Of a stretch of 64,000 nt of DNA, positions 1 to 64,000 are shown piece after piece. The notes under the pieces were generated by a model. The model was not told where the DNA came from, made no database searches, and worked only from the letters and a program-made list of their open reading frames with translations. Where the stretch lies: the NCBI GenBank assembly GCA_035473115.1, contig DATION010000006.1, positions 64,521 to 128,520 on the forward strand, read 5' to 3'. Numbering within the stretch: the first letter of the stretch is position 1; each line of letters opens with the position of its first letter. The stretch comes from Candidatus Udaeobacter sp. (GTDB lineage Bacteria > Patescibacteriota > Patescibacteriia > Magasanikbacterales > GWA2-37-8). The translations under genes and the position numbers were made by a program.

Positions 1-318
1 ATCAGCAGTTTATCTGGCGGTGAACGCACTCTTACTTCAATTGCTTTGATCTGCGCTATTTTAAGTTATAATCCATCACCGTTTGTAGTTTTAGATGAAG
101 TTGAAGCGGCGCTTGATGAAGCCAACACTCGTCGGTTTGCCGAAATTGTTACCGAGCTTTCTTCGCAATCTCAATTTATTATTATTACTCACAATCGCGT
201 AACTATGCACGCGGCTGATGCTTTGTATGGAGTAGTAATGGGCAATGAAGGTATCTCTAAACTTTTGAGTGTTAAACTGGAAGAGGTGCCAAAATATACA
301 ACTGAAACTGAAGCTTAA
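1..318 (+). CDS. smc: Chromosome segregation protein SMC, C-terminal fragment (5' end outside window)
   Basis: The reading frame is open from base 1. The translation carries the ABC signature LSGGERTL and the Walker-B/D-loop [11 protein letters not shown], followed by the SMC C-terminal tail. The stop codon is at 316-318. Confidence 0.8.
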
Positions 319-371
319 GTTTAATTTTTAAAATTAAAAAAATGACTCAAGAGTTTGAGTTATTTTTTTAT

Positions 372-397
372 AAAACAAAAAGGGCGTTGGTACGCCC
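372..397 (-). terminator. Rho-independent terminator downstream of kup (minus strand)
   Basis: Hairpin GGGCGT-tggt-ACGCCC at 382-397. On the minus strand it is followed by a U-run, the reverse complement of aaaacaaaaa at 372-381. Confidence 0.5.
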
Positions 398-438
398 TAC
401 TAACCGCTTGCGCGGTTAGATTTTTAGAAAGGTGCTAT

Positions 439-2403
439 TTATGGAGAGATCCTCACGTCTCCTTTTTTCCCGATATGAATTGGGATTATTTCTTTGACCA
501 ACCGTTTCACTTGCGGTCCCAATCCAAAATACATATAGGCCGGAGCCGATATTTTCAGTATCAATGAGAACAGTCGTGCTGCCAATCTGAAGAAGGGATT
601 TTTTGCTTCATTGATAAAGAACTCTTCGCCTACGACCAGGTCGCCGTCACGATGGATGAATTGTGCTTCAACCTCTTTTCCCATCTCAGGCTCTCTCATG
701 TAGCCAAAGTTAGTAATGATTGATTTGATCACGCATCCATCTTTTTGGTAGAGGATTACCTTTTCTGTATGGTAATAACTCGGGTTATTGCTTCGCAAAA
801 CTGTCACAAAGGTAATTGCTTCCGGTACTTTCCCATGCCGTTCAATATGTAGTTGCAGAGTTAATGGCACCAGGTCTTCCAGTCTACGAACCGGATTTGA
901 TGTCAAGAAGAGCTGGTGGTTGCCGACTGATTTTTTTGAGCCAATCAGATCTGCAGCCATTTGGACAGTGAAACGCGGTCTCGTGCTTGTGCTGTAGCTG
1001 CTGGTGAAAGCCTTGAGCATCAAATTTTCTCTTCCCCATTGCCAAACGTACATAAGAGTAAAGAGACAAATTGCGATCAGAATTGGCACATAACCACCGT
1101 TCCAGAACTTCAATGTGTTGGCTCCGAAGAAAGCAAGGTCGACCGATGCGAACAAAATACAAATTGGCACAGCGACCTTTGGCTTCCAGTTCATGCGATC
1201 TATCGCTACCTGCATAAAGGCGATCGTTGTAATCGCCATTGTTCCAGTCACGGCAATACCATAGGCCGCAGCCAGAGCGCTGGATGTTTCAAATTTCTGG
1301 ACTAGTAAGATACAGCCGATGAACAGAGTCCAGTTGATGAAGGGGATATAGATCTGTCCTTCATGATCAGCGTTGGTATGCTTTATCTTGAGGCGTGGAA
1401 ATAATCCAAGTGAGATAGCTTGCCTTGTGAGAGAGAACGCGCCCGAAATCAAAGCCTGGCTGGCAATGACTGTCGCCGCAGTAGCCAGGATCACCATCGG
1501 GATTAGCAGGTCTTTTGGAACAATAGCGTAAAACAAGTTATTTCCGTTGTCGGCTGTTGCCGAGAGTAGATGAGCACCTTGTCCAAAGTAGTTCAGTAGA
1601 AGACTTGGGTATACAACCGCGAACCAAGCCGTACGAATTGGCTTGGCACCAAAGTGACCCATGTCAGCATAGAGCGCTTCACCGCCTGTAATGCATAGAA
1701 CAACACTTCCAAGAATGATCCAAGTATGGCTGCCATGGTTCACACAAAACTGAATTGCGTACCACGGATTAACAGCTTGAATAATTTCTGGGTGCTTCGT
1801 AATTTGCACCAGCCCAAGCCCACCAATAACTAGAAACCAAACAACCATCACTGGCTTGAACAGGTTGCCCACCCTATCAGTGCCCCAACGCTGGATAGCA
1901 AAGAGGCCAAATAGAGTGAGGTAGGTTAATGGGATGATATATGGATGGAAAGCTTTGCTTGAAACTTCCAAGCCTTCCCAAGCAGAAAGAACAGAAATCG
2001 CCGGCGTGATCATGCCGTCTGCATACAACAGGCAGGCACCGAGCACAATCAAACTGGGTAGAATTACCTTCACCCATTTGGAGGATCGTTTTGGAATTAC
2101 AGTTTTATCGCTACTGTTATTTCCGTTGCCATTCTTGAGCAAAGCTAGCAAGGCAAAGATTCCACCTTCACCTTTGTTGTCTGCGCGCATGACGAGGTAA
2201 ATGTATTTCATCGTCACGATGATTGCTAGAGCCCAAAAAAACAAGCTGAGCATGCCGAAAACATTCTCGGTACTTAGTTTTCCACCAAGCGAATTCTTAG
2301 TCTCGTTCAAGGCGTAGAGTGGCGACGTGCCGATATCCCCAAAGACAACCCCAACGGTCGCAAGAGTCATACCAACAAGATCGCTACCATGCTTCTTTGT
2401 CAT
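439..2403 (-). CDS. kup: KUP/HAK/KT family potassium uptake transporter
   Basis: 672-aa minus ORF with the Kup signature GVVFGDIGTSPLYAL and about 12 transmembrane helices. The likely true start is the internal Met (MTKKHG...) at 2403, preceded by AAGGAAA 5 nt upstream. The ORF track starts at 2457. Confidence 0.9.
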   Translation of the reverse strand: MTKKHGSDLVGMTLATVGVVFGDIGTSPLYALNETKNSLGGKLSTENVFGMLSLFFWALAIIVTMKYIYLVMRADNKGEGGIFALLALLKNGNGNNSSDKTVIPKRSSKWVKVILPSLIVLGACLLYADGMITPAISVLSAWEGLEVSSKAFHPYIIPLTYLTLFGLFAIQRWGTDRVGNLFKPVMVVWFLVIGGLGLVQITKHPEIIQAVNPWYAIQFCVNHGSHTWIILGSVVLCITGGEALYADMGHFGAKPIRTAWFAVVYPSLLLNYFGQGAHLLSATADNGNNLFYAIVPKDLLIPMVILATAATVIASQALISGAFSLTRQAISLGLFPRLKIKHTNADHEGQIYIPFINWTLFIGCILLVQKFETSSALAAAYGIAVTGTMAITTIAFMQVAIDRMNWKPKVAVPICILFASVDLAFFGANTLKFWNGGYVPILIAICLFTLMYVWQWGRENLMLKAFTSSYSTSTRPRFTVQMAADLIGSKKSVGNHQLFLTSNPVRRLEDLVPLTLQLHIERHGKVPEAITFVTVLRSNNPSYYHTEKVILYQKDGCVIKSIITNFGYMREPEMGKEVEAQFIHRDGDLVVGEEFFINEAKNPFFRLAARLFSLILKISAPAYMYFGLGPQVKRLVKEIIPIHIGKKGDVRISP

Positions 2404-2720
2404 TGTGTTTCCTTTGTACTGATTGTTTGTGCTTAGATTATCCGTATTATTTTTCACCCAACGAAAGGCAGGCTTCTCTTTCCCCCTCCTTTTTATTAGG
2501 AAGACAAAAAAGAACCTTTCCTTTGTTGTAGAAGTCTGTCTTGCAGTTAGGTGAATAATTGTCGAACAAACTAAGTATTTTGTTAATGAGCGCCGCCAAT
2601 CGGATATTTACCAAATAACCGATGCTATATTTTATATATGGTTATAGTAGTATGTCAGTACATTTAAAAATTTGCGCCATCCGGTTTTTTCGCGATAGGT
2701 TATTGTAGCAGTTATTTATG

Positions 2721-2749
2721 TTGACAAAATAGATTAAGTATAGTAAAAT
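2721..2749 (+). promoter_or_regulatory. Sigma70-like promoter upstream of rpsP
   Basis: TTGACA (2721-2726), a 17-nt spacer, then TAAAAT (2744-2749), about 55 nt upstream of rpsP. Confidence 0.45.
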
Positions 2750-2804
2750 GCCAAAGCTCTCGGAATCACAAAATTTATTTATCTTTTATCAATCACATTA
2801 ATTT

Positions 2805-3146
2805 ATGTTGACTATTCGTTTACAAAGATTAGGAAAAAAGAATGCTCCGACTTATCGTTTGGTTATCTCAGAAAAAGCTAGAGACACCCAAGGAAACAAT
2901 TTAGAAATTTTAGGCAGTTTTAATCCGCATTTGAAAGAAGGCGGTTTAGTGCCAAACATAGAGCGCATTAAATACTGGTTAGAAAAAGGCGCACAGACTT
3001 CAAATACCGTACATAACTTATTTTTGAAAGCCGGCATTATCGGCGGAGAAAAGAAAAAGAAATCAGTTTATATCTCTACAGACCGAGCTGCCAAATTGGC
3101 CGAAAAAGCCAAATCAGCCGCTCCAAAAGAAGAAGCTGCAGCTTAA
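2805..3146 (+). CDS. rpsP: 30S ribosomal protein S16
   Basis: N-terminal MLTIRLQRLGKKNAPTYRLV is the canonical S16 start. Confidence 0.9.
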   Translation: MLTIRLQRLGKKNAPTYRLVISEKARDTQGNNLEILGSFNPHLKEGGLVPNIERIKYWLEKGAQTSNTVHNLFLKAGIIGGEKKKKSVYISTDRAAKLAEKAKSAAPKEEAAA

Positions 3147-3343
3147 TGTTTGACTGAGATTTTCAGATTTGATATTATTGTAAGTAAGGAGCAGAACTGG
3201 TAGTCGCTTCAAGTGACAATGGTCGACAGTCTGCCAATTATAGAAAACAAAATGCGTATTTAGAAATGAAGTTTATAACTTTATTTAGACAAACAAAGCA
3301 AATATGAAAAAACATTTTCATATTTGATTCAATCTTAGAAATT

Positions 3344-3661
3344 ATGGAAGCAGATCAACAGTTTATCGAAATGTTAGTTAAAGCAATTGTTAACAACCCG
3401 GAAGATGTAAAAACAGAACGCACTATCGACGAAAGAGGAGTTTTAATAACTCTAACCGTTAATCCAGCTGATATGGGTTATGTGATTGGCCGCGAAGGTC
3501 AAACAGCTCGTTCTATGCGCACTTTGCTTAAGATCGTTGGTGCTAAGCACAACGCTCGCGTTAATTTAAAGATTAACGAACCAGCCGGCGGCCGAGCTCC
3601 TCGCCCAGCGCAAATGGATAACCAAATGGTTGATACTAGCGCAGTAGATTTGAACATCTAA
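3344..3661 (+). CDS. KH-domain RNA-binding protein (YlqC/UPF0109-like), the usual rpsP neighbour
   Basis: Contains VIGREGQTARSMRTLLKIVG, a KH GXXG motif. Positional conservation next to rpsP. Confidence 0.85.
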   Translation: MEADQQFIEMLVKAIVNNPEDVKTERTIDERGVLITLTVNPADMGYVIGREGQTARSMRTLLKIVGAKHNARVNLKINEPAGGRAPRPAQMDNQMVDTSAVDLNI

Positions 3662-3682
3662 TAAAATACAAATAAAACTAAA

Positions 3683-3716
3683 CCACTCTTGGGAAACTGA
3701 GGGTGGTTTTGTTTTT
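3683..3716 (+). terminator. Intrinsic terminator after the KH gene
   Basis: Stem CCACTC/GAGGGTGG (3683-3707) followed by TTTTGTTTTT. Confidence 0.45.
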
Positions 3717-3719
3717 ACA

Positions 3720-3748
3720 TTGACAAAAACTAAGAAGTGTGCTATATT
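3720..3748 (+). promoter_or_regulatory. Strong sigma70-like promoter with extended -10 driving the GC-rich cupin gene
   Basis: TTGACA (3720-3725), a 17-nt spacer ending in TGc, then TATATT (3743-3748). Confidence 0.5.
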
Positions 3749-3839
3749 CAATGGTTGTTTTTATATTGGTTGGGCGAAAATTGAGGTTAGAAAAACTTTA
3801 GTTTTAGCCCAAACAATAACAACCGGGCGAAGGAACATC

Positions 3840-4301
3840 ATGGAGAAGCGTAAATTGAGTCCCGAAGAAGTTGCCTTCCTGGGCATGAGTACGAATCACG
3901 AGCAGATGCCAAATGCGGAGTATCGTCTCCGCCTCATGTGTGCGGATGGTAGTGGTTACATTCGCACCGTCGCTGGTCCCAAGGGTGAGTGGCAGAACAG
4001 CCACTACCACACGGGTGTCCGCGAGTTCATCGCTGTCCAGACCGGCTGGATAGCGATCGCTGAGTTCCGCGATGGCCAACTCGTCATCAGAGTGCTCAGC
4101 GCTGGTGCGTTCATTGTCTCCGAGCCGAACGTGCACCACAACGTGTACATGTCGGCGAGGACAGTCACTCATTGCGTGAAGTTTGGTGACACGGCGGCGG
4201 AGAAGGCCAGCGGCAAGGCCGACTGGCACGCGAGCCATGAGGTAGACAGGCTCACCAAGCACCTCCCCGAGGATGAAATCCTGTCAATCGCCGTGGAGTA
4301 G
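3840..4301 (+). CDS. Cupin-fold protein on a GC-rich, probably horizontally acquired, segment
   Basis: The sequence is visibly GC-richer than its flanks from about 3840 to 4380. Start MEKRKLSPEE at 3840 is preceded by AAGGAA. The HYHTGVREFIAVQTGW...NVHHNVY pattern resembles cupin metal-binding motifs. The ORF track starts at 3720 inside the promoter and is not believed. Confidence 0.55.
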   Translation: MEKRKLSPEEVAFLGMSTNHEQMPNAEYRLRLMCADGSGYIRTVAGPKGEWQNSHYHTGVREFIAVQTGWIAIAEFRDGQLVIRVLSAGAFIVSEPNVHHNVYMSARTVTHCVKFGDTAAEKASGKADWHASHEVDRLTKHLPEDEILSIAVE

Positions 4302-4343
4302 TAGGTAGGTTTGGAATCATCCGAACCAACCTCATATTGTCCC

Positions 4344-4377
4344 GACCTGTCGCGCGTGCGGCGGGTCTGTGTTTTTT
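4344..4377 (+). terminator. Intrinsic terminator closing the GC-rich insert
   Basis: 10-bp GC-rich stem (4344-4367) followed by TGTGTTTTTT. Confidence 0.5.
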
Positions 4378-4421
4378 AAAAAACATATTGTATAATGATT
4401 AAGAAATAAAAGTTTTGTTAT

Positions 4422-5006
4422 ATGAATGAAAGTTTCAGCGGTTTTTATGGCTTAGTAATTTTGCCAGATGCGGTTACTGTTGAACGTGTTCGTTCGTTGG
4501 TTAAACAGTTGGCTCCAAAGGTTGAATTCCAAACAGAAATTCCTCATGTTACTTTGTTTCAAGGACAGATGAAAGACTTGCCTGTAGCAGAGGTAAAGAA
4601 ATTATTAAAAAAATTAGAAAGTTTGCGCGGTAAACAATTTAATTTAGATAAGTTAGAAATTTTTGCTGGGGAGTACCTTTTTTGGGATGTTAAAAATACC
4701 GTAGAATTACAAAAAGCTCATGAAGTAGCTCTAGATATGGTAAAGTATGTAAATCCAGACAGGCTTAAATTGGCACCACATGCGTCGCTAAATTTAACAG
4801 ACAAGCAAATGGAGAGTGTAAAAAAGTATGGCCATCCGCTTTCTGGGAGTGCATATTTACCGCATATTACTATAGCTGCTGATTCAAAATCGTTTTCTTT
4901 GCCAGCCGGGTTTACAGAATTGCCTGGTAGGTTTACAGTTGATTCAGTCCAGTTTAGCGAGATGGGTAAAAACGGCCGAGTGGAAAATTTAATTGAAATA
5001 AAATGA
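4422..5006 (+). CDS. 2H phosphoesterase superfamily protein (LigT-like 2'-5' RNA ligase / cyclic phosphodiesterase)
   Basis: Two H-x-T-x motifs (PHVTLF and PHITIA) with the right spacing in a protein of about 190 aa. Confidence 0.7.
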   Translation: MNESFSGFYGLVILPDAVTVERVRSLVKQLAPKVEFQTEIPHVTLFQGQMKDLPVAEVKKLLKKLESLRGKQFNLDKLEIFAGEYLFWDVKNTVELQKAHEVALDMVKYVNPDRLKLAPHASLNLTDKQMESVKKYGHPLSGSAYLPHITIAADSKSFSLPAGFTELPGRFTVDSVQFSEMGKNGRVENLIEIK

Positions 5007-5719
5007 AATTTAATATCCTGACAATCTTTCCTAATTTTTTTGAAAGCTTTAAAAATGAAGCTTTAATTTTACGCGCGCAGAAAAAGAAATTGATTTCTAT
5101 AACTACAAATAATTTGCGGGACTACGCCGAAGATAAGCGCGGCACAGTTGATGATCGGCCGTATGGAGGAGGGGCTGGTATGGTTTTAATGTTTATGCCG
5201 ATTTACAAAGCAGTGCAAAAAATAAAAGCTAAATTGAAAACCCCAAAGGGGTCCCTTCGGGATAAAAAGTCTAAGATTAAAGTAATTGTTTTTAATCCTA
5301 AAGGTAAAAAATTTACTCAAGAAATGGCTCGCGAGTGGTCTAAACTCGATCAATTAATTATGATTTGCGGTCGCTATGAAGGTATAGATGAACGAGTTAT
5401 GACTGAAGTGGCTGATGAAGAAATTTCTATTGGTGACTATGTTTTATTTGGCGGGGAAGTACCGGCGATGGTAATTATGGAAGCGGTCACGAGATTGTTG
5501 CCAGGTGCTATTGGCAAACAGGAATCTCTTAAAGACGAATCATTTAAAGATGCCGGAGAAATGGGTCAGGAACAATTAATTAAATTTATTGAATACCCGC
5601 ATTACACTCGGCCGGAAGTTGTGGTTGTAAAAAGAAAAAAAGTTAAAGTACCAGATGTTTTGCTTTCCGGTGATCATAAGAAAATCGAGGAGTGGAGGAG
5701 GCAAAATTCTCAGGGTTAA
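5003..5719 (+). CDS. trmD: tRNA (guanine37-N1)-methyltransferase TrmD
   Basis: MKFNILTIFPNFF start, GGGAGMV and CGRYEGIDERV motifs. ATGA overlap with the upstream gene. Confidence 0.9.
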   Translation: MKFNILTIFPNFFESFKNEALILRAQKKKLISITTNNLRDYAEDKRGTVDDRPYGGGAGMVLMFMPIYKAVQKIKAKLKTPKGSLRDKKSKIKVIVFNPKGKKFTQEMAREWSKLDQLIMICGRYEGIDERVMTEVADEEISIGDYVLFGGEVPAMVIMEAVTRLLPGAIGKQESLKDESFKDAGEMGQEQLIKFIEYPHYTRPEVVVVKRKKVKVPDVLLSGDHKKIEEWRRQNSQG

Positions 5720-5761
5720 AAAAGGCCAATTTTATCCCCAATTTACGCACAATCCAGGCTC

Positions 5762-5790
5762 TTGACGGAAATTTGGTCTTGTGTTAATAT
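5762..5790 (+). promoter_or_regulatory. Candidate rRNA promoter
   Basis: TTGACG (5762-5767), a 17-nt spacer ending in TGT, then TAATAT (5785-5790), about 370 nt upstream of the 16S 5' end. Confidence 0.4.
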
Positions 5791-6157
5791 TTAGAAGCTA
5801 AAAACATAATAAATTTTTGCAAACCAAGTACCTCAAAATTAACGGTTCTCAAGTAAGTCCAAAAAGGAAACTACTTGCCTCGCTTAGCGAGGGGAAGAGA
5901 AAAGAGCAATCAAGATTTGATTTCTCTTTTTTCTTTCTAATCAGGTATTAGGAAGAAAAAAGTTTTCCAACAATTCAAAGATTGGAAAGGCACGTTGACA
6001 ACATAAATGTGACAAAGACCACACTTCAAAATTAACTTCGGTTAATGGAGAAGTACCCAAGTCTATTCTAAAAAAACTCGAGTTATTTCGAGTATAAATA
6101 AAAAATAAATCTATAATGATAACTTGTTCAGATTGAACAAATATTAAACTCTTTTTA

Positions 6158-7684
<1,527 letters not shown>

Positions 7685-7812
7685 GGAGATACTCAGTCGA
7701 AAGACTGTGAATTTCTGTCGAGCATACTGATTTATCAGTATTGCGCCTCAACTTCGGTTGAGGACTGAAAGGATAGACCGGTCTTTGTCACATTTATGAA
7801 GTCAATGCAAAA

Positions 7813-7835
7813 AATTCGCTTATGGCGAATTTTTT
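7813..7835 (+). terminator. Hairpin with U-run after 16S (terminator or processing site)
   Basis: AATTCGC-ttatg-GCGAATT followed by TTTTT. Confidence 0.4.
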
Positions 7836-7887
7836 GTTGACTAAGTTTTATTTTACTATTATATTATTCGGTAGGAGGAACCAAAAA

Positions 7888-8064
7888 ATGCTTTTCAGGA
7901 TGAACCCTTTAAAAAACTCGAGATTGATATTGGCCATTTTGGAGAGGCTTCCCGGTCCAGTGATACTGTCATTGGTAGTTTTTCTGGAAGCCTTAGACAG
8001 AGGGCAAAGTATTTGTGCCGGAGTAAGAAGAGCCAAACAGGCTATGAGTTTGAAAAAAAAGTAG
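7888..8064 (+). CDS. Small hypothetical protein (58 aa) with its own promoter and Shine-Dalgarno sequence
   Basis: TTGACT (7837-7842), 17 nt, TATATT (7860-7865). AGGAGG (7873-7878) lies 9 nt before ATG 7888. One hydrophobic segment. The ORF track's longer version starts at 7822. Confidence 0.3.
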   Translation: MLFRMNPLKNSRLILAILERLPGPVILSLVVFLEALDRGQSICAGVRRAKQAMSLKKK

Positions 8065-8341
8065 TTTTCACCTAGAGGTATAGTGAGTGAGAGTGATTGA
8101 TCATTTAGAAGTTGGTAGACCAAATTTGGCAGGTAGCGAGCATACTCCGCCAATTGTACGGCTTGGCAGAGGTAAAATGCCTACCTTCGTAGTCGCCCGA
8201 TCACGAGGCATAAATCGTGAAGTCACAAAAACAATCTTAGTAAATAAGGTTGTTTTTGTTTGAAAATAACAGCAAATCAGGCCTTGATTTTTTAAGGCAA
8301 TCTGTTATACTTGATTTTACTAAAAAAGTTTTGTATAATCA

Positions 8342-8415
8342 GGGCAATTAGCTCAGTTGGTTAGAGCGTTACATTGACATTGTAAAGGTCAGAGGTTCGA
8401 ATCCTCTATTGCCCA
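8342..8415 (+). tRNA. tRNA-Val (anticodon GAC)
   Basis: Cloverleaf folded by hand: acceptor GGGCAAT/ATTGCCC, anticodon stem TTACA/TGTAA, loop TTGACAT, T-loop TTCGAAT. No encoded CCA. Confidence 0.9.
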
Positions 8416-8566
8416 CTTATGGGTTCCCAAGAGCCTTTATAGCCATTTTATGGCAAGTTTACTTTATTAAGATTTAAATTTTCTTGCAAAATGAATATTC
8501 ATTATGATATGCTAAAGGCAAAATTAAACTAGCGTATTATAATATTAACGATATAATTATATTTAT

Positions 8567-9838
8567 ATGGAGAAAGGACTAATAACATCAACTCCAGAAT
8601 CCACCAAGGAAGAACCAGTTGAGACCGAGACTGAAGCTGAAGCTAAGGCTAAGGAGAGTGAAGAAAAAAAACCGGCTAAAGCCTCGGGAGTTAATAGAAT
8701 TTTGGGAAGAATGGAAATCGCTTATAACCAGTTTTGGGTGAATAGACATGAAAAAAAAGCTGTTCAGCTTAAAAATAAAATAGATGGCTCTGATTTAAAA
8801 ATCAGAGCGCTTGAGCAATCTAAGCAAGAAATAGCGTTGGCCATTGGAGATTTAAAAGCGCAGAATATTCCGGGCAGTGAAACATTAAAATTAAAAATCA
8901 AGGCTATAGATCAGGAAATAACTGGTTTTTCAAACACAAGAGATGCAGTCCAGAGTAAACTTGAAGAAAGAGAAAATAAAGCAAAATTATACACAAACAA
9001 GAGAGATAGAGTAGCCGACAAGCTCATTGGCCATTATGATGAAAAACTTGAGCCGATGGAAGAGGAATTAGAAAATCTACAGACCTGTAAAGATCAGGTA
9101 GATCTGGTTATGGCTGTAACGGAAGCAAAACACGGTGAGCAGTTAGAAAAACTAAATAACATTAAAAAAAGAAAAACACAATTAGAAAATGCTTTGCGCA
9201 CGACAGGGATGTCGGAAAAACAGGTTCAAAAATTTGAGGCAGTAAAAGCATTGACAGATCTTTTGGTCCAAGGACGTGAAAAGGTAAGGTTGGAGTGGGA
9301 TGATTTAATGCAAAGAAAAGCAAGAATAAATGAAAAAATTGCAGATGTTGATGCTAAAGCTAATCCTTATAGAGATAAGCGGGAAAAGTTTGCTAGAGTA
9401 AAGGCAGGAAGACCGGTTAGCATGGAAGTGGCAACAAGACAAAGAGTGTCTGAGTTTAAAGGCACAGAAGAAGCAACATCACACACCAGAACAGAAAGTT
9501 CCGAGGAAAAACCTTCCGGTGTATATGAAACATCTCCGATGGAAGCCAAAGTAGCAGAATCTATAGAAAAAGATAAAGAACGACGGACAGCCTCGGATTA
9601 TATTTCCGGTTGGAATACTTATCTTCAGAAAAAATACGGTGGCGACCTGCTGGCAACAGAGACAGTCAACTCAAAAGATTTTTTAAGTTCAACTCGTCTA
9701 TCGTCCGATTATAAACTGGACTTCAAAGATTTTAAAAATATTTTGACAAGGTATTACAAGCTCAAAAAGATGCCCGCAGATAAGCTGAATGCTGATATTG
9801 ATAAGTTCTTTGCCGACACAATAAAGGTCCAGAAATAA
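8567..9838 (+). CDS. Hypothetical K/E-rich coiled-coil protein
   Basis: 423-aa ORF with long heptad-like charged stretches. No recognisable catalytic motif. Confidence 0.55.
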   Translation: MEKGLITSTPESTKEEPVETETEAEAKAKESEEKKPAKASGVNRILGRMEIAYNQFWVNRHEKKAVQLKNKIDGSDLKIRALEQSKQEIALAIGDLKAQNIPGSETLKLKIKAIDQEITGFSNTRDAVQSKLEERENKAKLYTNKRDRVADKLIGHYDEKLEPMEEELENLQTCKDQVDLVMAVTEAKHGEQLEKLNNIKKRKTQLENALRTTGMSEKQVQKFEAVKALTDLLVQGREKVRLEWDDLMQRKARINEKIADVDAKANPYRDKREKFARVKAGRPVSMEVATRQRVSEFKGTEEATSHTRTESSEEKPSGVYETSPMEAKVAESIEKDKERRTASDYISGWNTYLQKKYGGDLLATETVNSKDFLSSTRLSSDYKLDFKDFKNILTRYYKLKKMPADKLNADIDKFFADTIKVQK

Positions 9839-9861
9839 TAAATTTATTTTGATTAAAAAAT

Positions 9862-10137
9862 ATGACAGCAGATCTAAATCAAGCAAATACTAAAAGTGCT
9901 CAAGGTGTGAATGCGCAGCTTAATGATTTGTTAAAAGATGCAAAAAACCTTAATCGAGAAATAGATAAAACTAATAGTGAAGCAAATAAAAATATTGATG
10001 GCATTGAAGCGGTAGTTGATAGATCGGTAAATAAAATCACACGGATTTATTCTGACTTGGACGCGATAGAAGAAAATGCCGGAGACGAACTCGACAAACT
10101 TGTGCTTCAACGCACGAAAGACTTGGCTGACGAGTAG
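9862..10137 (+). CDS. Hypothetical small coiled-coil protein
   Basis: 91-aa ORF, charged and helical, ending immediately before tRNA-Ile. Confidence 0.45.
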   Translation: MTADLNQANTKSAQGVNAQLNDLLKDAKNLNREIDKTNSEANKNIDGIEAVVDRSVNKITRIYSDLDAIEENAGDELDKLVLQRTKDLADE

Positions 10138-10147
10138 ACTTAAAAGA

Positions 10148-10221
10148 GGGCATGTAGCTCAGATGGTTAGAGCGCGTCACTGATAATGACGAGGTCCCAA
10201 GTTCGATTCTTGGCATGCCCA
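10148..10221 (+). tRNA. tRNA-Ile (anticodon GAT)
   Basis: Acceptor GGGCATG/CATGCCC, anticodon stem CGTCA/TGACG, loop CTGATAA, T-loop TTCGATT. Followed by hairpin CGACGCTCAGCGTCG. Confidence 0.9.
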
Positions 10222-10397
10222 CGACGCTCAGCGTCGTTTTTGGCATATTTAGCGTGCCACTACGATAATTTTTAAGACCTGTTTATGACATGGTTTATTG
10301 TTGTTCATTTTCAGCATAGACTATTTGCCAAATATAAAAATTTAGTATATAATCCCATTTTAGATAGCTTTGAATTTTCAATAAAATAACTTATTTT

Positions 10398-11000
10398 ATG
10401 GCAGAGGAACAAAAAGATTTATTTAAACAAAAATTACTCTCATCTCTGGCTAGTGCCGGCATATTTTTTCTTGAATTAGTAAAAGTGGCGGCTTTGGCAG
10501 GGATTACTATTGGTATTATAAGGTACGCTTTGTTTAAGCCTTTTTATGTCAAAGGCGCATCCATGGAACCAAATTTTTTTGATAAAGAATATTTAATTAT
10601 TGACGAGTTAACTTATAGATTCCGCCCGGCTCAGCGCGGCGAGGTAATCGTATTCAAATATCCGGAAAACCCGAAAGAATATTTTTTAAAAAGAATAATC
10701 GGTTTGCCCGGAGAGAGAATAAAAGTTTCTGATGGACAGATAACTATTTACAATCAGGCTCATCCGGAAGGAATGGTTTTGGATGAACCATATCTGCCAA
10801 AAGATCTGCTGACTGTCGGTGAAAAAATTACTACCATCAGCGAAAATCAGTATTTTGTTTTGGGAGATAATCGCCCTAATAGTTTTGATTCCAGACGTTT
10901 TGGCGCGATTGATAAAAATTTAGTGGTCGGACGAGTATTTTTTAGAGGCCTGCCGTTTAATAGAGCGGAAATAATTCCTGAACCAAAATTGAATATTTAA
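10398..11000 (+). CDS. lepB: Signal peptidase I
   Basis: N-terminal TM helix, GASMEP (catalytic Ser box), RIIGLPGE, GDNRPNSFDSR. Confidence 0.85.
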   Translation: MAEEQKDLFKQKLLSSLASAGIFFLELVKVAALAGITIGIIRYALFKPFYVKGASMEPNFFDKEYLIIDELTYRFRPAQRGEVIVFKYPENPKEYFLKRIIGLPGERIKVSDGQITIYNQAHPEGMVLDEPYLPKDLLTVGEKITTISENQYFVLGDNRPNSFDSRRFGAIDKNLVVGRVFFRGLPFNRAEIIPEPKLNI

Positions 11001-11034
11001 TTTTTAAAATTTAGGAATCAGTAAAATAAAAATT

Positions 11035-12438
11035 ATGGCTAAGAAAAAAATTGAGAAGAAAAAGTTTGTTAAAAAAGCAAAAACTGAAAAAGTAAAATCC
11101 AACGCCGAAATTTCGGCTGCCAGCGGCGGCAACAAAAAAGCCTATTCTTTGCTGCGCGGTATGCACGATGTTTTGCCGCGTGAAGAAAAGTATTGGAAAA
11201 ATTTATACCACACCATAGAGAATTTGGCCGAGCATTTTCAGTTTGGCCGTATTGAGACTCCGTTACTAGAAGAAGCCAGTCTGTTTATTCGTTCTATCGG
11301 TAAAGGAACCGATGTGGTTGATAAAGAAATGTATATTTTTGAAGATCGAGACGGCAATAAAGTAACCCTTCGTCCGGAAAATACTGCCGCTGTAGTGCGC
11401 GCTTACATTATGCACGGCATGTGGAACATGACTCAGCCGGTAAAAATGTGGTATTGGGGGCCAATGTTTAGATATGATCGCCCGCAAGCCGGCCGATATA
11501 GACAATTTAACCAGTTAGGCTTTGAAACCTTAGGTGACGCTGACCCGGTAGTAGATGCTGAGTTAATTTTGATTGCCCATAATTTTTATAAAGATTTAGG
11601 TTTGCCGGTAGAAATTCATATCAACAGTATCGGCATGCCGGAAGAAAGACAAAAGTATAAAGCCGCTTTGGTAGAGTATTACCGCAGCAAGCGCAGTTAT
11701 TTGTGTGATGATTGCAAACAAAGATTAAACAAAAATCCGCTGCGTCTTTTGGATTGCAAACAAGAAAGATGTCAGCCGATAAAAGAAGAAGCGCCGCAAA
11801 TTATTGATTGGCTGGAAGAAGAATCCAAAAATCATTTTATGAAAGTTTTGGAATATTTGGATGAATTGTCTGTGCCTTATGTTCTAAAATCAACTTTAGT
11901 GCGCGGATTGGATTATTACACCAGAACTGTTTTTGAAGTTTTCCCGGCAGTGGGGGATGTAGAGTCTCTTGGCGCTCAGAGCGCTTTGGGCGGCGGCGGC
12001 AGATATGACTTGTTGGTTCAAGAAATGGGCGGTCGGCCAACTGCGGCAGCTGGATTTTCTTTGGGAATCGAAAGAGCGGTTTCGGCTTTAAAACAGTATA
12101 TGGACGCCAACCAAATCAAACCATTGGCGCAAAAGTTTGATGCTTATATGGCTCAATTAGGCGATCAAGCTCGCCGTCGAGCCTTAAAAACAATCAATGA
12201 GCTGCGCAGTTCCGGCTTAAAAGTTGATTATAATTTTTCTAAAAATTCTCTAAAGAGCCAGCTAGAAGCAGCCAATAGTCTGCAGGTTCCTTATGCTTTG
12301 ATTCTTGGCCAAAAAGAAGTTCAAGATAGCACCATTATTATTCGGGATATGGAGTCCGGCGTACAAGAAATTGTTGATCAAAAGAAGGTAGAGAGTGTGC
12401 TCAAAAAGAAGCTGTCTAGGTTTGACGAGACCAAATAA
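11035..12438 (+). CDS. hisS: Histidyl-tRNA synthetase
   Basis: LRGMHDVLP, RFIRSIGKGTDVVDKEMYIFEDRDGNKVTLRPENTA and RYDRPQAGRYRQF are class II HisS motifs. C-terminal anticodon-binding domain present. Confidence 0.9.
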   Translation: MAKKKIEKKKFVKKAKTEKVKSNAEISAASGGNKKAYSLLRGMHDVLPREEKYWKNLYHTIENLAEHFQFGRIETPLLEEASLFIRSIGKGTDVVDKEMYIFEDRDGNKVTLRPENTAAVVRAYIMHGMWNMTQPVKMWYWGPMFRYDRPQAGRYRQFNQLGFETLGDADPVVDAELILIAHNFYKDLGLPVEIHINSIGMPEERQKYKAALVEYYRSKRSYLCDDCKQRLNKNPLRLLDCKQERCQPIKEEAPQIIDWLEEESKNHFMKVLEYLDELSVPYVLKSTLVRGLDYYTRTVFEVFPAVGDVESLGAQSALGGGGRYDLLVQEMGGRPTAAAGFSLGIERAVSALKQYMDANQIKPLAQKFDAYMAQLGDQARRRALKTINELRSSGLKVDYNFSKNSLKSQLEAANSLQVPYALILGQKEVQDSTIIIRDMESGVQEIVDQKKVESVLKKKLSRFDETK

Positions 12439-12495
12439 TAAAGGTATAATTCAAGTTATTAGTTAAAACTTAATTTAAGAAAGTGAGGTGGAAAT

Positions 12496-12735
12496 ATGTC
12501 GGAAGTAAAACGAAAGAAAAATGAATCCTTTGAAGCTTTTTTACGGCGCGTAAAGAAGCGTTGGCAGCAATCCGGCAAAATGTTGCAAGTTAAAAAAATT
12601 CAATTTTACGAACGTCCAAAAAATAAAAATATGCGCAAAAAAAGCGCTTTGCACCGTTTAGCCGTATCACAGAAGATTGAATACATGAAGAAAGTTGGTT
12701 TAATGCCAGAGGAAACAAAACGATTTGGAAAATAA
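12496..12735 (+). CDS. rpsU: 30S ribosomal protein S21
   Basis: MSEVKRKKNESFEAFLRRVKKR...FYERP matches the S21 N-terminus. GGTGG 7 nt upstream. Confidence 0.8.
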   Translation: MSEVKRKKNESFEAFLRRVKKRWQQSGKMLQVKKIQFYERPKNKNMRKKSALHRLAVSQKIEYMKKVGLMPEETKRFGK

Positions 12736-12765
12736 AATTACTTAATATTTTTACTCCATTGTCCC

Positions 12766-14808
12766 ATGCTTCAATGGAAGCCTAAAAAATATCAAACAGC
12801 AGCCATTAAAGCCGCTATCATAACGACAGTTATTTTGTTAGCGGTTTTTTGGTTTGCGGGCGCTACAGCAGTCCGTGCCCAAGGGATAGAAGATCCAAGT
12901 AGCAGCTTGCAAACCGGAGTTACTATTATTGGTCAGCCGCTAGGGTTAACTTCAACCGATATCCGGGTGGTAGTGGCCAATATTATCAGGGTAGCTTTGG
13001 GAATTTTAGGCATAGTGCTGGTAGTACTGGTGCTTTATGCCGGTTATTTATGGATGACTGCCGGTGGCAATGAAGACCAAATAAGCACAGCCAAGCAATT
13101 TATGGTTAATGCAGCTATCGGTTTGGCAATTATTCTTAGCGCTTATGCAATTGTCAGTTTTGTGATTAGTAAATTAGTCGGGGCCACTACCGGTACAAGT
13201 ACGCTTAACCCAGAAAATTTAGCTGCCCCAGCATCGCAAAATTTTCAAGGCAGCGGCGCTTTGGGACAGATTATAAAAGACCATTACCCAACCAGAGATC
13301 AAACTCAAGTTCCGCGCAATACCAGAATCGTGATAACTTTTCGTCGGCCGGTTAAAGTTGATAGTTTTGTAGATGATACAACTGGCGACGGTATTTTTGG
13401 AAACTGCCGAACTACTGTAGAAAATTGGTACAATGATTGTGATCATGTTAAAAACTTTAACGATAATTTAATAAATATTAAGCGTTTTGATAATAATGAA
13501 AAAATTTTTGGCGCTGTAGCTTTGGCAGCCAGCAGCACCGAAAATGGAGTTTCCGGAGTTTACACTATTGTCATTAAGCCGATTACCGACCCAAGCAGCG
13601 CTAGTGGGGGCTATCTTGGCAGTCCAACCGAATTAATAAGTTATGCCGTGCATCTGGGTTCCGGTTTATTAATAGATGATCCCGCCAATGGTAATCCATC
13701 TGTTTTTGCCGCCAGAATTTTGGGAAATAATTATTATGAATGGAAGTTTACCAATAGTTCGGCTCTAGACACAGCTCCGCCCGTTGTCAGTAATGTATTC
13801 CCGGCTGAAGGCGCGGTGGAAAGTAAAAATACTATTTTACAGGTTAATTTTAGTGAACCAATTGATCCGACCGGCATTCAGGGGAAATTTAATAGCACAG
13901 CCGAATCATATTATGTTTTAGACGGTCAAAATATTTTCTTAAAATCAGACAACAGTCTTTTGCCACCAGGTAGCTTTAATTTAACTAATGGTTATCGTAC
14001 TCTGGAATTTGCTCCGGCCAAAGAATGCGGTAAAAACGCCTGCGGCCAGAAAATTTATTGTTTGCCGGTCTGTGATAAAGCGGGTGCGAACTGCAATCAA
14101 GATAATTATAAAGTTTTATTGCGCGCTGCCAAAACTATCAGCGCGGGTTCGTTTGATGCTCAGCCATTTTCTGGTATAGCCGATTTATCCGGTAATGCTT
14201 TGGACGGCAATAAAAATAATACTCCTAATACTGCGCCAACCAGTTTGCCAGTTTTCCCAAATCAGGAGCAGCCGGATAACTATTTTTGGAATTTTAAAAT
14301 TTCCGATCAGATCGACGCATCCAGTCCTTTTGTGCAAACAATTTTGCCTGGCCAAGACGCATCAAATGTAGTGCGCGATCAGGAGCTAAGTTTAATATTC
14401 TCCAAAAGAATGCGAGCCGATTCCATGTATAGTATAAATATTGAAGAAAAACCGACTCAAGAAGTGCCGATTTGGAAAGTGCCATTTAGTGTTTTTGATA
14501 ATAGTAACAAAACTTATACCCGTTTAAATCATGGTCCATTTTTGGACGCTTCCCGACAGTATTATTACCCAATTCTGGATTCCAATATCCAAGATCTGCA
14601 TTTTAATTGTTTTTATCCGGGCAAAGGCCCAAACCGGCCTGTTGATCCGGGTACAATGGTATCACCGGATTGTACCGATACTAATCCGCAAAATTGCTGC
14701 CAAGTTATTACAACCCAAAACCAGTCTTTTTGCTGCAATGGAATTGTGGGTACCAAAATAGCTGACACGGCCACTTGTTTAAATTATTTAAAAACAAATA
14801 GTTTGTGA
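12766..14808 (+). CDS. Large secreted surface protein 1 (680 aa): VirB2/TrbC-like N-terminal module, Ig-like domains, Cys-rich C-terminus
   Basis: Signal peptide, then LGLTSTDIRVVVANIIRVALGILG, two hydrophobic helices separated by MTAGGNEDQ, a bacterial Ig-like segment (DTAPPVVSNVFPAEG...NFSEPIDP), and a Cys-rich tail. Confidence 0.8.
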   Translation: MLQWKPKKYQTAAIKAAIITTVILLAVFWFAGATAVRAQGIEDPSSSLQTGVTIIGQPLGLTSTDIRVVVANIIRVALGILGIVLVVLVLYAGYLWMTAGGNEDQISTAKQFMVNAAIGLAIILSAYAIVSFVISKLVGATTGTSTLNPENLAAPASQNFQGSGALGQIIKDHYPTRDQTQVPRNTRIVITFRRPVKVDSFVDDTTGDGIFGNCRTTVENWYNDCDHVKNFNDNLINIKRFDNNEKIFGAVALAASSTENGVSGVYTIVIKPITDPSSASGGYLGSPTELISYAVHLGSGLLIDDPANGNPSVFAARILGNNYYEWKFTNSSALDTAPPVVSNVFPAEGAVESKNTILQVNFSEPIDPTGIQGKFNSTAESYYVLDGQNIFLKSDNSLLPPGSFNLTNGYRTLEFAPAKECGKNACGQKIYCLPVCDKAGANCNQDNYKVLLRAAKTISAGSFDAQPFSGIADLSGNALDGNKNNTPNTAPTSLPVFPNQEQPDNYFWNFKISDQIDASSPFVQTILPGQDASNVVRDQELSLIFSKRMRADSMYSINIEEKPTQEVPIWKVPFSVFDNSNKTYTRLNHGPFLDASRQYYYPILDSNIQDLHFNCFYPGKGPNRPVDPGTMVSPDCTDTNPQNCCQVITTQNQSFCCNGIVGTKIADTATCLNYLKTNSL

Positions 14809-14834
14809 CCTTTATAAAAAATAAAAAAATAATA

Positions 14835-17800
14835 ATGCTGGCTCTGTTTGCAGTTTTGCTGACTGGCAGTTTATTTTTTGTTAAAGATTTTTCTTTGGCG
14901 CAAACTACCAGCACAGTTGACTTAGGTTTGTCTCCGGTCGGTCCAGCTCTTGGCTTGCCGTCCACTGATATTCGTTTGGTAGTGGCCAGAATTATTCGGG
15001 TAGCTTTTGGAGTGCTTGGCACCTTAGCATTAGTTTTGATTCTTTATGCTGGTTATTTATGGATGACGGCGGGTGGCGATGAAGATAAAATTTCTCAATC
15101 CAAAAAAATAATTTTTAATGCCGCTATTGGTTTGGCCATAATTTTGTCGGCTTATGCCATTGCTACTTTTGTTATTAATAAATTAGTGGAAGCTACCACT
15201 GGCAATGTTGGCGGCACGGGCCAAAATGGCGGGCCGGGTGATAATCCATTTTTGCCGCCGGGAATTTTTTATATTGACAGCTTGCCGCAAGGTGGACAGA
15301 TGTGTGTCAGGAATGTTCATTTAGCAGTTAGCTTTAATAGAGATGTTGATTTTCTTACTTTAAACGACAATATAGTAGTAACGAAAAAAAATAGTAATGT
15401 TCCGGAACCGGGAGAATGGGAATTGTTAAGCGACACCACTGCTTCTTTTGCGCCAAAAGGCGATTGTGGCAGCGGTCCGGCAGATTGTTTGGCGCCATCT
15501 ACGGATTATGTTTTGCACTTTACTAATCCGAGCGCAATTAAAACCAAAGACGGTAAGGCTACTTTAAATTGTTCGGTTAAAGCCGGTTGTGGTGATGTGC
15601 AGTTTACTACCGGTGAAGGAGTTGATCGGGAACGGCCGCAAATAAAAATAGAGCCGATTGCTGATGATTTATTGCGCGTCGGTTCAGTAGTGCCGGTAGT
15701 AGTAAGCTATACCGATGATAATGGTGTGCAAAAAATCGATCTATTTTCTGATAATTTTTTCTTTGGCAGCCAAGCGATTGCCGGTTGTCATAAGACCGGT
15801 TCAGTTACCGTTAACTGGCCGACTGTTAATATTTCCAGCGGTCAGCATATTTTAAAAGCTGATGGCTATGACTGGTCAGCTCTTAAAGACAGCACCAGCA
15901 CCAGTGTAAGTTTATTACCACAGCATTGTTTTGATAATTCTTTGCAGACAGATTTAGGGGAAGTTAAGGTTGGTCCGCCGGCTTGCGGCGGTGAATGTGG
16001 CGGATGCGCCGGTTCAAGCTGTTCCAACAATAGTCAGTGCGCCAGCGGTTTTTGTGATCAAACTGTAGGAAAATGTGTAGATAAAATGCGGATTAGCGGC
16101 GTGTCTCCATTGTCCGGAGGGCCGGGAACCTTTGTTTCAATCTCCGGAAATTATTTTGGCAATGTTCCGGGTAAAGTTTTTATCGGTTCTGTGCAAGCTC
16201 CTCTGGCTGATTGCGGATTTGGCGCTTGGAAACCATGGCAGATAATTGTCGAAGTTCCAGCTGGCGGAGTTAGCGGTCCGATCTCAGTAGAAACAGCTGC
16301 CGATACTGCGGGAAATAAATTTACTGACGCGACCAATGATAATTTTGGTCCGGTAATTAGTGATTTTCAAGTTAATAGTACTATTCGTCCTGGTTTATGT
16401 AATATAGTTCCGGAAAATGGCTTGCCCGGAGCTGAAGTTAGTCTGACAGGTAAGCGTTTCGGAATTAGTACGGGTCAGGTATTTTTTGGTGAGCAGAGTT
16501 CTTTGGTAAGTCCGATTAATTGGACAGATAGTTTTATCAAAGCCAGAGTACCGCTCTTGTCTGCCGAGCCAGTTGGAGTAAAAGTTGTCCAAAATAACTT
16601 AGAAAGTAATAGTGTTAAATTTTTTGTTAATCAAGGTTTGAGCGGTACGGTTCCGTTTGTTTCCAGTGTTACTCCGGACCAAGGAGGTAGGGGAGAATAT
16701 ATTACAATTACCGGCAATAACTTTGGCAGTCAATTGGGCAGAGTTTCGTTTGCAGAAAATATCAATGGTCAGCCCGGAGAAGCCATTGACGGCGATTTTG
16801 CTTTTCCGCCCGGATGCCAAACTACCTGGACAGACAAACAGATTATCGTAAAGTTTCCAGTACTTAAAGGCACTGTCGGCAAATCTTATTTTGTGCAAGT
16901 CCGTCCGGCTGATGCTTCGCTAGGTTGGAGTCCGATTGGTCCTGTTTTTAACTTATCAACTGCCGCTGCCACACCTGGTATCTGTAGTATCGATCCTGTT
17001 TCCGGACCTGTGCCTTTTGCTCTCAACGCTCCGGATATGCAGATTATTGGCGAGAATTTTGGTTCATCTCCACAAGTTTATTTTTGGGCGGTAAATGGTT
17101 CGGCTAATTCCGTGTCCGGCAGAATTTTGGCCACCACCACCGCTATTACAACTTTAGGAGTTGGACAAGTTATTCATACTCGTCCGCCGGCTGGCACGAT
17201 GAGTGGTCCGGTGGTAGTAGTGCGAACTCCGGAAAACAAAATGAGCAATTCGCAAAATTTTTCGGTAGTAAATTGTGTTAAAAATAATAATACTTGCGCC
17301 AACCCTAACACTCATTGTTGTTTGACCGGAGTTGAGTCCGGAGCTTGTAAACCAAATAACGAGCTATGTGAAGGAGAAACTTTGTCTGCCGGTTATATTT
17401 GGCGTTTTAGTACCAAAGACATTCCTAAAGTTCCGCGAGTGGTAGAAAGATGTGATAATAACACTGATCTTGGTTTGAATCTGCCTAGCCCTTCGCCAAG
17501 CGCGGCTTGGGATGGAAATGCTGGCGGAGCTCACCATAACGTTTGTCGTTCCGCCGACTTAACGGTTGAGTTTAATCTGCCAACTATAAATAAAATTTCT
17601 CGTTCTAATTTGGTGGTCAACGAATGTGACGCTAATGGCGCAGATGAAACTAATAGAACTTGTAACGTTGTCGGACAAGTCATTCTTAGCGGTACCGGAG
17701 ATTTTATTCCGCAGCCAAGCACCGAAAATAACGTTTATTTAAAATTAAGTCCAAACAGCAGTTATAACAACGGCAAATGGAAAGATAATACCTGGTATCA

Positions 17801-20800
17801 AGTAGTATTGCGTTCTGGAATTACAGCCGGATCCGGCACCAGCACGGCGTTTTTAGCCAAAGATATTCCTTGCGGCGGCGATTCAGCTTACTGCTTTGTA
17901 TTTAGATCTGGGGCGGAAGATTGTCAGATGAAACAGGTTATTATTACTCCTTACAGTTATTTTACTTCGGTTTTGGAAGCACCGATGAAGCACAGATCTT
18001 TTGTCGGAGATGAAGGTGAAGATGTAGTTTATAATGGCAATGGTTTGAGCACACAGCATTGTATAGTTATGGATACTGCCGGTTTTAGTTGGGCCTGGGG
18101 CACAAAAAATAAATATTATGCAGATATTTTTTCTGCGAATAATTCGGTAGCGAAAGTTTCAGCTTTAGCTAATACCGTAGGAGTTGGTTTAACTAATCCA
18201 AATAATGCTGTTAACATTACCGCTACCGCTACTCTGGGTTCTGCTAACTATCTTGGCAGCAGTCCGTTAGTGATAGATTTAAATAATCCGGAAGTCGTTG
18301 ATTTTTGGCCAAATTGTTTGGCAGCCTGTACTGACGCCGAAGTGGGAGTTCGGTTTAATACGACCATGTCTAATAAAAACTTGCCTAGCGGTCCGGTAAA
18401 ATTATTTAAATGTAATGATGAAAATTGTTTGGATGTTACGGCCGTGCCAGGATTTTTGGATGTTGTTTTAGATAGTGCTGCCAATTATACAGTTTTGAAA
18501 ATTGCTAATTCTGGTTCCGGCTCCTTAGAATTATTGCCAAATACAGTTTATAAAGTAGTACTTTCTAATACTACCACCAATATAAATTCGCCGGCTCTAT
18601 TATGGTCCGCCGCCAAGTTGGGCGATCCGACCACTTTTTCCAAGCCGTATAGGAAAGAGTTTAGCTGGCGGTTTAAAACTAAAGCAGATAAATGTAAAAT
18701 CAGCCGAGTGGAAGTCTCTCCGCAGAGTTTTTTTGCTGAATTTATAAATGATAAAGAAGTGTACACGGCTCAGCCTTTTTCTTCGCCGGATAGTTGTAAT
18801 CCACGTGGACAAAAATTAAATCCTTGGATGGTTAGTTGGAATTGGAGTTCGTCTCTGCCAGTAGTAGCACAAGTCACAACCTTTAGCACCAAAGGCAATA
18901 ATTCTTATTGCACTTTAGATTGTATTCGTAAAGGCAGCAGTGTAGCAATTGGAACTGCTCCGGTTCCTGTTTGTGGAAATGGCATTGTTGAAGCTGGTGA
19001 AGATTGCGACACGCCAAACAAAAATGCCGGCTGTGGTCTGAACTGTTTGCGTCTTGGAAATACAACAGCCACTTGCGGCAACGGCATAGTTGAACCAAAT
19101 TTAGGAGAAACTTGTGATGGCGGTGATGCTTCCTCGACAGTTGGTTGCAGCAGTGTCTGTTTACGTTCCGGTTCATCTCAAAATACACCAGCTACTTCTG
19201 TTAATGCTTCTATTTGTGGTAATGGTTCGGTTGGCAGCGGTGAAGACTGTGATTTAGGAATAGCCGCTTCGGCAACTTTGCCGACTTCAGCTATGGGTTG
19301 TGCCAAAAATTGTCTGCATCTGGGAACAGCTTTATCTAATAATTGGTGTTTTAATAACAGTGTTTCTTTCGGCGGGTTTTCGGAAGCAGAATTTAATACC
19401 GCCTGTAAAGGAGCTATTAGTCAGTGTGGAGATGGTGTAACTAGCCCAGATGAAGATGCCGGCTGTGATTTGGGTGGCGGCAATAAATCAGCCAAGTGTA
19501 ATGATTTTTGTCTAAATAATACTAGCGTCAACTCAGAATGTGTGGCTGGTGATCCAGGTTGTGATCAAAACAGTCAGCATTTAGGTTCGTCTTTGCTCTA
19601 TAACAACCCTTCATCATGCGGAGATGGCCAAGTAGGAATAGGTGAAGACGCTTTTTGTGAAACTAATTTACCTAATACGCATGTTGGTTTTAATCCTTGG
19701 TCCTTGGTAACAGGAGTTGGTATGGGCAGTACTAGCGGTGTTCCGCCAACTCAACAGACAGATATCAGCGCCAATACTTCTCAACAAACTATCGGCGGTT
19801 CAATTGGTGATAAAGGGAAGTTTATTATTCCTTGCGGTTTCAAAACTGATCAGCAATGTCAAGCCAGATTAGGCAATGATTGGGGAGTAGGAGATAATGG
19901 CTGCTGCAGTTTGCGTCCAAAACTATTAAAAGTTTTCCCTGGCAGCACCAGCACAGTCCAAGCCAATGTTTGCCCTAACACTTCAATTAAAGCTACCTTT
20001 GATCAAGAGATTGATGAGAATAGTTTAAGAGATAATATCATAGTAGCTCGGGGGTTAGGAACTTCTTCCACTGCCAGTTGTGTTGGCACTCAAGATGTTT
20101 CCGATTTAGTGGCGCTTAACTTGCAAAATAATTTACCATGGTACAAAAAGATTTTTGCAACTGTCAGCAATTTCTTTAAAAATCTATTTGGCCAAGATGC
20201 TGATGCTTCACACACAGCCACTCAATCGGTCAAATGGTGTGCGGGAGAAGATTCGGGTCGAGCTGAAATTACGGTTGTCAGCAGCACGCTTAATACGATT
20301 ACTTTCAAATTAGAAAAACCATTAGCTTTTGATACGGATTATTTTGTGGCACTCAAAGATGGAATTCGCAGCAAGCAGGGAATAAGTATTGGCAAAGATA
20401 ATACTACCGGCAAACCATTAAGTTGGAAGTTTATTACCGGAACAAAAATTTGTGAGATTGATAACATGTCGGTCGACGCGCCTCAAGTTTATTTAAATAA
20501 ATTTGGCGCTACTTCCACTTTGAACGCCCATGTTTATAATGTAAATGGCGCTGAAATTCAGTCTTTACCGGGTTATTATGCCTGGGATTATTTCTGGCAG
20601 CCGGTTTCCAATCCGTATGTAAATTTACAAGCGGTATCTTCATCTTTGAATAATATTTCTGCTCAGAATCACAATGGTGAAATTGATCTGCGCGCTTCGG
20701 CCATTATTACCAGCAATATTTATTCTTCTCAGTCCGGCGTGGCCGCTACCGGTAAATCTCATGCGATTGTTTTCTTATGCGAAAATCCTTGGCCGCCAAA

Positions 20801-21572
20801 AGATCTTTATTTAAACGGCGCCGGACCATATATTATTTTCCCTTACGAAGATAAAGTTGGCAACAATGACGGTTTTGATTTAGTGTCCAATTCATTTAAT
20901 AATACTTTATTGCCGGCCTCTCCTGCTGGCGGTTACTTTAATTTCCGTTCTTATTATTGTGCCGACAGCGGCAGCTTTGGCACAACCGATGATTTGCCGT
21001 ATTTGCGTCCAGCCGTGCAAGTCTCAAATTCAGTTGTCGCCGATAGTCCGACTTCCAGTTTAAAGAGATTTATTTTCACCAATGACAAAAATAATGATGC
21101 TATCGGTATTGCCGTCTTCTCTAATCCAAACCACTTAACAGTGGCCCAGTGGTTTGCCAATGATCAGGCTTTGGGCGGAAGAGGATTTAGCGGCAATATG
21201 CAAACTACCAAAATAGATGGTTATGATGCCTTAACCGACGGTAATAATATTTATGTAGATGCGCTCAACTATTCCGATATTCCGCCGCATAATATCTATT
21301 CCAATATTTATCTCTTTAGCATCAGCGCCAATGCTCAGCCGGAAACTAGAAAAGTGTTTGAGCAGATGATGCAAAATTTAAGTTTCAATGTCAACCTGAC
21401 CAATTACGGTTACTGCGGACAGACAATGGCTAATCCGGGGGCATCAACTACCTGTCAAACCGATTTAGATTGTTCGGGAGGAGAAGTCTGTTCGGTGCAG
21501 ATAGATAAGCTAAAAAGAAATTATCGCCGCTTAAGAGATCTGAATGAAATTCAAAGTTTATTGGGTTTATAA
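14835..21572 (+). CDS. Giant surface protein 2 (~2245 aa): the same N-terminal module, IPT/TIG-like repeats, Myxococcus-type cysteine-rich repeats
   Basis: The N-terminal ~130 aa are paralogous to protein 1 (LGLPSTDIRLVVARIIRVAFGVLG ... MTAGGDEDK ...). At least four IPT/TIG-like units (ISGVSPLSGGPGTFVSISGNYFG and similar). About 6-7 CGNGxVExGEDCD repeats. Track start GTG 14805 overlaps the upstream stop. ATG 14835 is preferred. Confidence 0.85.
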   Translation: MLALFAVLLTGSLFFVKDFSLAQTTSTVDLGLSPVGPALGLPSTDIRLVVARIIRVAFGVLGTLALVLILYAGYLWMTAGGDEDKISQSKKIIFNAAIGLAIILSAYAIATFVINKLVEATTGNVGGTGQNGGPGDNPFLPPGIFYIDSLPQGGQMCVRNVHLAVSFNRDVDFLTLNDNIVVTKKNSNVPEPGEWELLSDTTASFAPKGDCGSGPADCLAPSTDYVLHFTNPSAIKTKDGKATLNCSVKAGCGDVQFTTGEGVDRERPQIKIEPIADDLLRVGSVVPVVVSYTDDNGVQKIDLFSDNFFFGSQAIAGCHKTGSVTVNWPTVNISSGQHILKADGYDWSALKDSTSTSVSLLPQHCFDNSLQTDLGEVKVGPPACGGECGGCAGSSCSNNSQCASGFCDQTVGKCVDKMRISGVSPLSGGPGTFVSISGNYFGNVPGKVFIGSVQAPLADCGFGAWKPWQIIVEVPAGGVSGPISVETAADTAGNKFTDATNDNFGPVISDFQVNSTIRPGLCNIVPENGLPGAEVSLTGKRFGISTGQVFFGEQSSLVSPINWTDSFIKARVPLLSAEPVGVKVVQNNLESNSVKFFVNQGLSGTVPFVSSVTPDQGGRGEYITITGNNFGSQLGRVSFAENINGQPGEAIDGDFAFPPGCQTTWTDKQIIVKFPVLKGTVGKSYFVQVRPADASLGWSPIGPVFNLSTAAATPGICSIDPVSGPVPFALNAPDMQIIGENFGSSPQVYFWAVNGSANSVSGRILATTTAITTLGVGQVIHTRPPAGTMSGPVVVVRTPENKMSNSQNFSVVNCVKNNNTCANPNTHCCLTGVESGACKPNNELCEGETLSAGYIWRFSTKDIPKVPRVVERCDNNTDLGLNLPSPSPSAAWDGNAGGAHHNVCRSADLTVEFNLPTINKISRSNLVVNECDANGADETNRTCNVVGQVILSGTGDFIPQPSTENNVYLKLSPNSSYNNGKWKDNTWYQVVLRSGITAGSGTSTAFLAKDIPCGGDSAYCFVFRSGAEDCQMKQVIITPYSYFTSVLEAPMKHRSFVGDEGEDVVYNGNGLSTQHCIVMDTAGFSWAWGTKNKYYADIFSANNSVAKVSALANTVGVGLTNPNNAVNITATATLGSANYLGSSPLVIDLNNPEVVDFWPNCLAACTDAEVGVRFNTTMSNKNLPSGPVKLFKCNDENCLDVTAVPGFLDVVLDSAANYTVLKIANSGSGSLELLPNTVYKVVLSNTTTNINSPALLWSAAKLGDPTTFSKPYRKEFSWRFKTKADKCKISRVEVSPQSFFAEFINDKEVYTAQPFSSPDSCNPRGQKLNPWMVSWNWSSSLPVVAQVTTFSTKGNNSYCTLDCIRKGSSVAIGTAPVPVCGNGIVEAGEDCDTPNKNAGCGLNCLRLGNTTATCGNGIVEPNLGETCDGGDASSTVGCSSVCLRSGSSQNTPATSVNASICGNGSVGSGEDCDLGIAASATLPTSAMGCAKNCLHLGTALSNNWCFNNSVSFGGFSEAEFNTACKGAISQCGDGVTSPDEDAGCDLGGGNKSAKCNDFCLNNTSVNSECVAGDPGCDQNSQHLGSSLLYNNPSSCGDGQVGIGEDAFCETNLPNTHVGFNPWSLVTGVGMGSTSGVPPTQQTDISANTSQQTIGGSIGDKGKFIIPCGFKTDQQCQARLGNDWGVGDNGCCSLRPKLLKVFPGSTSTVQANVCPNTSIKATFDQEIDENSLRDNIIVARGLGTSSTASCVGTQDVSDLVALNLQNNLPWYKKIFATVSNFFKNLFGQDADASHTATQSVKWCAGEDSGRAEITVVSSTLNTITFKLEKPLAFDTDYFVALKDGIRSKQGISIGKDNTTGKPLSWKFITGTKICEIDNMSVDAPQVYLNKFGATSTLNAHVYNVNGAEIQSLPGYYAWDYFWQPVSNPYVNLQAVSSSLNNISAQNHNGEIDLRASAIITSNIYSSQSGVAATGKSHAIVFLCENPWPPKDLYLNGAGPYIIFPYEDKVGNNDGFDLVSNSFNNTLLPASPAGGYFNFRSYYCADSGSFGTTDDLPYLRPAVQVSNSVVADSPTSSLKRFIFTNDKNNDAIGIAVFSNPNHLTVAQWFANDQALGGRGFSGNMQTTKIDGYDALTDGNNIYVDALNYSDIPPHNIYSNIYLFSISANAQPETRKVFEQMMQNLSFNVNLTNYGYCGQTMANPGASTTCQTDLDCSGGEVCSVQIDKLKRNYRRLRDLNEIQSLLGL

Positions 21573-21611
21573 GCAATCTATAATTAAAAATTAAGAATCA
21601 GCAAAAAATTG

Positions 21612-21620
21612 TGGTATAAT
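21612..21620 (+). promoter_or_regulatory. Extended -10 element (TGgTATAAT) 7 nt before the ATG of surface protein 3: possible leaderless transcript
   Basis: TGGTATAAT at 21612-21620, ATG at 21627, and no SD in between. Confidence 0.3.
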
Positions 21621-21626
21621 ATCTAT

Positions 21627-24600
21627 ATGTTGAAAAGAAAAAAAATACTCCTTTCTTTGTTAATAATAGTGGCAGCACTTAGTTTTTTAGTTTATCAAAA
21701 AGTCAGAGCTGCCAATGCCCCGGCTCTTAAAGAAGGAACTTATTTAACTGGCCAAACTCTAAGCGTCTGGCCATCATGGTCATTACTGAGCAATGCTCTT
21801 GGAGTTACTTTACCAACAGATCCTATCAATCAACTGGCTACAGCTGGGACTTGTGCCACTACTACCAACAGATTTTGTACAGCCGATAATCAGTGTCCGG
21901 CTGGTGAAGCCTGTGTTTTGCATGATCCGGAAACTGGCTGGAGTGTAGCTGATAGACGTTTTACCTTTGCTTGTTCCAAAGATTCTTATGCTTATCGCTA
22001 TTTTGCTTCCACCACGCCCGGCGCTTTTACAGTACGAGCTCACTTTGAAGATCCGGGGATTGCTCCGGGTAATTTCAATAGTTTTGTAGCCAGTTTTGTC
22101 AGTACTAGCATTGTTAAAATAAATGACAGCAGCGGTATCTGTAATTTTGATCAGGAAATTTCTTCTATCCAATCCGGTACTTGCGGCGATGGCAAATTAA
22201 ATTTAAACAAAGGCGAGCAATGTGACCCTCCGGGCAGAATTGAATACGCTAATGGCTGTGTGGGCAGTATTAAAAATTTAAATGTTTGCAGTAAAACTTG
22301 CCAGTGGACTCCATCTACAACGTTATGCAGTAATTTAAGTAAATGCGGCAACGGCTCGGTAGAGTTCGGAGAAACTTGCGATGACGGAAATTTAAATGGA
22401 AAGTATAATCACTGCAATACAACTTGTAATGGTGTTAGCGCTCTCGGAAAATGCGGCGACAACGTTTTGCAATCAGCTTATGAAGTTTGCGATCCGGGTA
22501 CACCGGGAAAAGAAAAGTATGCCACCAGTAAAGCAGCTTCTTGTAGTTGGGATTGTCAGAGTTTTGGCCCATACTGCGACGATAATACTGTTCAGTCTTC
22601 ATATGGAGAAGAGTGTGATGGTTCCCAAACTTGTTCGATCGATGGTAAACCAGGAACAAGGATTTGCAATGGCTGTTTGAAAAAAGATGATGATGCTGTG
22701 GCTTGGTGGCGCTTTGAGCAGCTAACAACTTCTGGACAAACAGGCCAGACAACTGATGGATCTATAAATGGTAATACTGCAACTTGCAGTATGGCAACTT
22801 GTCCTACAGTAGACAATGGAAAGTATGGTCATGATTTCATTTTTTCTAAAAATTCCGGCAATAGTAGCAATGCTAATGTAGATTCTTTTGCCGCCAATAA
22901 TGGTGATCCGGTGATAATAGATACTAACCCAGGTCCGTCTGGAAATACAACAAATTTAGTTGATCCTCATTTTTTAACTGTGTCTAATAGCCAGAGTCTT
23001 AATCCAATTAGTTCATTAACTGTTGAAGCCTGGATTTTTCCAACAGATATCAATGCTTTGTACCAGAGAATTATAGAAAAAGGCGGACCAGGAACAGGCA
23101 AAGGTTATGATTTAGAATTTAATTTATCTGCCACAGCTCATACGGTACGCTTTAATTTATGGAATGGAACACAAACTTCAGTAGATTCAAATAGTCAGAT
23201 CCCTCTTAATACCTGGACTCATATAGTTGGTACTTACACCAGAAGCGGCAACTCAAATATTATTAAGATTTATATTAACGGAGTTTTAGAAAATACAGTT
23301 ACAAACAGCAGTGCTGTGCCATCTATGGCCAAAGATGCGGGTAATTTAGCAATTGGCAAATCTGCCACCATTAGTGATAATTTTTTCTTTGGCAGCTTAG
23401 ACGAAGTAAAAATTTATAATCGCGCTTTATTAGCTTCCGAAGTGCAAAATAATTTTCAGAGCGGCTGGTTTTGCGCAGCTACTACTACTCCGGAAAGCTT
23501 GCCTGCCAGTGTTGGTAAATGCGGTGATGGTGTTATAAATATAAATGAAGTCTGTGATTCAGGCACAGGCAGTGTAGTAGATACAATCCCGGGTCCTTTA
23601 GGAACTCCAACAAGTCCGGGTATGTTCTCGATTAATTCAGCCGGCGGTAAAAAAATTACAGTTCATGAAAATGTTATTAGTACTACAGGTTGTTTTTCTG
23701 ATAACGCTACCGGTCGGGCGGCTTGTTCATCTAATTCTTGGGATTATAAAATTCCTTTTGATCAAGCGGGCAAGTATAGAGTTAAGTTTATTACTTCTAA
23801 TTACACTCAAAACTTAACTAGTAGTTCGTTTTCTAATGACCACTCCGAAGCTTTTTGTTCAGCTCCGGGTATTCAGCATCATATTGTAGTTTCTTTAGAC
23901 GGTGTAAAAGTAGGGGAGGACTGTGTGAATGCGGATTCTGCTCCTCAACATAGCCAGGCTTTTGATTTCAATATTAATTCATCAGGAAATCACACCTTAT
24001 CATTAGCTTGGGATAATGACTGGTATGCTCCTAATTTTTATGGCCCTAACTCAGCTGCTGATTCAAATATAAATATAAATAAAATTGAATTGATTCAAGG
24101 TGTCAGTAATGGCGAGCCTTGTGTACCAACTTATGGAAAGCCATGTGCTTATTGCGCAGCTGATTGTCAAAACACTATTGATGTTCAGCCTTTGCAGTAC
24201 TGCGGCAATGGAATTATTGAAGGCTCAGAAAGATGTGAAGTGGCCAATAATTTTATTTATAGCCCCACTTCTACTCCTGGTCGCACTGTGTCCACAAAAG
24301 ATGCGGCTTATAATGGCTACCGAGAATTAGCTTGCGCCAATGAGCCGGCTGCGCCTCATACTATAAATAAGGGTATCAAAACTTGCGCTAGCTGTGCTGC
24401 GGGCGTAGTTAGAAATTGTGTCAAATGTGGTCCTGATGTTAATGGCGTAAAAGTAAATGGCGGCATAATAAATGTTTTAGATAATCCGATCATAGATAAG
24501 GCTAGCAGTATTTCTCAAGATCCTCTTTTTATTAAAAAAGTTGCTGCTGGCGTTGGGCTTAGTTTGTCAGTCAGTTTATGCAAAAGCCCGGCTGGAGCAT

Positions 24601-26111
24601 TATTATGTTCAAGTTTAGTTGATCCGTTGTCGCCACTAGTGGCAGTTGCTCTAAAAAATATTAACTCAGATCCAATTTCTTATGTTCTGGGTGATTTACC
24701 AAGTAGTGGAGCCAATCCGGCGCTGCTTAGCAGTGATCCGGTATGTTCTGTCAGCGACACCTTTAATGATAAGTACCAGCTATATGTTAACAGCGATTGG
24801 ACTCGGCCATTAAATTTCCCGGTAGTGGCCGAACCGCAATCTTCACAGTATGATTTAGTTTTATCACCGGTTGTTTCTAAGACCAATCGTCCAAAAGATT
24901 TGCGAGTAGTGGTAAGCTGGATTGGTTCCGGTGATCTTTATAGTGGAGTTTTAAATCCATTTTTACCTAATCCGCAAACTGTTCCGCCAACTAGTCCGCA
25001 AATAGAAGGCGCTAACTTTTATGATGGTTCATCTTATCAATATGCTACAGGCGTAAATTATTATAATTCTCCGGATATCTTTAAAAAATTTGCTGTTTGG
25101 TATCATGGTTTTAATTTTACACCTGGCCAGACTATGAGTGAGGCTTTTACCCTTGATACTTCAGCTATGTCCGGCAATACCTATTCTTTTTATGTTCGTT
25201 CTCCAAGTTTCCCAATCAGAATCTTTAGAGGCACAGCCAAATTAAAAGCAGAGGTTTATTTGCCGGAAGATGATAATAATCAATATCATTTTGGCACGCC
25301 ACTAAAGACCTATTATCTTTCTTTTGCGACCCCTTCGGATAATCAAAATGCTCGTTATTGGCAAGTGTTTAATGTCAACCAACCACTACCATCTGCAGGT
25401 TTGGCAGCCTCAGATATTTTAGATATCAATGCCATAGTAAGCAGTCCGGATCGTTTTGTCTATAATAATCCGCTTATTCCTAATGCTACCTGCACAGACC
25501 TGGATTGGAGCAGATCGCCAAGCGCCACTCCTGCTTGCCCTGCATCCGGTTCATGGACTTATAACTGGACAAAGATAACCAATTGTGTCAATGGAGTAAA
25601 GCACCCGCCTGTAGAAGTGATAGCTTGTCCGATTTGCACAGCTGCTGACTGGGTCAGATCTCCGGCTACCAATCCGCCTACCTGTCCGCCATCCGGAGCT
25701 TGGACAATTAATTGGACAAAGATAGGAAATTGTACGGCTGGAGTTCAACATCAGCCTGTAGAAACTATTGGCTGCAAGCCATGCACAGATGCTGACTGGA
25801 CCAGTAGCCCTACCTATAATTCTAATTGTACTCAAGTTGGCACTGTTGTTTATACTTGGACAAAGATAGGGCAGTGCACTGGCGGTGTAACACATGTATC
25901 GCCTCAATCAGTTACCTGCAGAGCTTGTACAGGGGCTGATTATCAGAGATTCCCTGCCGTTGATCCGCCGTGTATTGAGCCGGAAGGTTGGCCAGTTACA
26001 TGGGTAAAAACAGCGAATTGTGCGGATGTAAATCGTCCTGTAGATTTATTTTGTAATTGCATACCAGATGAAAATGCGAGAAGGTATATTGTCAGATGTA
26101 GAGCAAATTAA
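21627..26111 (+). CDS. Giant surface protein 3 (~1494 aa): signal peptide, Cys-rich repeats, LamG/ConA-like domain, novel C-terminal Cys/Trp repeats
   Basis: MLKRKKILLSLLIIVAALSFLV signal/anchor. CGNGSVEFGETCDDGN-type repeats. LTVEAWIFPTD...WTHIVGTY...IKIYINGVLE matches the laminin-G_3 jelly-roll. Four ~41-aa repeats fill the last ~190 aa. Confidence 0.85.
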   Translation: MLKRKKILLSLLIIVAALSFLVYQKVRAANAPALKEGTYLTGQTLSVWPSWSLLSNALGVTLPTDPINQLATAGTCATTTNRFCTADNQCPAGEACVLHDPETGWSVADRRFTFACSKDSYAYRYFASTTPGAFTVRAHFEDPGIAPGNFNSFVASFVSTSIVKINDSSGICNFDQEISSIQSGTCGDGKLNLNKGEQCDPPGRIEYANGCVGSIKNLNVCSKTCQWTPSTTLCSNLSKCGNGSVEFGETCDDGNLNGKYNHCNTTCNGVSALGKCGDNVLQSAYEVCDPGTPGKEKYATSKAASCSWDCQSFGPYCDDNTVQSSYGEECDGSQTCSIDGKPGTRICNGCLKKDDDAVAWWRFEQLTTSGQTGQTTDGSINGNTATCSMATCPTVDNGKYGHDFIFSKNSGNSSNANVDSFAANNGDPVIIDTNPGPSGNTTNLVDPHFLTVSNSQSLNPISSLTVEAWIFPTDINALYQRIIEKGGPGTGKGYDLEFNLSATAHTVRFNLWNGTQTSVDSNSQIPLNTWTHIVGTYTRSGNSNIIKIYINGVLENTVTNSSAVPSMAKDAGNLAIGKSATISDNFFFGSLDEVKIYNRALLASEVQNNFQSGWFCAATTTPESLPASVGKCGDGVININEVCDSGTGSVVDTIPGPLGTPTSPGMFSINSAGGKKITVHENVISTTGCFSDNATGRAACSSNSWDYKIPFDQAGKYRVKFITSNYTQNLTSSSFSNDHSEAFCSAPGIQHHIVVSLDGVKVGEDCVNADSAPQHSQAFDFNINSSGNHTLSLAWDNDWYAPNFYGPNSAADSNININKIELIQGVSNGEPCVPTYGKPCAYCAADCQNTIDVQPLQYCGNGIIEGSERCEVANNFIYSPTSTPGRTVSTKDAAYNGYRELACANEPAAPHTINKGIKTCASCAAGVVRNCVKCGPDVNGVKVNGGIINVLDNPIIDKASSISQDPLFIKKVAAGVGLSLSVSLCKSPAGALLCSSLVDPLSPLVAVALKNINSDPISYVLGDLPSSGANPALLSSDPVCSVSDTFNDKYQLYVNSDWTRPLNFPVVAEPQSSQYDLVLSPVVSKTNRPKDLRVVVSWIGSGDLYSGVLNPFLPNPQTVPPTSPQIEGANFYDGSSYQYATGVNYYNSPDIFKKFAVWYHGFNFTPGQTMSEAFTLDTSAMSGNTYSFYVRSPSFPIRIFRGTAKLKAEVYLPEDDNNQYHFGTPLKTYYLSFATPSDNQNARYWQVFNVNQPLPSAGLAASDILDINAIVSSPDRFVYNNPLIPNATCTDLDWSRSPSATPACPASGSWTYNWTKITNCVNGVKHPPVEVIACPICTAADWVRSPATNPPTCPPSGAWTINWTKIGNCTAGVQHQPVETIGCKPCTDADWTSSPTYNSNCTQVGTVVYTWTKIGQCTGGVTHVSPQSVTCRACTGADYQRFPAVDPPCIEPEGWPVTWVKTANCADVNRPVDLFCNCIPDENARRYIVRCRAN

Positions 26112-26127
26112 TTTGTAAAAATAAAAT

Positions 26128-26523
26128 ATGGGAGTAAGTAAAAAAATTATAATTTTATTAGTTATTATCTTGCTGATCGGAGCTGGTTTCTTTGCTTATA
26201 AAATATTTTATCCACTACTAATCGGCAAAAAAATATCAGTCCCATTACCAGCGCCTACTCAGCAACAAATAAGAGAACAAGAGTTTGGCGAAGCTATAAA
26301 GAAAGCAGCTGCTTCTGACCAAGATCTGGATGGAATTTCTGATACTGAAGAAACGACAAAATATAAAACAGATCCGATGTCTGCAGATACAGATAATGAC
26401 GGCTTAACGGATTATCAGGAAATTTTTGTTTTTAAAACCGATCCTTTAAAAGCAGATTCCGATGGCGATAGTTTTAATGATGGTTATGAAGTTCGTCGCG
26501 GGACAAACCCTAATAAAGTCTAA
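26128..26523 (+). CDS. Small membrane-anchored protein with DxDxDG Ca2+-binding repeats (TSP type-3 / dockerin-like)
   Basis: N-terminal TM helix, then DQDLDGISDTEE, DTDNDGLTDYQE and DSDGDSFNDGYE. Confidence 0.7.
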   Translation: MGVSKKIIILLVIILLIGAGFFAYKIFYPLLIGKKISVPLPAPTQQQIREQEFGEAIKKAAASDQDLDGISDTEETTKYKTDPMSADTDNDGLTDYQEIFVFKTDPLKADSDGDSFNDGYEVRRGTNPNKV

Positions 26524-26550
26524 GCTTTATCATTCATTTTTGTAAATTGT

Positions 26551-27405
26551 ATGTTTGACGATCAAATGCAAAACTCGGGAACGCCTAAAAATTTACCGGT
26601 TGAGCCAACGGATATATTTGCTGGTGTGGAAAAAGATGGCGGCATATCGCCAATGACGCAAACACCAGATGCTTTGGCCGCCGGCTTGTTAAAGAAAAAA
26701 ACTGAACCTGCTAGTTCGCCATACGCATCAGTAGAAAATAATGGAATGATTTTTCAAAATGACAGCAAACTAAGCGCTCCAACAGTAGGAAAAATATTTT
26801 TATTTTTAGCAGCTTTCTTATTGCTAGGCGGTTTATTTTACGGCGGTTGGCGTTTTTATCAGAGCAAAAATGTTTCACCAGTTAATAATGTGCCGGCAGT
26901 TTCGCCAGTCAGTCAGCAGCCGGCTAACCAAAGTCCTGTTCCGCAAACTGTTAATAATACTACTAGCATAGCCGCCAGCAGCTCTCCTTCAACCAGTATT
27001 CCGGCGCAAATTAACAACGATCAAATTTTGTTTGGTCAAGGAGTAGATCGTGATAAAGATGGGTTAGATGACGTACGCGAAAAACAGTTAGGAACTGATC
27101 CTTTAAAATCAGACACAGATGGTGATGGTCTAAGCGATGGAGATGAAGTCATTATCTATAAAACTAATCCATTAGTTGCCGATACTGACGGAGACGGATT
27201 AAGTGATGGTGATGAAGCGCTAATTTGGCATTCTAATCCTTTAAATAAAGATACCGACGGTGACAGTTATCTTGATGGAGAAGAGATCAGAAATGGTTAT
27301 AGCCCAATCGGACCAGGCAAACTTTTTAGCAGTTCTTCTACAGCTTCCGGCAATACTACTTCTACACCTGGTGGAAAAAGCACATCATCAAGCCTTAAAA
27401 AATAA
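26551..27405 (+). CDS. Membrane-anchored protein with DxDxDG Ca2+-binding repeats (paralog 2)
   Basis: TM helix at about aa 80-100, a low-complexity S/P/N linker, then DRDKDGLDD, DTDGDGLSDGDE (x2) and DTDGDSYLDGEE. Confidence 0.7.
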   Translation: MFDDQMQNSGTPKNLPVEPTDIFAGVEKDGGISPMTQTPDALAAGLLKKKTEPASSPYASVENNGMIFQNDSKLSAPTVGKIFLFLAAFLLLGGLFYGGWRFYQSKNVSPVNNVPAVSPVSQQPANQSPVPQTVNNTTSIAASSSPSTSIPAQINNDQILFGQGVDRDKDGLDDVREKQLGTDPLKSDTDGDGLSDGDEVIIYKTNPLVADTDGDGLSDGDEALIWHSNPLNKDTDGDSYLDGEEIRNGYSPIGPGKLFSSSSTASGNTTSTPGGKSTSSSLKK

Positions 27406-27407
27406 TT

Positions 27408-28574
27408 ATGTTTGGAAAAAAAACAGGAATTGATTCTGAGAAAGATCTAGCGGGTCATTCACAGGCTGGGGATAGGAGTACTATCAATGTACAGACAATC
27501 CCGGCTGATTTTTATGGCGGAGTTAACCCGGTAGTTAAGTTCAAAAAAGTTGAAAAGGAAATAGCTTTAGGCTCAAAACCAAAGTTGACTGATTCAGAAA
27601 AGAAAATTTTTGATCAAAGTACTGCCGCGGGCAGCGGTTCAATTTTGCATCCGGCCAATATTTTTACTAGCAAAAAATATGCTTGGCTCGTTGGGTCCGG
27701 ACTTTTTATAGTGATTTTAGCCGGTGTTGGCGGGTATTATTATTGGCAGATTAAACAGCAGCAAACAAAAATTTTTTCTCCGCCTCAGCCTAAAATTAGT
27801 GTTACGACTTCCACAGAGTCTGTTCCGGAAACTGTTGTCGCCACAGATCAGCCGGTAGTTTCTCCAACCACCACTTTACCATCTTTGGCCGAAGCGCCAA
27901 TTGAATTTCCTTCATCTTTATTAGGGGATAGTCCGGATTTGGATAAAGATAATCTAACCGACGCGACGGAAGAATTGTTTGGTTCCGATCCAAGTAAATC
28001 AGATACTGATGAGGATACTTATAACGATGGGCATGAAGTTTTTTATTTATATAACCCGGTCGGCAAAGAGCCAAAAAAGGTTATTGATTCAGGCTATATC
28101 AAAGACTACGGCAATCCGTTGCTGGGTTATAAAATTTTTTATCCGGCAACTTGGGCTGTAGGCAATACAGATGAAACCTATCGTGATGTTTTATTTAGTT
28201 CTATAACCGGTGAAAATATAGAAGTAAGAGTCTTTGACAAGCAGCCAAACCAAACATTTTCTGATTGGTTTGCTTTGTACGCTCCAAACGAACGCTACCA
28301 AAATTTGGTTGATTTTCAAACCAGATTCGGAGAAAAGGGCAAGAGTCGAACTGATAATTTAGTTTATTATTTTACCGATAATAACCATGTGTATGTTTTG
28401 GTTTATCACACCACAGATTCTAACACGGTTAATTTTCGATCGGTTATGGTTATGATAGCTAGAAGTTTTAGATCAGCCGGGTTCGTGCCTTTAGAAAATT
28501 TAACACCGCCAAGTCAGGAAGCTAATTTGCCAGACGAAATGCCGTCAGCTGTGGTGAGCTCTAGTCTTAAATAG
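27408..28574 (+). CDS. Membrane-anchored protein with DxDxDG Ca2+-binding repeats plus a C-terminal globular domain (paralog 3)
   Basis: TM helix (AWLVGSGLFIVILAGVGGYYYW), then DLDKDNLTDATEE and DTDEDTYNDGHE, then an unassigned ~170-aa domain. Confidence 0.7.
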   Translation: MFGKKTGIDSEKDLAGHSQAGDRSTINVQTIPADFYGGVNPVVKFKKVEKEIALGSKPKLTDSEKKIFDQSTAAGSGSILHPANIFTSKKYAWLVGSGLFIVILAGVGGYYYWQIKQQQTKIFSPPQPKISVTTSTESVPETVVATDQPVVSPTTTLPSLAEAPIEFPSSLLGDSPDLDKDNLTDATEELFGSDPSKSDTDEDTYNDGHEVFYLYNPVGKEPKKVIDSGYIKDYGNPLLGYKIFYPATWAVGNTDETYRDVLFSSITGENIEVRVFDKQPNQTFSDWFALYAPNERYQNLVDFQTRFGEKGKSRTDNLVYYFTDNNHVYVLVYHTTDSNTVNFRSVMVMIARSFRSAGFVPLENLTPPSQEANLPDEMPSAVVSSSLK

Positions 28575-28579
28575 TCCTT

Positions 28580-29032
28580 ATGTTATCAATAGATTTTAAT
28601 AAACGGGTGCGTTGTTCATGGGCTAGAAAAGATATCGAAGCTATATTTAAAATAATTCAGAAGAAAGTAAAAATTAATTCTGCTAAAAATAATAAATCCG
28701 AGCCAATAGAATTAGAAATTAATATTGTTGATGATAAAGAAATTAAGGATTTAAATTTTAGATACAGAGGATTAAAAAAAGTTACCGATGTGCTTTCTTT
28801 TGCTTGGCAAGAAGATGGAATTATCAAAACTGATAGTCTGGGGCAGATATATATATGTTATCCGCAGATTGTGCGTCAGGCCAAAGAGCTGTCCATTAAA
28901 TCCAAAGAAGAATTTGTGAGAATGTTGGCGCATGGATTTTTACATATCATCGGCTATGATCATGTAAAAAAGAAGGATGCTGTTATAATGTTTGGAATTC
29001 AGGAAGAAATCGTCGCTGAATATTTTGCTTAA
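28580..29032 (+). CDS. ybeY: rRNA maturation endoribonuclease YbeY
   Basis: HGFLHIIGYDH metal-binding motif, about 150 aa. Confidence 0.85.
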   Translation: MLSIDFNKRVRCSWARKDIEAIFKIIQKKVKINSAKNNKSEPIELEINIVDDKEIKDLNFRYRGLKKVTDVLSFAWQEDGIIKTDSLGQIYICYPQIVRQAKELSIKSKEEFVRMLAHGFLHIIGYDHVKKKDAVIMFGIQEEIVAEYFA

Positions 29033-29041
29033 GAAGTTATT

Positions 29042-29407
29042 ATGTCTTTGCAGAGATTGGTAAAAAGTTTTGTGAACGCCATGCGTGGTTTAAAGCATGT
29101 TTTTAAGTCTGAGCAAAATTTTAGAATTCAGACAGTAGTCGGCCTGTTTGTTTTAATTGCCGCTTTTTATCTGCCGCTACGCAATTGGGAAGTGATTCTA
29201 GTTGTTTTACTAGTCTTATTAGTTTTGTTAGTAGAGATTTTAAATACTGTTTTTGAATATTTTAGCGATTTGCTTAAACCACGCCTGAATAGTTATGTCA
29301 GAATAATTAAAGATATTATGGCTGGAGCGGTCTTGCTGACGTCGATTGTTGCTTTAGTTATCGGAACGATAATTTTCTGGCCATACTTGGAAAATATCCT
29401 AAAATAG
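29042..29407 (+). CDS. dgkA: Diacylglycerol kinase / undecaprenol kinase family (DgkA)
   Basis: Three TM helices. VEILNTVFE resembles the DgkA core VEILNSAIE. Confidence 0.8.
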   Translation: MSLQRLVKSFVNAMRGLKHVFKSEQNFRIQTVVGLFVLIAAFYLPLRNWEVILVVLLVLLVLLVEILNTVFEYFSDLLKPRLNSYVRIIKDIMAGAVLLTSIVALVIGTIIFWPYLENILK

Positions 29408-29456
29408 TGCTATAATATGATAAATTTCTAGCAGCTGCTTTAGAGGGTAGATTTTA

Positions 29457-30725
29457 TTGCTTCAATGTTATATGAAAAATGGTCAAGGAAATTTAATTAG
29501 CGGCTTGGACATCGGATCAAATTCGGTGCGGATTGTGGTTGGCCAGCTGCAGGAAAAAGAAAATGGTAGTTCAGAACTGCAGATTTTGGGTGCGGCGGAG
29601 TTTTCTTCCGAGGGAGTGCAGAAGGGTGTCGTTAGCAGTATTGAAGACGTGGTTTCTTCTATCTCTGCGTGTTTAGAGAGAGTAGAGCGTATGGTGGGCG
29701 CGCCGGTAGATAGTGTTTGGGTAGGAATATCAGGCGTTAATATTTTATCTCAAAATAGCAAGGGCGTAGTAGCTGTTTCTAAAGCTAACAGTGAAATAAC
29801 CGAAGAAGATGTTAATCGAGCTGTGGAAGCGGCTAGATCAATTGCTACACCCTTAAATTACGAAGTTCTTCATGTTTTACCGCGGCATTACACTGTTGAT
29901 GGGCAAGTGGGTATAAAAGATCCGGTTTCTATGACTGGTATGCGTTTGGAAGTTGACACTCAGATAATCCTTGGTTCGTCTTCACAAATAAAAAATTTAA
30001 CTAAGGCTGTTTATCGAGCCGGTTTAGATATTGAAGATTTAGTTTTATTTATCCTTGCTACCGCCGAAGTGGCCGTTACTAAACGGCAAAAAGAGCTGGG
30101 AGTAATGGTGGTCAATTTAGGTGGATCCACAACCGGTATGGCTGTATTTGAAGAAGGCGAGCTACTGCACACGGCGATTTTGCCGATAGGTTCTCAAAAT
30201 ATTACCAATGATATCGCTATGGGGTTACGGGTTCCGCCGGAAGAAATTGCTGAACGAATAAAAATAGAATATGGTGATTGCCATCCCGATTTAATTTCCA
30301 AAAAAGATGAGATTGATTTGTTTGATGTCGGTTCTGCCGATCATCAAATGGTAAAGAAGAAATTTTTAAATGAAATAATTTCCGCTCGGGTGGAAGAAAT
30401 TTTACAAAAAGTTGATGATGAGTTGCGAAAAATTCAGCGTTCCGGATTATTACCAGCCGGTGTGGTCTTTACCGGCGCTGGTGCCAAGATTCCCGGCCTG
30501 GTAGATCTGGCAAAAAAGGTTTTGCGCTTGCCGGCAAGTTTGGGTTATCCGCTTAATGTGGTCAGTGTTACCGATAAAGTTAATGATTTGGGTTTTGCCA
30601 CGGCAGTTGGGCTGGTGAAGTGGGGAAGCGAAATGCAGGGATTTCATGAGCATAAATCTAGCGGAAAAAATATTAGCGCTGTTTCCGGTCAGGTTAAGAA
30701 GTGGCTAAAAACTCTGATTCCATAA
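29457..30725 (+). CDS. ftsA: Cell division protein FtsA
   Basis: GLDIGSNSVRIVVGQ actin-fold phosphate-1 motif and GGSTTGMAVF phosphate-2. Confidence 0.9.
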   Translation: MLQCYMKNGQGNLISGLDIGSNSVRIVVGQLQEKENGSSELQILGAAEFSSEGVQKGVVSSIEDVVSSISACLERVERMVGAPVDSVWVGISGVNILSQNSKGVVAVSKANSEITEEDVNRAVEAARSIATPLNYEVLHVLPRHYTVDGQVGIKDPVSMTGMRLEVDTQIILGSSSQIKNLTKAVYRAGLDIEDLVLFILATAEVAVTKRQKELGVMVVNLGGSTTGMAVFEEGELLHTAILPIGSQNITNDIAMGLRVPPEEIAERIKIEYGDCHPDLISKKDEIDLFDVGSADHQMVKKKFLNEIISARVEEILQKVDDELRKIQRSGLLPAGVVFTGAGAKIPGLVDLAKKVLRLPASLGYPLNVVSVTDKVNDLGFATAVGLVKWGSEMQGFHEHKSSGKNISAVSGQVKKWLKTLIP

Positions 30726-30865
30726 AACAAATTTTAGCTGTCAAATCTTTCTTGACAGTAAAATTTTTTAAATATAAACTATCTAACGGGGGCAGCTCCG
30801 TTATTTTGTTTAAAAACACTTTGAATACAAAATGTGTTCAATATAAATCAGTAATTTGTATTTGT

Positions 30866-32083
30866 ATGCCGCAAGTAAAACCAGACATCGAAACTTTTGC
30901 CAAAATAAAAGTTATTGGTATTGGCGGATCAGGAGGATCGGCAGTCAACCGCATGGTCGGCGGACGAATTCGCGGAGTTGATTTTATTGCTATGAATACT
31001 GATGTTCAAGCTTTGCATCATAGCGCCGCTCCCCAAAAACTTCATATCGGCAAAAGTGTTACCCGAGGTTTGGGAGCAGGTATGGACCCGGAAGTAGGTA
31101 AAAAAGCGGCTGAAGAAAGTCAGAATGAAATCAGAGACATGGTGAAAGATGCCGACATGGTTTTTATTACTTGTGGTTTAGGCGGCGGCACCGGATCCGG
31201 AGCTTCACCGGTTGTAGCTGGTGTAGCCAAAGAAGCCGGAGCTTTAACAATTGCCGTTGTCACCAAGCCGTTTGCTTTTGAAGGTCCGCAAAGAAGAGAT
31301 ATTGCCGAGAAAGCTTGGGAACAACTGGCTCGCAATGTTGACGCGATTATTACCATTCCAAATGACCGAGTTCTGCAGATAGTCGATAAAAAAACAACGC
31401 TTTTAGAATCTTTTAAAATTGTTGACGATGTTTTGCGCCAGGGCGTGCAGGGTATTGCCGAATTAATTACTATTCCAGGACTAATCAATGTTGACTTTGC
31501 TGATGTCAAAACAATTATGCGTGATGCCGGTTCGGCTTTAATGGGCATTGGCATCGGTACCGGAGAAAATAAAGCTATTGATGCGGCCAAATCGGCCATC
31601 TCCAGTCCGTTGTTGGAGCTCTCAATTGACGGAGCCAGAGGCATCTTATTTACCGTTACTGGCGGTCCGGATATGACTATGAGTGAAGTAAGCGATGCTG
31701 CCAAGATAGTTACCAGTTCAGCCGCTGAAGATGCCAAAATAATTTTTGGTGCCACCATAGACGAGACTATGACTGGCAATATCCGTATTGCGGTTATCGC
31801 TACGGGTTTTGAGGAGCGTCGTCCTAGTCTGTCTGCTTCTGAAGACGAACAAACTGCCCAATCATTTTTTTCCGGCGGCAATAAGTATGTGCCGAGCAGC
31901 TTTATGAGAAAAGTGCAAAAAGATGAAGAGGAAGAAGAAAAAAAGTTTAAACAGATTATTTACAACAATAACACTTCTGCTCAAACACCAAAAAATCCGC
32001 CAGCTCAACCTGCTAAAGACAAGAGTAATGGTGATGAAGAATTGGAAATACCGGCTTTTATCAGAAAAAAAATGGGCATTTAA
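30866..32083 (+). CDS. ftsZ: Cell division protein FtsZ
   Basis: IKVIGIGGSGGSAVNRM, the GGGTGSG tubulin signature and NTDVQAL. Start chosen at MPQVKP 30866. The ORF track's 30701 start overlaps ftsA and a hairpin/promoter region. Confidence 0.9.
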   Translation: MPQVKPDIETFAKIKVIGIGGSGGSAVNRMVGGRIRGVDFIAMNTDVQALHHSAAPQKLHIGKSVTRGLGAGMDPEVGKKAAEESQNEIRDMVKDADMVFITCGLGGGTGSGASPVVAGVAKEAGALTIAVVTKPFAFEGPQRRDIAEKAWEQLARNVDAIITIPNDRVLQIVDKKTTLLESFKIVDDVLRQGVQGIAELITIPGLINVDFADVKTIMRDAGSALMGIGIGTGENKAIDAAKSAISSPLLELSIDGARGILFTVTGGPDMTMSEVSDAAKIVTSSAAEDAKIIFGATIDETMTGNIRIAVIATGFEERRPSLSASEDEQTAQSFFSGGNKYVPSSFMRKVQKDEEEEEKKFKQIIYNNNTSAQTPKNPPAQPAKDKSNGDEELEIPAFIRKKMGI

Positions 32084-32093
32084 ACATAAAAAA

Positions 32094-32130
32094 CAATCCC
32101 GCCTTTTGCGAAAGGCGGGATTGTTTTTTT
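32094..32130. terminator. Strong bidirectional intrinsic terminator after ftsZ
   Basis: CAATCCCGCCTTTTGCGAAAGGCGGGATTG perfect stem flanked by an A-run and a T7 run. Confidence 0.7.
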
Positions 32131-32179
32131 GCCTATTTATTGGTATAGTAGACTTGTTGATTTATAGTTTAAACTAATT

Positions 32180-32632
32180 ATGCGCTGTCCAGTTTGTAAT
32201 AATAAAGAAATTAGTGTGGTAGATACTCGTCCTTCAGAAGATGGGTTGTCTATTCGCCGTCGGCGCGAATGTGATAAGTGTCAGTACCGTTTTTCAACCG
32301 TTGAAGAAATGGAATTATTGGATGTAATTGTGGTAAAAACCGACGGCCATCGAGAAAGCTATATGCGCGACAAAATAGAGAGCGGTATAAAAATGGCTTT
32401 GACTAAACGTTCATATACCAGAGACAGCTTTCATCGTTTAATGCATTCCATTGAGCGCGATATCCAAAAAAAGAAGTCTAAAGAAATATCCAGCAAGGAA
32501 CTTGGTGAGATTGTTATTAAACATTTGCGCGGCTTTGATAAAGTAGCTTACATCAGATTTGCCAGTGTCTACCGAGATTTTAGAGATGTACGTACATTTG
32601 AAAAAGAACTAAAAAAATTAGCAACTAAATAA
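32180..32632 (+). CDS. nrdR: Transcriptional repressor NrdR
   Basis: MRCPVCNNKEISVVDTRPSEDGLSIRRRRECDKC zinc ribbon plus ATP-cone. Confidence 0.9.
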   Translation: MRCPVCNNKEISVVDTRPSEDGLSIRRRRECDKCQYRFSTVEEMELLDVIVVKTDGHRESYMRDKIESGIKMALTKRSYTRDSFHRLMHSIERDIQKKKSKEISSKELGEIVIKHLRGFDKVAYIRFASVYRDFRDVRTFEKELKKLATK

Positions 32633-32636
32633 ATTT

Positions 32637-33029
32637 ATGTTTAAACATAAACCAGCTGTTTTTGCCGAAACTGTTTCTGAAGGCAAAGCAGTGTCCAGCC
32701 AAGATGTAAAGCCGGAGCCAGACCTAAAAGAATTGATGGAAAAAAACCTAAAATGGTCTCAGATTATTTATGAGCAGAATCGTAAAATAAATAATAAGCT
32801 TTTATGGTCGGCGATCGCGGATTGGCTAAGACTTTTAGTGCTGGTTGTGCCGATAGTTTTGGCGTTTTTATTTCTGCCGCCATGGCTTAAAGGTTTTTGG
32901 TCTCGTTACGGGGATTTGTTAGTTAAAACTTCTGTTACTAGTACCAGACAAAATTCTTTGGAAAATTTATTAAAATTATTTAATTTAGACCCAGCTAAAC
33001 AGGAACAGCTAAAGACTTTGCTTAAATAG
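32637..33029 (+). CDS. Hypothetical membrane protein
   Basis: 130-aa ORF with one central TM segment. No motif recognised. Confidence 0.45.
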   Translation: MFKHKPAVFAETVSEGKAVSSQDVKPEPDLKELMEKNLKWSQIIYEQNRKINNKLLWSAIADWLRLLVLVVPIVLAFLFLPPWLKGFWSRYGDLLVKTSVTSTRQNSLENLLKLFNLDPAKQEQLKTLLK

Positions 33030-33072
33030 ACTCTTTTTAACGAACGGTTGTTCGGATAATTTTGTTAATGTT

Positions 33073-34512
33073 ATGTTCAAAAAAACAAAAATTTGCGCCA
33101 CTATTGGTCCGGCTTCTTCGGATTTGGCCACGCTTACCGATATGGTAAAAGCGGGGATGAATATTGCCAGACTAAATTTTTCTCACGGTGATTATTTAAG
33201 TCATGCAGAAATTATAAAAAATATCAGGCAAGTTGAAGCCATTACGGCAGAGCCGGTGGCTATCATGCAAGATTTGCAGGGGCCAAAAATAAGAGTGGGT
33301 GCTTTGCCCGAAGCTGGCGTGGCTATTAAAGTTGGCCAAGAGATAGTTTTTGATACTTCTTTAACCGAATATAAAGGCAAAGAGATCCCTTTGGATTATC
33401 CTGATCTGCATAAATTTATTGAACCTGAGCAAAGAATTTTAGTAGATGACGGTCATATTGAAGTAAGAGTAAAAAATGTGTCCGGCACAAAAATAATTGG
33501 TGAAGTTGTGGAAGGATCAACTATACTTTCGCACAAAGGATTAAATTTACCGGATAGTGATTTGAACATAGAAACTTTAAGCGAAAAAGATAAAAAAGAT
33601 TTAAAATTTGGCGTGGAGCAGGGGGTAGATTTAGTAGCCTTGTCTTTTGTGCGTTCGGCCAAAGATATGCTTGACCTTAGATTTTTAGTTAAACAATTTG
33701 AAACCGAGTTAGGCATAAAAAATGAGCAGCCCATACGTTTAATCGCCAAAATAGAAAGGCATGTGGCGGTAGACAATCTGGAAGAAATTCTGGATGTGGC
33801 CGATGGTATTATGGTGGCGCGCGGAGATTTAGGTCTAGAAATGCTAGCTGCCGAAGTCCCGTTAGTGCAGAAAAAAATGATTGATTCAGCTAATACTCAT
33901 GCCAAACCGGTAATTGTGGCTACCCAAATGCTTGATTCTATGCGCGAAAATAGACGTCCGACTCGCGCCGAGGTAAGCGATGTAGCTAATGCAGTTATTG
34001 ATCATGCTGATACCTTAATGCTGTCCAATGAAACAGCTACAGGCAAACATCCGGTTTTGGTGATAGAAACTATGGCTGATATTATTGCCAGTACCGAAAA
34101 ATCTCATTATGATGATACAGCTTTGCCTACAATTCACAAAAGCGGCGCCACCTCAGAAGTAGCTATTACCGAACTTTCCAGAATTTTAGCCGAAGAAGTA
34201 AAAGCCAAAATAATTTTGGCGGCTTCTATTTCCGGAGAGACAGGCCGGCTCATCAGCCATGTGCGTCCGCCTCTGCCAATACTAGTTGGTACTCGCAGTC
34301 AGAGAGTGCAAAGACAATTAAATTTGTCTTGGGGAGTGGTGCCGTTTATTTTGGAACCTTGCAACAGCATTGAAGAATTGGTAGAACGATCAATCGCCTA
34401 TATTAAAAAGAACAAAATCGCCAAAAATGGTGACCAGATGGTGGTAGTAGCGGGCGAGCCGGTCGGGCAGGCGGGGAATGTAAATTTGGTTGAGGTGCGA
34501 GAAATAAAATAA
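33073..34512 (+). CDS. pyk: Pyruvate kinase
   Basis: TKICATIGPASS, MNIARLNFSHGD and MVARGDLG motifs. Confidence 0.9.
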   Translation: MFKKTKICATIGPASSDLATLTDMVKAGMNIARLNFSHGDYLSHAEIIKNIRQVEAITAEPVAIMQDLQGPKIRVGALPEAGVAIKVGQEIVFDTSLTEYKGKEIPLDYPDLHKFIEPEQRILVDDGHIEVRVKNVSGTKIIGEVVEGSTILSHKGLNLPDSDLNIETLSEKDKKDLKFGVEQGVDLVALSFVRSAKDMLDLRFLVKQFETELGIKNEQPIRLIAKIERHVAVDNLEEILDVADGIMVARGDLGLEMLAAEVPLVQKKMIDSANTHAKPVIVATQMLDSMRENRRPTRAEVSDVANAVIDHADTLMLSNETATGKHPVLVIETMADIIASTEKSHYDDTALPTIHKSGATSEVAITELSRILAEEVKAKIILAASISGETGRLISHVRPPLPILVGTRSQRVQRQLNLSWGVVPFILEPCNSIEELVERSIAYIKKNKIAKNGDQMVVVAGEPVGQAGNVNLVEVREIK

Positions 34513-34516
34513 GCCT

Positions 34517-35284
34517 ATGGATAAAAGTAAATTTTTAGAAGTTGCAATTGAAGCTGCAAAAAATGCAGAAAAAATTATCATGAAGCATTATTCTAATGAT
34601 TTAACTTGGCAAACAAAACCAGATTTTTCTCCGGTAAGTATAGCAGATACTGAAGCTGAAAAAGTTATTATCAAAACAATCAAAGAGTACTTTCCCGACC
34701 ATAGTTTTCTCGGTGAAGAGTATGGAAGCGATAATATATCTTCAAAGTACCAATGGGTTATTGATCCAATTGATGGAACCAGAAATTATGTCCGTAAGAT
34801 TCCTTTGTTTGCAACGCAGATTGCTTTGATAGAAAACGGAGAAATAATTTTGGGAGTCTCAAACGCGCCGGCAATGAATGAAATTATTTTTGCTGAAAAG
34901 GGGAAAGGTGCATTTTTAAATGGGTCAAAAATTAGTGTTTCAGAGGTTAAAAATTTATCCGAATCGTATGTTAGTTTTGGTGGAGTAAAACATTTTAAAA
35001 ATTACGGTTATTTGCAATGTCTTTTAAAGCTTGCTGAAAGTACAGGTGGGCAGCGAGGGTTTGGTGATGCCTGGAGCTTTCATTTATTGGCTCAAGGCAA
35101 AATTGATATTATTGTTGAAGCTAAGATAAAAATATGGGATATTGCCGCTTTAGTAATTATAATAGAAGAAGCTGGAGGCAAGGTGACAGATATTAATGGT
35201 AATAAAATAACAGTAAGCAGTACTTCAATAATTGCTACCAATAACTATCTGTATAATTCAGTTTTAGAAATTTTTAAGAAATAA
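34517..35284 (+). CDS. Inositol monophosphatase family protein (SuhB-like)
   Basis: WVIDPIDGTRNY and FLGEE motifs. Confidence 0.85.
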   Translation: MDKSKFLEVAIEAAKNAEKIIMKHYSNDLTWQTKPDFSPVSIADTEAEKVIIKTIKEYFPDHSFLGEEYGSDNISSKYQWVIDPIDGTRNYVRKIPLFATQIALIENGEIILGVSNAPAMNEIIFAEKGKGAFLNGSKISVSEVKNLSESYVSFGGVKHFKNYGYLQCLLKLAESTGGQRGFGDAWSFHLLAQGKIDIIVEAKIKIWDIAALVIIIEEAGGKVTDINGNKITVSSTSIIATNNYLYNSVLEIFKK

Positions 35285-35285
35285 A

Positions 35286-35320
35286 AACAAAAAAGACAGC
35301 CAGTTTGGCAGTCTTTTTTG
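35286..35320. terminator. Bidirectional terminator between convergent IMPase and glyA
   Basis: AGACAGCC-agttt-GGCAGTCT with an A-run before and a T-run after. Confidence 0.5.
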
Positions 35321-35328
35321 TTTAGATT

Positions 35329-36576
35329 TTATTTTAACGTTGGGTAAAGCGGAAATTTTTTGGTTAATTCAATTACCTCCTGTCTAATATTGGCCAATTT
35401 ATTTTCATCCTGCCAATTAGTAATCGCTTCATCTATCCAGCCGGCAATTATTTTCATTTCTGTTTCTTTCATGCCACGAGTGGTCAGGGCTGGTGTGCCC
35501 AAACGAATACCAGATGGATCCATAGGCGAGCGTGGATCATCGGGAATCATATTTTTGTTTACAGTAATGCCAGCTTTATCCAAGGCAATTTGTGCTTCCT
35601 TACCAGAAACGCCTTTTGGAGTTACATCTATAAGCAGTAAATGATTATCTGAACCACCAAAACATAATTTATAGCCAAGTTGGTTGAATTCTGTTTCCAG
35701 AACTTTTGTATTCTTTTTTATCTGTTTAACATATTCTTTAAATTCCGGTTCCATCGCTTCTTTAAAAGCGATAGCTTTGGCGGCAATGTTATTTTCGTGG
35801 GGGCCGCCTTGAAATCCAGGGAAAACAGATTTATCTATATCTTTAGCAAATTTTTCTTTACACATAATCATGCCGCCGCGGGGGCCGCGCAGAGTTTTAT
35901 GAGTAGTGGTAGTGACAATATCAAAGATTGGTACCGGGTTATTCATTTCGCCGCCAGCGATCAGTCCGGCAATATGGGCAATGTCAGCCATAGTAATAGC
36001 GCCCACTTCATCAGCAATCGCTTTTATTTTTTCGTATTCAATTTCTCTTGAATACGCAGAGTAGCCGACCAAAATTATTTTTGGTTTATGTTCCAAAGCC
36101 ATTTGGCGCAAATTATCTAAATCAATTAGGCCTTCAGCATTGGTCTTGTAGCGGACAAAGTTGTAGATTTTGGCCATGTAAGTTACCGGATGGCCGTGAG
36201 TAAGATGGCCGCCATGAGATAAGTCCATGCCTAAAACGGTATCGCCAGGTTTGAGCAAAGCAAAATAAACTGCCACGTTAGCCGGAGCGCCAGAAAGAGG
36301 TTGGACATTTACATGTTCCGCGCCAAAAATTTGTTTAGCTCGGTCTATGGCTAATTGTTCAACTTCATCGATAAATTCACAACCGCCATAGTATCTTTTT
36401 CCCGGGTAGCCTTCGGAGTATTTATTTGTCAAAACTGAACCGAGAGCTTCCAGCACAGCAGGGGAGACAAAATTTTCGGAAGGGATCATTTCCAGTCCTT
36501 CTTCTTGGCGTTTTTGTTCGCGTTTGATGCTTTGGTAAATATCAGAATCAAAATCTTTTAAGTTTTGAGTGTGCAT
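35329..36576 (-). CDS. glyA: Serine hydroxymethyltransferase
   Basis: [35 protein letters not shown], and the PLP-lysine region [10 protein letters not shown]. Confidence 0.95.
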
Positions 36577-36618
36577 AAAAATAAATAAAAAGTTAGGTCG
36601 GTTTATTAAAATAAAAGT

Positions 36619-37005
36619 TTAGAGAGATCTAATTAGATCATATACATTTTGCGCGCAGTTATCAGGTAAATTATTTATATCATGCCAAGCCCAATCCACA
36701 GTATCTTTTCCTGGTTTTATTTCTCCGATTCTTTTTGCTAAATAGTGAATAAGAATAATGACTCGGCCATTTTGGTGCAACATTATTGGTTTGAGTGGTT
36801 TTATTATTTCTATTTTTATGCCCATTTCTTCGCCAACTTCACGGTGGCAGGCGTCTTCTAAGCTTTTATCAAACTCTTCTACTTCGCCGCCAGGGAACAT
36901 CCATGGTGTAATGCCGCCTTGTTTTTGTTCGCGGTTAAGCAAAACTTTGTTATCTTCTATTATAACCGGCCCGGAAGCAATAATGGAATTTAGTGGTAGC
37001 TGCAT
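36619..37005 (-). CDS. NUDIX hydrolase
   Basis: Nudix box GGEVEEFDKSLEDACHREVGEEMGI. Confidence 0.8.
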   Translation of the reverse strand: MQLPLNSIIASGPVIIEDNKVLLNREQKQGGITPWMFPGGEVEEFDKSLEDACHREVGEEMGIKIEIIKPLKPIMLHQNGRVIILIHYLAKRIGEIKPGKDTVDWAWHDINNLPDNCAQNVYDLIRSL

Positions 37006-37018
37006 ACTATTTATAGTA

Positions 37019-38704
37019 CTATTTTTTCAAATTCTTTACCATATAGGTATTTTCCAGCTTATAGCCGAATTTTTTGTAGTATTCCCGGACGCCTACGCCA
37101 GAAATAACAGCCAGTTGATAGGCTTTATTTTGGCGGCAAATTTTTTCGGCTTCCGCAATCAGTTTTCTGCCCATGCCAATATGCTGGCTGGCGCCTTTAG
37201 ATTTTTTGCCAATATTAATCAACTGTCCGTAAGTATGCAGTTCGCGAATAAAAGCTGGATAGCCCATTTTATCCAAAGCAGCGGCGCTAATACCTTCACT
37301 CGGCAAGCCTTTATATTGGATTATTTTTTCTTTAGTTTTATCTTTTGTTAAAACACGCAAACGGCAAAAAGCATAGACAATATCACGGTTTTTATCTTCA
37401 AAACTCAAAAAGTATTCTTTACCGCCGCTAGCTTCGTATTCATCCACAAATAGTTTTGGTTTATGATTAAAACCTTCCTCAAAATGTTGATGGCCAACTT
37501 CTCGGCAGCGCAAACAATTGCATTTTAGGCCTTCTTTTTTCATTTCGTCCTGGATTACTTGGCGTAAATTGGTCATGGTGTTGCCGGCTTGGATATGATG
37601 GCCGGGAATGTCGCGAATCAAACGAGAGATGCGGACATATCTTGGCACCTTGGCTTTAAATTTTTTAAGTATGTTTATCAATTCGCGGTCTGAATAAGTT
37701 TTGTATTCACCTCGTTTTAGCCAATCATAAAGTTCGGAAGTTTTAATAACTGTACAGGGGTAAATTTTAATCATGTCTGGGCGGTACTGGGGTTCGTCAA
37801 AAATTTCCAGCATCATTTTTAAATCTGTTTTGGGGGTGGCTCCAGGCAGCTGAGGCATTAAATGAAAGTCTACTTTAAATCCATAATCTTTCAGCATACG
37901 AGTAGCTTGTTTGACTGCGCCAACACCATGGCCGCGCTTAGTTATCTGGAGAATTTTTTCGTTAGTGTGCTGTACGCCCAGTTCTAGTCTGGTTGTGCCC
38001 ATTTCGCGCATAGCGGCAATTGTACCTTTGTTGATAAAATCGGGTCGAGTTTCGATAGTTAAACCAATGATACGATGCTTAGCTGTTTCATTTCTTTTTT
38101 GAATTTTAAAGCTAAGTTTACGCAGTTCATCCAAAGGAAGCATTTCATCAACTTGGCTATTTTCAAATTTGGCATTATTGCAAGCTTCAAAACATCTGGC
38201 AATAAACCAGTATTGGTATTTAATCGGATAAGAATTCCAAGTGCCACCTTTGATAATTAATTCCACTTTATCAGTTGGGTGGCCATTGTTTTTTAAAGCC
38301 AGCAATCGTTGGAAAACTTGTTGGTAGGGATCAAAAGCTAAGCCTAAAGCGCGAGCTGCCGCTGGTTCATCAGCCAGGTAACTTTTTGGCATACGGGCTT
38401 CGGTCGGGCAATAAATACATTTGCCAGGGCAGGGAAATGGTTTGGTCAGAACAGTTATTATGCTGACGCCGGACAAGCTGCGCACTGCTCGGCGCATAAG
38501 TATTTTTTCTAAAGCTGGACTTTTTTTAATCTTGTGCTGCTTGAGTAATTTATGATATGATTTGAGCAGTTCAGGCTTGGTGGGAATGTTTGTTTGATGA
38601 TTTTTTTCTTGACGTAAAATATTTCTTAAGGTATCGCCAAAATCTCCCGCTGTTTGCGGAAGATTAGCCAAAAGCTGCTTGATCATTGAATCAGTAATAG
38701 ACAT
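37019..38704 (-). CDS. Elp3-family radical SAM + GNAT acetyltransferase (tRNA wobble uridine cm5U-type modification enzyme homolog)
   Basis: CPGKCIYCP radical-SAM cluster motif in Elp3 context. C-terminal GNAT motif QHIGMGRKLIAEAE. 561 aa matches Elp3 size. Confidence 0.8.
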   Translation of the reverse strand: MSITDSMIKQLLANLPQTAGDFGDTLRNILRQEKNHQTNIPTKPELLKSYHKLLKQHKIKKSPALEKILMRRAVRSLSGVSIITVLTKPFPCPGKCIYCPTEARMPKSYLADEPAAARALGLAFDPYQQVFQRLLALKNNGHPTDKVELIIKGGTWNSYPIKYQYWFIARCFEACNNAKFENSQVDEMLPLDELRKLSFKIQKRNETAKHRIIGLTIETRPDFINKGTIAAMREMGTTRLELGVQHTNEKILQITKRGHGVGAVKQATRMLKDYGFKVDFHLMPQLPGATPKTDLKMMLEIFDEPQYRPDMIKIYPCTVIKTSELYDWLKRGEYKTYSDRELINILKKFKAKVPRYVRISRLIRDIPGHHIQAGNTMTNLRQVIQDEMKKEGLKCNCLRCREVGHQHFEEGFNHKPKLFVDEYEASGGKEYFLSFEDKNRDIVYAFCRLRVLTKDKTKEKIIQYKGLPSEGISAAALDKMGYPAFIRELHTYGQLINIGKKSKGASQHIGMGRKLIAEAEKICRQNKAYQLAVISGVGVREYYKKFGYKLENTYMVKNLKK

Positions 38705-38707
38705 ATT

Positions 38708-39421
38708 ATGCTAGGCAAAGATACAGCTGAGATTATACATAAAACCCGGGAAGATTACAACCGGATAGCCAAACATTTTTCTGTTACTAGAGAATATGCT
38801 TGGCCGGAGTTTAAATATTTTAGCAGCTTTATAAAAGATGGCCAAAATATTCTAGATTGGGGTTGCGGCAACGGACGAATGGTTTTTTGTTTGCAAGGTA
38901 AAAAAGTAAAGTATTACGGCCTAGATCAAAGCAGCGGATTGATTAAAATAGCCAGAAAAAAGTTTGCCAATGAGGTAAAAAACGGGGTCGTAAATTTTGT
39001 TTGTACAGGATCACGAGATAAAAAATTTCCGGCAAGTTTTTTTGATCTGGTATTTATAATTGCTGCTTTATTTCATCTCCCTGATGAGCAAAGCCGGTTG
39101 GCACTTTTGCAGAAAATTCATAAAGAAATGAAGGTTGGTGGTCAACTGGTGGTAATGGTTTGGAACTTAGCTAGCGACTGGGCCAAAGTAAAAGCCAAAA
39201 AAAGCTGGGAAAAAATAGGGGAGAATGACTTTTTGATTCCTTGGAAAAATCCCGAAGGTGAAGTATTGGCCGAAAGATACTATCATCACTTTACTCCACA
39301 GGAGTTAAAAAACTTATTGGTTAAAGCCGGGTTTAAAGTAAAAAAATTAAAGTTTATGAAAAACGGCACTTGGACAGATGATAAGGGTGGCCAAAATTTA
39401 ATCGCGGTAGCTGTTAAATAA
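38708..39421 (+). CDS. Class I SAM-dependent methyltransferase (Trm9-like candidate)
   Basis: ILDWGCGNGRMVF (motif I) and DLVFIIAALFHL (post-II). Divergent from elp3 with a 3-bp gap. Confidence 0.75.
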   Translation: MLGKDTAEIIHKTREDYNRIAKHFSVTREYAWPEFKYFSSFIKDGQNILDWGCGNGRMVFCLQGKKVKYYGLDQSSGLIKIARKKFANEVKNGVVNFVCTGSRDKKFPASFFDLVFIIAALFHLPDEQSRLALLQKIHKEMKVGGQLVVMVWNLASDWAKVKAKKSWEKIGENDFLIPWKNPEGEVLAERYYHHFTPQELKNLLVKAGFKVKKLKFMKNGTWTDDKGGQNLIAVAVK

Positions 39422-39445
39422 AAGGTAGTCTTTGTAAATTTAAAA

Positions 39446-39481
39446 CCCGTCGCCTGACTGGGAATTAGTCTTGGCGACGGG
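39446..39481 (-). terminator. Rho-independent terminator, minus-strand orientation
   Basis: CCCGTCGCC...GGCGACGGG stem. On the minus strand it is followed by GUUUUAAAUUU. On the plus strand there is no U-run. Confidence 0.5.
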
Positions 39482-39526
39482 GGACAGAAGAGCCGTTTGT
39501 TTCGTGGTAGGGAAGCGCTAGCAGGC

Positions 39527-39955
39527 TTAGGATACAATTTGTAACCGTACTAGACAGAAAGTCGCGCTCCATAGCAGTTCTTCTGGTAACTTCATGTGGC
39601 ACCACCAAGGATTTGATTCTTGGTAGTTCATTGCTCGGATGAGCCCATCGTTGCTCCATAAAGGAAAAATAAAGCTAAATGGTTGGAGATCTTCGGGAAT
39701 TTGATCTCTATGCCGGAAAAGGAGCTGGCCGCTTCCTCGTCCCATATCCGCGCTAACCGCTCTTCCACGATTGATCAGTGTTTCCGTGCTGATGGCGCGT
39801 TCGGTTTTGGCATGGGCGTCATAGACGTCACATGTTATTGCCACGCCATCCGGTGTCCTGAGAAGGAAGCTTGCGAAGATCCTTGGAATGGCAATCGGGG
39901 GAATAGTTGGCAAGGGCGGTTTTTTTTGAGTTCGGACAGCTTTGCTTGTTTGCAT
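39527..39955 (-). CDS. Hypothetical protein on a second GC-rich island (coding status uncertain)
   Basis: GGAGGA lies 6 nt before the ATG on the minus strand, and the terminator above lies after the stop. The island is GC-rich enough that ORFs are open in several frames. Plus ORF 39683-40015 is the alternative. Confidence 0.3.
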   Translation of the reverse strand: MQTSKAVRTQKKPPLPTIPPIAIPRIFASFLLRTPDGVAITCDVYDAHAKTERAISTETLINRGRAVSADMGRGSGQLLFRHRDQIPEDLQPFSFIFPLWSNDGLIRAMNYQESNPWWCHMKLPEELLWSATFCLVRLQIVS

Positions 39956-40059
39956 GACGGATTTCCTCCGGTTGTTAAAAACAATTGTGCCGAAGCTGTA
40001 ATAGTTGTATCATAAAAGGTAATCTTGTCAAAGGTTTAAAGTTTTAATGTTTTTGTTTT

Positions 40060-40980
40060 ATGTCTGCTCAAACGTATCTTTGGATTTTGTTCGCGGCCAT
40101 CATTGTTATTTTTTTGGCGTTGGATTTGGGTTATTTTAATCGGAAAAGCCACAAGATAGAATTAAAGCCGGCTTTAAACCAGTCTTTGTTTTGGATAGGA
40201 ATTTCTTTAGCATTTAGTTTTTTAATTTTTATTTTTCTTAGCAAAGAGTTATCGGCGGAGTTTTTAAGCGCTTATATAACGGAAAAAATGTTGTCGGTAG
40301 ACAATCTGTTTGTAATCATGTTGATTTTTAGTTATTTTAAATTGGAAGAAAAGTATCATCATCGGGTATTATTTTGGGGGATAATGGGCGCTATAGTTTT
40401 TCGAGCCATATTTATTAGCGCTGGTTCTTATTTAGTGAGCCAGTTTCATTGGATATTATATATTTTTGGCGGCTTACTGGTATATACGGGGGTTAAATTA
40501 TTAGGCGACAAAAAAGAGGAACATGTTGATTTTAGCAATAATAAAATAATTAAATTTGCGCAGAAAATTCTGCCTTTTTCCGCCAATCATCATGAGGGAA
40601 AGTTTTTCCTTAAAGAAAATGGCAAACTGTTTTTTTCTTCGCTTTTTTTAGTAATGATTCTGGTAGAGGTAACTGATATTGTCTTTGCGACTGATTCTAT
40701 TCCGGCAGTGTTTTCTATATCGCAAAATTCATTTATAGTTTTTACTTCCAATATTTTTGCTATTATGGGTCTGAGGGCTCTGTTTTTTCTGATCGAAAAT
40801 ATCTTGCGCCGTTTCCATCACCTGCAAAAAGGTCTGGCCTTTATACTTTTATTCATCGGTTTAAAGATGCTGCTGGGTATATTTGGTTTAGAAATATCTT
40901 CTTTTATATCTTTTGCAGTCATTATGCTGGCTTTGGCGACATCGATGATTTTGTCGGCAATTTTTCCGAAAAAAATTTAA
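40060..40980 (+). CDS. TerC family integral membrane protein
   Basis: MLSVDNLFVIMLIF plus a repeated D-N-containing TM pattern typical of TerC/Alx. Confidence 0.85.
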   Translation: MSAQTYLWILFAAIIVIFLALDLGYFNRKSHKIELKPALNQSLFWIGISLAFSFLIFIFLSKELSAEFLSAYITEKMLSVDNLFVIMLIFSYFKLEEKYHHRVLFWGIMGAIVFRAIFISAGSYLVSQFHWILYIFGGLLVYTGVKLLGDKKEEHVDFSNNKIIKFAQKILPFSANHHEGKFFLKENGKLFFSSLFLVMILVEVTDIVFATDSIPAVFSISQNSFIVFTSNIFAIMGLRALFFLIENILRRFHHLQKGLAFILLFIGLKMLLGIFGLEISSFISFAVIMLALATSMILSAIFPKKI

Positions 40981-41029
40981 GCTGGTTTAGGGGTTGACTT
41001 TTATCTAAAATAAGAGTACAATAGCCTGC

Positions 41030-41698
41030 TTGAGATTTAACTCATTTATAGAAATTATGAAAAATTTTCATCGAGGCGACAAGTCTGGCGGCGGCAGAGA
41101 TCATAAAGGTTTTGGCAAGAGAAATTCCGGCGGCCATGGCTTTGGCGGTGGCAATAGGGGTTTTGGCGGCAGAGACGGTGAAAGACCAAATATGATGTTT
41201 AAGGCGGTCTGCAGCCAGTGCGGCAAAGATTGCCAATTGCCTTTTAAACCAAATGGCAACCGACCAGTTTTTTGCAGCACCTGTTTTGAAATCCAAAAAA
41301 ATGAAAACCCCGACAGATCAGAAAGAAAGAGTTTCAGTAAGCCTAAATTTGAGGATAAAAAATTGTTTGAAGCGGTTTGCGGCAACTGCGGCGATAACTG
41401 TTTAGTGCCGTTTCGTCCGTTTCCTGGCAAGCCAGTTTTTTGCAAGAAATGTTTTGATAAAGATGATAAGGTTGTAAATCATACTATTGTTAAAACTGAT
41501 AATAGTAATAATAAAAATTTCGAACAGCTTAAATCTGAGATTGAAATGATTAATATCAAGCTGGATAGAATTTTGCGAGAGCTGACCCCCAAAGAAGATC
41601 GTGAAGAAATCGAAGAAGAAGTTGAAGAAATCGTAAAAGAAGCTCCTAAAAAAACTGCTAAACCTTCCAAAAAATCAACTGCCAAAAAGAAAAAATAA
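41030..41698 (+). CDS. Gly/Arg-rich (RGG-like) protein with two CxxC...CxxCF zinc-ribbon repeats and a Lys-rich tail
   Basis: GFGGGNRGFGGRDGERP low-complexity N-terminus. Two copies of AVCxxCGxxCxxPFxPxxxxPVFCxxCF. KKSTAKKKK tail. Confidence 0.6.
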   Translation: MRFNSFIEIMKNFHRGDKSGGGRDHKGFGKRNSGGHGFGGGNRGFGGRDGERPNMMFKAVCSQCGKDCQLPFKPNGNRPVFCSTCFEIQKNENPDRSERKSFSKPKFEDKKLFEAVCGNCGDNCLVPFRPFPGKPVFCKKCFDKDDKVVNHTIVKTDNSNNKNFEQLKSEIEMINIKLDRILRELTPKEDREEIEEEVEEIVKEAPKKTAKPSKKSTAKKKK

Positions 41699-41710
41699 GA
41701 TATAATAAAA

Positions 41711-41742
41711 ACACTGTTCTACTTGGAGCGGTGTTTTTGTTT
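41711..41742 (+). terminator. Intrinsic terminator
   Basis: ACACTGTTCT...GGAGCGGTGT stem followed by TTTTTGTTT. Confidence 0.5.
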
Positions 41743-41773
41743 AAGTTGCATAAAATATGCTAAAGTATAATAT

Positions 41774-42031
41774 ATGAAAAATTCTTATACAGTTTATATT
41801 GTCGAATGCGCGGACAAGACTCTTTATACTGGCTGGACTAATGATTTAAGCAAAAGAATTTACGCGCATAATAACTCGGCTACGGGAGCCAAATATACCC
41901 GAGGCCGCCGCCCCGTAAAGTTGGTATATAAAGAAGTTGTGCCGAGTTTAAAAGCTGCTCTAAAAAGAGAAGCTGCTATTAAACGATTGTCTCGGAAAGA
42001 AAAAATGGTGTTAGTTGGATTTGTTTGTTGA
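41774..42031 (+). CDS. GIY-YIG domain protein (small stand-alone, UPF0213/YhbQ-like)
   Basis: YTVYIVEC...LYTGWTNDLSKRIYAHN GIY-YIG core. 85 aa. Confidence 0.75.
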   Translation: MKNSYTVYIVECADKTLYTGWTNDLSKRIYAHNNSATGAKYTRGRRPVKLVYKEVVPSLKAALKREAAIKRLSRKEKMVLVGFVC

Positions 42032-42103
42032 CGTTTTTATTTAGGTGTATAATGTTATTCAAGGGGAGGGTCGAACCTTTTTTAAACAACTAAAATAATT
42101 TAT

Positions 42104-42400
42104 ATGTCATTAAATTGGAAAATAATCTTGCCGATTATCGTCCTTGTTATCGGGGTCGGCGCGGTAATAAAATATAAAAATAGTTATCCAAGGCCAGCAG
42201 CAGAAAATTTGCAAACCCAGCAGCAGGAATCAGAAGAAAAATATTCATACGACCAGAATTCGCCGCCGCTCACCGACGCGGAAATAAACGCTTTTGTGAA
42301 GGCTGCCAGCATTGAATCGGCTGTTGAGACTGAAGAAGAAAAAGATAGTGTGTTAGTAACTTCGGATAATCAAGCTTTAAATAATTTTAATAATTTATAG
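42104..42400 (+). CDS. Hypothetical small membrane-anchored protein
   Basis: N-terminal TM helix, then an acidic tail. Confidence 0.4.
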   Translation: MSLNWKIILPIIVLVIGVGAVIKYKNSYPRPAAENLQTQQQESEEKYSYDQNSPPLTDAEINAFVKAASIESAVETEEEKDSVLVTSDNQALNNFNNL

Positions 42401-42461
42401 TTTTAGAGAAAGTTCTTTAATAGTATTTTCTCAGCAAGCTATAGCATAAGACATAATATAT

Positions 42462-43601
42462 ATGTACCATCAAGTCTCCAAAAGGGCAGTCGGTTTAGCA
42501 ATGACATTTGCTTTGTTGGCCAATGTGGCAGCATTGCCTGTTTTAGCCGAAGAAACAGGTTCTGCTTCTACTGTGGTAAAAACCAGATCAGAAGTTAATT
42601 TTTGTACTCGTTTAGAACAGTCTTCTACCAAACTAGACAGTAACATGGCTGATCGAACAAAAAAATTAGACGATCAATCTAATTTAAGAAATACTAATTT
42701 AGAAAAAAATCGCTCTGATCGCGATGAAAAGTTAACTGAACAGAGATCTAATTCTGATAAAAATGTTGCTGAGCGTTACGCTAAAATGGAAGGCAAAGCA
42801 AAAAATGATGCTCAAAGAATCGCTCTAGAAAATTTCCATACAGCCATGCTAGCTGCTCTTAACACCAGAAAAGCGGCTTTTGATGCTGCTCGGACCACTT
42901 TTCGAGCCGGTATAGATGAAGCGATTGCTGCTCGCAAAGCTGCTATACAGTCTGCCGTAAGATCTTTCCAGACAGCTTTAAAAGATGCTGAAACAAAAGC
43001 TAAAGCTGATTGTGCGGGTGGAGTTGCTCCGGCAACTGCTAAGACCAATTTTGAAACTGCTGTCAAAACTGCTCGGGAAAAATTTGCGGCTGATCGCAAA
43101 GCGGTAGAAAGATTAGGTGTTAATTTAAAAACATTAACTGACGCGCGCAAAACAGCTCTAGACAAAGCTCGGGCTGACTTTAAAGCTGCCGTTGAAAAAG
43201 CTACTAAAGACCTAAAAGCTGCTTTGCTGGCAGCTAGACCAGTTAAAACAATTAATAAAGATGGTGATCACAAGACAACAACAACTGTTAGAAATGACGA
43301 CAATCAAAAAACAGAAGAACCTAAAGAAGTTAAGCCGGAACATGAACCTAAAAAGGTTGCCTTACAAATTGTCGGCTCTGCTTTTCAACCACTAAGTCAA
43401 TCTGTGGTCAAAGGCGATACGGTTGTTTGGACAAACAATGATTCTGTACCTCACACTGTAACGGCGGCTGACGGATCATTTGATAGTGGCACTATCTCTC
43501 CGGGAGCTTCTTATAGTCACACTTTTACTTCAGTTGGAACTGTTAGTTATTCTTGCGCGTTTCATCCTTCAATGCATGGCAGTGTAACTGTAACTGAGTA
43601 G
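42462..43601 (+). CDS. Secreted Ala/Lys-rich coiled-coil protein with C-terminal type-1 copper (cupredoxin/plastocyanin-like) domain
   Basis: Signal peptide and a ~230-aa amphipathic helical region. C-terminal domain with Cu ligands H (VPHTVTA) and C-x2-H-x4-M (YSCAFHPSMHG). Confidence 0.75.
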   Translation: MYHQVSKRAVGLAMTFALLANVAALPVLAEETGSASTVVKTRSEVNFCTRLEQSSTKLDSNMADRTKKLDDQSNLRNTNLEKNRSDRDEKLTEQRSNSDKNVAERYAKMEGKAKNDAQRIALENFHTAMLAALNTRKAAFDAARTTFRAGIDEAIAARKAAIQSAVRSFQTALKDAETKAKADCAGGVAPATAKTNFETAVKTAREKFAADRKAVERLGVNLKTLTDARKTALDKARADFKAAVEKATKDLKAALLAARPVKTINKDGDHKTTTTVRNDDNQKTEEPKEVKPEHEPKKVALQIVGSAFQPLSQSVVKGDTVVWTNNDSVPHTVTAADGSFDSGTISPGASYSHTFTSVGTVSYSCAFHPSMHGSVTVTE

Positions 43602-43614
43602 TAAATTTACAGTT

Positions 43615-46047
43615 ATGTTTATAGCCCGCCTGAAACAATCGCTAAATATTAAATATTTCATGGCGGGCTATTTGTGCCTGTTGGTATTATTGGCATCTTT
43701 TTACTTTAAAGACTTGGTAATTTTTGCGGATGGAATTTTATTGGTAGCGCTTTATACTGGTTTTGATCTTTTATGGACCTATGCCCGAGACCGAGTCTGG
43801 TATTTGCCGACATCAGCTTGGATATCCGGTTTTGTTTTAACAATTGGCGCTTTTCCTAAACCGCCGCTGTTAGTTTTAATCGTTCTTCCTTTACTGGCCG
43901 TAGCTTCAAAACAGCTGCTGCATTTTGGTAAAAATCGTCATTTGTTTAATCCGGCTGCTTTTGCTTTGGCAGTAATAAGTTTGTTTAATCCAGCTGTTTC
44001 TTGGTGGGCCGTGGCCGGAGCAGTATTGCCTACAATTGCCGGTCTGCAAAAATTAGATTTGGGAATGTGGTTGTTTTTGTTTACATTTTTTGCGGCTCTA
44101 ATTATTTTGTGGAAACAAAATCGTTGGCATATTACTTTGCCTTTTTTATTTTCTTATGCTTTTTTTATCGGAGTGTTTTCTTTGGTTAACGGCGTAGTTT
44201 TGGGCAGGTTGCCGAATGTCCTTTTTTTTCAGATAGCCAATGGCGCAGTTCTTTTCTTTTCTACGGTAATGGTGATTGAGCCGATTACTTCAACTTTTTC
44301 AACTAAGCGGCAGGAAATATTATATGGAGCGATGGTTGGTCTGGCAGCTGTAGTGATAATTTATTTTTCTCGTAAGTTTAATTTGGTTAATTTAGACCCG
44401 TTGGTTTTTGGACTTTTAAGTGGAAATTTAATAGCCGGACTTATGTTTTTGCCGGCCCGAAAATTAGCTAAGAATTCATCTGTTAAAAAAGGCTGTTCAA
44501 GTTGTGTTGATTGCAGTTGCAAAGAAGCTGCGCCGGCAAAAATTTCCAGAGAGCCCTCTTATTGGTTTAGAGATGTGCCGGACCAAAATCGGTTTCCGGT
44601 TTTACAAGGTGATAAAGAATTTGATGCCGTAATTGTGGGTGGCGGTATTGCCGGTGTAGCGGTGGCATATTTTTTGGCAAAAAATGGCTTGAGCGCGGCG
44701 GTGCTTGAAGCCGGCACTATCGGCAGCGGTGATTCCAGCTATACTACCGCTTGCGCTACTCGTTTTCTTGATTCGGTTGATGCCAGTTTAAAAGCTTGGG
44801 AAAGCAGCGCCGAAGCTATCGCGATGCTGAAAAAAATAGTTGAAGAAGAGAATATAGATTGCGATTGGCAAGATGTTGATACGATCTGTTTTTCTCGGGA
44901 AACAGATAAAAAATCTTTGAATAATTTTTTGGCCACAGCGCAAAAATTTCAATCTAAGGACAGCTCAATTGAATATTTAGTTAAAGATGAAGCCAGCGCT
45001 TCGGTTGGTGTTCCCGTATCGGCAGCTTATCAAAAAAAATCCGCTGAAGGCATGTTTCATATGCGCAAGCTTTTAATGGCTTTGGCAGAAAGAGCAATAA
45101 AAAACGGAGCTTTATTTTTTGAAGATAGCGAGGCTACTAATTTTACTTTTGGTGATCAGGTCGTAGTTAAAACAAAAAAGGGGGGTATCAAGGCAAAATG
45201 GCTTATTGTCGCCACTGGTTTGCCGCCAGTAAAGTTTTTTCCGGCAGTTAGCAAATTGCTGCGCAGTGCAGTTAGTTATGTTATTGATGTAAAGTTTGCA
45301 GAAAAACCGCCGTTTGCTAAAGCATTTTTTTGGGATGATCAAGATCCATACCATTATTTTCGTTCAGTTGCTGAAAATGAATTTATTTTGGGCGGTGAAG
45401 ATTGGAAAACAAATAGCTCTAAGCCGGATTTAAATCCGCATTTGCAATTGGAAAAATGGTTTAAAAATCTTGTTGGCAGACAGGCATCGTTTAAAGTAGT
45501 TAATAGTTGGCAAGGTTCACTTTTTTATACGCCAGATACTTTGCCTCTGGTCGGGCCTCATCCGAAATACGGAAAAAATATTATTTTTTTAACTGGCTGG
45601 GCTGGGAACGGCACAGCGCAAGGTGTTTTTGCGGCTAGTATGGCAGTTAGTATTATTCAGAAAAAAAATAATCCTTATTATCATCTGTTTGCCTGCGATC
45701 GCAAGTTGTCTTGGCCAGTTGAAAATAATTCAGGTAATTTGTCTGTTTTAGCAAGTGTTGAGACTGGCGCGCTGGCAAAAGAATATTTAGAAAATAAAGG
45801 CAAAATTTTGGAAGTGGCCGGGCAAAAATTAGCGGTGATAAAAACTAACGGGAAGATCAAAGCTTTTTCAGCTCTCTGTCCACACCTTGGCTGTGCTGTT
45901 GGCTGGAATGACACCGAAAACACTTGGGATTGCCCTTGCCACGGGTCACGTTTTGAGTCTGATGGTTCACTTAAGAATGGTCCGGCTAAACGCGGGCTTG
46001 ATCCGGTGGAAATTAAGCTAGAAAATGATCAGATTAAAATTGTTTAA
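43615..46047 (+). CDS. Three-module membrane redox protein: RnfD/NqrB-like polytopic domain + FAD-dependent oxidoreductase + Rieske [2Fe-2S] domain
   Basis: [12 protein letters not shown] and [25 protein letters not shown] resemble the RnfD motifs GQNPFNPAM and [31 protein letters not shown] Cys cluster. [22 protein letters not shown] Rossmann motif. CPHLGC...CPCHGS Rieske motif. Confidence 0.75.
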   Translation: [810 protein letters not shown]

Positions 46048-46148
46048 AGTTGAAATTTTCTATTGAAAAAACTTTCATCCCAATGTAACCTACAGTAGGT
46101 TGAAAGCCATATCTTTATTCATTAGATAACCAATAATTTTGAACCAAT

Positions 46149-47012
46149 ATGGAAAGTTTGTGCGCAGTATGTGGGAAAAATCATCCTACCGGAGCATGTG
46201 TTGACCAGTCAAGAAAAGAAGTAGAGCAAAACGCTGAGCGTCGTTTGCCAGGAATTAACAAAACAGAAGGTAGAGGGGGATTAAAAGGACTTCTTAATAA
46301 AGATAAAAAACTTTTAACTGTATTGGACGTTTTACAGATGGATGCAATTGCAGAAAACACCCAGCGAGATTCAGATGCTATGCTTAGAGCGCAAGAGGCG
46401 GAAACAGAAAGAAAACAAAGAATGTATAAGCGTGGTCCAGAGAATAATTCTGCCGAAATAAAAGAGCAGAACCTTCAGGCTTTTGTTGCCACTCATGAGC
46501 CTTGGCTGATTGCCAAAAAAGATAGCGCAGGCATAGATACCCATGATTTATTGGTAAGATTGGGGCTTGAACCAAAGCCAGCCGGATCAGATTTTAAGGC
46601 ATTTGCTAAGCTGTTTTATGAAATTGAGCCTCCAGCAGGCTGGTCTAAAACCACTGATAATTATGATACTGAAGTCAGAGATGAAGATGGTAATATAGTT
46701 TTGGAACAGTTTTTTAAAGGCGCATTGTCAGGTATGAAAGCAGAATTAAAAACTTTATCACCTGTCAGTGAGTCCACACAAGAAATTAAAGCTAGAAAAT
46801 TACCAAAGAATTTTGTTGACAGACTGGCGGCTTTGGAAAAAATGAAGAATGACAAGCAGGATCAGGAATTATATAAAATCACAATCGGCAGATTAGCAGA
46901 GATGGCCGCAGGTAGGCTAGAAGCCGGGTTTAAAACCGGTGCTTATAACGGCTGGCAAGAGGCAGATTTTTTGGAATTGCTAAAACAGCTAGGAGAAGAG
47001 CGGGTTGGGTAA
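46149..47012 (+). CDS. Hypothetical protein with N-terminal CxxC...C motif
   Basis: 287-aa ORF, CAVCGKNHPTGAC. No other motif recognised. Confidence 0.45.
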   Translation: MESLCAVCGKNHPTGACVDQSRKEVEQNAERRLPGINKTEGRGGLKGLLNKDKKLLTVLDVLQMDAIAENTQRDSDAMLRAQEAETERKQRMYKRGPENNSAEIKEQNLQAFVATHEPWLIAKKDSAGIDTHDLLVRLGLEPKPAGSDFKAFAKLFYEIEPPAGWSKTTDNYDTEVRDEDGNIVLEQFFKGALSGMKAELKTLSPVSESTQEIKARKLPKNFVDRLAALEKMKNDKQDQELYKITIGRLAEMAAGRLEAGFKTGAYNGWQEADFLELLKQLGEERVG

Positions 47013-47045
47013 AAGCAGAGATGAATTTGAAAGTGCAATTAGGGC

Positions 47046-47074
47046 ATTGACAAAAAGGTCATTTTGTGGTATGA
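47046..47074 (+). promoter_or_regulatory. Consensus sigma70-like promoter with extended -10 for the cold-shock gene
   Basis: TTGACA (47046-47051), a 17-nt spacer ending in TGG, then TATGAT (47069-47074). About 80-nt leader. Confidence 0.6.
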
Positions 47075-47152
47075 TATATTCATCAAAAATCTCCCAGGTG
47101 GAAAAATAGTCGACTCCTACCGGCGATTAATTTATTCATTATATTTTTTATT

Positions 47153-47353
47153 ATGACAGGTGTTATAAAAACATTAGTTGTAGAAAAGAATTTTGGTTTC
47201 ATCACTCCAGATGACGGTTCGAAAGATATCTTCTTTCACGCTACCGCTTTGAGTGGTATCCAATTTTCTGAATTAAGACAAGGTGACAGAGTGTCATTTG
47301 ACGTTGAAGATTCAGAAAAAGGCCCTCGCGCTGCAAACGTTGTTCGCGCTTAA
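47153..47353 (+). CDS. cspA: Cold-shock domain protein
   Basis: GFGFITPDDGSKDIFFHATAL (RNP1 and RNP2 motifs), 66 aa. Confidence 0.9.
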   Translation: MTGVIKTLVVEKNFGFITPDDGSKDIFFHATALSGIQFSELRQGDRVSFDVEDSEKGPRAANVVRA

Positions 47354-47371
47354 TAGGTCTAAATCTACAAA

Positions 47372-47402
47372 CAAAAAATCCTCTTTAGAAGAGGATTTTT
47401 TG
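47372..47402. terminator. Bidirectional terminator between csp and the convergent YcnI-like gene
   Basis: ATCCTCTT-cta-AAGAGGAT with an A-run before and a T-run after. Confidence 0.6.
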
Positions 47403-47413
47403 TTGTTTTTTTA

Positions 47414-48079
47414 TTAAGCTTTCTTTGTTTTTATTAGGGCAGTTAAAGCTATTAAGGTAGCAATAACGCTGAGCCAAATTGCTATATTTGTTTTTAAGTT
47501 CTCTGAGGTAGTGTTTGAGTTGACAGAGGTCGTAGGCGTTAAGTCATCGATCACTTCTGTTTTTGAGAATGGTCCAAACTTAGAAAAATCCATTTTATCA
47601 TTACTGTTTTTAGTTTGGGTTTGGTTGGGGTCTTGGTCCCAAGAAATTACTGTGCCGTCCGCGTAGGTCTGATAGACCTTCCAATTTAAAACAGTTGGCT
47701 GGCTTGGCACTTTGGCGCTAAAGACAAATTCATCACGCTGATCGGCAGGAACTCTGCCGCCACTCCAAATTATCTCGGTTATTTTTTGTTCATCAACCAT
47801 CCTACCGTCATCATCTTTGGTTTTGTTTCCCGTGATCTGTTTTTTGAGTTCAATTTTCCAGCCCGGTTTTACATTAGGCATGATAAAGCTTAAGCCTTCA
47901 GGCAAAACCAGACGAACTTTAGTGGTAGCCACCGGTTTTTCTGATGGAATTCCTAAATTAAAAGTTTGAAATTTGCCAATTCCAGCTGTATTTGGTTTTA
48001 CCACCGCGTGGGCCATGGCTTGGTTAGCAAAGAGTAATGATGCTGCTAGAATTCCCAGTCCAACTATTTTTTTATTCAT
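47414..48079 (-). CDS. YcnI-like (DUF1775) secreted copper-binding protein with C-terminal TM anchor
   Basis: Signal peptide ...ANQAMA then HAVVKPNTAGIGKFQTFNLGIPSEK, resembling the DUF1775 N-terminus HVxVxP...Y/FQTFxxRVPNEK. His is the first mature residue. C-terminal helix IAIWLSVIATLIALTALI. Confidence 0.6.
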   Translation of the reverse strand: MNKKIVGLGILAASLLFANQAMAHAVVKPNTAGIGKFQTFNLGIPSEKPVATTKVRLVLPEGLSFIMPNVKPGWKIELKKQITGNKTKDDDGRMVDEQKITEIIWSGGRVPADQRDEFVFSAKVPSQPTVLNWKVYQTYADGTVISWDQDPNQTQTKNSNDKMDFSKFGPFSKTEVIDDLTPTTSVNSNTTSENLKTNIAIWLSVIATLIALTALIKTKKA

Positions 48080-48083
48080 ACTT

Positions 48084-48623
48084 TCATTTATTAGTAAATA
48101 TCTTTTTTGTTAAATATATTATAGCTCCTAACATTACAGTAGTTGCCGCATAAAATAACCAGTTTATTTGGGCAGATGATTTTACTGCGGTAGAATCTTT
48201 ATCTAATCGAATGTCATAGGCTAAGTTAAAACTTTGAAAACTGTTGGTTTGGATTGGAGTGCCGGTAAGTTTAATAGTGTAAATTCCTTTATGCGGAAAA
48301 GTATAGGTAATTGCCGGGGCAAAAATACCTTTATAGGATGATCTGCTTTTGGAAAGAGGGGAGGAAAATATTATTTTATTAGTGGTTAAGTCTGTAATAG
48401 AAGCAATACAATTACAGTTATCCGGTACAAATGTTTTTTTGGCATCAGTAATTAAAAATAGCAGATCGGCCGGCTGGCCAACTATTGGGTCATCATCGGG
48501 GTTGATATGCAGCAGTGCATAAATTGAACCGTCGGCCATTAGCTCATGAGCTTGAGCGGGGGAGCAAAGAAAAAATAAACTTGCCCATAACAAAACTATG
48601 AAAGTGGTAAGTTGTTTATGCAT
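48084..48623 (-). CDS. Secreted protein with His as first mature residue (His-brace/CopC-like candidate) and C-terminal TM anchor
   Basis: Signal peptide ...CSPAQA then HELMADGSIYALLH. CNC pair. C-terminal helix. Confidence 0.45.
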   Translation of the reverse strand: MHKQLTTFIVLLWASLFFLCSPAQAHELMADGSIYALLHINPDDDPIVGQPADLLFLITDAKKTFVPDNCNCIASITDLTTNKIIFSSPLSKSRSSYKGIFAPAITYTFPHKGIYTIKLTGTPIQTNSFQSFNLAYDIRLDKDSTAVKSSAQINWLFYAATTVMLGAIIYLTKKIFTNK

Positions 48624-48637
48624 ATGGTAATTTTATA

Positions 48638-48660
48638 ATCTACTACAAATTGTAGTAGAT
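48638..48660. promoter_or_regulatory. 23-bp perfect palindrome (operator candidate) in the divergent intergenic region
   Basis: ATCTACTACAA-A-TTGTAGTAGAT, 11-bp arms, located 15 bp upstream of the start of the minus gene 48084-48623. Contains TACAaatTGTA. Confidence 0.5.
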
Positions 48661-48778
48661 ATTTCAAAGTCTGTCAAAATATTTTATCCCCAATATTTTA
48701 TTTGCACCTAAATGGCTTGCTCTTTCGTATATTTATATAGTATAATATTAGCTATAATAATTAAACTTAATATTTTAT

Positions 48779-49216
48779 ATGAAGGCTAAAAAGATAATTC
48801 TCTCGGTTTTTTTGGTTTTGGTCGTGGCTGCTTATGCTGTTTATCAGCGTTTAGGCGGTTCATCTCAGTCTAATACTCGTACTACAGAAACAAACACCAA
48901 TACTAATACAAACAACAATCAAAATAATCAGGTTGCCTATAAAGACGGCGAATATACCGGAACTGACGCAGACACGATTTTTGGCAAAGTACAAGTTTCT
49001 GTATTGGTTAAAGATGGCAAAATTGTCGATGTTAAATTTTTAGATTTTCCTAAGGATCAGCTTACTTCCAAAAGTATCAGTAATCACTCTTTGCCTATTT
49101 TAAAGACCGAAGTGATTGCCGCTCAAAATGAGAATGTTGATATTGTTTCCGGAGCTACCCAGACTAGCGAAGGCTTTAAACAATCTTTGGCTTCAGCTTT
49201 AGTAAAAGCAAAATAA
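48779..49216 (+). CDS. Secreted FMN-binding domain protein (flavinylation substrate)
   Basis: N-terminal TM/signal, T/N-rich linker, FMN_bind domain YKDGEYTGTDADTIFGKVQVSVLVKDGKIVDVKFL...VDIVSGATQTSEG with the S-G-A-T flavinylation motif. Confidence 0.8.
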   Translation: MKAKKIILSVFLVLVVAAYAVYQRLGGSSQSNTRTTETNTNTNTNNNQNNQVAYKDGEYTGTDADTIFGKVQVSVLVKDGKIVDVKFLDFPKDQLTSKSISNHSLPILKTEVIAAQNENVDIVSGATQTSEGFKQSLASALVKAK

Positions 49217-49230
49217 GTAGAATAAATTTT

Positions 49231-49977
49231 GTGCTCAAACAAACCAGACTGTTAATGGGCATGCCTATTACCGTAGAAATTTGCGATTTGTCCGCTAATT
49301 CAGAAGCGGTAGATAAAGTTTTTGATTACTTTGATTACGTGGACAAAAAATTCAGTACTTATAAAGACGATAGCGAGATAAGCGGAATTAATAATGGAAA
49401 AATTCGGGAGAAAGATTATAGCGCTGACATGAAAGAGGTTTTTGGGCTTTGCGAGCAGACAAAAAAAGAAACAAACGGATATTTTGATATCCAGTTGAAA
49501 AATAAAACATACGACCCGTCAGGCTTGGTAAAAGGCTGGGCAGTTTATAATGCCGCCGAAATTTTACGTAAACTTGGCTTTAATAATTTTTACGTCGAAG
49601 CCGGAGGTGATATTCAGGTGAGTGGCCAAAATAGCCAAGGCCAAAATTGGCGTATTGGCATCCGCCATCCTTTTAATGAATCGCAAATAATCAAGACTGT
49701 CTCGTTAAGTAGCGAAGGCGTAGCCACTTCCGGAACTTATATTCGCGGCCAGCATATCTATAACCCATACGATGACAAAAAACCGATTACGGAAATTGTC
49801 AGTTTGACCGTCATCGGGCCAAATATTTATGAAGCTGATCGGTTTGCTACAGCGGCTTTCGCTATGGGCAAAAAGGGGATTAATTTTATTGAAAGTTTAA
49901 AAAATTTAGAAGGGTATATGGTGGACAAAGACGGTGTGGCTACTATGACCAGTAATTTTGAAAAATATTTAGCTTAG
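49231..49977 (+). CDS. apbE: FAD:protein FMN transferase (ApbE family)
   Basis: LMGMPITVEI, FSTYKDDSEISGIN, GGDIQVSG and VATSGTYIRGQHIYNP are ApbE hallmarks. Confidence 0.85.
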   Translation: MLKQTRLLMGMPITVEICDLSANSEAVDKVFDYFDYVDKKFSTYKDDSEISGINNGKIREKDYSADMKEVFGLCEQTKKETNGYFDIQLKNKTYDPSGLVKGWAVYNAAEILRKLGFNNFYVEAGGDIQVSGQNSQGQNWRIGIRHPFNESQIIKTVSLSSEGVATSGTYIRGQHIYNPYDDKKPITEIVSLTVIGPNIYEADRFATAAFAMGKKGINFIESLKNLEGYMVDKDGVATMTSNFEKYLA

Positions 49978-49993
49978 TGAGTGTTTAAATTAT

Positions 49994-51514
49994 ATGCTTA
50001 AATTCATTGATCAATTCCTGAATCGGATCACGATGTATCGGTTGGTTCTTTATTATGTATCCGGTCTGTGGGTGATCGCATTTATTTTCAGTTTATTGCA
50101 CATTTTGCCGCATGCGCCGTTTGATTTGTTAGTCTCGGCTATAATTATTCACGCTGTCGGTTTTTTAGTTAATGCTATTTTTGCTCGTATTTTTCAGGTT
50201 CCCAGCAATCTGGAATCAGTATATACGACCGGCTTTATTCTGGCTCTCATTATTTCTCCGGCCCAGCCGTTTAGCCGGCTGTTGTTTTTGGGTTTAGCCG
50301 CAACTCTGGCTATGGCTTCAAAATATATTATTGCGATTAATAAAAAGCATCTGTTTAACCCGGCAGCTTTTGCCATCGCATCTGCAGCTATTGTCGCCGG
50401 ACAATCAGCCAATTGGTGGGTGGGCAATCTGTATATGGCGCCATTTGTTCTGCTCGGAGGATTTTTAATGGTCAAAAAATTGCGCCGCTGGGATTTGGTT
50501 TTAAGTTTTTTTGTAGTCGCTATTGCTGTTATCTCAACCTCTTTCTTTTTAAAGAAAAGCGATATGATGCTGATATTAAAAGAGGTTCTGTTTTATTCGC
50601 CGATGTTCTTTTTTGCCTGTGTGATGCTTACCGAACCGATGACTACACCGCCATCGAGAAACTTAAGAATAATTTATGGCGCTTTGACCGGTTTTTTGTT
50701 TGCTCCGTTTATGCATCTGGGGTCAATTTATTCAACGCCCGAATTAGCTCTTTTGGCCGGTAATATTTTTGTGTATATTGTCAGCCCAAAGTATAAATTA
50801 ATTTTAGAATTAAAAGAAAAAGTTTTAATTGCTCCGGATGTGTATGATTTTTTGTTTAAGCAAGATAAAAAAATGGTATTTAAGCCGGGCCAGTATATGG
50901 AATGGACTTTAGGGCATGAAGACCAGGATTCCAGAGGTATGAGACGGTATTTTACAATTGCTTCTTCTCCGGCCGAAGAATATTTAAGAATGGGTGTAAA
51001 ATTTTATCCTAATGCCAGCAGTTTTAAAAAATCTATCTTGCATCTGGAACCAGGCGACAAGATTATTGCTTCTCAACTGGCCGGTGATTTTGTTTTGCCT
51101 AGTAATAAAGATAAAAAATTAGTTTTTATAGCCGGCGGTATTGGCATTACTCCTTTTCGGAGCATGGTAAAAGATCTTTTGGATAGAAAAGAAAAAAGAG
51201 ATATAATTTTGATTTATTCAAACTACAGACCAGTCGATATCGTTTATCGAGATGTTTTGGATCAGGCCGAGCGAGAACTGGGAATTAAAACAATTTATAC
51301 GGTGACAGATTTGGCATCTTGTCCGGATGATTGGCCATGTGAACGAGGTTTTATTGATGAACAAAAAATTATGCGTTTAATCCCGGATTATAAAGAAAGA
51401 ACTTTTTATCTATCCGGTTCTCATTCAATGGTAGTTGCGTTTGATGAAAATCTGCGCAAGATAGGAATTAAAAAAATGCAGATTAAAAAAGATTTTTTCC
51501 CTGGGTTTGTTTAA
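49994..51514 (+). CDS. RnfD/NqrB-like membrane domain fused to an FNR-type FAD/NAD(P)H oxidoreductase domain
   Basis: KHLFNPAAFAIAS and VMLTEPMTTPPSRNLRIIYGALTGF (RnfD-like). C-terminal RRYFTIASSP (RxYS FAD motif) and FIAGGIGITPFRSM (NAD-binding). Confidence 0.75.
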   Translation: MLKFIDQFLNRITMYRLVLYYVSGLWVIAFIFSLLHILPHAPFDLLVSAIIIHAVGFLVNAIFARIFQVPSNLESVYTTGFILALIISPAQPFSRLLFLGLAATLAMASKYIIAINKKHLFNPAAFAIASAAIVAGQSANWWVGNLYMAPFVLLGGFLMVKKLRRWDLVLSFFVVAIAVISTSFFLKKSDMMLILKEVLFYSPMFFFACVMLTEPMTTPPSRNLRIIYGALTGFLFAPFMHLGSIYSTPELALLAGNIFVYIVSPKYKLILELKEKVLIAPDVYDFLFKQDKKMVFKPGQYMEWTLGHEDQDSRGMRRYFTIASSPAEEYLRMGVKFYPNASSFKKSILHLEPGDKIIASQLAGDFVLPSNKDKKLVFIAGGIGITPFRSMVKDLLDRKEKRDIILIYSNYRPVDIVYRDVLDQAERELGIKTIYTVTDLASCPDDWPCERGFIDEQKIMRLIPDYKERTFYLSGSHSMVVAFDENLRKIGIKKMQIKKDFFPGFV

Positions 51515-51529
51515 TTTTTTCAGCTGCCA

Positions 51530-52108
51530 ATGAATACTGATTCAGATGAAAAATTAGTAGCTTTGTATCTGCAGGGAGATGAATCTGCTTTGCGAATTTT
51601 AGTACAAAAATATACCAGTGGTCTTTATAACTTTACGGCTCAGTTTGTCGGTTACGGACAAAACGCCGAAGACGTAGCTCAAGAAGCTTTTATAAAAGCT
51701 TGGAAAAGTTTATCTAAATTTGATTTGACTAAAAAATTTAAACCGTGGCTTTATCAAATTGCCAGAAATTCGGCAATTGATTTTTTACGTCAGCGCAAAT
51801 TAACTATTTCTTTGTCTGATACTTTGGCCGATGATGAAACCAAAAATGAAGCGGATTACTTGGTAGATCCGGCGCCCTTGCCGCTAGCGCAATCAATAAA
51901 TTTGGAAACAAAAGAAGCTGTACAAAATTTAATTAAGTCTTTGCCGTTAATTTATGGCACAGTACTAAAATTATATTACCTAGAAGAGTTTTCTTTGCCA
52001 GAAATTGCCCAAGTTTTAGGGGAACCTTTAGATACGATCAAGAGCCGTCATCGCCGCGCTCTGCTAAGATTAAGAAAATTAACCGCTGAATCTAAATTGT
52101 TTAGCTAA
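51530..52108 (+). CDS. ECF-type RNA polymerase sigma factor (sigma-70 regions 2 and 4)
   Basis: VQKYTSGLYNF...AEDVAQEAFIKAWK (region 2) and LPEIAQVLGEPLDTIKSRHRRALLRLRK (region 4). Confidence 0.85.
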   Translation: MNTDSDEKLVALYLQGDESALRILVQKYTSGLYNFTAQFVGYGQNAEDVAQEAFIKAWKSLSKFDLTKKFKPWLYQIARNSAIDFLRQRKLTISLSDTLADDETKNEADYLVDPAPLPLAQSINLETKEAVQNLIKSLPLIYGTVLKLYYLEEFSLPEIAQVLGEPLDTIKSRHRRALLRLRKLTAESKLFS

Positions 52109-52155
52109 GCCTGATGCTGCACCTTAAATGCTTTTATTAGCGTACTATTAAGTAT

Positions 52156-52587
52156 ATGGACAAGTTTGAGCAAATTATCCGTTCTGCCATAAGTAGTGAA
52201 AGCGTTGCCAGCCAGCCGCCTGGTTTTTTGGCTGAAAAAATACTAATAGCTATTGAAAATAAGAGACGTTTTTATGTTTTGGCTAAGTTGATAATCTATA
52301 GTTTTAGTACGCTATTTTTTTTAGTCGGTTTGATATTGATTTGGCAGGCAGAAAAAATAAATATTATAAATTCGCCGGCTGTTAATTTATTGTCTTTACT
52401 GTTTAGCGATTTTGCGGTGGTTGTTAGTTATTGGCAAGATTACGCCTTATCTTTGATAGAATCTTTTCCGGTTGTGTCGGTGGTTGCCGTGGCCGTTTTT
52501 GTTTGGGCAGTCTGCGCTTCTCTGTGGATGACCGTACGAACTTATTTTTTATTTACTCATCGTTTTATTAAACGCATTCAAGCTTAG
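52156..52587 (+). CDS. Putative membrane anti-sigma factor
   Basis: Immediately downstream of the ECF sigma gene. Cytoplasmic N-terminus followed by TM helices. Confidence 0.4.
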   Translation: MDKFEQIIRSAISSESVASQPPGFLAEKILIAIENKRRFYVLAKLIIYSFSTLFFLVGLILIWQAEKINIINSPAVNLLSLLFSDFAVVVSYWQDYALSLIESFPVVSVVAVAVFVWAVCASLWMTVRTYFLFTHRFIKRIQA

Positions 52588-52609
52588 CTTTAATTTTAAA
52601 ATACTATAT

Positions 52610-53068
52610 ATGACTAATGACATAAAAAAAATTATTGGGACCAAAGCGGTTAAAATATCCTTAACAATTTTTGCCGCGCTGATTGTAATCATAATTATAT
52701 TCTGGTTTGGTATGTTGGTAGGATTCCGAAAAGCTTCTTTTAGCTATCAATGGGGGAAAAATTACCGTAATCTTTTTGAAGCCAAATCAGAACATAAATT
52801 TTCCCGTGAATTGCGGGGTCGAGGTTTTTTTGACGCTCATAGCGCCGTTGGTTCAGTCATTAAAGTTGATACTAGCACATTAATTATCAAAGGCGATGAT
52901 AATATTGAAAAAAATATTTTTATTAGCGACCGCACCGTAATTCGCCGAGGCCAAGACAGTGTTATGTTCAATGATCTCAAAGCTGATGACAGAGTTGTTG
53001 TGCTGGGTGTACCTAGCAGTACTGGCCAGATTGAAGCCAGATTAATTAGGGTTATTTCTAAACCATAA
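52610..53068 (+). CDS. Hypothetical secreted protein with a conserved ~70-aa beta-rich C-terminal domain (paralog of 57074-57514)
   Basis: N-terminal TM anchor. C-terminal GSVIKVDTSTLIIKGDD...DLKADDRVVVLG...GQIEARLIRV aligns to the C-terminus of ORF 57074. Confidence 0.45.
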   Translation: MTNDIKKIIGTKAVKISLTIFAALIVIIIIFWFGMLVGFRKASFSYQWGKNYRNLFEAKSEHKFSRELRGRGFFDAHSAVGSVIKVDTSTLIIKGDDNIEKNIFISDRTVIRRGQDSVMFNDLKADDRVVVLGVPSSTGQIEARLIRVISKP

Positions 53069-53087
53069 ATTATTTAGATATATTACT

Positions 53088-54893
53088 ATGGTTCATAAAA
53101 TTGTTGATTGGCTTAAAAAGCATAAAATTTTAGCTCTTGTCTTATTCGTTGCATTACTTTTGGGTGGTAATTATATTTATAAAAAAATAAAAGGAAACGC
53201 TAGTCTGACTAGTTATGTTTTGGGTACAGTAACAAAAGGAACTCTGATTAATTCCGTTTCCGGCAGCGGCCAAGTTTCGGTAACTGATCAGGTTGATGTT
53301 AAATCAAAAGTGAGCGGAGAAGTGACCAGTGTTTCGGTTGCGCTTGGACAGGATATATCCGTCGGCACCATTTTGGCGTCAGTAGATGCTCGTGACGCGC
53401 AGCGGGCAGTGCGTAATGCGCAAACTGATTTGCAAACTGCCAAGCTTGAGCTGGACAAATTACTTGCGCCGACCGATGAGCTGACTTTATTGCAAGCAGA
53501 GAATTCTTTGGCGCAGACAAAAGAGTCAGAACAAAAATCCGAAGATGATCTAAAAAAAGCGTATGAAGATGGTTTTAACACTATTTCTAATGCTTTTTTA
53601 TCTTTGCCTGCCGTTATGACTGGTGTGCAAGATATACTTTTTGCTAACTCTTTTAATTTTAGCCAAGCTAATATAGATTTTTATGCCGGCGCGGTTAAAA
53701 GTTACGATGACAGAGTAACTCAATATCGCGATGACGCTTATGATAAATACCAAACAGCTCGCGCGGCTTATGATAAAAATTTTGATGATTATAAATCGGT
53801 CACTAGATTTTCTGATACCAGCACTATTGAAAAAAATATTACTGAAACTTATGACACTACAAAATTAATTTCCGAAGCTGTAAAAAGCGCTAATAATTTA
53901 ATTCAATTTTATCAAGATAGATTGACTGAGCATAATCTTAAACCTAGTTCAATTTCTGTTACTCATATTTCTAGTCTCAATTCTTATACTGGCACTGCCA
54001 ACAATCACCTTTCCAATTTGTTGGCTATAAAACAGACGATTAAAAATTCTCAGGATTCTATTTTAAATGCCCAGAGAACTATCGCGGAAAAAGAGTTGTC
54101 ATTGGATAAGATAAAAAATGGTCCAGACGATTTGGATATTCGGGCCAAACGAATAGCTGTCCAGCAGAAAGAAGACGCACTGGTTTCTACTCAGCAAGCT
54201 TTGGCAGATCATTATATCCGCGCGCCATTTGCCGGCATAGTTGCCAAATCAGATTTAAAAAAAGGGGATTCAATTTCTTCCGGCAGCGCAGTGATTACTT
54301 TGATAACCAAGCAGCATACCGCGCAAATTTCTTTAAACGAGGTTGATGCCGCCAAAATTAAAGTCGGCCAAAAAGTGAATGTAACCTTTGATGCTATTGA
54401 TGGTCTAAGTATTTCCGGCCAAGTTGCCGAAGTCGATACTATTGGCTCTGTTTCTCAGGGAGTAGTTACTTATAATGTTAAAATTGTTCTTGATACCCAA
54501 GATGATAGAATAAAATTGGGAATGAGTGTCAGTGCCGCTATTATTACCGATATTAAGCAAGATGTTCTTATTGTGCCAAGCAGCGCGGTAAAAACTCAAA
54601 ATGGGGTAAGCTATGTTGAACAGCTTGATCAAACAATTCAAAACCCAAGCAGTCAAGGTGTCACTTCAGCCGTTGCTCCGCACGAGCAGATGGTTCAAGT
54701 CGGTGCCTCTAACGATACTCAGACGGAAATAATTTCCGGCCTTAAAGAAGGTGATCAGATCATAGTTAGAACTATCGCTGCTTCTGCAGCCAAACCGGCA
54801 ACTACTCAGGCGCCAAGTTTATTTGGCGGCGCTGGAGGAGGTAATAGGAATTTTGGCGGCGGAGGTGGAGCTAGAGTTCCAGCAGGGAGATAA
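53088..54893 (+). CDS. Efflux periplasmic adaptor (HlyD/MacA-type membrane fusion protein) with Gly-rich C-terminal tail
   Basis: N-terminal TM anchor, long coiled-coil, biotinyl-like and beta-barrel segments (RAPFAGIVAKSDLKKGD, VIVPSSAV). Ends in GGAGGGNRNFGGGGGA. Confidence 0.75.
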   Translation: MVHKIVDWLKKHKILALVLFVALLLGGNYIYKKIKGNASLTSYVLGTVTKGTLINSVSGSGQVSVTDQVDVKSKVSGEVTSVSVALGQDISVGTILASVDARDAQRAVRNAQTDLQTAKLELDKLLAPTDELTLLQAENSLAQTKESEQKSEDDLKKAYEDGFNTISNAFLSLPAVMTGVQDILFANSFNFSQANIDFYAGAVKSYDDRVTQYRDDAYDKYQTARAAYDKNFDDYKSVTRFSDTSTIEKNITETYDTTKLISEAVKSANNLIQFYQDRLTEHNLKPSSISVTHISSLNSYTGTANNHLSNLLAIKQTIKNSQDSILNAQRTIAEKELSLDKIKNGPDDLDIRAKRIAVQQKEDALVSTQQALADHYIRAPFAGIVAKSDLKKGDSISSGSAVITLITKQHTAQISLNEVDAAKIKVGQKVNVTFDAIDGLSISGQVAEVDTIGSVSQGVVTYNVKIVLDTQDDRIKLGMSVSAAIITDIKQDVLIVPSSAVKTQNGVSYVEQLDQTIQNPSSQGVTSAVAPHEQMVQVGASNDTQTEIISGLKEGDQIIVRTIAASAAKPATTQAPSLFGGAGGGNRNFGGGGGARVPAGR

Positions 54894-54938
54894 AAATAGT
54901 TAAGACTGTATATATCTACGGATGTAAACTCATTCTTT

Positions 54939-55649
54939 ATGATTGAAATAAAAAATGTTGTAAAGACATATAAAAGCGGTGATGGCACGGAATTTCAAGC
55001 CTTAAAAGGTGTCAGTTTTAAAATTGAAGATGGAGAGTTTGTGGCCATTATGGGGCCATCCGGGTCAGGAAAATCAACTTTGATGCATATTCTTGGCGCT
55101 TTAGATACGCCGACAAGCGGCAGTTATTTTCTTGATAATAAAGACATGTCTGCGCTTTCTGAAGATGAACTGGCTGATATTCGCAAAGGAAAGATCGGAT
55201 TTGTTTTTCAAGCTTTTAATCTTTTACCGCGAGCTACAGTGCTGCGTAATGTTATGTTGCCATTAGTATATAATGGAGTTCATCATACCGAGAGGCAAGA
55301 ACGGGCGGAAGCTGCTTTAAAGGCTGCCGGACTAGATGAAAGCCGCTTTCACAATCTTTCCAATCAGCTTTCCGGAGGACAGATTCAGCGTGTGGCTATT
55401 GCCAGAGCTTTGGTAAATAATCCAGCACTAATTTTGGCCGATGAACCAACCGGAAATCTTGATACCAAAACCGGAGAAATAGTTTTGGGTACATTTCAAA
55501 AACTTAATTTGGAACAAGGCCGAACAATTGTTCTGATTACCCACGAACCGGATGTGGCGCAACACGCGCAGCGGATTATTTTTATTAAAGACGGCCAGAT
55601 TTTGAGTGATTCTAAAAATCATACGCAAAAAATAATTAAGAATTTATAG
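54939..55649 (+). CDS. ABC transporter ATP-binding protein (MacB/LolD-type)
   Basis: GPSGSGKSTL Walker A, LSGGQIQRVAIARAL signature and ILADEPTGNLD Walker B. Confidence 0.9.
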   Translation: MIEIKNVVKTYKSGDGTEFQALKGVSFKIEDGEFVAIMGPSGSGKSTLMHILGALDTPTSGSYFLDNKDMSALSEDELADIRKGKIGFVFQAFNLLPRATVLRNVMLPLVYNGVHHTERQERAEAALKAAGLDESRFHNLSNQLSGGQIQRVAIARALVNNPALILADEPTGNLDTKTGEIVLGTFQKLNLEQGRTIVLITHEPDVAQHAQRIIFIKDGQILSDSKNHTQKIIKNL

Positions 55650-55663
55650 TATTTAAAATTATT

Positions 55664-56887
55664 ATGACACCAGCTGATTTACTAGAAGAAACTTATTCTG
55701 CTCTATCCTCAAATAAGGCTAGATCTTTTTTAACAATTTTAGGAATAGTTATCGGGATTGGATCAGTAATTGCTATGATATCTATTGGCCAAGGAGCCCA
55801 GACATCTATCTCGGACCGAATTCAATCCATTGGTTCTGATTTGGTTATGATTACTCCCGGAGCGCAGCGTGGAATTGGCGCTCAAGTCAGTTCTGGCCGC
55901 GGCGCGGCGCGTACTCTTACTCAAGAAGATGCCGATGCCGTGGCGAAAGAAATAAGCACAGCCAAAGCTGTGGCTCCGGAAATTTCTGGTCGTTATCAAG
56001 TAACTGCCAAAGGAAAAAATACCAACACCTCTGTGGTTGGTGTTTCGCCAACTTATCCCAGTGTTAGAAATTTAGAAGTAGATCAAGGTTCATTTGTTTC
56101 CGATCAGAACTTGCTTAGCCTTTCCAAAGTGGCGGTGCTTGGCCCGACAGCCCGTGATGATCTTTTCGGAGCCGATGCGGATGCTATCGGACAAGTAATT
56201 CGCATTAAAAATATTGAATTTAAAATTATTGGTATTACTAAACCAAAAGGCGGCAGTGGTTTTGGCAGCCAAGATGATATGATTTTTATTCCGCTTACCA
56301 GCGCGCAGCGGTTTTTGGCTGGTGAAAATTATGTCACAACCATAAGTGTGCAAGCAATCAGCTCGGATTCTATGTCTGAGACGCAGCAGCAAATTACCGA
56401 CTTGTTATTAGCGCGTCATCATATTTCTGATCCGCAATCAGCTGATTTTAGTACGTTAAATCAGGCTGATATTATTGCTACAGCCTCAAGCATTACTGGA
56501 ACATTTACTATTTTATTAGCAGCTGTAGCCGGGATATCGCTAGTAGTAGGTGGGATTGGCATTATGAATATGATGCTAACAACAGTTACAGAAAGAACCA
56601 GAGAGATCGGTTTGCGCAAAGCCATTGGCGCTAAACGTTCTGAAATTAATCTGCAATTTCTGATTGAAGCGATAATGTTAACCTGTATTGGAGGATTGGT
56701 TGGTGTAATACCAGGCTGGTCAGTTTCGTTTGGCATCAGTTATTTGGGAATTTTGCAGACTAGTGTTTCTTTATATTCTGTTTTGTTGGCTTTTGGAGTT
56801 TCGGCCGCAATCGGGATTATTTTTGGCTATTTTCCGGCGCGACGCGCAGCTGGTCTTAATCCGATTGAAGCTTTACGTTACGAATAA
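55664..56887 (+). CDS. ABC transporter permease (MacB/FtsX-like)
   Basis: N-terminal TM, large periplasmic domain, and a C-terminal 3-TM FtsX domain with GxGIMNMML. Confidence 0.85.
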   Translation: MTPADLLEETYSALSSNKARSFLTILGIVIGIGSVIAMISIGQGAQTSISDRIQSIGSDLVMITPGAQRGIGAQVSSGRGAARTLTQEDADAVAKEISTAKAVAPEISGRYQVTAKGKNTNTSVVGVSPTYPSVRNLEVDQGSFVSDQNLLSLSKVAVLGPTARDDLFGADADAIGQVIRIKNIEFKIIGITKPKGGSGFGSQDDMIFIPLTSAQRFLAGENYVTTISVQAISSDSMSETQQQITDLLLARHHISDPQSADFSTLNQADIIATASSITGTFTILLAAVAGISLVVGGIGIMNMMLTTVTERTREIGLRKAIGAKRSEINLQFLIEAIMLTCIGGLVGVIPGWSVSFGISYLGILQTSVSLYSVLLAFGVSAAIGIIFGYFPARRAAGLNPIEALRYE

Positions 56888-56944
56888 ACTTATTTATTAA
56901 TTTATATATAATATATTAAGTATAAAGGTTCCACCGTATATATT

Positions 56945-57073
56945 CTCATTCATTCGGAAATACTAAAATACATTTTAGTATTATCCTCATTCATATTGAA
57001 TATATTAAAATATAATCTTATTCATTCGGAAATATTTTAGCTCGCTAAAATATTTCACTCATTCATTTCGATT
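56945..57073 (+). repeat. Direct repeats (cTcATTCATTCGGAAATA x2 plus a partial third copy) interleaved with two AT-rich palindromes, upstream of ORF 57074
   Basis: Copies at 56945-56962 and 57017-57034, partial copy at 57056-57073. Palindromes TACTAAAAT-ac-ATTTTAGTA (56962-56981) and AAATATTTTA-gctcgc-TAAAATATTT (57030-57055). Confidence 0.4.
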
Positions 57074-57514
57074 ATGAAAAAAATGTTGCCAGTGGTTGTT
57101 GTTTTATTGGTTTTAATAGGTGGAGGATCTTTTTATGGCGGTATGAAATATGCTGACAGCAAAAGAGCAGCTAGTTTTGCAGCCACTAGAAATAGTGGCG
57201 GGTTTAGGAATGCTACCGGAACATTTGGCGGTGGGCGTGGCGCAGCCGCGGGTCGTGGGGGAATGGGCGGTTTTGCTACCGGAGAAATAATTTCTAAAGA
57301 TAATAATAGTGTAACAATAAAATTACGTGATGGCGGCTCACAGATTGCTTTCTTTTCCAGCTCCACACAGGTTATGAAATCAGCTACCGGATCAGTGGAT
57401 GATTTAAAGGCCGGCGAAAATGTAATGATAGCTGGCAGCGCTAATTCAGATGGCAGTGTTACCGCTCAAAATATCCAGTTGCGTCCGGCTATGGCCACTT
57501 CTTCCGCTAAATAA
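57074..57514 (+). CDS. Hypothetical secreted Gly-rich protein (paralog of 52610-53068 C-terminal domain)
   Basis: Signal/TM, GGGRGAAAGRGGMGGF low-complexity region, then C-terminal GEIISKDNNSVTIKLRDGG...DLKAGENVMIAG...AQNIQL. Confidence 0.5.
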   Translation: MKKMLPVVVVLLVLIGGGSFYGGMKYADSKRAASFAATRNSGGFRNATGTFGGGRGAAAGRGGMGGFATGEIISKDNNSVTIKLRDGGSQIAFFSSSTQVMKSATGSVDDLKAGENVMIAGSANSDGSVTAQNIQLRPAMATSSAK

Positions 57515-57582
57515 TTAATAAATAAGCAAACAAAAAGAGCATTTGAAGTGAATGCTCTTTTTGTGGTATGATTTAATAAAGT

Positions 57583-57951
57583 ATGCCAAAAATAAATCTA
57601 GACAAAGCCTTGATAGAAAAAATAATTAATAAAGCCGAAGCTTTTATTAGTATGCCCAATGGGCTTACAGTTGAGGCAGCTTTTAATAAGGCAGTAACAA
57701 TATTTTTGGGAGATAAACATGGGGCTTGGGGTGAATATAAAAAAATTGCAAAAGGAATTTATTTAAATAGACAGAAGGAGTTAAAAGAAATAAGGGATAG
57801 ATCTTTATTAGATGGAGCCAGGGATGCCGCTTTGGCACGCCGAGATGCGGAAGTAGAAGAAGCTGAAAATAATAATGAAGATTTATCACATTTAAAAGGT
57901 CGAAGAGAAAGAGAAAATATTGCGGAATTTCCTAGACACACTCGAAAATAA
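57583..57951 (+). CDS. Hypothetical charged helical protein
   Basis: 122-aa ORF. No motif recognised. Confidence 0.4.
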   Translation: MPKINLDKALIEKIINKAEAFISMPNGLTVEAAFNKAVTIFLGDKHGAWGEYKKIAKGIYLNRQKELKEIRDRSLLDGARDAALARRDAEVEEAENNNEDLSHLKGRRERENIAEFPRHTRK

Positions 57952-57976
57952 AAAATAATTTATTATAATTTAATAT

Positions 57977-58471
57977 ATGGAAAAAATAGAAAAGAAAAAA
58001 ATTTTATATATAATAGGAGGGGTTATTTTGTTAGGTGTTATTATCTATGCTGTTTTTGTCAACTTAAAGAAATCTGGTAATGATCAAAATATTCCAGCAA
58101 ATAGCGAACCTGTATCTAGCGGCGAACCAACAGGTAATACTCCAGGCGGCACCGCAAGCAAGCCCGCTTCCGGAACTTCAAAACCAGCTGCTCGATCTTA
58201 TTTAGATGCTTTAAAAATTTATAGAACATCCGGCTATTATTTTCAATTTTCCGGCTGCAGCGGCAAGCCAGGTTCTTTAACTTTAAAAAAAGGAGTCGAG
58301 TTTATGTTAGATAACAGAGATGGCGTAAATCATAAAATAGTGGTTGAAGGCGGACAGACATTTAGTATTGGAGCTTACGGTTTTGCTATCGCTACAGCTC
58401 CATCGGCCATTGGTACCCACCATATAACTTGCGACGGCGGTGGATCAGCTTCTATTTTAGTGCAAAAATAA
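57977..58471 (+). CDS. Hypothetical membrane-anchored protein
   Basis: N-terminal TM helix, S/T/P/G linker and a globular C-terminal domain. Confidence 0.45.
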   Translation: MEKIEKKKILYIIGGVILLGVIIYAVFVNLKKSGNDQNIPANSEPVSSGEPTGNTPGGTASKPASGTSKPAARSYLDALKIYRTSGYYFQFSGCSGKPGSLTLKKGVEFMLDNRDGVNHKIVVEGGQTFSIGAYGFAIATAPSAIGTHHITCDGGGSASILVQK

Positions 58472-58488
58472 TTTATATAAAAATTAGC

Positions 58489-58520
58489 AAAACAGCTCTG
58501 GCTAGAGCTGTTTTGTATTT
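58489..58520. terminator. Intrinsic terminator hairpin
   Basis: AACAGCTCT-ggct-AGAGCTGTT followed by TTGTATTT. Confidence 0.45.
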
Positions 58521-58554
58521 GCCAAACGATTGTTTTTTTAGTAAAATAACTGCC

Positions 58555-58857
58555 ATGTCTATATCCATTGAAGAGGTAAAAAAGATCGCTCAACTGGCTA
58601 GAATTAAGCTAGAACCGGAAGAGGAAAAGCATTATGCCGAAACTATTTCGGTTGTTTTGGATTATATTAAAATTTTAAATGAGGTTGATACGACTGGAGT
58701 TGAGCAAACTTACCAAGTGACTGGTTTGGCAGATGTTGTTCGTCAGGATGAGCCAAGTGATTCTATTTTTAAAAAGGAATTAATGGCTCAAATGCCAGAA
58801 GTGCAAAATGATGAATTGGTTGTGCCGGAAGTGTTTGCCGAAGTAGAGGAGTCATAA
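58555..58857 (+). CDS. gatC: Asp/Glu-tRNA amidotransferase subunit C
   Basis: MSISIEEVKKIAQLARIKLEPEE is the typical GatC start. The ORF track's 58429 start ignores the terminator. M at 58555 chosen. Confidence 0.85.
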   Translation: MSISIEEVKKIAQLARIKLEPEEEKHYAETISVVLDYIKILNEVDTTGVEQTYQVTGLADVVRQDEPSDSIFKKELMAQMPEVQNDELVVPEVFAEVEES

Positions 58858-58862
58858 TTTTT

Positions 58863-60281
58863 ATGCTAAATGAACTAACAATTAAAGAAGCCGCTGAAGG
58901 TTTAAAAAATAAAAAGTTTACGTCTGTGGAATTGACACAGGCTTGTTTGGATAGAATTAAAACAAGAAATAAAGATATAAACGCTTTTATTACTGTTTGT
59001 GAAGAATCCGCTTTGGCAGAAGCAAAAGTTGCCGACGCTTTGCTTAAAAGCGGCCAGGCCGGCCCTTTGACCGGTATTCCATTTTCCGTAAAAGATGCTA
59101 TCTGCACAGCTGAAGTGCGCTCTACCGCCGCGGCAAAAATTTTAGATAATTATGTGCCGCCGTTTAATGCCACAGTAATTGAAAGAATTAGAAAACAAGG
59201 GGGTATATTGGTTGGCAAAAATAATTGCGATGCTTTTGGTCATGGCGCCAGCAACGAAAATAGCATGTATGGTCCGGTGCGTAATCCACATGATTTATCC
59301 AAAGTTGCCGGCGGGTCATCCGGAGGTTCAGCCGCGGCTGTGGCCGACAATATGTGCCTTTATTCTATTGGCGAAGATACGGGCGGTTCTATTCGCCAGC
59401 CGGCCAGTTTGTGCGGAGTGGTAGGTTTGCGTCCCAGCTATGGCCGCAATTCGCGTTATGGAATTATGCAGATGGCCGCTTCATTGGATACAGTGGGTCC
59501 GGTAACTAAAACAGTTTATGATGCTGCTTTGGTGATGGAACAGATTGCTGGTAAAGATTCTTTGGATGCCACCACAGCTGACAGCCCAGTGCCAAATTAC
59601 AGTCAAGAAATTGAAGCCAAAATTGCCGGTATGCGTATTGGCGTGCCGCGGGAATATTTTGAACTGGAAGGTTTAGACGATGAAGTAAGAAAAATAACCG
59701 AACAGCAGATCGCTAAGTTAAAAGACTTAGGCTGTAAAATTGAAGAAGTAAGTTTGCCATACACCAAATATGCTGTGGCTGTTTATTATATAACAGTTCC
59801 CAGTGAAGACAGTTCAAGCTTAGCCAGAATGGATGGTATTAGATATGGTGTCAGAGCCAAAGGCAAAGATCTTTATGATTTATATGCCAGTTCGCGCACT
59901 CAGGGATTCCCCGAAGAAGTAAAGCGTCGCATTTTGATCGGCACTTACGCTTTGTCGGCCGGATACTATGACGCTTATTATAAAAAAGCGGCTGCTGTCC
60001 GCACTTTAATAAACAAAGATTTTACAGATGTCTTTAAAAAAGTTGACGCGCTAATTACTCCTACCTCTCCGTTTACCGCTTTTGGTATTGGTGAGAAAAA
60101 AGACAATGCGCTGGCTTTGTATTTGGCCGATATCATGGTCAGTCCGGCCTCAATTGCCGGTGTGCCAGCAATTTCGGTTAATGCTGGAGTTTTAAATGGC
60201 TTACCGGTTGGTATACAAATTATCGGTCCAAGACTAAAAGAAGAAACAATAATGAGAGTTGGGCACTGGTTGGAAAAATAA
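58863..60281 (+). CDS. gatA: Asp/Glu-tRNA amidotransferase subunit A (amidase signature family)
   Basis: GGSSGGSAAAVA amidase signature and catalytic Ser-cisSer-Lys region. Confidence 0.9.
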   Translation: MLNELTIKEAAEGLKNKKFTSVELTQACLDRIKTRNKDINAFITVCEESALAEAKVADALLKSGQAGPLTGIPFSVKDAICTAEVRSTAAAKILDNYVPPFNATVIERIRKQGGILVGKNNCDAFGHGASNENSMYGPVRNPHDLSKVAGGSSGGSAAAVADNMCLYSIGEDTGGSIRQPASLCGVVGLRPSYGRNSRYGIMQMAASLDTVGPVTKTVYDAALVMEQIAGKDSLDATTADSPVPNYSQEIEAKIAGMRIGVPREYFELEGLDDEVRKITEQQIAKLKDLGCKIEEVSLPYTKYAVAVYYITVPSEDSSSLARMDGIRYGVRAKGKDLYDLYASSRTQGFPEEVKRRILIGTYALSAGYYDAYYKKAAAVRTLINKDFTDVFKKVDALITPTSPFTAFGIGEKKDNALALYLADIMVSPASIAGVPAISVNAGVLNGLPVGIQIIGPRLKEETIMRVGHWLEK

Positions 60282-60304
60282 AAATAAAATTTAAATAAAT
60301 AATT

Positions 60305-61672
60305 ATGCCTAAAAATTCAAGCTTAAAAGAAGATTCTCTGTCCAAAGCTGAAGAGGCGGAAAATTTATCAACTGCTGTTACCAGCAGCGCCGGCGCGGTG
60401 GTAAATTACCGTGATAGTTGGAGAATTTTTAGAATCATCAGTGAGTTTGTGGAAGGCTATCAATTTTTGGCTGATTTAAAAAAAGAAGTTACAATTTTGG
60501 GCTCAGCCCGTATTCCCAGAAATAATAAATATTATAAAATCGCCGAGGATTTGGGTTATTTATTGGGAAAAAATGGTTTTACCACCATCACCGGCGGTGG
60601 CCCGGGGATTATGGAAGCAGCTAATAAAGGCGCGTTTGAAGGCGGCGGGCCATCTGTAGGTCTTAATATTCAGTTGCCGTTTGAACAGCGCATCAATCCA
60701 TACGTAAATAAATCAATCGCTTTTTATTATTTTTTCAGCCGTAAAGTAATTCTAACTTCACCGGCTAATGCGTTTGTATTTTTTCCAGGCGGTTTTGGTA
60801 CCTTAGACGAATTTTTTGAAGTGGTTGATAATATGGAAATTGGCTATATGCCAAAAGTACCGATAATTCTGGTTGATAGTGAATTTTGGAATCCGATTGT
60901 CAGTTTTTTGAAAGCCAAATCATCTCGGGAAGTTCATTCTGTGAGCGAAGAAGAGATAGACAGATGGCATATTGTCGATACTGCTAAGGAAGCCTTTGAG
61001 TTTATTAAAGATACTCCGGATGCGCCCCATGTTTGCGAACCAGGTTCTCATAGTCTGTATTGTGAAGGCGGATTGGAATGGAACATTTTTCGGGTAATGG
61101 CTGAATTAGTGGACGGTTTTGAATTTTTAACCAAAACATCTCGAGGAGTTACAGTTTTGGGCACAAAGAGTTTGTTAGCCGGCACGCCTTATTACAACGC
61201 CGCTTACGAAACCGGTAAAATTTTGGCGCAAAATCAGTTTGCCACGATCACCGGCGGCGGGCCAGGGATTATGGAGGCAGCCAATAAAGGCGCGTTTGAA
61301 AAAGGCGGCGTCAGTTTGGGTATAAATATGCGCGTTGAAAAAGGGGAAAGAGTAAATAATTATATTACCAAATCAATTGGCTTCTTTTTTCCATTTGTAC
61401 GCAAATTAATTATTACTACGCCTTCGGAAGCGTTTATCTATTTCCCGGGCGGCTTTGGCACGCTGCACCAATTGTTTGAAATGCTTACTTTGCAAGAAAC
61501 AAAAAAAATTGAACCAATTACCACGTTGCTTTATGGTAAAGATTTTTGGCAGCCGCTGGCCGATATTATTCATAACTTACGCTATAAATTTAAAACTATC
61601 AGTCAGATTGATGAAGACTCTCTAAAGATTATTAATGATCCGCAAGAAATTTTGCCTTATCTAAAAAAGTAA
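60305..61672 (+). CDS. Tandem duplicated LOG-family (TIGR00730) Rossmann-fold protein
   Basis: ITGGGPGIMEAANKGAFEGGG and PGGFGTLDE occur twice, at about aa 95-175 and 315-390. Confidence 0.8.
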   Translation: MPKNSSLKEDSLSKAEEAENLSTAVTSSAGAVVNYRDSWRIFRIISEFVEGYQFLADLKKEVTILGSARIPRNNKYYKIAEDLGYLLGKNGFTTITGGGPGIMEAANKGAFEGGGPSVGLNIQLPFEQRINPYVNKSIAFYYFFSRKVILTSPANAFVFFPGGFGTLDEFFEVVDNMEIGYMPKVPIILVDSEFWNPIVSFLKAKSSREVHSVSEEEIDRWHIVDTAKEAFEFIKDTPDAPHVCEPGSHSLYCEGGLEWNIFRVMAELVDGFEFLTKTSRGVTVLGTKSLLAGTPYYNAAYETGKILAQNQFATITGGGPGIMEAANKGAFEKGGVSLGINMRVEKGERVNNYITKSIGFFFPFVRKLIITTPSEAFIYFPGGFGTLHQLFEMLTLQETKKIEPITTLLYGKDFWQPLADIIHNLRYKFKTISQIDEDSLKIINDPQEILPYLKK

Positions 61673-61675
61673 CGC

Positions 61676-62470
61676 ATGATTCCTTTTTTTCAGTTTCAAA
61701 CTATTGCTCTTGGACCAGTCACTATTTATGTTTGGGGGCTTTTGGTATCTTTGGGAGTGATTTCCGCTATAACCTTTTCTTATTTTTTGGCCAAGAAGTA
61801 TCTGCTTTCCGGAGAGGTAATTTTGGATATGGCTATTTGGGTGCTGCTCGGCGCGTTTATTATGGCGAGGATTTTTTATGTTTTATTTTACAATCCGGTA
61901 TACTTTGTAGATAATCCAATGGAAATAATTAAAATATGGAATGGAGGATCTTCGTCACTGGGCGGGTTTGTAGGCGCAGCGGCCAGTTTATGGCTGTTTG
62001 CCAAAAAAAGACATTTTAGTTTTAAGGAATTACTGCCATACTTTGATGTGGCTGCGCTGGGGTTTTGGTTGGGTTGGGGAATTGGCCGTATTGGTTGTTT
62101 TTTGATTCATGATCACCCTGGCACGCTTACACATTTTATCTTGGGTGTGAAATTTCCAGATGGTGTACGGTTTGATTTAGGTCTAATGGAATCAATTTTA
62201 GGTTTTGTTTTATTTATTATTTTTGCTTTATTGTTTAAAAAATTAGTCAAAACTCGTTTTGGGTTGGTGGCTAGCCGTTCGATAATTGGTTATGCAGCTG
62301 CTCGGTTTTTGTTGGATTTTTTGCGAGCCACGCCCGATTTTCCGGGCGGCGATGTGCGCTACTGGGCTTTAACACCAGCGCAATGGGGGATGATAGCTGT
62401 AATAATTGGGTTGACTTTGGTGTCTGTTTTGGGTAAGATGATGAAACAGAAAAACGGAGAGGTCGCATAG
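61676..62470 (+). CDS. lgt: Prolipoprotein diacylglyceryl transferase
   Basis: GLLVSLGVI N-terminus and the GWGIGRIGCFLIHDHPG Lgt signature. The 3' end overlaps tRNA-Ser by ~16 nt. Confidence 0.85.
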   Translation: MIPFFQFQTIALGPVTIYVWGLLVSLGVISAITFSYFLAKKYLLSGEVILDMAIWVLLGAFIMARIFYVLFYNPVYFVDNPMEIIKIWNGGSSSLGGFVGAAASLWLFAKKRHFSFKELLPYFDVAALGFWLGWGIGRIGCFLIHDHPGTLTHFILGVKFPDGVRFDLGLMESILGFVLFIIFALLFKKLVKTRFGLVASRSIIGYAAARFLLDFLRATPDFPGGDVRYWALTPAQWGMIAVIIGLTLVSVLGKMMKQKNGEVA

Positions 62471-62539
62471 TGGCCTAGTGCGTACGCTTGGAAAGCGTAT
62501 ATATCGAAAGGTATCGAGGGTTCGACTCCCTCCCTCTCC
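62455..62539 (+). tRNA. tRNA-Ser (anticodon GGA), long variable arm
   Basis: Acceptor GGAGAGG/CCTCTCC, anticodon stem TACGC/GCGTA, loop TTGGAAA, variable arm TATATCGAAAGGTAT, T-arm GAGGG-TTCGACT-CCCTC. Confidence 0.85.
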
Positions 62540-62690
62540 GCAGCAAAACAAAGTGAAGCGAATAAGATAGTTTACGCAACCAAACTGTTTTGGTTGCGTA
62601 TGGGAGGAGAACGCCGGAGCCATGTCCGCTCGCGCGGATGGTGAGGCGGTGGCTAACCCGAGTCCTGCTTAGCGGGACGAGAGGTGAAGC

Positions 62691-62712
62691 CGACTCCCTC
62701 CCTCTCCGCAGC
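62691..62712 (+). repeat. 22-bp exact direct repeat of the tRNA-Ser 3' end (CGACTCCCTCCCTCTCCGCAGC; first copy 62522-62543)
   Basis: Direct comparison of the two copies. They are separated by a 147-bp GC-rich segment containing the hairpin GCAACCAAA-ctgt-TTTGGTTGC. Confidence 0.6.
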
Positions 62713-62720
62713 GAAATTAA

Positions 62721-62748
62721 AAAAGAACCCATTATGGGTTCTTTTTTA
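62721..62748. terminator. Bidirectional intrinsic terminator
   Basis: GAACCCA-tta-TGGGTTC flanked by AAAAAA and TTTTTT. Confidence 0.6.
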
Positions 62749-62761
62749 ATTCGTATTCTAT

Positions 62762-64000
62762 CTAAGCATTTGGATCACCATTTACCGGCGGAACTGTTGT
62801 AGGGGCAGTACTGCCAACACTTACATAGAAGTAAGTCTCGCCGTCAGCGCTATCAAAGGTTAATGAACCGTTACTGTCTGTATTAACATTCATAGTTCGG
62901 CTTACAGCGCCTTGAGCATTGGTTACAGATACTACATAAGCTGCGCTAGGTACAAGGTCATTAACTAAGTGTTTGTGAGTTCCAGCGGAAGGCAAAGCAT
63001 ACTGTACATTACCACCAAAGGTTCGATCAAAGGCTGCAAATAATGTTGCCCACAAAGTACCATTAGCAGAAACCTCTGTACCCTGAACATTTCTATCCAC
63101 AGATTTGATTAATTTTGCTGTGGTCATTGAACCAACGCTGCTGGCCGAAGCTTGGAAGACATGTAAGAATACATCCTTTGTATTGCCAGAAGTTGTTTCT
63201 TGGTAGTTGGTAGAAACAATTCCATCTTGTCCATTTAATTGGCTAGTAACCGGAGCAGCGCTAGGAGCAAGCAGAGGCTGCATAAATAGGGTACTGGTGC
63301 CAACTGTAGTAGACCAGATGCCACCTTGATTATTAAGAGGACCGCCAAAGTTCAAGTTAAATATTTTCTTTACGCCAGCGTTAGCTGTCTGAATTTGATC
63401 AAAGACAACGATCTTGTCTGGACGTAGGAATACAACTGAGCGCAAGCCCTGAGTGACAGAATTGGAAACTCCGTCATTATTTGTATAGGCAGGAGCGATA
63501 TCGGCTTTACCATAGGTGAATAGTCCATTTTCCATTCGTTTGGTGATTTGAGAGTTTTGATCCCACCAACCAGCCTGACCAGGAGGGTAAACAGAATGGT
63601 TACCAAATCCGCGATCATCAATACCAATGGTGTTGTGCCATGGTAGCGTGTCGCTATCGCCATATGCGCCAGCGTCTCGTAGTAAGTCTTTACCAGCACG
63701 GTTAATTTCTATATGTCCGGCATCCATATGTTGATGGGCAGCTACAACGTCGTTAGAAGCGAGAGACATCCAAACCGCATTGGTACTCCAGTCAGAGCGA
63801 GAGAATATTGGGCTCTGAACTTTTCCTAGGAATGATAATGGATATGAATTGCGGTAATCAGTTACACTGCCCATTGGATTTTCACCAAGTTCTTGCAAGA
63901 GTTTGCCAGCAAATGGAGCGGTAGGATTGTTTGGCAAGTATTGGCGCAGTGCTTTCAAACCAGTATCAATTGGAGTAGCTGGAGCAGGAGACCAGTCACC
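62762..64000 (-). CDS. Heparinase II/III-like polysaccharide lyase family protein, C-terminal part (likely continues beyond the window)
   Basis: AAHQHMDAGHIEINRAGKDLL resembles the H-x-H-x-D-A-x-S-F region of heparinase II/III-like/alginate-lyase domains. That domain is normally preceded by an alpha-toroid domain not present here. The track's Met at 63958 may be internal. Confidence 0.45.
   Translation of the reverse strand, partial: GDWSPAPATPIDTGLKALRQYLPNNPTAPFAGKLLQELGENPMGSVTDYRNSYPLSFLGKVQSPIFSRSDWSTNAVWMSLASNDVVAAHQHMDAGHIEINRAGKDLLRDAGAYGDSDTLPWHNTIGIDDRGFGNHSVYPPGQAGWWDQNSQITKRMENGLFTYGKADIAPAYTNNDGVSNSVTQGLRSVVFLRPDKIVVFDQIQTANAGVKKIFNLNFGGPLNNQGGIWSTTVGTSTLFMQPLLAPSAAPVTSQLNGQDGIVSTNYQETTSGNTKDVFLHVFQASASSVGSMTTAKLIKSVDRNVQGTEVSANGTLWATLFAAFDRTFGGNVQYALPSAGTHKHLVNDLVPSAAYVVSVTNAQGAVSRTMNVNTDSNGSLTFDSADGETYFYVSVGSTAPTTVPPVNGDPNA

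What the first reader, a model, noticed from the sequence alone, without database searches (positions are those of the whole stretch)
47414..48623. Pair of membrane-tethered secreted proteins whose mature N-terminus is histidine: YcnI-like (DUF1775) plus a second His-brace candidate
Both minus-strand genes encode signal peptides cleaved (AxA rule) directly before a His: ...QAMA|HAVVKPNTAGIGKFQTFNLGIPSEK and ...PAQA|HELMADGSIY. The first matches the YcnI/DUF1775 copper-binding N-terminus pattern. Both end in a single C-terminal TM helix. N-terminal His-brace copper sites are used by CopC/YcnI-type chaperones and by lytic polysaccharide monooxygenases. Together with the neighbouring cupredoxin and flavin operon this forms a copper-handling group.
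Basis: partly seen in the sequence, partly recalled or inferred. Interest (0 to 1): 0.55.

Follow-up and report, generated by a model that had tools for sequence, protein, structure and literature searches.

The report
YcnI plus new N-terminal-histidine partner protein
Two adjacent genes encode membrane-tethered surface proteins that each start with a histidine after signal-peptide removal: one is a typical YcnI copper-binding protein, the other founds a large unnamed family from Patescibacteria that elsewhere is nearly always encoded next to YcnI and a membrane reductase, hinting at how bacteria might reduce copper outside the cell.

Summary
Genes 48084-48623(-) and 47414-48079(-) form a two-gene operon with a promoter, a conserved operator and a terminator. 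Both products have a signal peptide ending AxA directly before His, and a C-terminal membrane anchor.

Protein 1 is a YcnI-type DUF1775 protein (Pfam E 1.8e-27) that keeps all three copper-site residues of B. subtilis YcnI (H24, E47, W147).

Protein 2 is not CopC and matches nothing in Pfam, NCBIfam or PDB sequences. It belongs to a large unannotated family (1,691 representative clusters). Named members come from Patescibacteria. The N-terminal His, a second His (H39) and a PDDDP loop are essentially invariant. A CxC pair is kept in most members. The predicted fold (pLDDT 91) is a small beta-sandwich that most resembles periplasmic copper proteins, though weakly.

In 26 distinct loci, DUF1775 follows this family in 21. 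A transmembrane electron-transfer module is adjacent in 24. In 18 loci that module is a Ferric_reduct heme-b protein. In 6, including this window, it is an FMN_bind-ApbE-RnfD/FNR flavin module.

Best reading: protein 2 is a copper-binding partner of YcnI, and reductase coupling for Cu(II) reduction is likely in the family. The link to the flavin module is weaker, because that module usually occurs without the pair. No metal binding has been shown.

The parts
48084..48623 (-). P2: 179-aa founding member here of an unnamed N-terminal-His family. Signal peptide is residues 1-25, beta-sandwich ectodomain 26-~145, TM anchor 151-177.
   Evidence: ORF. No Pfam, NCBIfam or PDB sequence hit. Family of 1,691 representative clusters. 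Invariant H26, H39, P42, D44, C70 and C72. Ectodomain model pLDDT 91.
48549..48623 (-). P2 signal peptide (residues 1-25, ...SPAQA|H).
   Evidence: Read from sequence. Family statistics: Ala at -1 in 157/160, and 150/160 have classical signal-peptide features. Cleavage is inferred, not predicted with SignalP.
48093..48173 (-). P2 C-terminal transmembrane anchor (residues 151-177), followed by KKIFTNK.
   Evidence: Helix 151-177 in the AlphaFold model. Hydrophobic stretch followed by basic residues, read from the sequence.
47414..48079 (-). P1: YcnI-type DUF1775 protein, 221 aa. Signal peptide is residues 1-23. Copper-site residues are H24, E47 and W147. TM anchor is about residues 199-216.
   Evidence: Pfam PF07987, E 1.8e-27, 96.9 bits, profile position 1 = H24. 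Aligns to YcnI 7me6/7mek from chain residue 1, E 8e-14. Ligand identities from PMC8424229.
48649..48677 (-). Sigma-70-like promoter TTGACA-17-TACAAT of the P2-P1 operon.
   Evidence: 11/12 match. The same TTGACA and spacing are conserved in L008-L012.
48638..48660 (.). Perfect 23-bp palindrome ATCTACTACAATTTGTAGTAGAT overlapping the -10 hexamer. Core is TACTACA-N3-YGTAGTA. Probable repressor operator.
   Evidence: Read from sequence. Unique in the window, 0.01 expected by chance. Conserved at the same position in all five other type-A loci and absent from 41 other loci, including 17 flavin-trio loci without P2.
47370..47404 (.). Hairpin terminator (16-bp stem) that closes the P2-P1 operon and, on the other strand, cspA.
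   Evidence: Terminator scan. The hairpin lies 10 bp after the P1 stop codon.
48779..51514 (+). Divergent NQR/RNF-like flavin module: FMN_bind (48779-49216, motif VSGATQTS), ApbE (49231-49977) and an RnfD-like/FNR fusion (49994-51514). Possible electron source for the pair; this is inferred only.
   Evidence: Pfam. Adjacent to P2 in 6/6 loci of this lineage, but found without P2 in about 10 other loci. Described as an 'NQR/RNF-like system' of unknown acceptor in PMC8238504.
42462..43601 (+). Secreted 379-aa protein with a C-terminal plastocyanin/azurin-type cupredoxin (ligand pattern H...C..H..M). Plausible copper client; not syntenic in relatives.
   Evidence: Pfam PF00127/PF13473. Sequence. 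The block 41030-47012 is absent between CspA and TerC in L010 and L011.

Best explanation
The two genes form one operon encoding two outward-facing, C-tail-anchored metal-binding proteins.

P1 is an orthodox YcnI. After signal-peptide cleavage, the free amine and imidazole of H24, together with E47 and W147, form the 'mono-histidine brace' that binds one Cu(II).

P2 belongs to a new family, found so far in Patescibacteria, that plays the role of a second copper site next to YcnI. Its new N-terminus H26 lies across a beta-hairpin from invariant H39 and beside an invariant acidic loop (PDDDP). This is a layout suited to a two-histidine brace for Cu(II). In B. subtilis, YcnI exchanges Cu(II) with the His-brace CopC domain of YcnJ. 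P2 most likely fills that partner slot in genomes that have no CopC or CopD nearby.

Across the family, the P2-YcnI pair is wired to a membrane reductase. This suggests that bound Cu(II) is reduced to Cu(I) on the outer face and handed to thiol or His sites: CxC in P2, and in other genomes an HxCC membrane protein and YtkA-like domains. The copper would then go to cuproprotein loading or uptake. In this window the Ferric_reduct gene is absent, and the neighbouring NAD(P)H-flavin module is the candidate electron source.

Shown: gene anatomy, family membership of P1, residue conservation, fold class and gene-neighbourhood statistics.
Inferred: signal-peptide cleavage, metal identity for P2, the H26/H39 geometry, electron flow, and the direction of copper transfer.
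For: - P1: DUF1775 at E 1.8e-27, with H/E/W aligned to YcnI His27/Glu50/Trp137. All 16 DUF1775 partners in related loci keep H/E/W.
- P2 conservation: H26 163/163, H39 165/165, P42 165/165, D44 163/165, D60 164/165, C70 165/165, C72 164/165. Ala at -1 in 157/160.
- P2 geometry: strands 2-6 and 9-16 (mature numbering) are joined by a DG turn, which puts H1 opposite H14.
- P2 fold: the top fold matches are mostly copper proteins. FetP/P19/FtrA give TM 0.65-0.68, CrdA 0.61/0.69, and CopC, PmoD and an AA10 LPMO follow.
- Operon: 4-bp gap between the genes, one promoter, one terminator.
- Context in 26 distinct loci: DUF1775 lies within two genes downstream in 21. A transmembrane electron-transfer module is adjacent in 24, of which 18 are Ferric_reduct proteins, often 1-7 bp from P2 or overlapping it.
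- Ferric_reduct proteins: invariant His in TM3 and TM5, His-rich outer tails or YtkA-like domains.
- Rosetta-stone fusion of P2 with a His-rich HxCC membrane module.
- A third N-terminal-His anchored protein (PKD type) is present in type-B clusters.
- Cupredoxins sit in or near clusters.
- Literature: YcnI exchanges Cu(II) with a His-brace partner, and the reduction step is an open question (PMC12362106; PMC13344008).
Against: - No experiment or metal-binding predictor was run on P2, so copper is inferred from context and motif.
CxC/D60 probably lie at the opposite pole of the domain.
- Fold matches are weak (E 1e-4 to 1e-2), and the best one (DUF4426) has no known function.
- CxC and D60 are absent in the Saccharimonadales subgroup, so they cannot be essential to the shared function.
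- In this window there is no Ferric_reduct, PKD or HxCC gene.
- The flavin trio usually occurs without P2-YcnI, and the operator travels with P2 only. The type-A adjacency may therefore be inherited synteny.
- The ApbE has no signal peptide, which clouds the outward flavin chain.
- No importer is encoded beside the pair.
- The Ferric_reduct name and the P19-like fold also fit iron.
- The sampling of loci was not random.
Confidence: 0.6

Rival explanations
1. The pair serves reductive iron handling rather than copper handling. Copper on YcnI/P2 would be a cofactor, as in P19/FetP/FtrA systems, or the N-terminal His plus acidic loop of P2 would bind Fe(III). The membrane reductase would reduce that iron for uptake.
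For: The adjacent protein carries the Ferric_reduct domain. The best characterised fold matches are the Cu-dependent iron-uptake proteins FetP/P19/FtrA/Tp34. The PDDDP loop offers hard carboxylate ligands. Some NQR/RNF-like clusters sit by VIT1 iron transporters (PMC8238504). L011 and L012 have a Fur-family regulator nearby.
Against: YcnI is an experimentally shown Cu(II) protein, and all its ligands are kept here. No FTR1/EfeU-type iron permease is in any sampled cluster. There is no sequence similarity to P19. The motifs in partners (CxC, HxCC, Met/His-rich, YtkA-like) are typical of copper. Cupredoxins recur in the clusters. 'Ferric_reduct' names a heme-b TM fold that is also used for non-iron acceptors, for example MsrQ.
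Confidence: 0.15
2. P2-YcnI is a plain Cu(II) capture and storage pair with no redox coupling. The adjacency to reductase genes would reflect co-regulation or shared membrane location, and in this window the flavin module is an unrelated neighbour.
For: The B. subtilis model needs no reductase (PMC12362106). L015 and L017 have the pair with no reductase nearby. The flavin trio mostly occurs without the pair, and the pair has its own operator.
Against: 18 of 26 loci from distant lineages keep a Ferric_reduct gene directly upstream, often with overlapping or abutting stop and start codons. The outer face of the reductase carries His-rich or YtkA-like metal motifs. The six loci that lack Ferric_reduct but have another module all have an alternative transmembrane electron-transfer module next door.
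Confidence: 0.15
3. The N-terminal-His proteins are catalytic copper centres, that is LPMO-like oxidases or peroxygenases, or O2/ROS-reducing enzymes. The membrane reductase would supply their electrons, and they would act on envelope or host-surface substrates of these episymbiotic bacteria.
For: A histidine brace plus an external electron supply is what LPMOs require (PMC10952591). An AA10 LPMO appears among the fold matches. PKD domains, common in polysaccharide-active proteins, accompany a third N-terminal-His protein.
Against: The P2 ectodomain is only about 120 aa, which is CopC-sized rather than LPMO-sized. The LPMO match is weak (TM 0.52). The site is inferred to face the membrane. YcnI and CopC-type sites show no relevant catalysis. 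No glycoside hydrolase or carbohydrate-binding genes are in the clusters.
Confidence: 0.06
4. P2 is not a metalloprotein. It would be an Ig-like envelope protein, for example a scaffold or adhesin, whose N-terminal His is conserved for structural or processing reasons.
For: There is no direct evidence of metal binding. The best fold hit (DUF4426) is uncharacterised. Ig-like folds are generic.
Against: A +1 His together with H39, D44 and the PDDDP loop is invariant across sequences only 27-54% identical to the window protein. The gene is tightly coupled to YcnI. P2 is fused to His/Cys-rich modules. Only about 2.6% of secreted proteins start with His.
Confidence: 0.04

Closest known systems
B. 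subtilis YcnI (DUF1775) with the CopC domain of YcnJ (ycnKJI operon)
   Same: P1 is a member of the same Pfam family. It has the same mono-His-brace residues, signal peptide and C-terminal anchor. As in B. subtilis, it is encoded next to a second extracytoplasmic protein with an N-terminal His. That operon is repressed (by YcnK) when copper is replete, and the operon here carries a probable operator over its -10.
   Different: The partner is not CopC (no Pfam, profile or hhalign similarity) and is a separate tail-anchored protein rather than a domain of a CopD transporter. No CopD or YcnK homologue was seen in the window. Across the family the pair is coupled to membrane reductases, which is not reported for ycnKJI (no 'reductase' or 'ferric' in PMC8424229).
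CopC / PcoC periplasmic copper chaperones (canonical histidine brace)
   Same: Small beta-sandwich, N-terminal His exposed by signal-peptide cleavage, a second invariant His, an acidic residue nearby, and a role as a Cu(II) site next to membrane proteins.
   Different: No sequence or profile match. Only weak fold similarity (5icu TM 0.47/0.56). The second His is 13 residues after the first, in the same hairpin, rather than in a C-terminal DxH motif. P2 also has an extra CxC and a C-terminal TM anchor.
PmoD (methanotroph copper protein)
   Same: Signal peptide, small cupredoxin/Ig-like ectodomain, C-terminal TM helix, and Cys-containing copper site. It appears among the fold matches (6cpd, TM 0.54).
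   Different: No sequence similarity. PmoD has no N-terminal His brace. Its genomic context (pmo operons) is different.
P19 / FetP / FtrA copper-dependent iron-uptake proteins
   Same: Best characterised fold matches (TM 0.65-0.68). They are periplasmic copper-binding beta-sandwiches that work with membrane redox or transport partners.
   Different: No sequence similarity. Their copper site uses internal His/Met, not the N-terminus. They pair with FTR1-type permeases, which are absent here.
N-terminal-His families found by 'signal strapping' (DUF4198, DUF6702, Ang-1, Ang-2; PMC12537917)
   Same: The same discovery logic and the same kind of site: a conserved His right after the signal peptide on an Ig-like domain attached to the membrane, binding Cu(II) or Ni(II).
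   Different: P2 matches none of them by Pfam or by profile search against PDB sequences. Those families are from Pseudomonadota and Actinomycetota and are linked to HupE/UreJ permeases, not to YcnI or reductases.
MsrPQ and eukaryotic Fre/STEAP metalloreductases (Ferric_reduct-fold membrane proteins feeding an outside acceptor); CcoG cupric reductase
   Same: Type-B clusters pair a Ferric_reduct heme-b membrane protein with extracytoplasmic partners, as MsrQ does with MsrP. Fre/STEAP reduce Cu(II) before uptake. CcoG shows that bacteria use dedicated cupric reductases.
   Different: The proposed acceptor here would be copper held on N-terminal-His proteins. There is no Mo enzyme and no Ctr1. 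CcoG is an unrelated Fe-S protein. None of this is encoded in the window itself.
NQR/RNF-like flavinylated systems (Meheust et al. 2021, PMC8238504)
   Same: The window's FMN_bind-ApbE-RnfD/NAD-binding fusion fits their definition exactly (PF03116 + PF00175 beside ApbE). They report the system mainly in Actinobacteria and CPR.
   Different: That paper names no acceptor and does not mention copper or DUF1775. Here the module sits beside a copper-protein operon in one lineage, but not generally.

Membership tests
DUF1775 / YcnI (P1) | Match to Pfam PF07987 above the gathering score | tested here: met
   96.9 bits against a cut-off of 25, E 1.8e-27, profile positions 1-135 of 146.
DUF1775 / YcnI (P1) | [quoted passage not shown] | tested here: met
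   H24 aligns with profile position 1 and with chain residue 1 of 7me6. Cleavage before it is inferred from AMA|H. An alternative AHA|V site exists.
DUF1775 / YcnI (P1) | Glu50 and Trp137 equivalents of the mono-histidine brace | tested here: met
   E47 in IPSEK and W147 in VISW align with Glu50 and Trp137 (roles from PMC8424229).
DUF1775 / YcnI (P1) | C-terminal transmembrane anchor | tested here: met
   IAIWLSVIATLIALTALI followed by KTKKA, read from the sequence.
DUF1775 / YcnI (P1) | 1:1 Cu(II) binding | not testable with these tools
   Needs ICP-MS, EPR or ITC on purified protein.
CopC (P2) | Match to Pfam PF04234, or sequence-profile similarity to solved CopC structures | tested here: not met
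   No Pfam family at E <= 0.1. The family profile against all PDB sequences gives nothing below E 1.9.
CopC (P2) | CopC fold | tested here: inconclusive
   5icu ranks 35th, TM 0.47/0.56, E 0.011. This is a generic Ig-like similarity.
Canonical histidine brace (P2; a site type, not a family) | His at +1 after signal-peptide cleavage, conserved in the family | tested here: met
   163/163 His. Ala at -1 in 157/160. 150/160 have classical signal-peptide features. Cleavage itself is inferred.
Canonical histidine brace (P2; a site type, not a family) | A second His side chain placed to complete the T-shaped N3 site | tested here: inconclusive
   H39 is invariant (165/165) and lies opposite H26 by hairpin register (strands 2-6 and 9-16, DG turn). 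No coordinates were available to measure distances.
Canonical histidine brace (P2; a site type, not a family) | Copper bound at the site | not testable with these tools
   Requires biochemistry or crystallography.
DUF1775 (P2 as a divergent member) | Profile-profile similarity to DUF1775 | tested here: not met
   hhalign probability 1.5%.
P19 / FetP / FtrA (P2) | Sequence or profile similarity, and an internal His/Met copper site | tested here: not met
   Fold TM is 0.65-0.68, but E is about 1e-3 and identity 8-15%. There is no profile hit to the PDB sequences of these proteins.
NQR/RNF-like flavinylated system (neighbouring operon) | RnfD/NqrB-like membrane domain fused to an NAD-binding domain (PF03116 + PF00175), encoded beside ApbE and an FMN_bind protein | tested here: met
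   Pfam hits. The FMN_bind protein has the SGAT flavinylation motif. The definition comes from PMC8238504.
NQR/RNF-like flavinylated system (neighbouring operon) | Extracytosolic ApbE (signal peptide or lipobox) | tested here: not met
   ApbE starts VLKQTRLLMGMPITVEI, 14 nt after the FMN_bind stop. It has no hydrophobic leader.
Ferric_reduct / MsrQ-like membrane reductase (type-B neighbours, not in the window) | PF01794 match and conserved heme-ligand His residues in the TM helices | tested here: met
   PF01794 hits. Invariant His in 'FxxLH' and in TM5 across 15 sequences. Absent from the window.

The most novel reading that the evidence does not exclude
The P2-YcnI pair, together with the PKD-type N-terminal-His protein and the HxCC membrane protein in other genomes, is the outer end of a dedicated bacterial outward-facing cupric-reductase pathway. 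A membrane heme-b reductase, or in this lineage the NAD(P)H-flavin NQR/RNF-like module, would pass cytoplasmic electrons to Cu(II) held on N-terminal-histidine proteins and release Cu(I) for uptake or cuproprotein loading. This would supply the missing reduction step of YcnI/CopC-type copper acquisition. It would also give the orphan NQR/RNF-like systems of CPR bacteria an acceptor.
Probability: 0.3. Interest if true: 0.75.

Novelty: new variant of a known kind. Interest (0 to 1): 0.6.

Why it matters
How bacteria take up copper is poorly understood. The YcnI/CopC proteins bind Cu(II) outside the cell. Recent B. subtilis papers state that where and how this copper is reduced is an open question, and that a dedicated membrane cupric reductase may be needed but is unknown in Firmicutes (PMC12362106, PMC13344008).

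This locus leads to a conserved gene cluster in Patescibacteria in which YcnI is encoded with a membrane reductase and with up to two further families of N-terminal-histidine proteins. None of these partner families is annotated. That gives concrete, small, expressible proteins with which to test extracellular copper reduction and relay. It adds a large family (about 1,700 clusters at 50% identity) to the short list of N-terminal-His metalloprotein candidates. It also suggests a first candidate acceptor for the orphan NQR/RNF-like flavin systems.

It matters less if P2 turns out to be merely a CopC substitute with no redox coupling.

Tried and rejected
- P2 as CopC, DUF1775, DUF4198, DUF6702, PCuAC or YtkA: no Pfam or NCBIfam hit at E <= 0.1.
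- P2 family profile against all PDB sequences: nothing.
- hhalign of P2 against DUF1775, the PKD protein and the Ferric_reduct C-terminal domains: probabilities 1.5%, 0.4% and 19%. None is significant.
- The first genome scan with the broad alignment failed for lack of a conserved stretch.
- Flavin trio as a dedicated partner of the pair: rejected after the reverse search showed the trio mostly without P2-DUF1775 and the operator only at P2 promoters.
- Cupredoxin and RnfD-DAO-Rieske as conserved parts of the group: no homologues in the flanks of type-A relatives.
- Lipoprotein reading of P2 (Cys20): the context FFLC is not a lipobox, and the Cys is not conserved.
- H111 (FPHKG) as a ligand: not conserved; E, Q and K are the commonest residues there.
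- Riboswitch or other RNA element in the divergent intergenic region: nothing in Rfam.
- Ferric_reduct, PKD-type or HxCC homologues elsewhere in the window: none.
- CopY/BlaI-type 'TACAnnTGTA' box: the spacing here is 3 nt, not 2, so the regulator remains unassigned. This comparison rests on my own knowledge of the cop box.
Full report
OBSERVATION

P2 is at 48084-48623 (179 aa) and P1 at 47414-48079 (221 aa). A good sigma-70-like promoter, TTGACA-17-TACAAT, sits at 48677-48649. It lies about 20 nt upstream of the P2 start codon. Only 4 bp separate the P2 stop from the P1 start. A 16-bp-stem hairpin terminator (47370-47404) follows P1. This is therefore a two-gene operon, P2 then P1.

Both proteins have a Lys-containing n-region, a hydrophobic core and A-x-A directly before a His (QAMA|HAVV and PAQA|HELM). 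Both end in a hydrophobic helix followed by basic residues. In P2 this is helix 151-177 in the model. SignalP was not available, so cleavage is inferred. P1 also has a second rule-compatible site (AHA|V) that would remove the His.

PROTEIN 1

P1 is an orthodox YcnI-type DUF1775 protein.
- It matches Pfam PF07987 at 96.9 bits (cut-off 25, E 1.8e-27), and profile position 1 falls on H24.
- It aligns with the crystallised B. subtilis YcnI (7me6/7mek) from chain residue 1.
- The YcnI paper defines the copper site as the amine and imidazole of His27, plus Glu50 and Trp137, which it calls the 'monohistidine brace' (PMC8424229). In the alignment these residues are H24, E47 and W147.
- All 16 DUF1775 proteins encoded beside P2 homologues in other genomes also keep H/E/W.

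PROTEIN 2

P2 matches nothing known by sequence.
- There is no Pfam or NCBIfam family at E <= 0.1, which rules out CopC, PCuAC, YtkA, DUF4198 and DUF6702.
- There is no PDB sequence match, either with the single protein or with a 48-sequence family profile.
- hhalign against DUF1775, the PKD-type proteins and the C-terminal domains of the Ferric_reduct proteins gives probabilities of 1.5%, 0.4% and 19%.

The word-indexed search found only 15 relatives. The exhaustive profile search found 1,691 representative clusters at E <= 1e-3 and 1,301 at E <= 1e-10. Every member that carries a name is a 'hypothetical protein'. Named and GTDB-titled members are from Patescibacteria: Woesebacteria, Levybacteria, Paceibacterota, Magasanikiibacteriota, Woykebacteria, Nomurabacteria and Saccharimonadales. 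The exact window protein is labelled 'Candidatus Udaeobacter sp.' in its record. Given the relatives and the window's gene content, for example a T4SS-pilin-domain protein, that label is probably a binning error. I could not classify the window's 16S rRNA gene.

CONSERVATION

In 165 sequences, the His after the signal peptide is present in 163 of 163 that cover the column, and Ala precedes it in 160 of 163. The other near-invariant residues are H39 (165/165), P42 (165/165), D44 (163/165), D60 (164/165), C70 (165/165) and C72 (164/165). H111 is not conserved.

In the 160 sequences with enough upstream residues to score, the -3 position is A, V, T or S in 152 and Ala is at -1 in 157. The median pre-His length is 24 residues, and 150 of 160 pass a simple test for a classical signal peptide. 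For scale, only about 2.6% of secreted proteins start with His (PMC12537917).

The most distant subgroup, in Saccharimonadales (L019-L024), keeps A|H and LHINPDDDP but lacks CxC and D60. The N-terminal His, H39 and the acidic loop are therefore the universal core. CxC/D60 is a feature of the main subfamily, to which the window protein belongs.

STRUCTURE

A full-length model had mean pLDDT 81. A model of the mature ectodomain built on 100 sequences reached pLDDT 91 and pTM 0.83. It is an eight-stranded beta-sandwich.

In mature numbering, strands 2-6 and 9-16 form a hairpin around a D-G turn. By strand register, H1 (H26) lies opposite H14 (H39), with the PDDDP loop next to them. That layout would suit a two-histidine brace. 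By the same up-down reasoning, CxC and D60 sit at the other pole, and the chain exits towards the membrane from the His pole. These geometric statements are inference, because no coordinates were available.

Foldseek against the PDB gives weak matches (E 1e-4 to 1e-2), and copper-handling sandwiches dominate the list. FetP/P19/FtrA reach TM 0.65-0.68 and CrdA 0.61/0.69, followed by CopC, PmoD and an AA10 LPMO. The uncharacterised DUF4426 ranks first. This fixes the fold class but not membership of any family.

GENE CONTEXT

I examined 26 distinct loci, counting the window. They came from a pattern scan of GTDB genomes and from homologues chosen for long contigs. I annotated them with Pfam and with phmmer.
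- A DUF1775 gene lies within two genes downstream of the P2 homologue in 21 of 26 loci.
- A transmembrane electron-transfer module is adjacent in 24 of 26 loci.

In 18 loci ('type B') that module is a membrane protein with a Ferric_reduct domain directly upstream on the same strand. Its stop codon often abuts or overlaps the P2 start.
- The protein has invariant His residues in TM3 ('FxxLH') and in TM5, as expected for a bis-His heme b.
- It carries either two C-terminal outward domains with sub-threshold YtkA-like matches (E 7e-5 to 9e-3 in 4 of 6) or, in Saccharimonadales, a His-rich tail.
- Type-B clusters often contain a PKD-domain protein that also has a signal peptide ending in A|H, a conserved HxAGxPPFFK N-terminus and a C-terminal anchor.
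- They also often contain a small membrane protein with His-rich and HxCC motifs.
- About a quarter of the top-scoring family members listed are ~275-aa forms. The five I inspected are fusions of P2 with that HxCC module.
- Cupredoxin genes occur inside or beside two of these clusters, one of them next to a ZIP transporter.

In 6 loci ('type A': the window and its closest relatives L008-L012) there is no Ferric_reduct gene. Instead an FMN_bind-ApbE-RnfD-like/FNR operon lies beside the P2 operon. It is directly divergent in five of these loci and separated by two genes in L011. This trio fits the 'NQR/RNF-like system' of Meheust et al. They found 127 such clusters, mainly in Actinobacteria and CPR. 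They proposed NAD(P)H-driven electron export to the FMN-binding domain and named no acceptor. Their text never mentions copper or DUF1775 (PMC8238504).

COUNTER-CHECK

I searched metagenomes with the RnfD-FNR protein. The trio is well conserved. However, none of the roughly ten loci with at least 3 kb upstream carries P2 or DUF1775, and the upstream genes are unrelated.

The 23-bp perfect palindrome overlapping the P2 -10 hexamer has the core TACTACA-N3-YGTAGTA.
- It is unique in the window.
- It is conserved at the same position in all six type-A P2 promoters.
- It is absent from the 41 other loci, including every trio locus without P2.

So the pair has its own, unidentified repressor, and the flavin module is not dedicated to it. 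The type-A adjacency could be functional, with one electron-transfer module replacing another. It could equally be inherited synteny within one lineage. I give the flavin link for this window about 0.3.

The window's cupredoxin gene (42462-43601) encodes a signal peptide and a type-1 ligand pattern H...C..H..M. The RnfD-DAO-Rieske fusion follows it (43615-46047). Both lie in a block that is missing between CspA and TerC in L010 and L011. They are not a conserved part of the group, although the cupredoxin is a plausible copper client.

MECHANISM

[quoted passage not shown] The authors state that where the metal is reduced remains to be determined (PMC12362106). The 2026 follow-up argues that a dedicated membrane cupric reductase may be needed, and notes that the known one, CcoG, has no homologue in Firmicutes (PMC13344008).

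The most economical reading has three parts:
1. P1 binds Cu(II) as YcnI does.
2. P2 is its second copper site, a functional stand-in for CopC built on a different domain.
3. In the wider family the pair receives electrons from a membrane reductase, so that Cu(II) becomes Cu(I). The Cu(I) would then pass to thiol or His sites: CxC, HxCC and YtkA-like domains. YtkA domains are implicated in CuA assembly in B. subtilis.

Parts 1 and 2 are well supported by sequence and context. Part 3 is inferred from gene order alone.

The rival explanations are:
- Iron handling. The Ferric_reduct name, the P19-like fold and the acidic loop support it. The copper ligands of YcnI, the thiol motifs, the cupredoxins and the absence of iron permeases argue against it.
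- A non-redox capture or storage pair.
- An LPMO-like catalytic role.
- No metal binding at all.

Unexplained points:
- The ApbE has no signal peptide.
- No importer is encoded nearby.
- The electron donor of the Ferric_reduct proteins is unknown.
- The regulator that binds the operator is unknown.

VERDICT

P1 is a known kind of protein. P2 is a new, large, unannotated family of a known kind: an N-terminal-His extracytoplasmic metal-site protein. No metal binding or electron transfer has been demonstrated.

Noticed in passing
window 48638-48660; L008 5913-5929, L009 5937-5953, L010 5889-5905, L011 5906-5922, L012 5881-5897: Conserved inverted repeat TACTACA-N3-YGTAGTA overlapping the -10 of the P2 promoter, with a conserved GGGGATAA box upstream of the -35. 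It is found only at P2 promoters. The regulator is unidentified. The half-sites resemble TACA/TGTA boxes of CopY/BlaI-type repressors but have 3-nt spacing.
   Followed up: partly
L001 7712-8608, L005 7174-8052, L007 3563-4456, L025 5670-6614, L026 5251-6099, L027 7110-7928, L028 5249-6115, L029 4570-5451: A third family of tail-anchored proteins with His at the predicted mature N-terminus (A|HxAGxPPFFK), followed by two PKD domains. It is encoded in the same clusters as P2 and DUF1775 and is absent from the window.
   Followed up: partly
L001 6546-6974, L003 6537-6965, L025 4555-4896, L027 4540-4875; fused in L007 6001-6840, L013 5860-6831, P0025, P0026, P0039, P0041: A small multi-TM protein with His-rich stretches, an H-x-C-C motif and a C-terminal (K/R)(S/A/P)PP tail. 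It is either a separate gene between P2 and DUF1775 or is fused to the C-terminus of P2. It is a possible membrane Cu(I) site.
   Followed up: partly
window 43615-46047 (and 42462-43601): An 810-aa fusion of an RnfD/NqrB-like membrane domain, a DAO-type FAD oxidoreductase and a C-terminal Rieske 2Fe-2S domain. It lies directly after a secreted coiled-coil protein ending in a type-1 cupredoxin. In L044 a homologue of that cupredoxin sits directly upstream of an RnfD-FNR homologue. This may be a second extracytoplasmic electron-transfer system.
   Followed up: partly
window 49231-49977 (also L009, L010, L012, L030, L034-L046): The ApbE flavin transferase of the NQR/RNF-like module is only 247-248 aa and has no signal peptide or lipobox. 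Its presumed substrate, the FMN_bind protein (motif VSGATQTS), has an N-terminal membrane anchor that should place it outside.
   Followed up: partly
window 51530-53068; L008, L009, L012, L031: An ECF sigma factor, a 143-aa membrane anti-sigma-like protein and a 152-aa anchored protein follow the RnfD-FNR gene in several relatives. This suggests that they belong to the flavin operon.
   Followed up: partly
window 6151-7682: A complete 16S rRNA gene (1412 bits) with no 23S gene in the following 56 kb, that is, unlinked rRNA genes. The record label for the exact P2 protein is 'Candidatus Udaeobacter sp.', while all named relatives of P2 are Patescibacteria, so a binning or label error is likely.
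   Followed up: no
L018 4390-5461: In one Saccharibacteria locus, P2 is followed by DsbB-like and DsbA-like genes instead of DUF1775. This could bear on the redox state of the CxC pair.
   Followed up: no
L011 6431-9807, L012 6539-9174; L001 3242-4399, L003 3243-4400: A YibE/F-family membrane protein recurs beside P2 clusters. In L011 and L012 it comes with a Fur-family regulator and a ZnuA-like binding protein plus an ABC ATPase. These are neighbours with a metal-homeostasis flavour.
   Followed up: no
window 47019-47402: Sub-threshold match to the cspA thermoregulator 5'-UTR (42.8 bits against a gathering score of 78, E 4e-9) covering the leader and the cold-shock gene at 47153-47353. That gene shares the bidirectional terminator with the P2-P1 operon.
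   Followed up: no
window 12766-26111: A run of very large secreted or surface proteins (680 aa with T4SS-pilin and Big_5 domains, then 2255 aa and 1500 aa), typical of Patescibacteria surface machinery. Not examined.
   Followed up: no

What the first reader, a model, noticed from the sequence alone, without database searches (positions are those of the whole stretch)
48779..51514. Compact extracytosolic flavinylation / electron-transfer operon: FMN_bind substrate, ApbE, and an RnfD-like-FNR fusion
Three co-directional genes with 14-17 bp gaps make up the operon. The first encodes a secreted FMN-binding-domain protein carrying the SGAT motif, where ApbE attaches FMN to Thr. The second is an ApbE FAD:protein FMN transferase. 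The third is a polytopic RnfD/NqrB-family domain (FNPA and LTEP...YGAL motifs) fused to an FNR-type FAD/NAD(P)H reductase domain. Established knowledge links ApbE, FMN_bind and RnfD/NqrB-like proteins in extracytosolic redox systems (Nqr, Rnf, Listeria-type flavin-based extracellular electron transfer). A single polypeptide that could take electrons from NAD(P)H at the cytoplasmic face and deliver them via an RnfD-like domain to a flavinylated extracellular acceptor would be a minimal NAD(P)H-to-outside electron conduit. For an organism without a respiratory chain that is unexpected. The RnfD-like domains here lack the canonical SGAT threonine (YSPM instead), so FMN is probably attached only to the small secreted protein.
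Basis: partly seen in the sequence, partly recalled or inferred. Interest (0 to 1): 0.8.

Follow-up and report, generated by a model that had tools for sequence, protein, structure and literature searches.

The report
Known NQR/RNF-like flavin electron conduit
The three genes are real and correctly read, but they are one more copy of the already published "NQR/RNF-like" system, a proposed way of passing electrons from NAD(P)H across the membrane to a flavin-tagged outer protein; it is common in these tiny bacteria and has never been tested in the lab.

Summary
Three co-directional genes encode an FMN_bind protein with a VDIVSGAT motif, an ApbE flavin transferase, and a 10-helix RnfD/NqrB-like membrane domain fused to an FNR-type reductase.

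Profile, structure-model and charge-bias analyses put the FNR domain in the cytoplasm. They put the loop matching RnfD's flavin-attachment site outside.

This is not new. It meets the published definition of the "NQR/RNF-like" system (Méheust 2021; Huang 2024). Those papers already report enrichment in CPR, loss of the RnfD threonine and an NAD(P)H-to-outside model. At least 7,993 homologue clusters exist. The gene triad is conserved in at least 51 of 80 genomic loci across five phyla, including cultured aerobes.

- The lost threonine aligns to A149 (LYMA|P), not to "YSPM".
- The co-directional gene string continues downstream without a terminator.
- The copper-protein neighbours are a lineage-specific insertion.

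Two things go beyond the papers held here:
- The ApbE of this system has no export signal in any of 63 loci, although its substrate is exported.
- Three kb upstream lies a rare paralogous conduit: an RnfD-like domain fused to a DAO flavoenzyme and a Rieske domain, next to a cupredoxin. Split versions of it recur in metagenomes.

Function is inferred, not shown. Interest is low to moderate.

The parts
48779..49216 (+). FMN_bind (NqrC/RnfG-like) protein, 145 aa. It has an N-terminal signal peptide or anchor (aa 1-22), a T/N-rich linker and an FMN_bind domain (aa 69-141).
   Evidence: PF04205, E 2.8e-9. It scores only 32.5 bits against the PplA model, whose cutoff is 325. A hydrophobic N-terminus is found in 52 of 55 orthologues.
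49148..49159 (+). Flavinylation motif SGAT (aa 124-127) within VDIVSGATQTS. Thr127 is the predicted FMN attachment site.
   Evidence: This is the only strict D-x-x-[ST]-[GAS]-A-[ST] match among 52 window ORFs. An [ST]GA[ST] motif, mostly VD(I/L)(V/I)SGA(T/S), is present in 52 of 55 orthologues.
49231..49977 (+). Short, leaderless ApbE-family FAD:protein FMN transferase, 248 aa, GTG start.
   Evidence: PF02424, E 6.6e-43. It aligns to E. coli and Salmonella ApbE structures and keeps the TSGxY, H-I-x-x-P and EAD..AT stretches, but lacks E. coli residues of about 105-150. No in-frame room exists for a signal peptide. The 120 best homologues are 238-269 aa long.
49994..50788 (+). RnfD/NqrB-like membrane domain with 10 TM helices (aa 1-265 of the 506-aa fusion).
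50429..50443 (+). LYMAP (aa 146-150) in the predicted outer loop. A149 occupies the position of the flavinylated Thr of RnfD, so the covalent FMN site is lost.
   Evidence: HMM alignment to 7zc6_D, where 'GVTTAT|P' aligns with 'GNLYMA|P'. Only 1 of 25 homologues has Ser/Thr at this position.
50795..51514 (+). FNR-type FAD/NAD(P)H reductase domain (aa 268-506), predicted to be cytoplasmic.
43615..46047 (+). Context: a paralogous conduit. It is an RnfD-like membrane domain fused to a DAO-type FAD oxidoreductase and a Rieske [2Fe-2S] domain (810 aa).
   Evidence: PF03116 at 32.8 bits, PF01266 at E 8.6e-45 and PF00355 at E 9.1e-15. Its membrane domain is 26% identical to that of the FNR fusion, E 1e-10. 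Only 23 full-length homologues were found. Inside loops carry 11.1 K+R and outside loops 3.3.
42462..43601 (+). Context: a membrane-anchored protein with a C-terminal type-1 cupredoxin domain. It is the conserved upstream partner of the DAO/Rieske fusion.
   Evidence: PF00127, E 9.1e-7. Cupredoxin-domain proteins occupy the same position in L081 and L085.

Best explanation
This is a member of the published 'NQR/RNF-like' transmembrane electron-transfer system, which is associated with protein flavinylation.

The proposed path runs in four steps:
1. NAD(P)H is oxidised by the FAD of the cytoplasmic FNR domain.
2. Electrons cross the membrane through flavin held non-covalently in the 10-helix RnfD/NqrB-like domain. 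In real RnfD/NqrB this domain carries a riboflavin near the cytoplasmic side and an FMN near the outer side.
3. Because the domain's own attachment threonine is lost, the outer position is served by the FMN that ApbE attaches to Thr127 of the small FMN_bind protein. That protein is anchored or released at the outer face.
4. The reduced FMN_bind domain passes electrons to an extracytosolic acceptor that is still unknown. Metal ions or a redox protein are candidates.

What is shown here: the domain identities, the fold, the topology by charge bias, loss of the Thr, conservation of the SGAT motif and conservation of the gene triad.

What is inferred: cofactor content, direction of electron flow, NADH versus NADPH as donor, the acceptor, and where flavinylation happens.

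Over 25 homologues, predicted inside loops carry 13.4 K+R and outside loops 1.84. This places both termini and the FNR domain in the cytoplasm, and the loop equivalent to the RnfD flavinylation site outside.

The RnfD Thr aligns to A149.

The only strict flavinylation motif in the window is in the FMN_bind protein. The motif is conserved in 52 of 55 orthologues.

The order FMN_bind, ApbE, fusion is conserved in 51 of 80 loci from Patescibacteria, Chloroflexota, Alphaproteobacteria and Spirochaetota. At least 8 more loci (Saccharibacteria-type and other Patescibacteria MAGs, plus one actinobacterium) have a divergent FMN_bind-like protein.

Orthologous FMN_bind proteins in Gram-negative lineages carry cleavable-looking signal peptides, in L041, L044, L056 and L061. 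L059 has a lipobox-like signal.

The literature gives the operational definition and the same model (PMC8238504). It also gives an AlphaFold-multimer model that places the FMN_bind flavinylation site at the non-covalent flavin pocket of the RnfD-like subunit (PMC10979944). A review places the RnfD/NqrB riboflavin near the cytoplasmic side and the FMN near the periplasmic side (PMC12174285).
Against: No member of this system has been characterised experimentally in the papers held here.

The ApbE has no signal peptide, lipobox or hydrophobic segment. The same holds for the 63 ApbE genes next to the fusion in other genomes and for the 120 closest database homologues. Extracytosolic flavinylation as usually pictured is therefore not supported. 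The FMN must be attached before export, or ApbE reaches the outside in an unknown way, or the FMN_bind domain is not outside.

Flavin binding by the RnfD-like domain is assumed from homology only.

About 8 loci carry the fusion with no FMN_bind or ApbE next to it. L084, a close relative, is a further such case.

The acceptor is unknown, and the neighbouring genes give no consistent clue.
Confidence: 0.68

Rival explanations
1. An all-cytoplasmic flavoprotein arrangement. The FMN_bind domain faces the cytoplasm (N-out, C-in anchor) and is flavinylated there by the leaderless ApbE. It relays electrons between the FNR FAD and the inner site of the RnfD-like domain. The membrane domain alone then reaches the outside, or serves another role such as ion movement.
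For: ApbE is leaderless in all 63 loci and in two distinct ApbE subfamilies. Cytoplasmic ApbEs with cytoplasmic substrates are known, for example for Klebsiella fumarate reductase (PMC12052999). The charge bias around the single FMN_bind helix is only modest: 93 K+R on the N flank and 63 on the C flank over 55 proteins.
Against: The N-terminus is MKK followed by a hydrophobic helix, as in NqrC/RnfG, which are extracytosolic (PMC12174285). Several orthologues have cleavable-looking signal peptides or a lipobox-like signal. The linkers are P/T/S/N-rich. The published multimer model docks the domain on the outer face (PMC10979944). The conserved W141-W142 loop, equivalent to the FMN site, is on the outside.
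Confidence: 0.15
2. The fusion is a self-sufficient NAD(P)H-dependent flavin or metal reductase. On this reading ApbE acts here mainly as a cytoplasmic flavin-trafficking enzyme (an FAD pyrophosphatase or flavin loader for the membrane domain) and not as the modifier of an exported protein. The FMN_bind protein would be modified by some other means, or not at all.
For: The fusion occurs without adjacent FMN_bind or ApbE in about 8 loci and in the close relative L084. ApbE/Ftp-family proteins have reported FAD pyrophosphatase activity; this rests on background knowledge of T. pallidum Ftp (PMC4436053 appeared in the search list but was not read).
Against: The flavinylation motif is very strongly conserved in the partner protein. 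The three genes are tightly coupled, with gaps of -4 to +16 nt in most loci. The ApbE residues aligned to the FAD and Mg sites of active transferases are conserved.
Confidence: 0.1
3. It is a remnant or part of a canonical ion-pumping Rnf or Na+-NQR complex.
For: The parts are homologous to RnfD/NqrB, RnfG/NqrC and the NqrF FAD domain. NCBI names the protein 'RnfABCDGE type electron transport complex subunit D'.
Against: No RnfA/B/C/E or NqrA/D/E homologue was found among the window ORFs scanned. The scores are far below the equivalog cutoffs: rnfD 21.7 against 207, and nqrF 47.2 against 295. The flavinylated Thr and a periplasmic insertion of about 35 aa are missing. The same three-gene unit stands alone in dozens of genomes.
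Confidence: 0.03
4. It is a Listeria-type flavin-based extracellular electron transfer (EET) locus.
For: It has ApbE-type flavinylation of an outer FMN_bind protein. There is a weak PplA model hit at E 5e-8.
Against: The PplA score is 32.5 bits against a cutoff of 325. No Ndh2, EetA/B or quinone-biosynthesis genes lie near it. Listeria FmnB is an extracytosolic enzyme (PMC9973259 abstract); this ApbE is leaderless.
Confidence: 0.02

Closest known systems
NQR/RNF-like flavinylation-associated system (Méheust et al. 2021, eLife, PMC8238504; Huang et al. 2024, PMC10979944)
   Same: It shares every feature that defines that system. These are a PF03116-PF00175 fusion next to ApbE and an NqrC/RnfG-like FMN_bind protein, only two apparent subunits, loss of the flavinylation Thr in the RnfD-like part, enrichment in CPR, and a proposed one-way NAD(P)H-to-outside electron flow.
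   Different: Nothing essential differs. Added here are a much larger census (at least 7,993 clusters against 127 genomes), presence in Alphaproteobacteria and Spirochaetota, and the observation that the system's ApbE is always leaderless. In this genome the system also sits beside a paralogous RnfD-like/DAO/Rieske conduit.
Na+-NQR (NqrB, NqrC, NqrF) and Rnf (RnfD, RnfG) complexes
   Different: There are no RnfA/E or NqrD/E (membrane 2Fe-2S), RnfB/C or NqrA subunits. NqrF's 2Fe-2S ferredoxin domain is missing. The B/D-like domain carries no covalent FMN and lacks a periplasmic insertion of about 35 residues. The reductase is fused directly to the B/D-like domain. The electron path is one-way and not semicircular. 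There is no evidence for ion pumping.
NOX/FRE-type transmembrane reductases (for example Streptococcus pneumoniae NOX, 8qq7/8qq5)
   Different: The membrane domain here is an unrelated 10-TM RnfD-like fold, presumed to bind flavin. In NOX/FRE it is a 6-TM di-haem ferric-reductase domain. The resemblance is one of design, not of membership.
Listeria monocytogenes flavin-based EET (Ndh2, EetA/B, PplA, FmnB)
   Same: An FMN_bind protein flavinylated by an ApbE-family enzyme serves as the outermost protein-bound carrier.
   Different: There is no Ndh2, no quinone step and no EetA/B. The PplA model score is ten-fold below its cutoff. The ApbE here has no export signal.
Cytoplasmic ApbE of Klebsiella pneumoniae (fumarate reductase maturation; reviewed in PMC12052999)
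   Same: It is an ApbE without a signal peptide.
   Different: Its substrate is a soluble cytoplasmic enzyme. Here the only motif-bearing substrate has an export signal or membrane anchor.

Membership tests
NQR/RNF-like system (operational definition of Méheust et al. 2021) | One polypeptide with an N-terminal NqrB/RnfD domain (PF03116) and a C-terminal NqrF-type NAD-binding domain (PF00175) | tested here: met
   PF03116 at 38.2 bits (cutoff 27.7) over aa 151-262, and PF00175 at E 1.4e-13 over aa 378-482.
NQR/RNF-like system (operational definition of Méheust et al. 2021) | Lies in a gene cluster with ApbE (PF02424) and/or an FMN_bind (PF04205) gene | tested here: met
   Both genes lie immediately upstream, with gaps of 14 and 16 nt.
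NQR/RNF-like system (Huang et al. 2024) | The flavinylated Thr of NqrB/RnfD is not conserved in the RnfD-like subunit, while the NqrC/RnfG-like subunit keeps its site | tested here: met
   the Thr aligns to A149. VDIVSGAT is present and conserved in the partner.
NQR/RNF-like system | NAD(P)H-driven electron transfer to the flavinylated outer subunit | not testable with these tools
   No biochemical data exist for any member in the papers held here.
RnfD/NqrB subunit family | 10-TM RnfD/NqrB fold | tested here: met
RnfD/NqrB subunit family | Covalent FMN on a Thr in an S/T-G-A-T motif in the outer loop | tested here: not met
   A149 occupies that position. Only 1 of 25 homologues has Ser/Thr there.
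RnfD/NqrB subunit family | Encoded with and assembled into the six-subunit Rnf or Nqr complex | tested here: not met
   No other Rnf or Nqr subunit was found among the window ORFs scanned. The rnfD and RsxD equivalog scores are far below their cutoffs. The rest of the genome was not visible.
ApbE FAD:protein FMN transferase | ApbE domain with the FAD and Mg-binding residues conserved | tested here: met
   PF02424, E 6.6e-43. Alignment to E. coli and Salmonella ApbE structures keeps the TSGxY, H-I-x-x-P and EAD..AT stretches. That these stretches form the FAD and Mg sites rests on background knowledge of ApbE structures.
ApbE FAD:protein FMN transferase (canonical periplasmic lipoprotein form) | N-terminal signal peptide or lipobox that places the enzyme outside the cytoplasm | tested here: not met
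   The ORF starts 8 residues before the conserved core, with no upstream in-frame start. The same holds in 63 loci and in the 120 closest homologues.
FNR-type reductase (FAD_binding_6 / NAD_binding_1) | Two-domain FNR fold with the FAD motif and the GGxGxxP nucleotide motif | tested here: met
Listeria-type EET (PplA/FmnB/Ndh2/EetAB) | PplA-type lipoprotein, Ndh2 and EetA/B in the locus | tested here: not met
   The PplA model scores 32.5 bits against a cutoff of 325. No Ndh2 or Eet genes are in the neighbourhood.

The most novel reading that the evidence does not exclude
The ApbE of this system has no export signal in any lineage, while its only motif-bearing substrate is an exported or outward-anchored protein. 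The most novel reading not excluded is that FMN is attached to Thr127 in the cytoplasm and the already flavinylated chain is then translocated. Thr127 is 18 residues from the C-terminus, and ApbE is known to accept 7-residue terminal tags (PMC12052999). That order of events has no precedent for ApbE substrates. It would free these reduced-genome bacteria from needing an FAD exporter. Together with the paralogous DAO/Rieske-to-cupredoxin conduit 3 kb upstream, it would make the mini RnfD-like domain a general membrane wire that needs neither haem nor quinone, with interchangeable inner and outer partners.
Probability: 0.3. Interest if true: 0.7.

Novelty: new member of a known kind. Interest (0 to 1): 0.33.

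Why it matters
If the model is right, CPR/Patescibacteria have a two-protein route from cytoplasmic NAD(P)H to the cell exterior that needs neither haem nor quinone. These bacteria lack respiratory chains. Such a route could re-oxidise NAD(P)H, reduce metals for uptake, or feed extracytosolic redox enzymes. That idea is already in the literature, so this locus adds only another example. What could matter more are the two loose ends found here. The first is how a leaderless ApbE can modify an exported protein. The second is that the same mini RnfD-like membrane core also pairs with DAO, Rieske and cupredoxin modules, which hints at a wider family of simple transmembrane electron wires.

Tried and rejected
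- My first hydropathy script merged helices and was useless for topology. I replaced it with helix boundaries from the AlphaFold model plus K/R counts over an alignment.
- The supplementary table of Méheust et al., which lists signal-peptide calls for NQR/RNF-like clusters, is truncated in the held copy. I could not check whether they saw the leaderless ApbE.
- The 179-aa neighbour p179 has no Pfam or PDB match. I did not model it because no homologue alignment was available.
- I considered YcnI and p179 (copper) as the physiological acceptor. I rejected this as unsupported: neither gene was found next to the module in any of the 80 related loci, and neither is present in the nearest syntenic relative L081.
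- I considered a second flavinylation site in the fusion or elsewhere in the window. None was found.
- I considered a Tat route for a pre-folded flavoprotein. Only one orthologue (L061) has an RR-containing n-region.
- I could not run a multimer prediction.
- Two further literature searches found nothing relevant beyond the ApbE review, which mentions cytosolic ApbEs in general.
Full report
**Observation.** All are on the + strand, separated by 14 and 16 nt.

Pfam confirms each assignment:
- ORF1: PF04205 FMN_bind, E 2.8e-9.
- ORF2: PF02424 ApbE, E 6.6e-43.
- ORF3: PF03116 NQR2_RnfD_RnfE at 38.2 bits (cutoff 27.7), plus PF00175 NAD_binding_1 at E 1.4e-13. PF00970 gives a sub-threshold hit.

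NCBIfam gives only family-level resemblance. The PplA, nqrC, rnfD, RsxD and nqrF models all score far below their equivalog cutoffs. The quoted motifs (FNPA, LTEP, YGAL, SGAT) are present.

**Structure and topology of the fusion.** An AlphaFold2 model built on 25 homologues has mean pLDDT 82. It shows ten transmembrane helices (aa 14-263) followed by a beta/alpha FNR domain (aa 268-506).

Using the model's helix boundaries, the loops predicted to face inward carry 13.4 K+R on average over 25 homologues. The loops predicted to face outward carry 1.84. Both termini and the FNR domain are therefore cytoplasmic. The loop at aa 136-148 (GQSANWWVGNLYM) faces out.

**The lost threonine.** A profile of the membrane domain hits RnfD chains 8ahx_D (E 3.5e-7) and 7zc6_D (E 1.6e-3). 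In the 7zc6_D alignment the flavinylation site 'DGVTTAT|P' lies opposite 'GNLYMA|P'. A149, directly before the invariant P150, therefore replaces the Thr. RnfD's following insertion of about 35 residues is also absent.

The conclusion that the membrane domain cannot be flavinylated still holds. It agrees with Huang et al. 2024 (PMC10979944).

The only strict ApbE motif among 52 window ORFs is VDIVSGAT in ORF1, which makes Thr127 the predicted site.

In one-genome-per-species contigs, the 80 best loci come from these groups:
- many Patescibacteria classes;
- Chloroflexota, including cultured Dictyobacter and Ktedonospora;
- Alphaproteobacteria (Mesorhizobium, Kaistia, Phyllobacterium, Methylocapsa);
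- Spirochaetota;
- Actinobacteria (Agreia, Herbiconiux, Arthrobacter, Schumannella).

The order FMN_bind, ApbE, fusion is found in 51 of these loci by direct phmmer search. At least 8 more (Saccharibacteria-type and other Patescibacteria MAGs, plus one actinobacterium) have a divergent FMN_bind-like protein. It carries a VSGSSLT motif and comes with a longer ApbE.

The window itself is from a Parcubacteria-type CPR genome. It has an unlinked 16S gene and a T4SS-pilin-like gene. Its closest syntenic relatives are Parcubacteria. The NCBI record nevertheless labels the contig 'Candidatus Udaeobacter'.

**What is known.** Méheust et al. 2021 (PMC8238504) defined the 'NQR/RNF-like system' as a PF03116-PF00175 fusion in a flavinylation gene cluster. 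[quoted passage not shown] Huang et al. 2024 modelled the Ktedonobacter complex. They noted that the RnfD-like subunit has lost the flavinylation site. They suggested that the FMN on the NqrC/RnfG-like subunit samples the non-covalent flavin pocket of the membrane subunit.

The review PMC12174285 states that RnfD/NqrB holds riboflavin near the cytoplasmic side and covalent FMN near the periplasmic side. This gives the mechanistic template.

No other paper in the held library mentions the system, and none reports experiments on it.

**A problem the held papers do not address.** The ApbE here begins MLKQTRLLMGMPITVE, only 8 residues before the conserved ApbE core. An in-frame stop lies just upstream, so no signal peptide or lipobox is possible.

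The same is true of all 63 ApbE genes that lie next to the fusion in the related loci. Forty-four start at most 11 residues before the core. None of the longer maximal ORFs has a hydrophobic segment upstream of it; the one flagged case, L021, is a pattern-matching artefact.

It holds for two distinct ApbE subfamilies. It also holds for the 120 closest database homologues, which are 238-269 aa long.

The enzyme keeps the stretches that align to the FAD and Mg sites of E. coli ApbE, but lacks about 45 residues of it.

The FMN_bind partner has a hydrophobic N-terminus in 52 of 55 loci. It has cleavable-looking signal peptides in Methylocapsa, Aestuariivirga and spirochaete orthologues, and a lipobox-like signal in L059.

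Three resolutions are possible:
- flavinylation precedes export;
- ApbE gets out by an unknown route;
- the FMN_bind domain is inside.

ApbE can modify 7-residue tags at protein termini in the cytoplasm (PMC12052999). Thr127 is 18 residues from the C-terminus. Modification before export is therefore chemically plausible, but it has not been shown.

**Neighbourhood and acceptor.** Downstream the co-directional string continues with gaps of 14-47 nt. It runs through an ECF sigma gene (51530), two small membrane-protein genes, and HlyD, ABC and FtsX genes. No intergenic terminator-like site appears before about 57530. The same block accompanies the triad in L016 and L063, and parts of it do so in several other CPR loci.

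Recurrent neighbours across the 80 loci:
- a histidine kinase and an OmpR-type regulator (17-21 loci);
- MacB-type ABC transporter and HlyD genes (11-22 loci);
- P-type ATPase (5 loci), VIT1 (4) and Nramp (3).

This gives a faint metal theme, as Méheust et al. noted, but nothing decisive.

The divergently transcribed pair upstream is a YcnI homologue (47414-48079) and p179 (48084-48623). The YcnI homologue keeps the mature N-terminal His of B. subtilis YcnI. p179 has a signal peptide, a mature N-terminal His and a C-terminal anchor, but no family match. The pair suggests copper handling, but it is a lineage-specific insertion. It was not found in the 80 related loci searched. It is also absent from the closest syntenic relative L081. 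There the order is cupredoxin, RnfD-like/DAO/Rieske, CSD, FMN_bind, ApbE, fusion.

The module is also variably present among close relatives. L084 has the fusion without FMN_bind or ApbE, and L085 lacks all three.

**A second conduit.** The 810-aa protein at 43615-46047 joins a paralogous RnfD-like domain to a DAO-type FAD oxidoreductase and a Rieske domain with the b6f/bc1-type CPHLGC...CPCHGS signature. The RnfD-like domain scores 32.8 bits against PF03116. It is 26% identical to that of the FNR fusion (E 1e-10). Its charge bias (11.1 K+R inside against 3.3 outside) gives the same topology.

The protein is rare. Only 23 full-length homologues were found, all in a narrow Parcubacteria clade. 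In the window, L081 and L085 it is preceded by a membrane-anchored cupredoxin-domain protein. In some genomes the Rieske part is a separate gene.

A search of 1.84 billion representatives with its membrane domain found 318 relatives. Most of the closest are stand-alone proteins of 230-300 aa. Profile-profile comparison with the FNR-fusion membrane domain gives 100% probability, E 1.6e-43.

In metagenome loci these stand-alone genes sit next to separate partner genes, confirmed with Pfam:
- DAO genes;
- Rieske genes of 81-93 aa;
- small cupredoxin genes;
- FNR-like genes.

A few CPR loci also place small cupredoxin-like proteins beside the FNR fusion where FMN_bind and ApbE are missing (L050, L071).

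The mini RnfD-like domain therefore looks like a modular membrane core. Its inner partners (FNR, or DAO plus Rieske) and its outer partners (FMN_bind, or cupredoxin) are interchangeable. I found no description of this in the held literature.

**Verdict.** The locus is a new member of the known NQR/RNF-like kind.

The best-supported mechanism is NAD(P)H, then FAD (FNR domain, inside), then flavin(s) in the RnfD-like domain, then FMN-Thr127 of the FMN_bind protein (outside), then an unknown acceptor. Confidence is about 0.68. The main uncertainties are where flavinylation occurs and what the acceptor is.

Interest for the finding as stated is low to moderate. The leaderless ApbE and the DAO/Rieske/cupredoxin paralogue are the parts worth following up.

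Noticed in passing
window 42462-46047 (+); related loci L081, L084-L086, L092-L108: A paralogous conduit: a membrane-anchored cupredoxin protein (42462-43601) followed by an 810-aa fusion of an RnfD-like domain, a DAO flavoenzyme and a Rieske domain (43615-46047). Only 23 full-length homologues were found. Split versions (a stand-alone mini-RnfD of about 265 aa with separate DAO, Rieske of 81-93 aa, small cupredoxin or FNR-like genes) recur in metagenomes. No description was found in the held literature.
   Followed up: yes
window 49231-49977 and 63 ApbE genes in L001-L080: The ApbE associated with the RnfD-FNR fusion never has a signal peptide or lipobox. This holds in two distinct ApbE subfamilies and in every phylum sampled, while the FMN_bind substrate carries an export signal or anchor.
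   Followed up: yes
window 47414-48623 (-): A divergently transcribed pair: a YcnI/DUF1775 homologue (AMA|HAVVKP, with the mature N-terminal His of the B. subtilis copper-binding YcnI) and an unassigned 179-aa protein. The latter also has a signal peptide, a mature N-terminal His (AQA|HELM) and a C-terminal anchor. The pair was not found in the 80 related loci or in L081, so it is a lineage-specific insertion.
   Followed up: partly
window 48639-48659: A near-perfect palindrome, TCTACTACAA-A-TTGTAGTAGA, lies in the 155-nt divergent intergenic region. It overlaps a minus-strand TTGACA-17-TACAAT promoter-like site (48677-48649). It is operator-like and contains TACA...TGTA.
   Followed up: no
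window 51530-56887 (+); L003, L007, L012, L016, L063 and others: A block of an ECF sigma gene, a putative anti-sigma gene (p143), a small membrane-protein gene (p152), and HlyD, MacB-type ABC and FtsX genes follows the fusion with no terminator. The same block, or parts of it, lies next to the triad in several CPR loci. A p152-like gene sits directly upstream of FMN_bind in L003, L028 and L063.
   Followed up: partly
L039, L040, L047, L051, L057, L065-L068, L072, L074: A divergent form of the triad occurs in Saccharibacteria, Uhrbacteria and other Patescibacteria MAGs and in one actinobacterium (Agreia, L074). The FMN_bind-like protein has a C-terminal (K/R)VSGSSLT(P/S)xGF motif, with Ser as the likely acceptor, and comes with a longer (about 290 aa) ApbE that is still leaderless.
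   Followed up: partly
L084 and L085 (close Parcubacteria relatives); L011, L020, L043, L050, L062, L071: The module is variably present. L084 has the RnfD-FNR fusion without FMN_bind or ApbE, and L085 lacks all three in otherwise syntenic DNA. In L050 and L071, small membrane-anchored cupredoxin-like proteins flank the fusion instead.
   Followed up: partly
window 6151-7682 (+): A complete 16S rRNA gene has no adjacent 23S. The contig's proteins are labelled 'Candidatus Udaeobacter sp.' in NCBI. Their closest homologues and synteny are Parcubacteria/Patescibacteria, which suggests a mis-binned MAG contig.
   Followed up: no
window 12766-26111 (+): A T4SS-pilin/Big_5 protein (680 aa) is followed by two giant ORFs of 2,255 and 1,500 aa and by two TSP3-repeat proteins. 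This looks like a cell-surface gene block typical of CPR.
   Followed up: no
window 40060-41698 (+); L086/L089: A TerC-family membrane protein lies next to a treble-clef zinc-finger protein. The same pair lies near the DAO/Rieske fusion in L086/L089.
   Followed up: no
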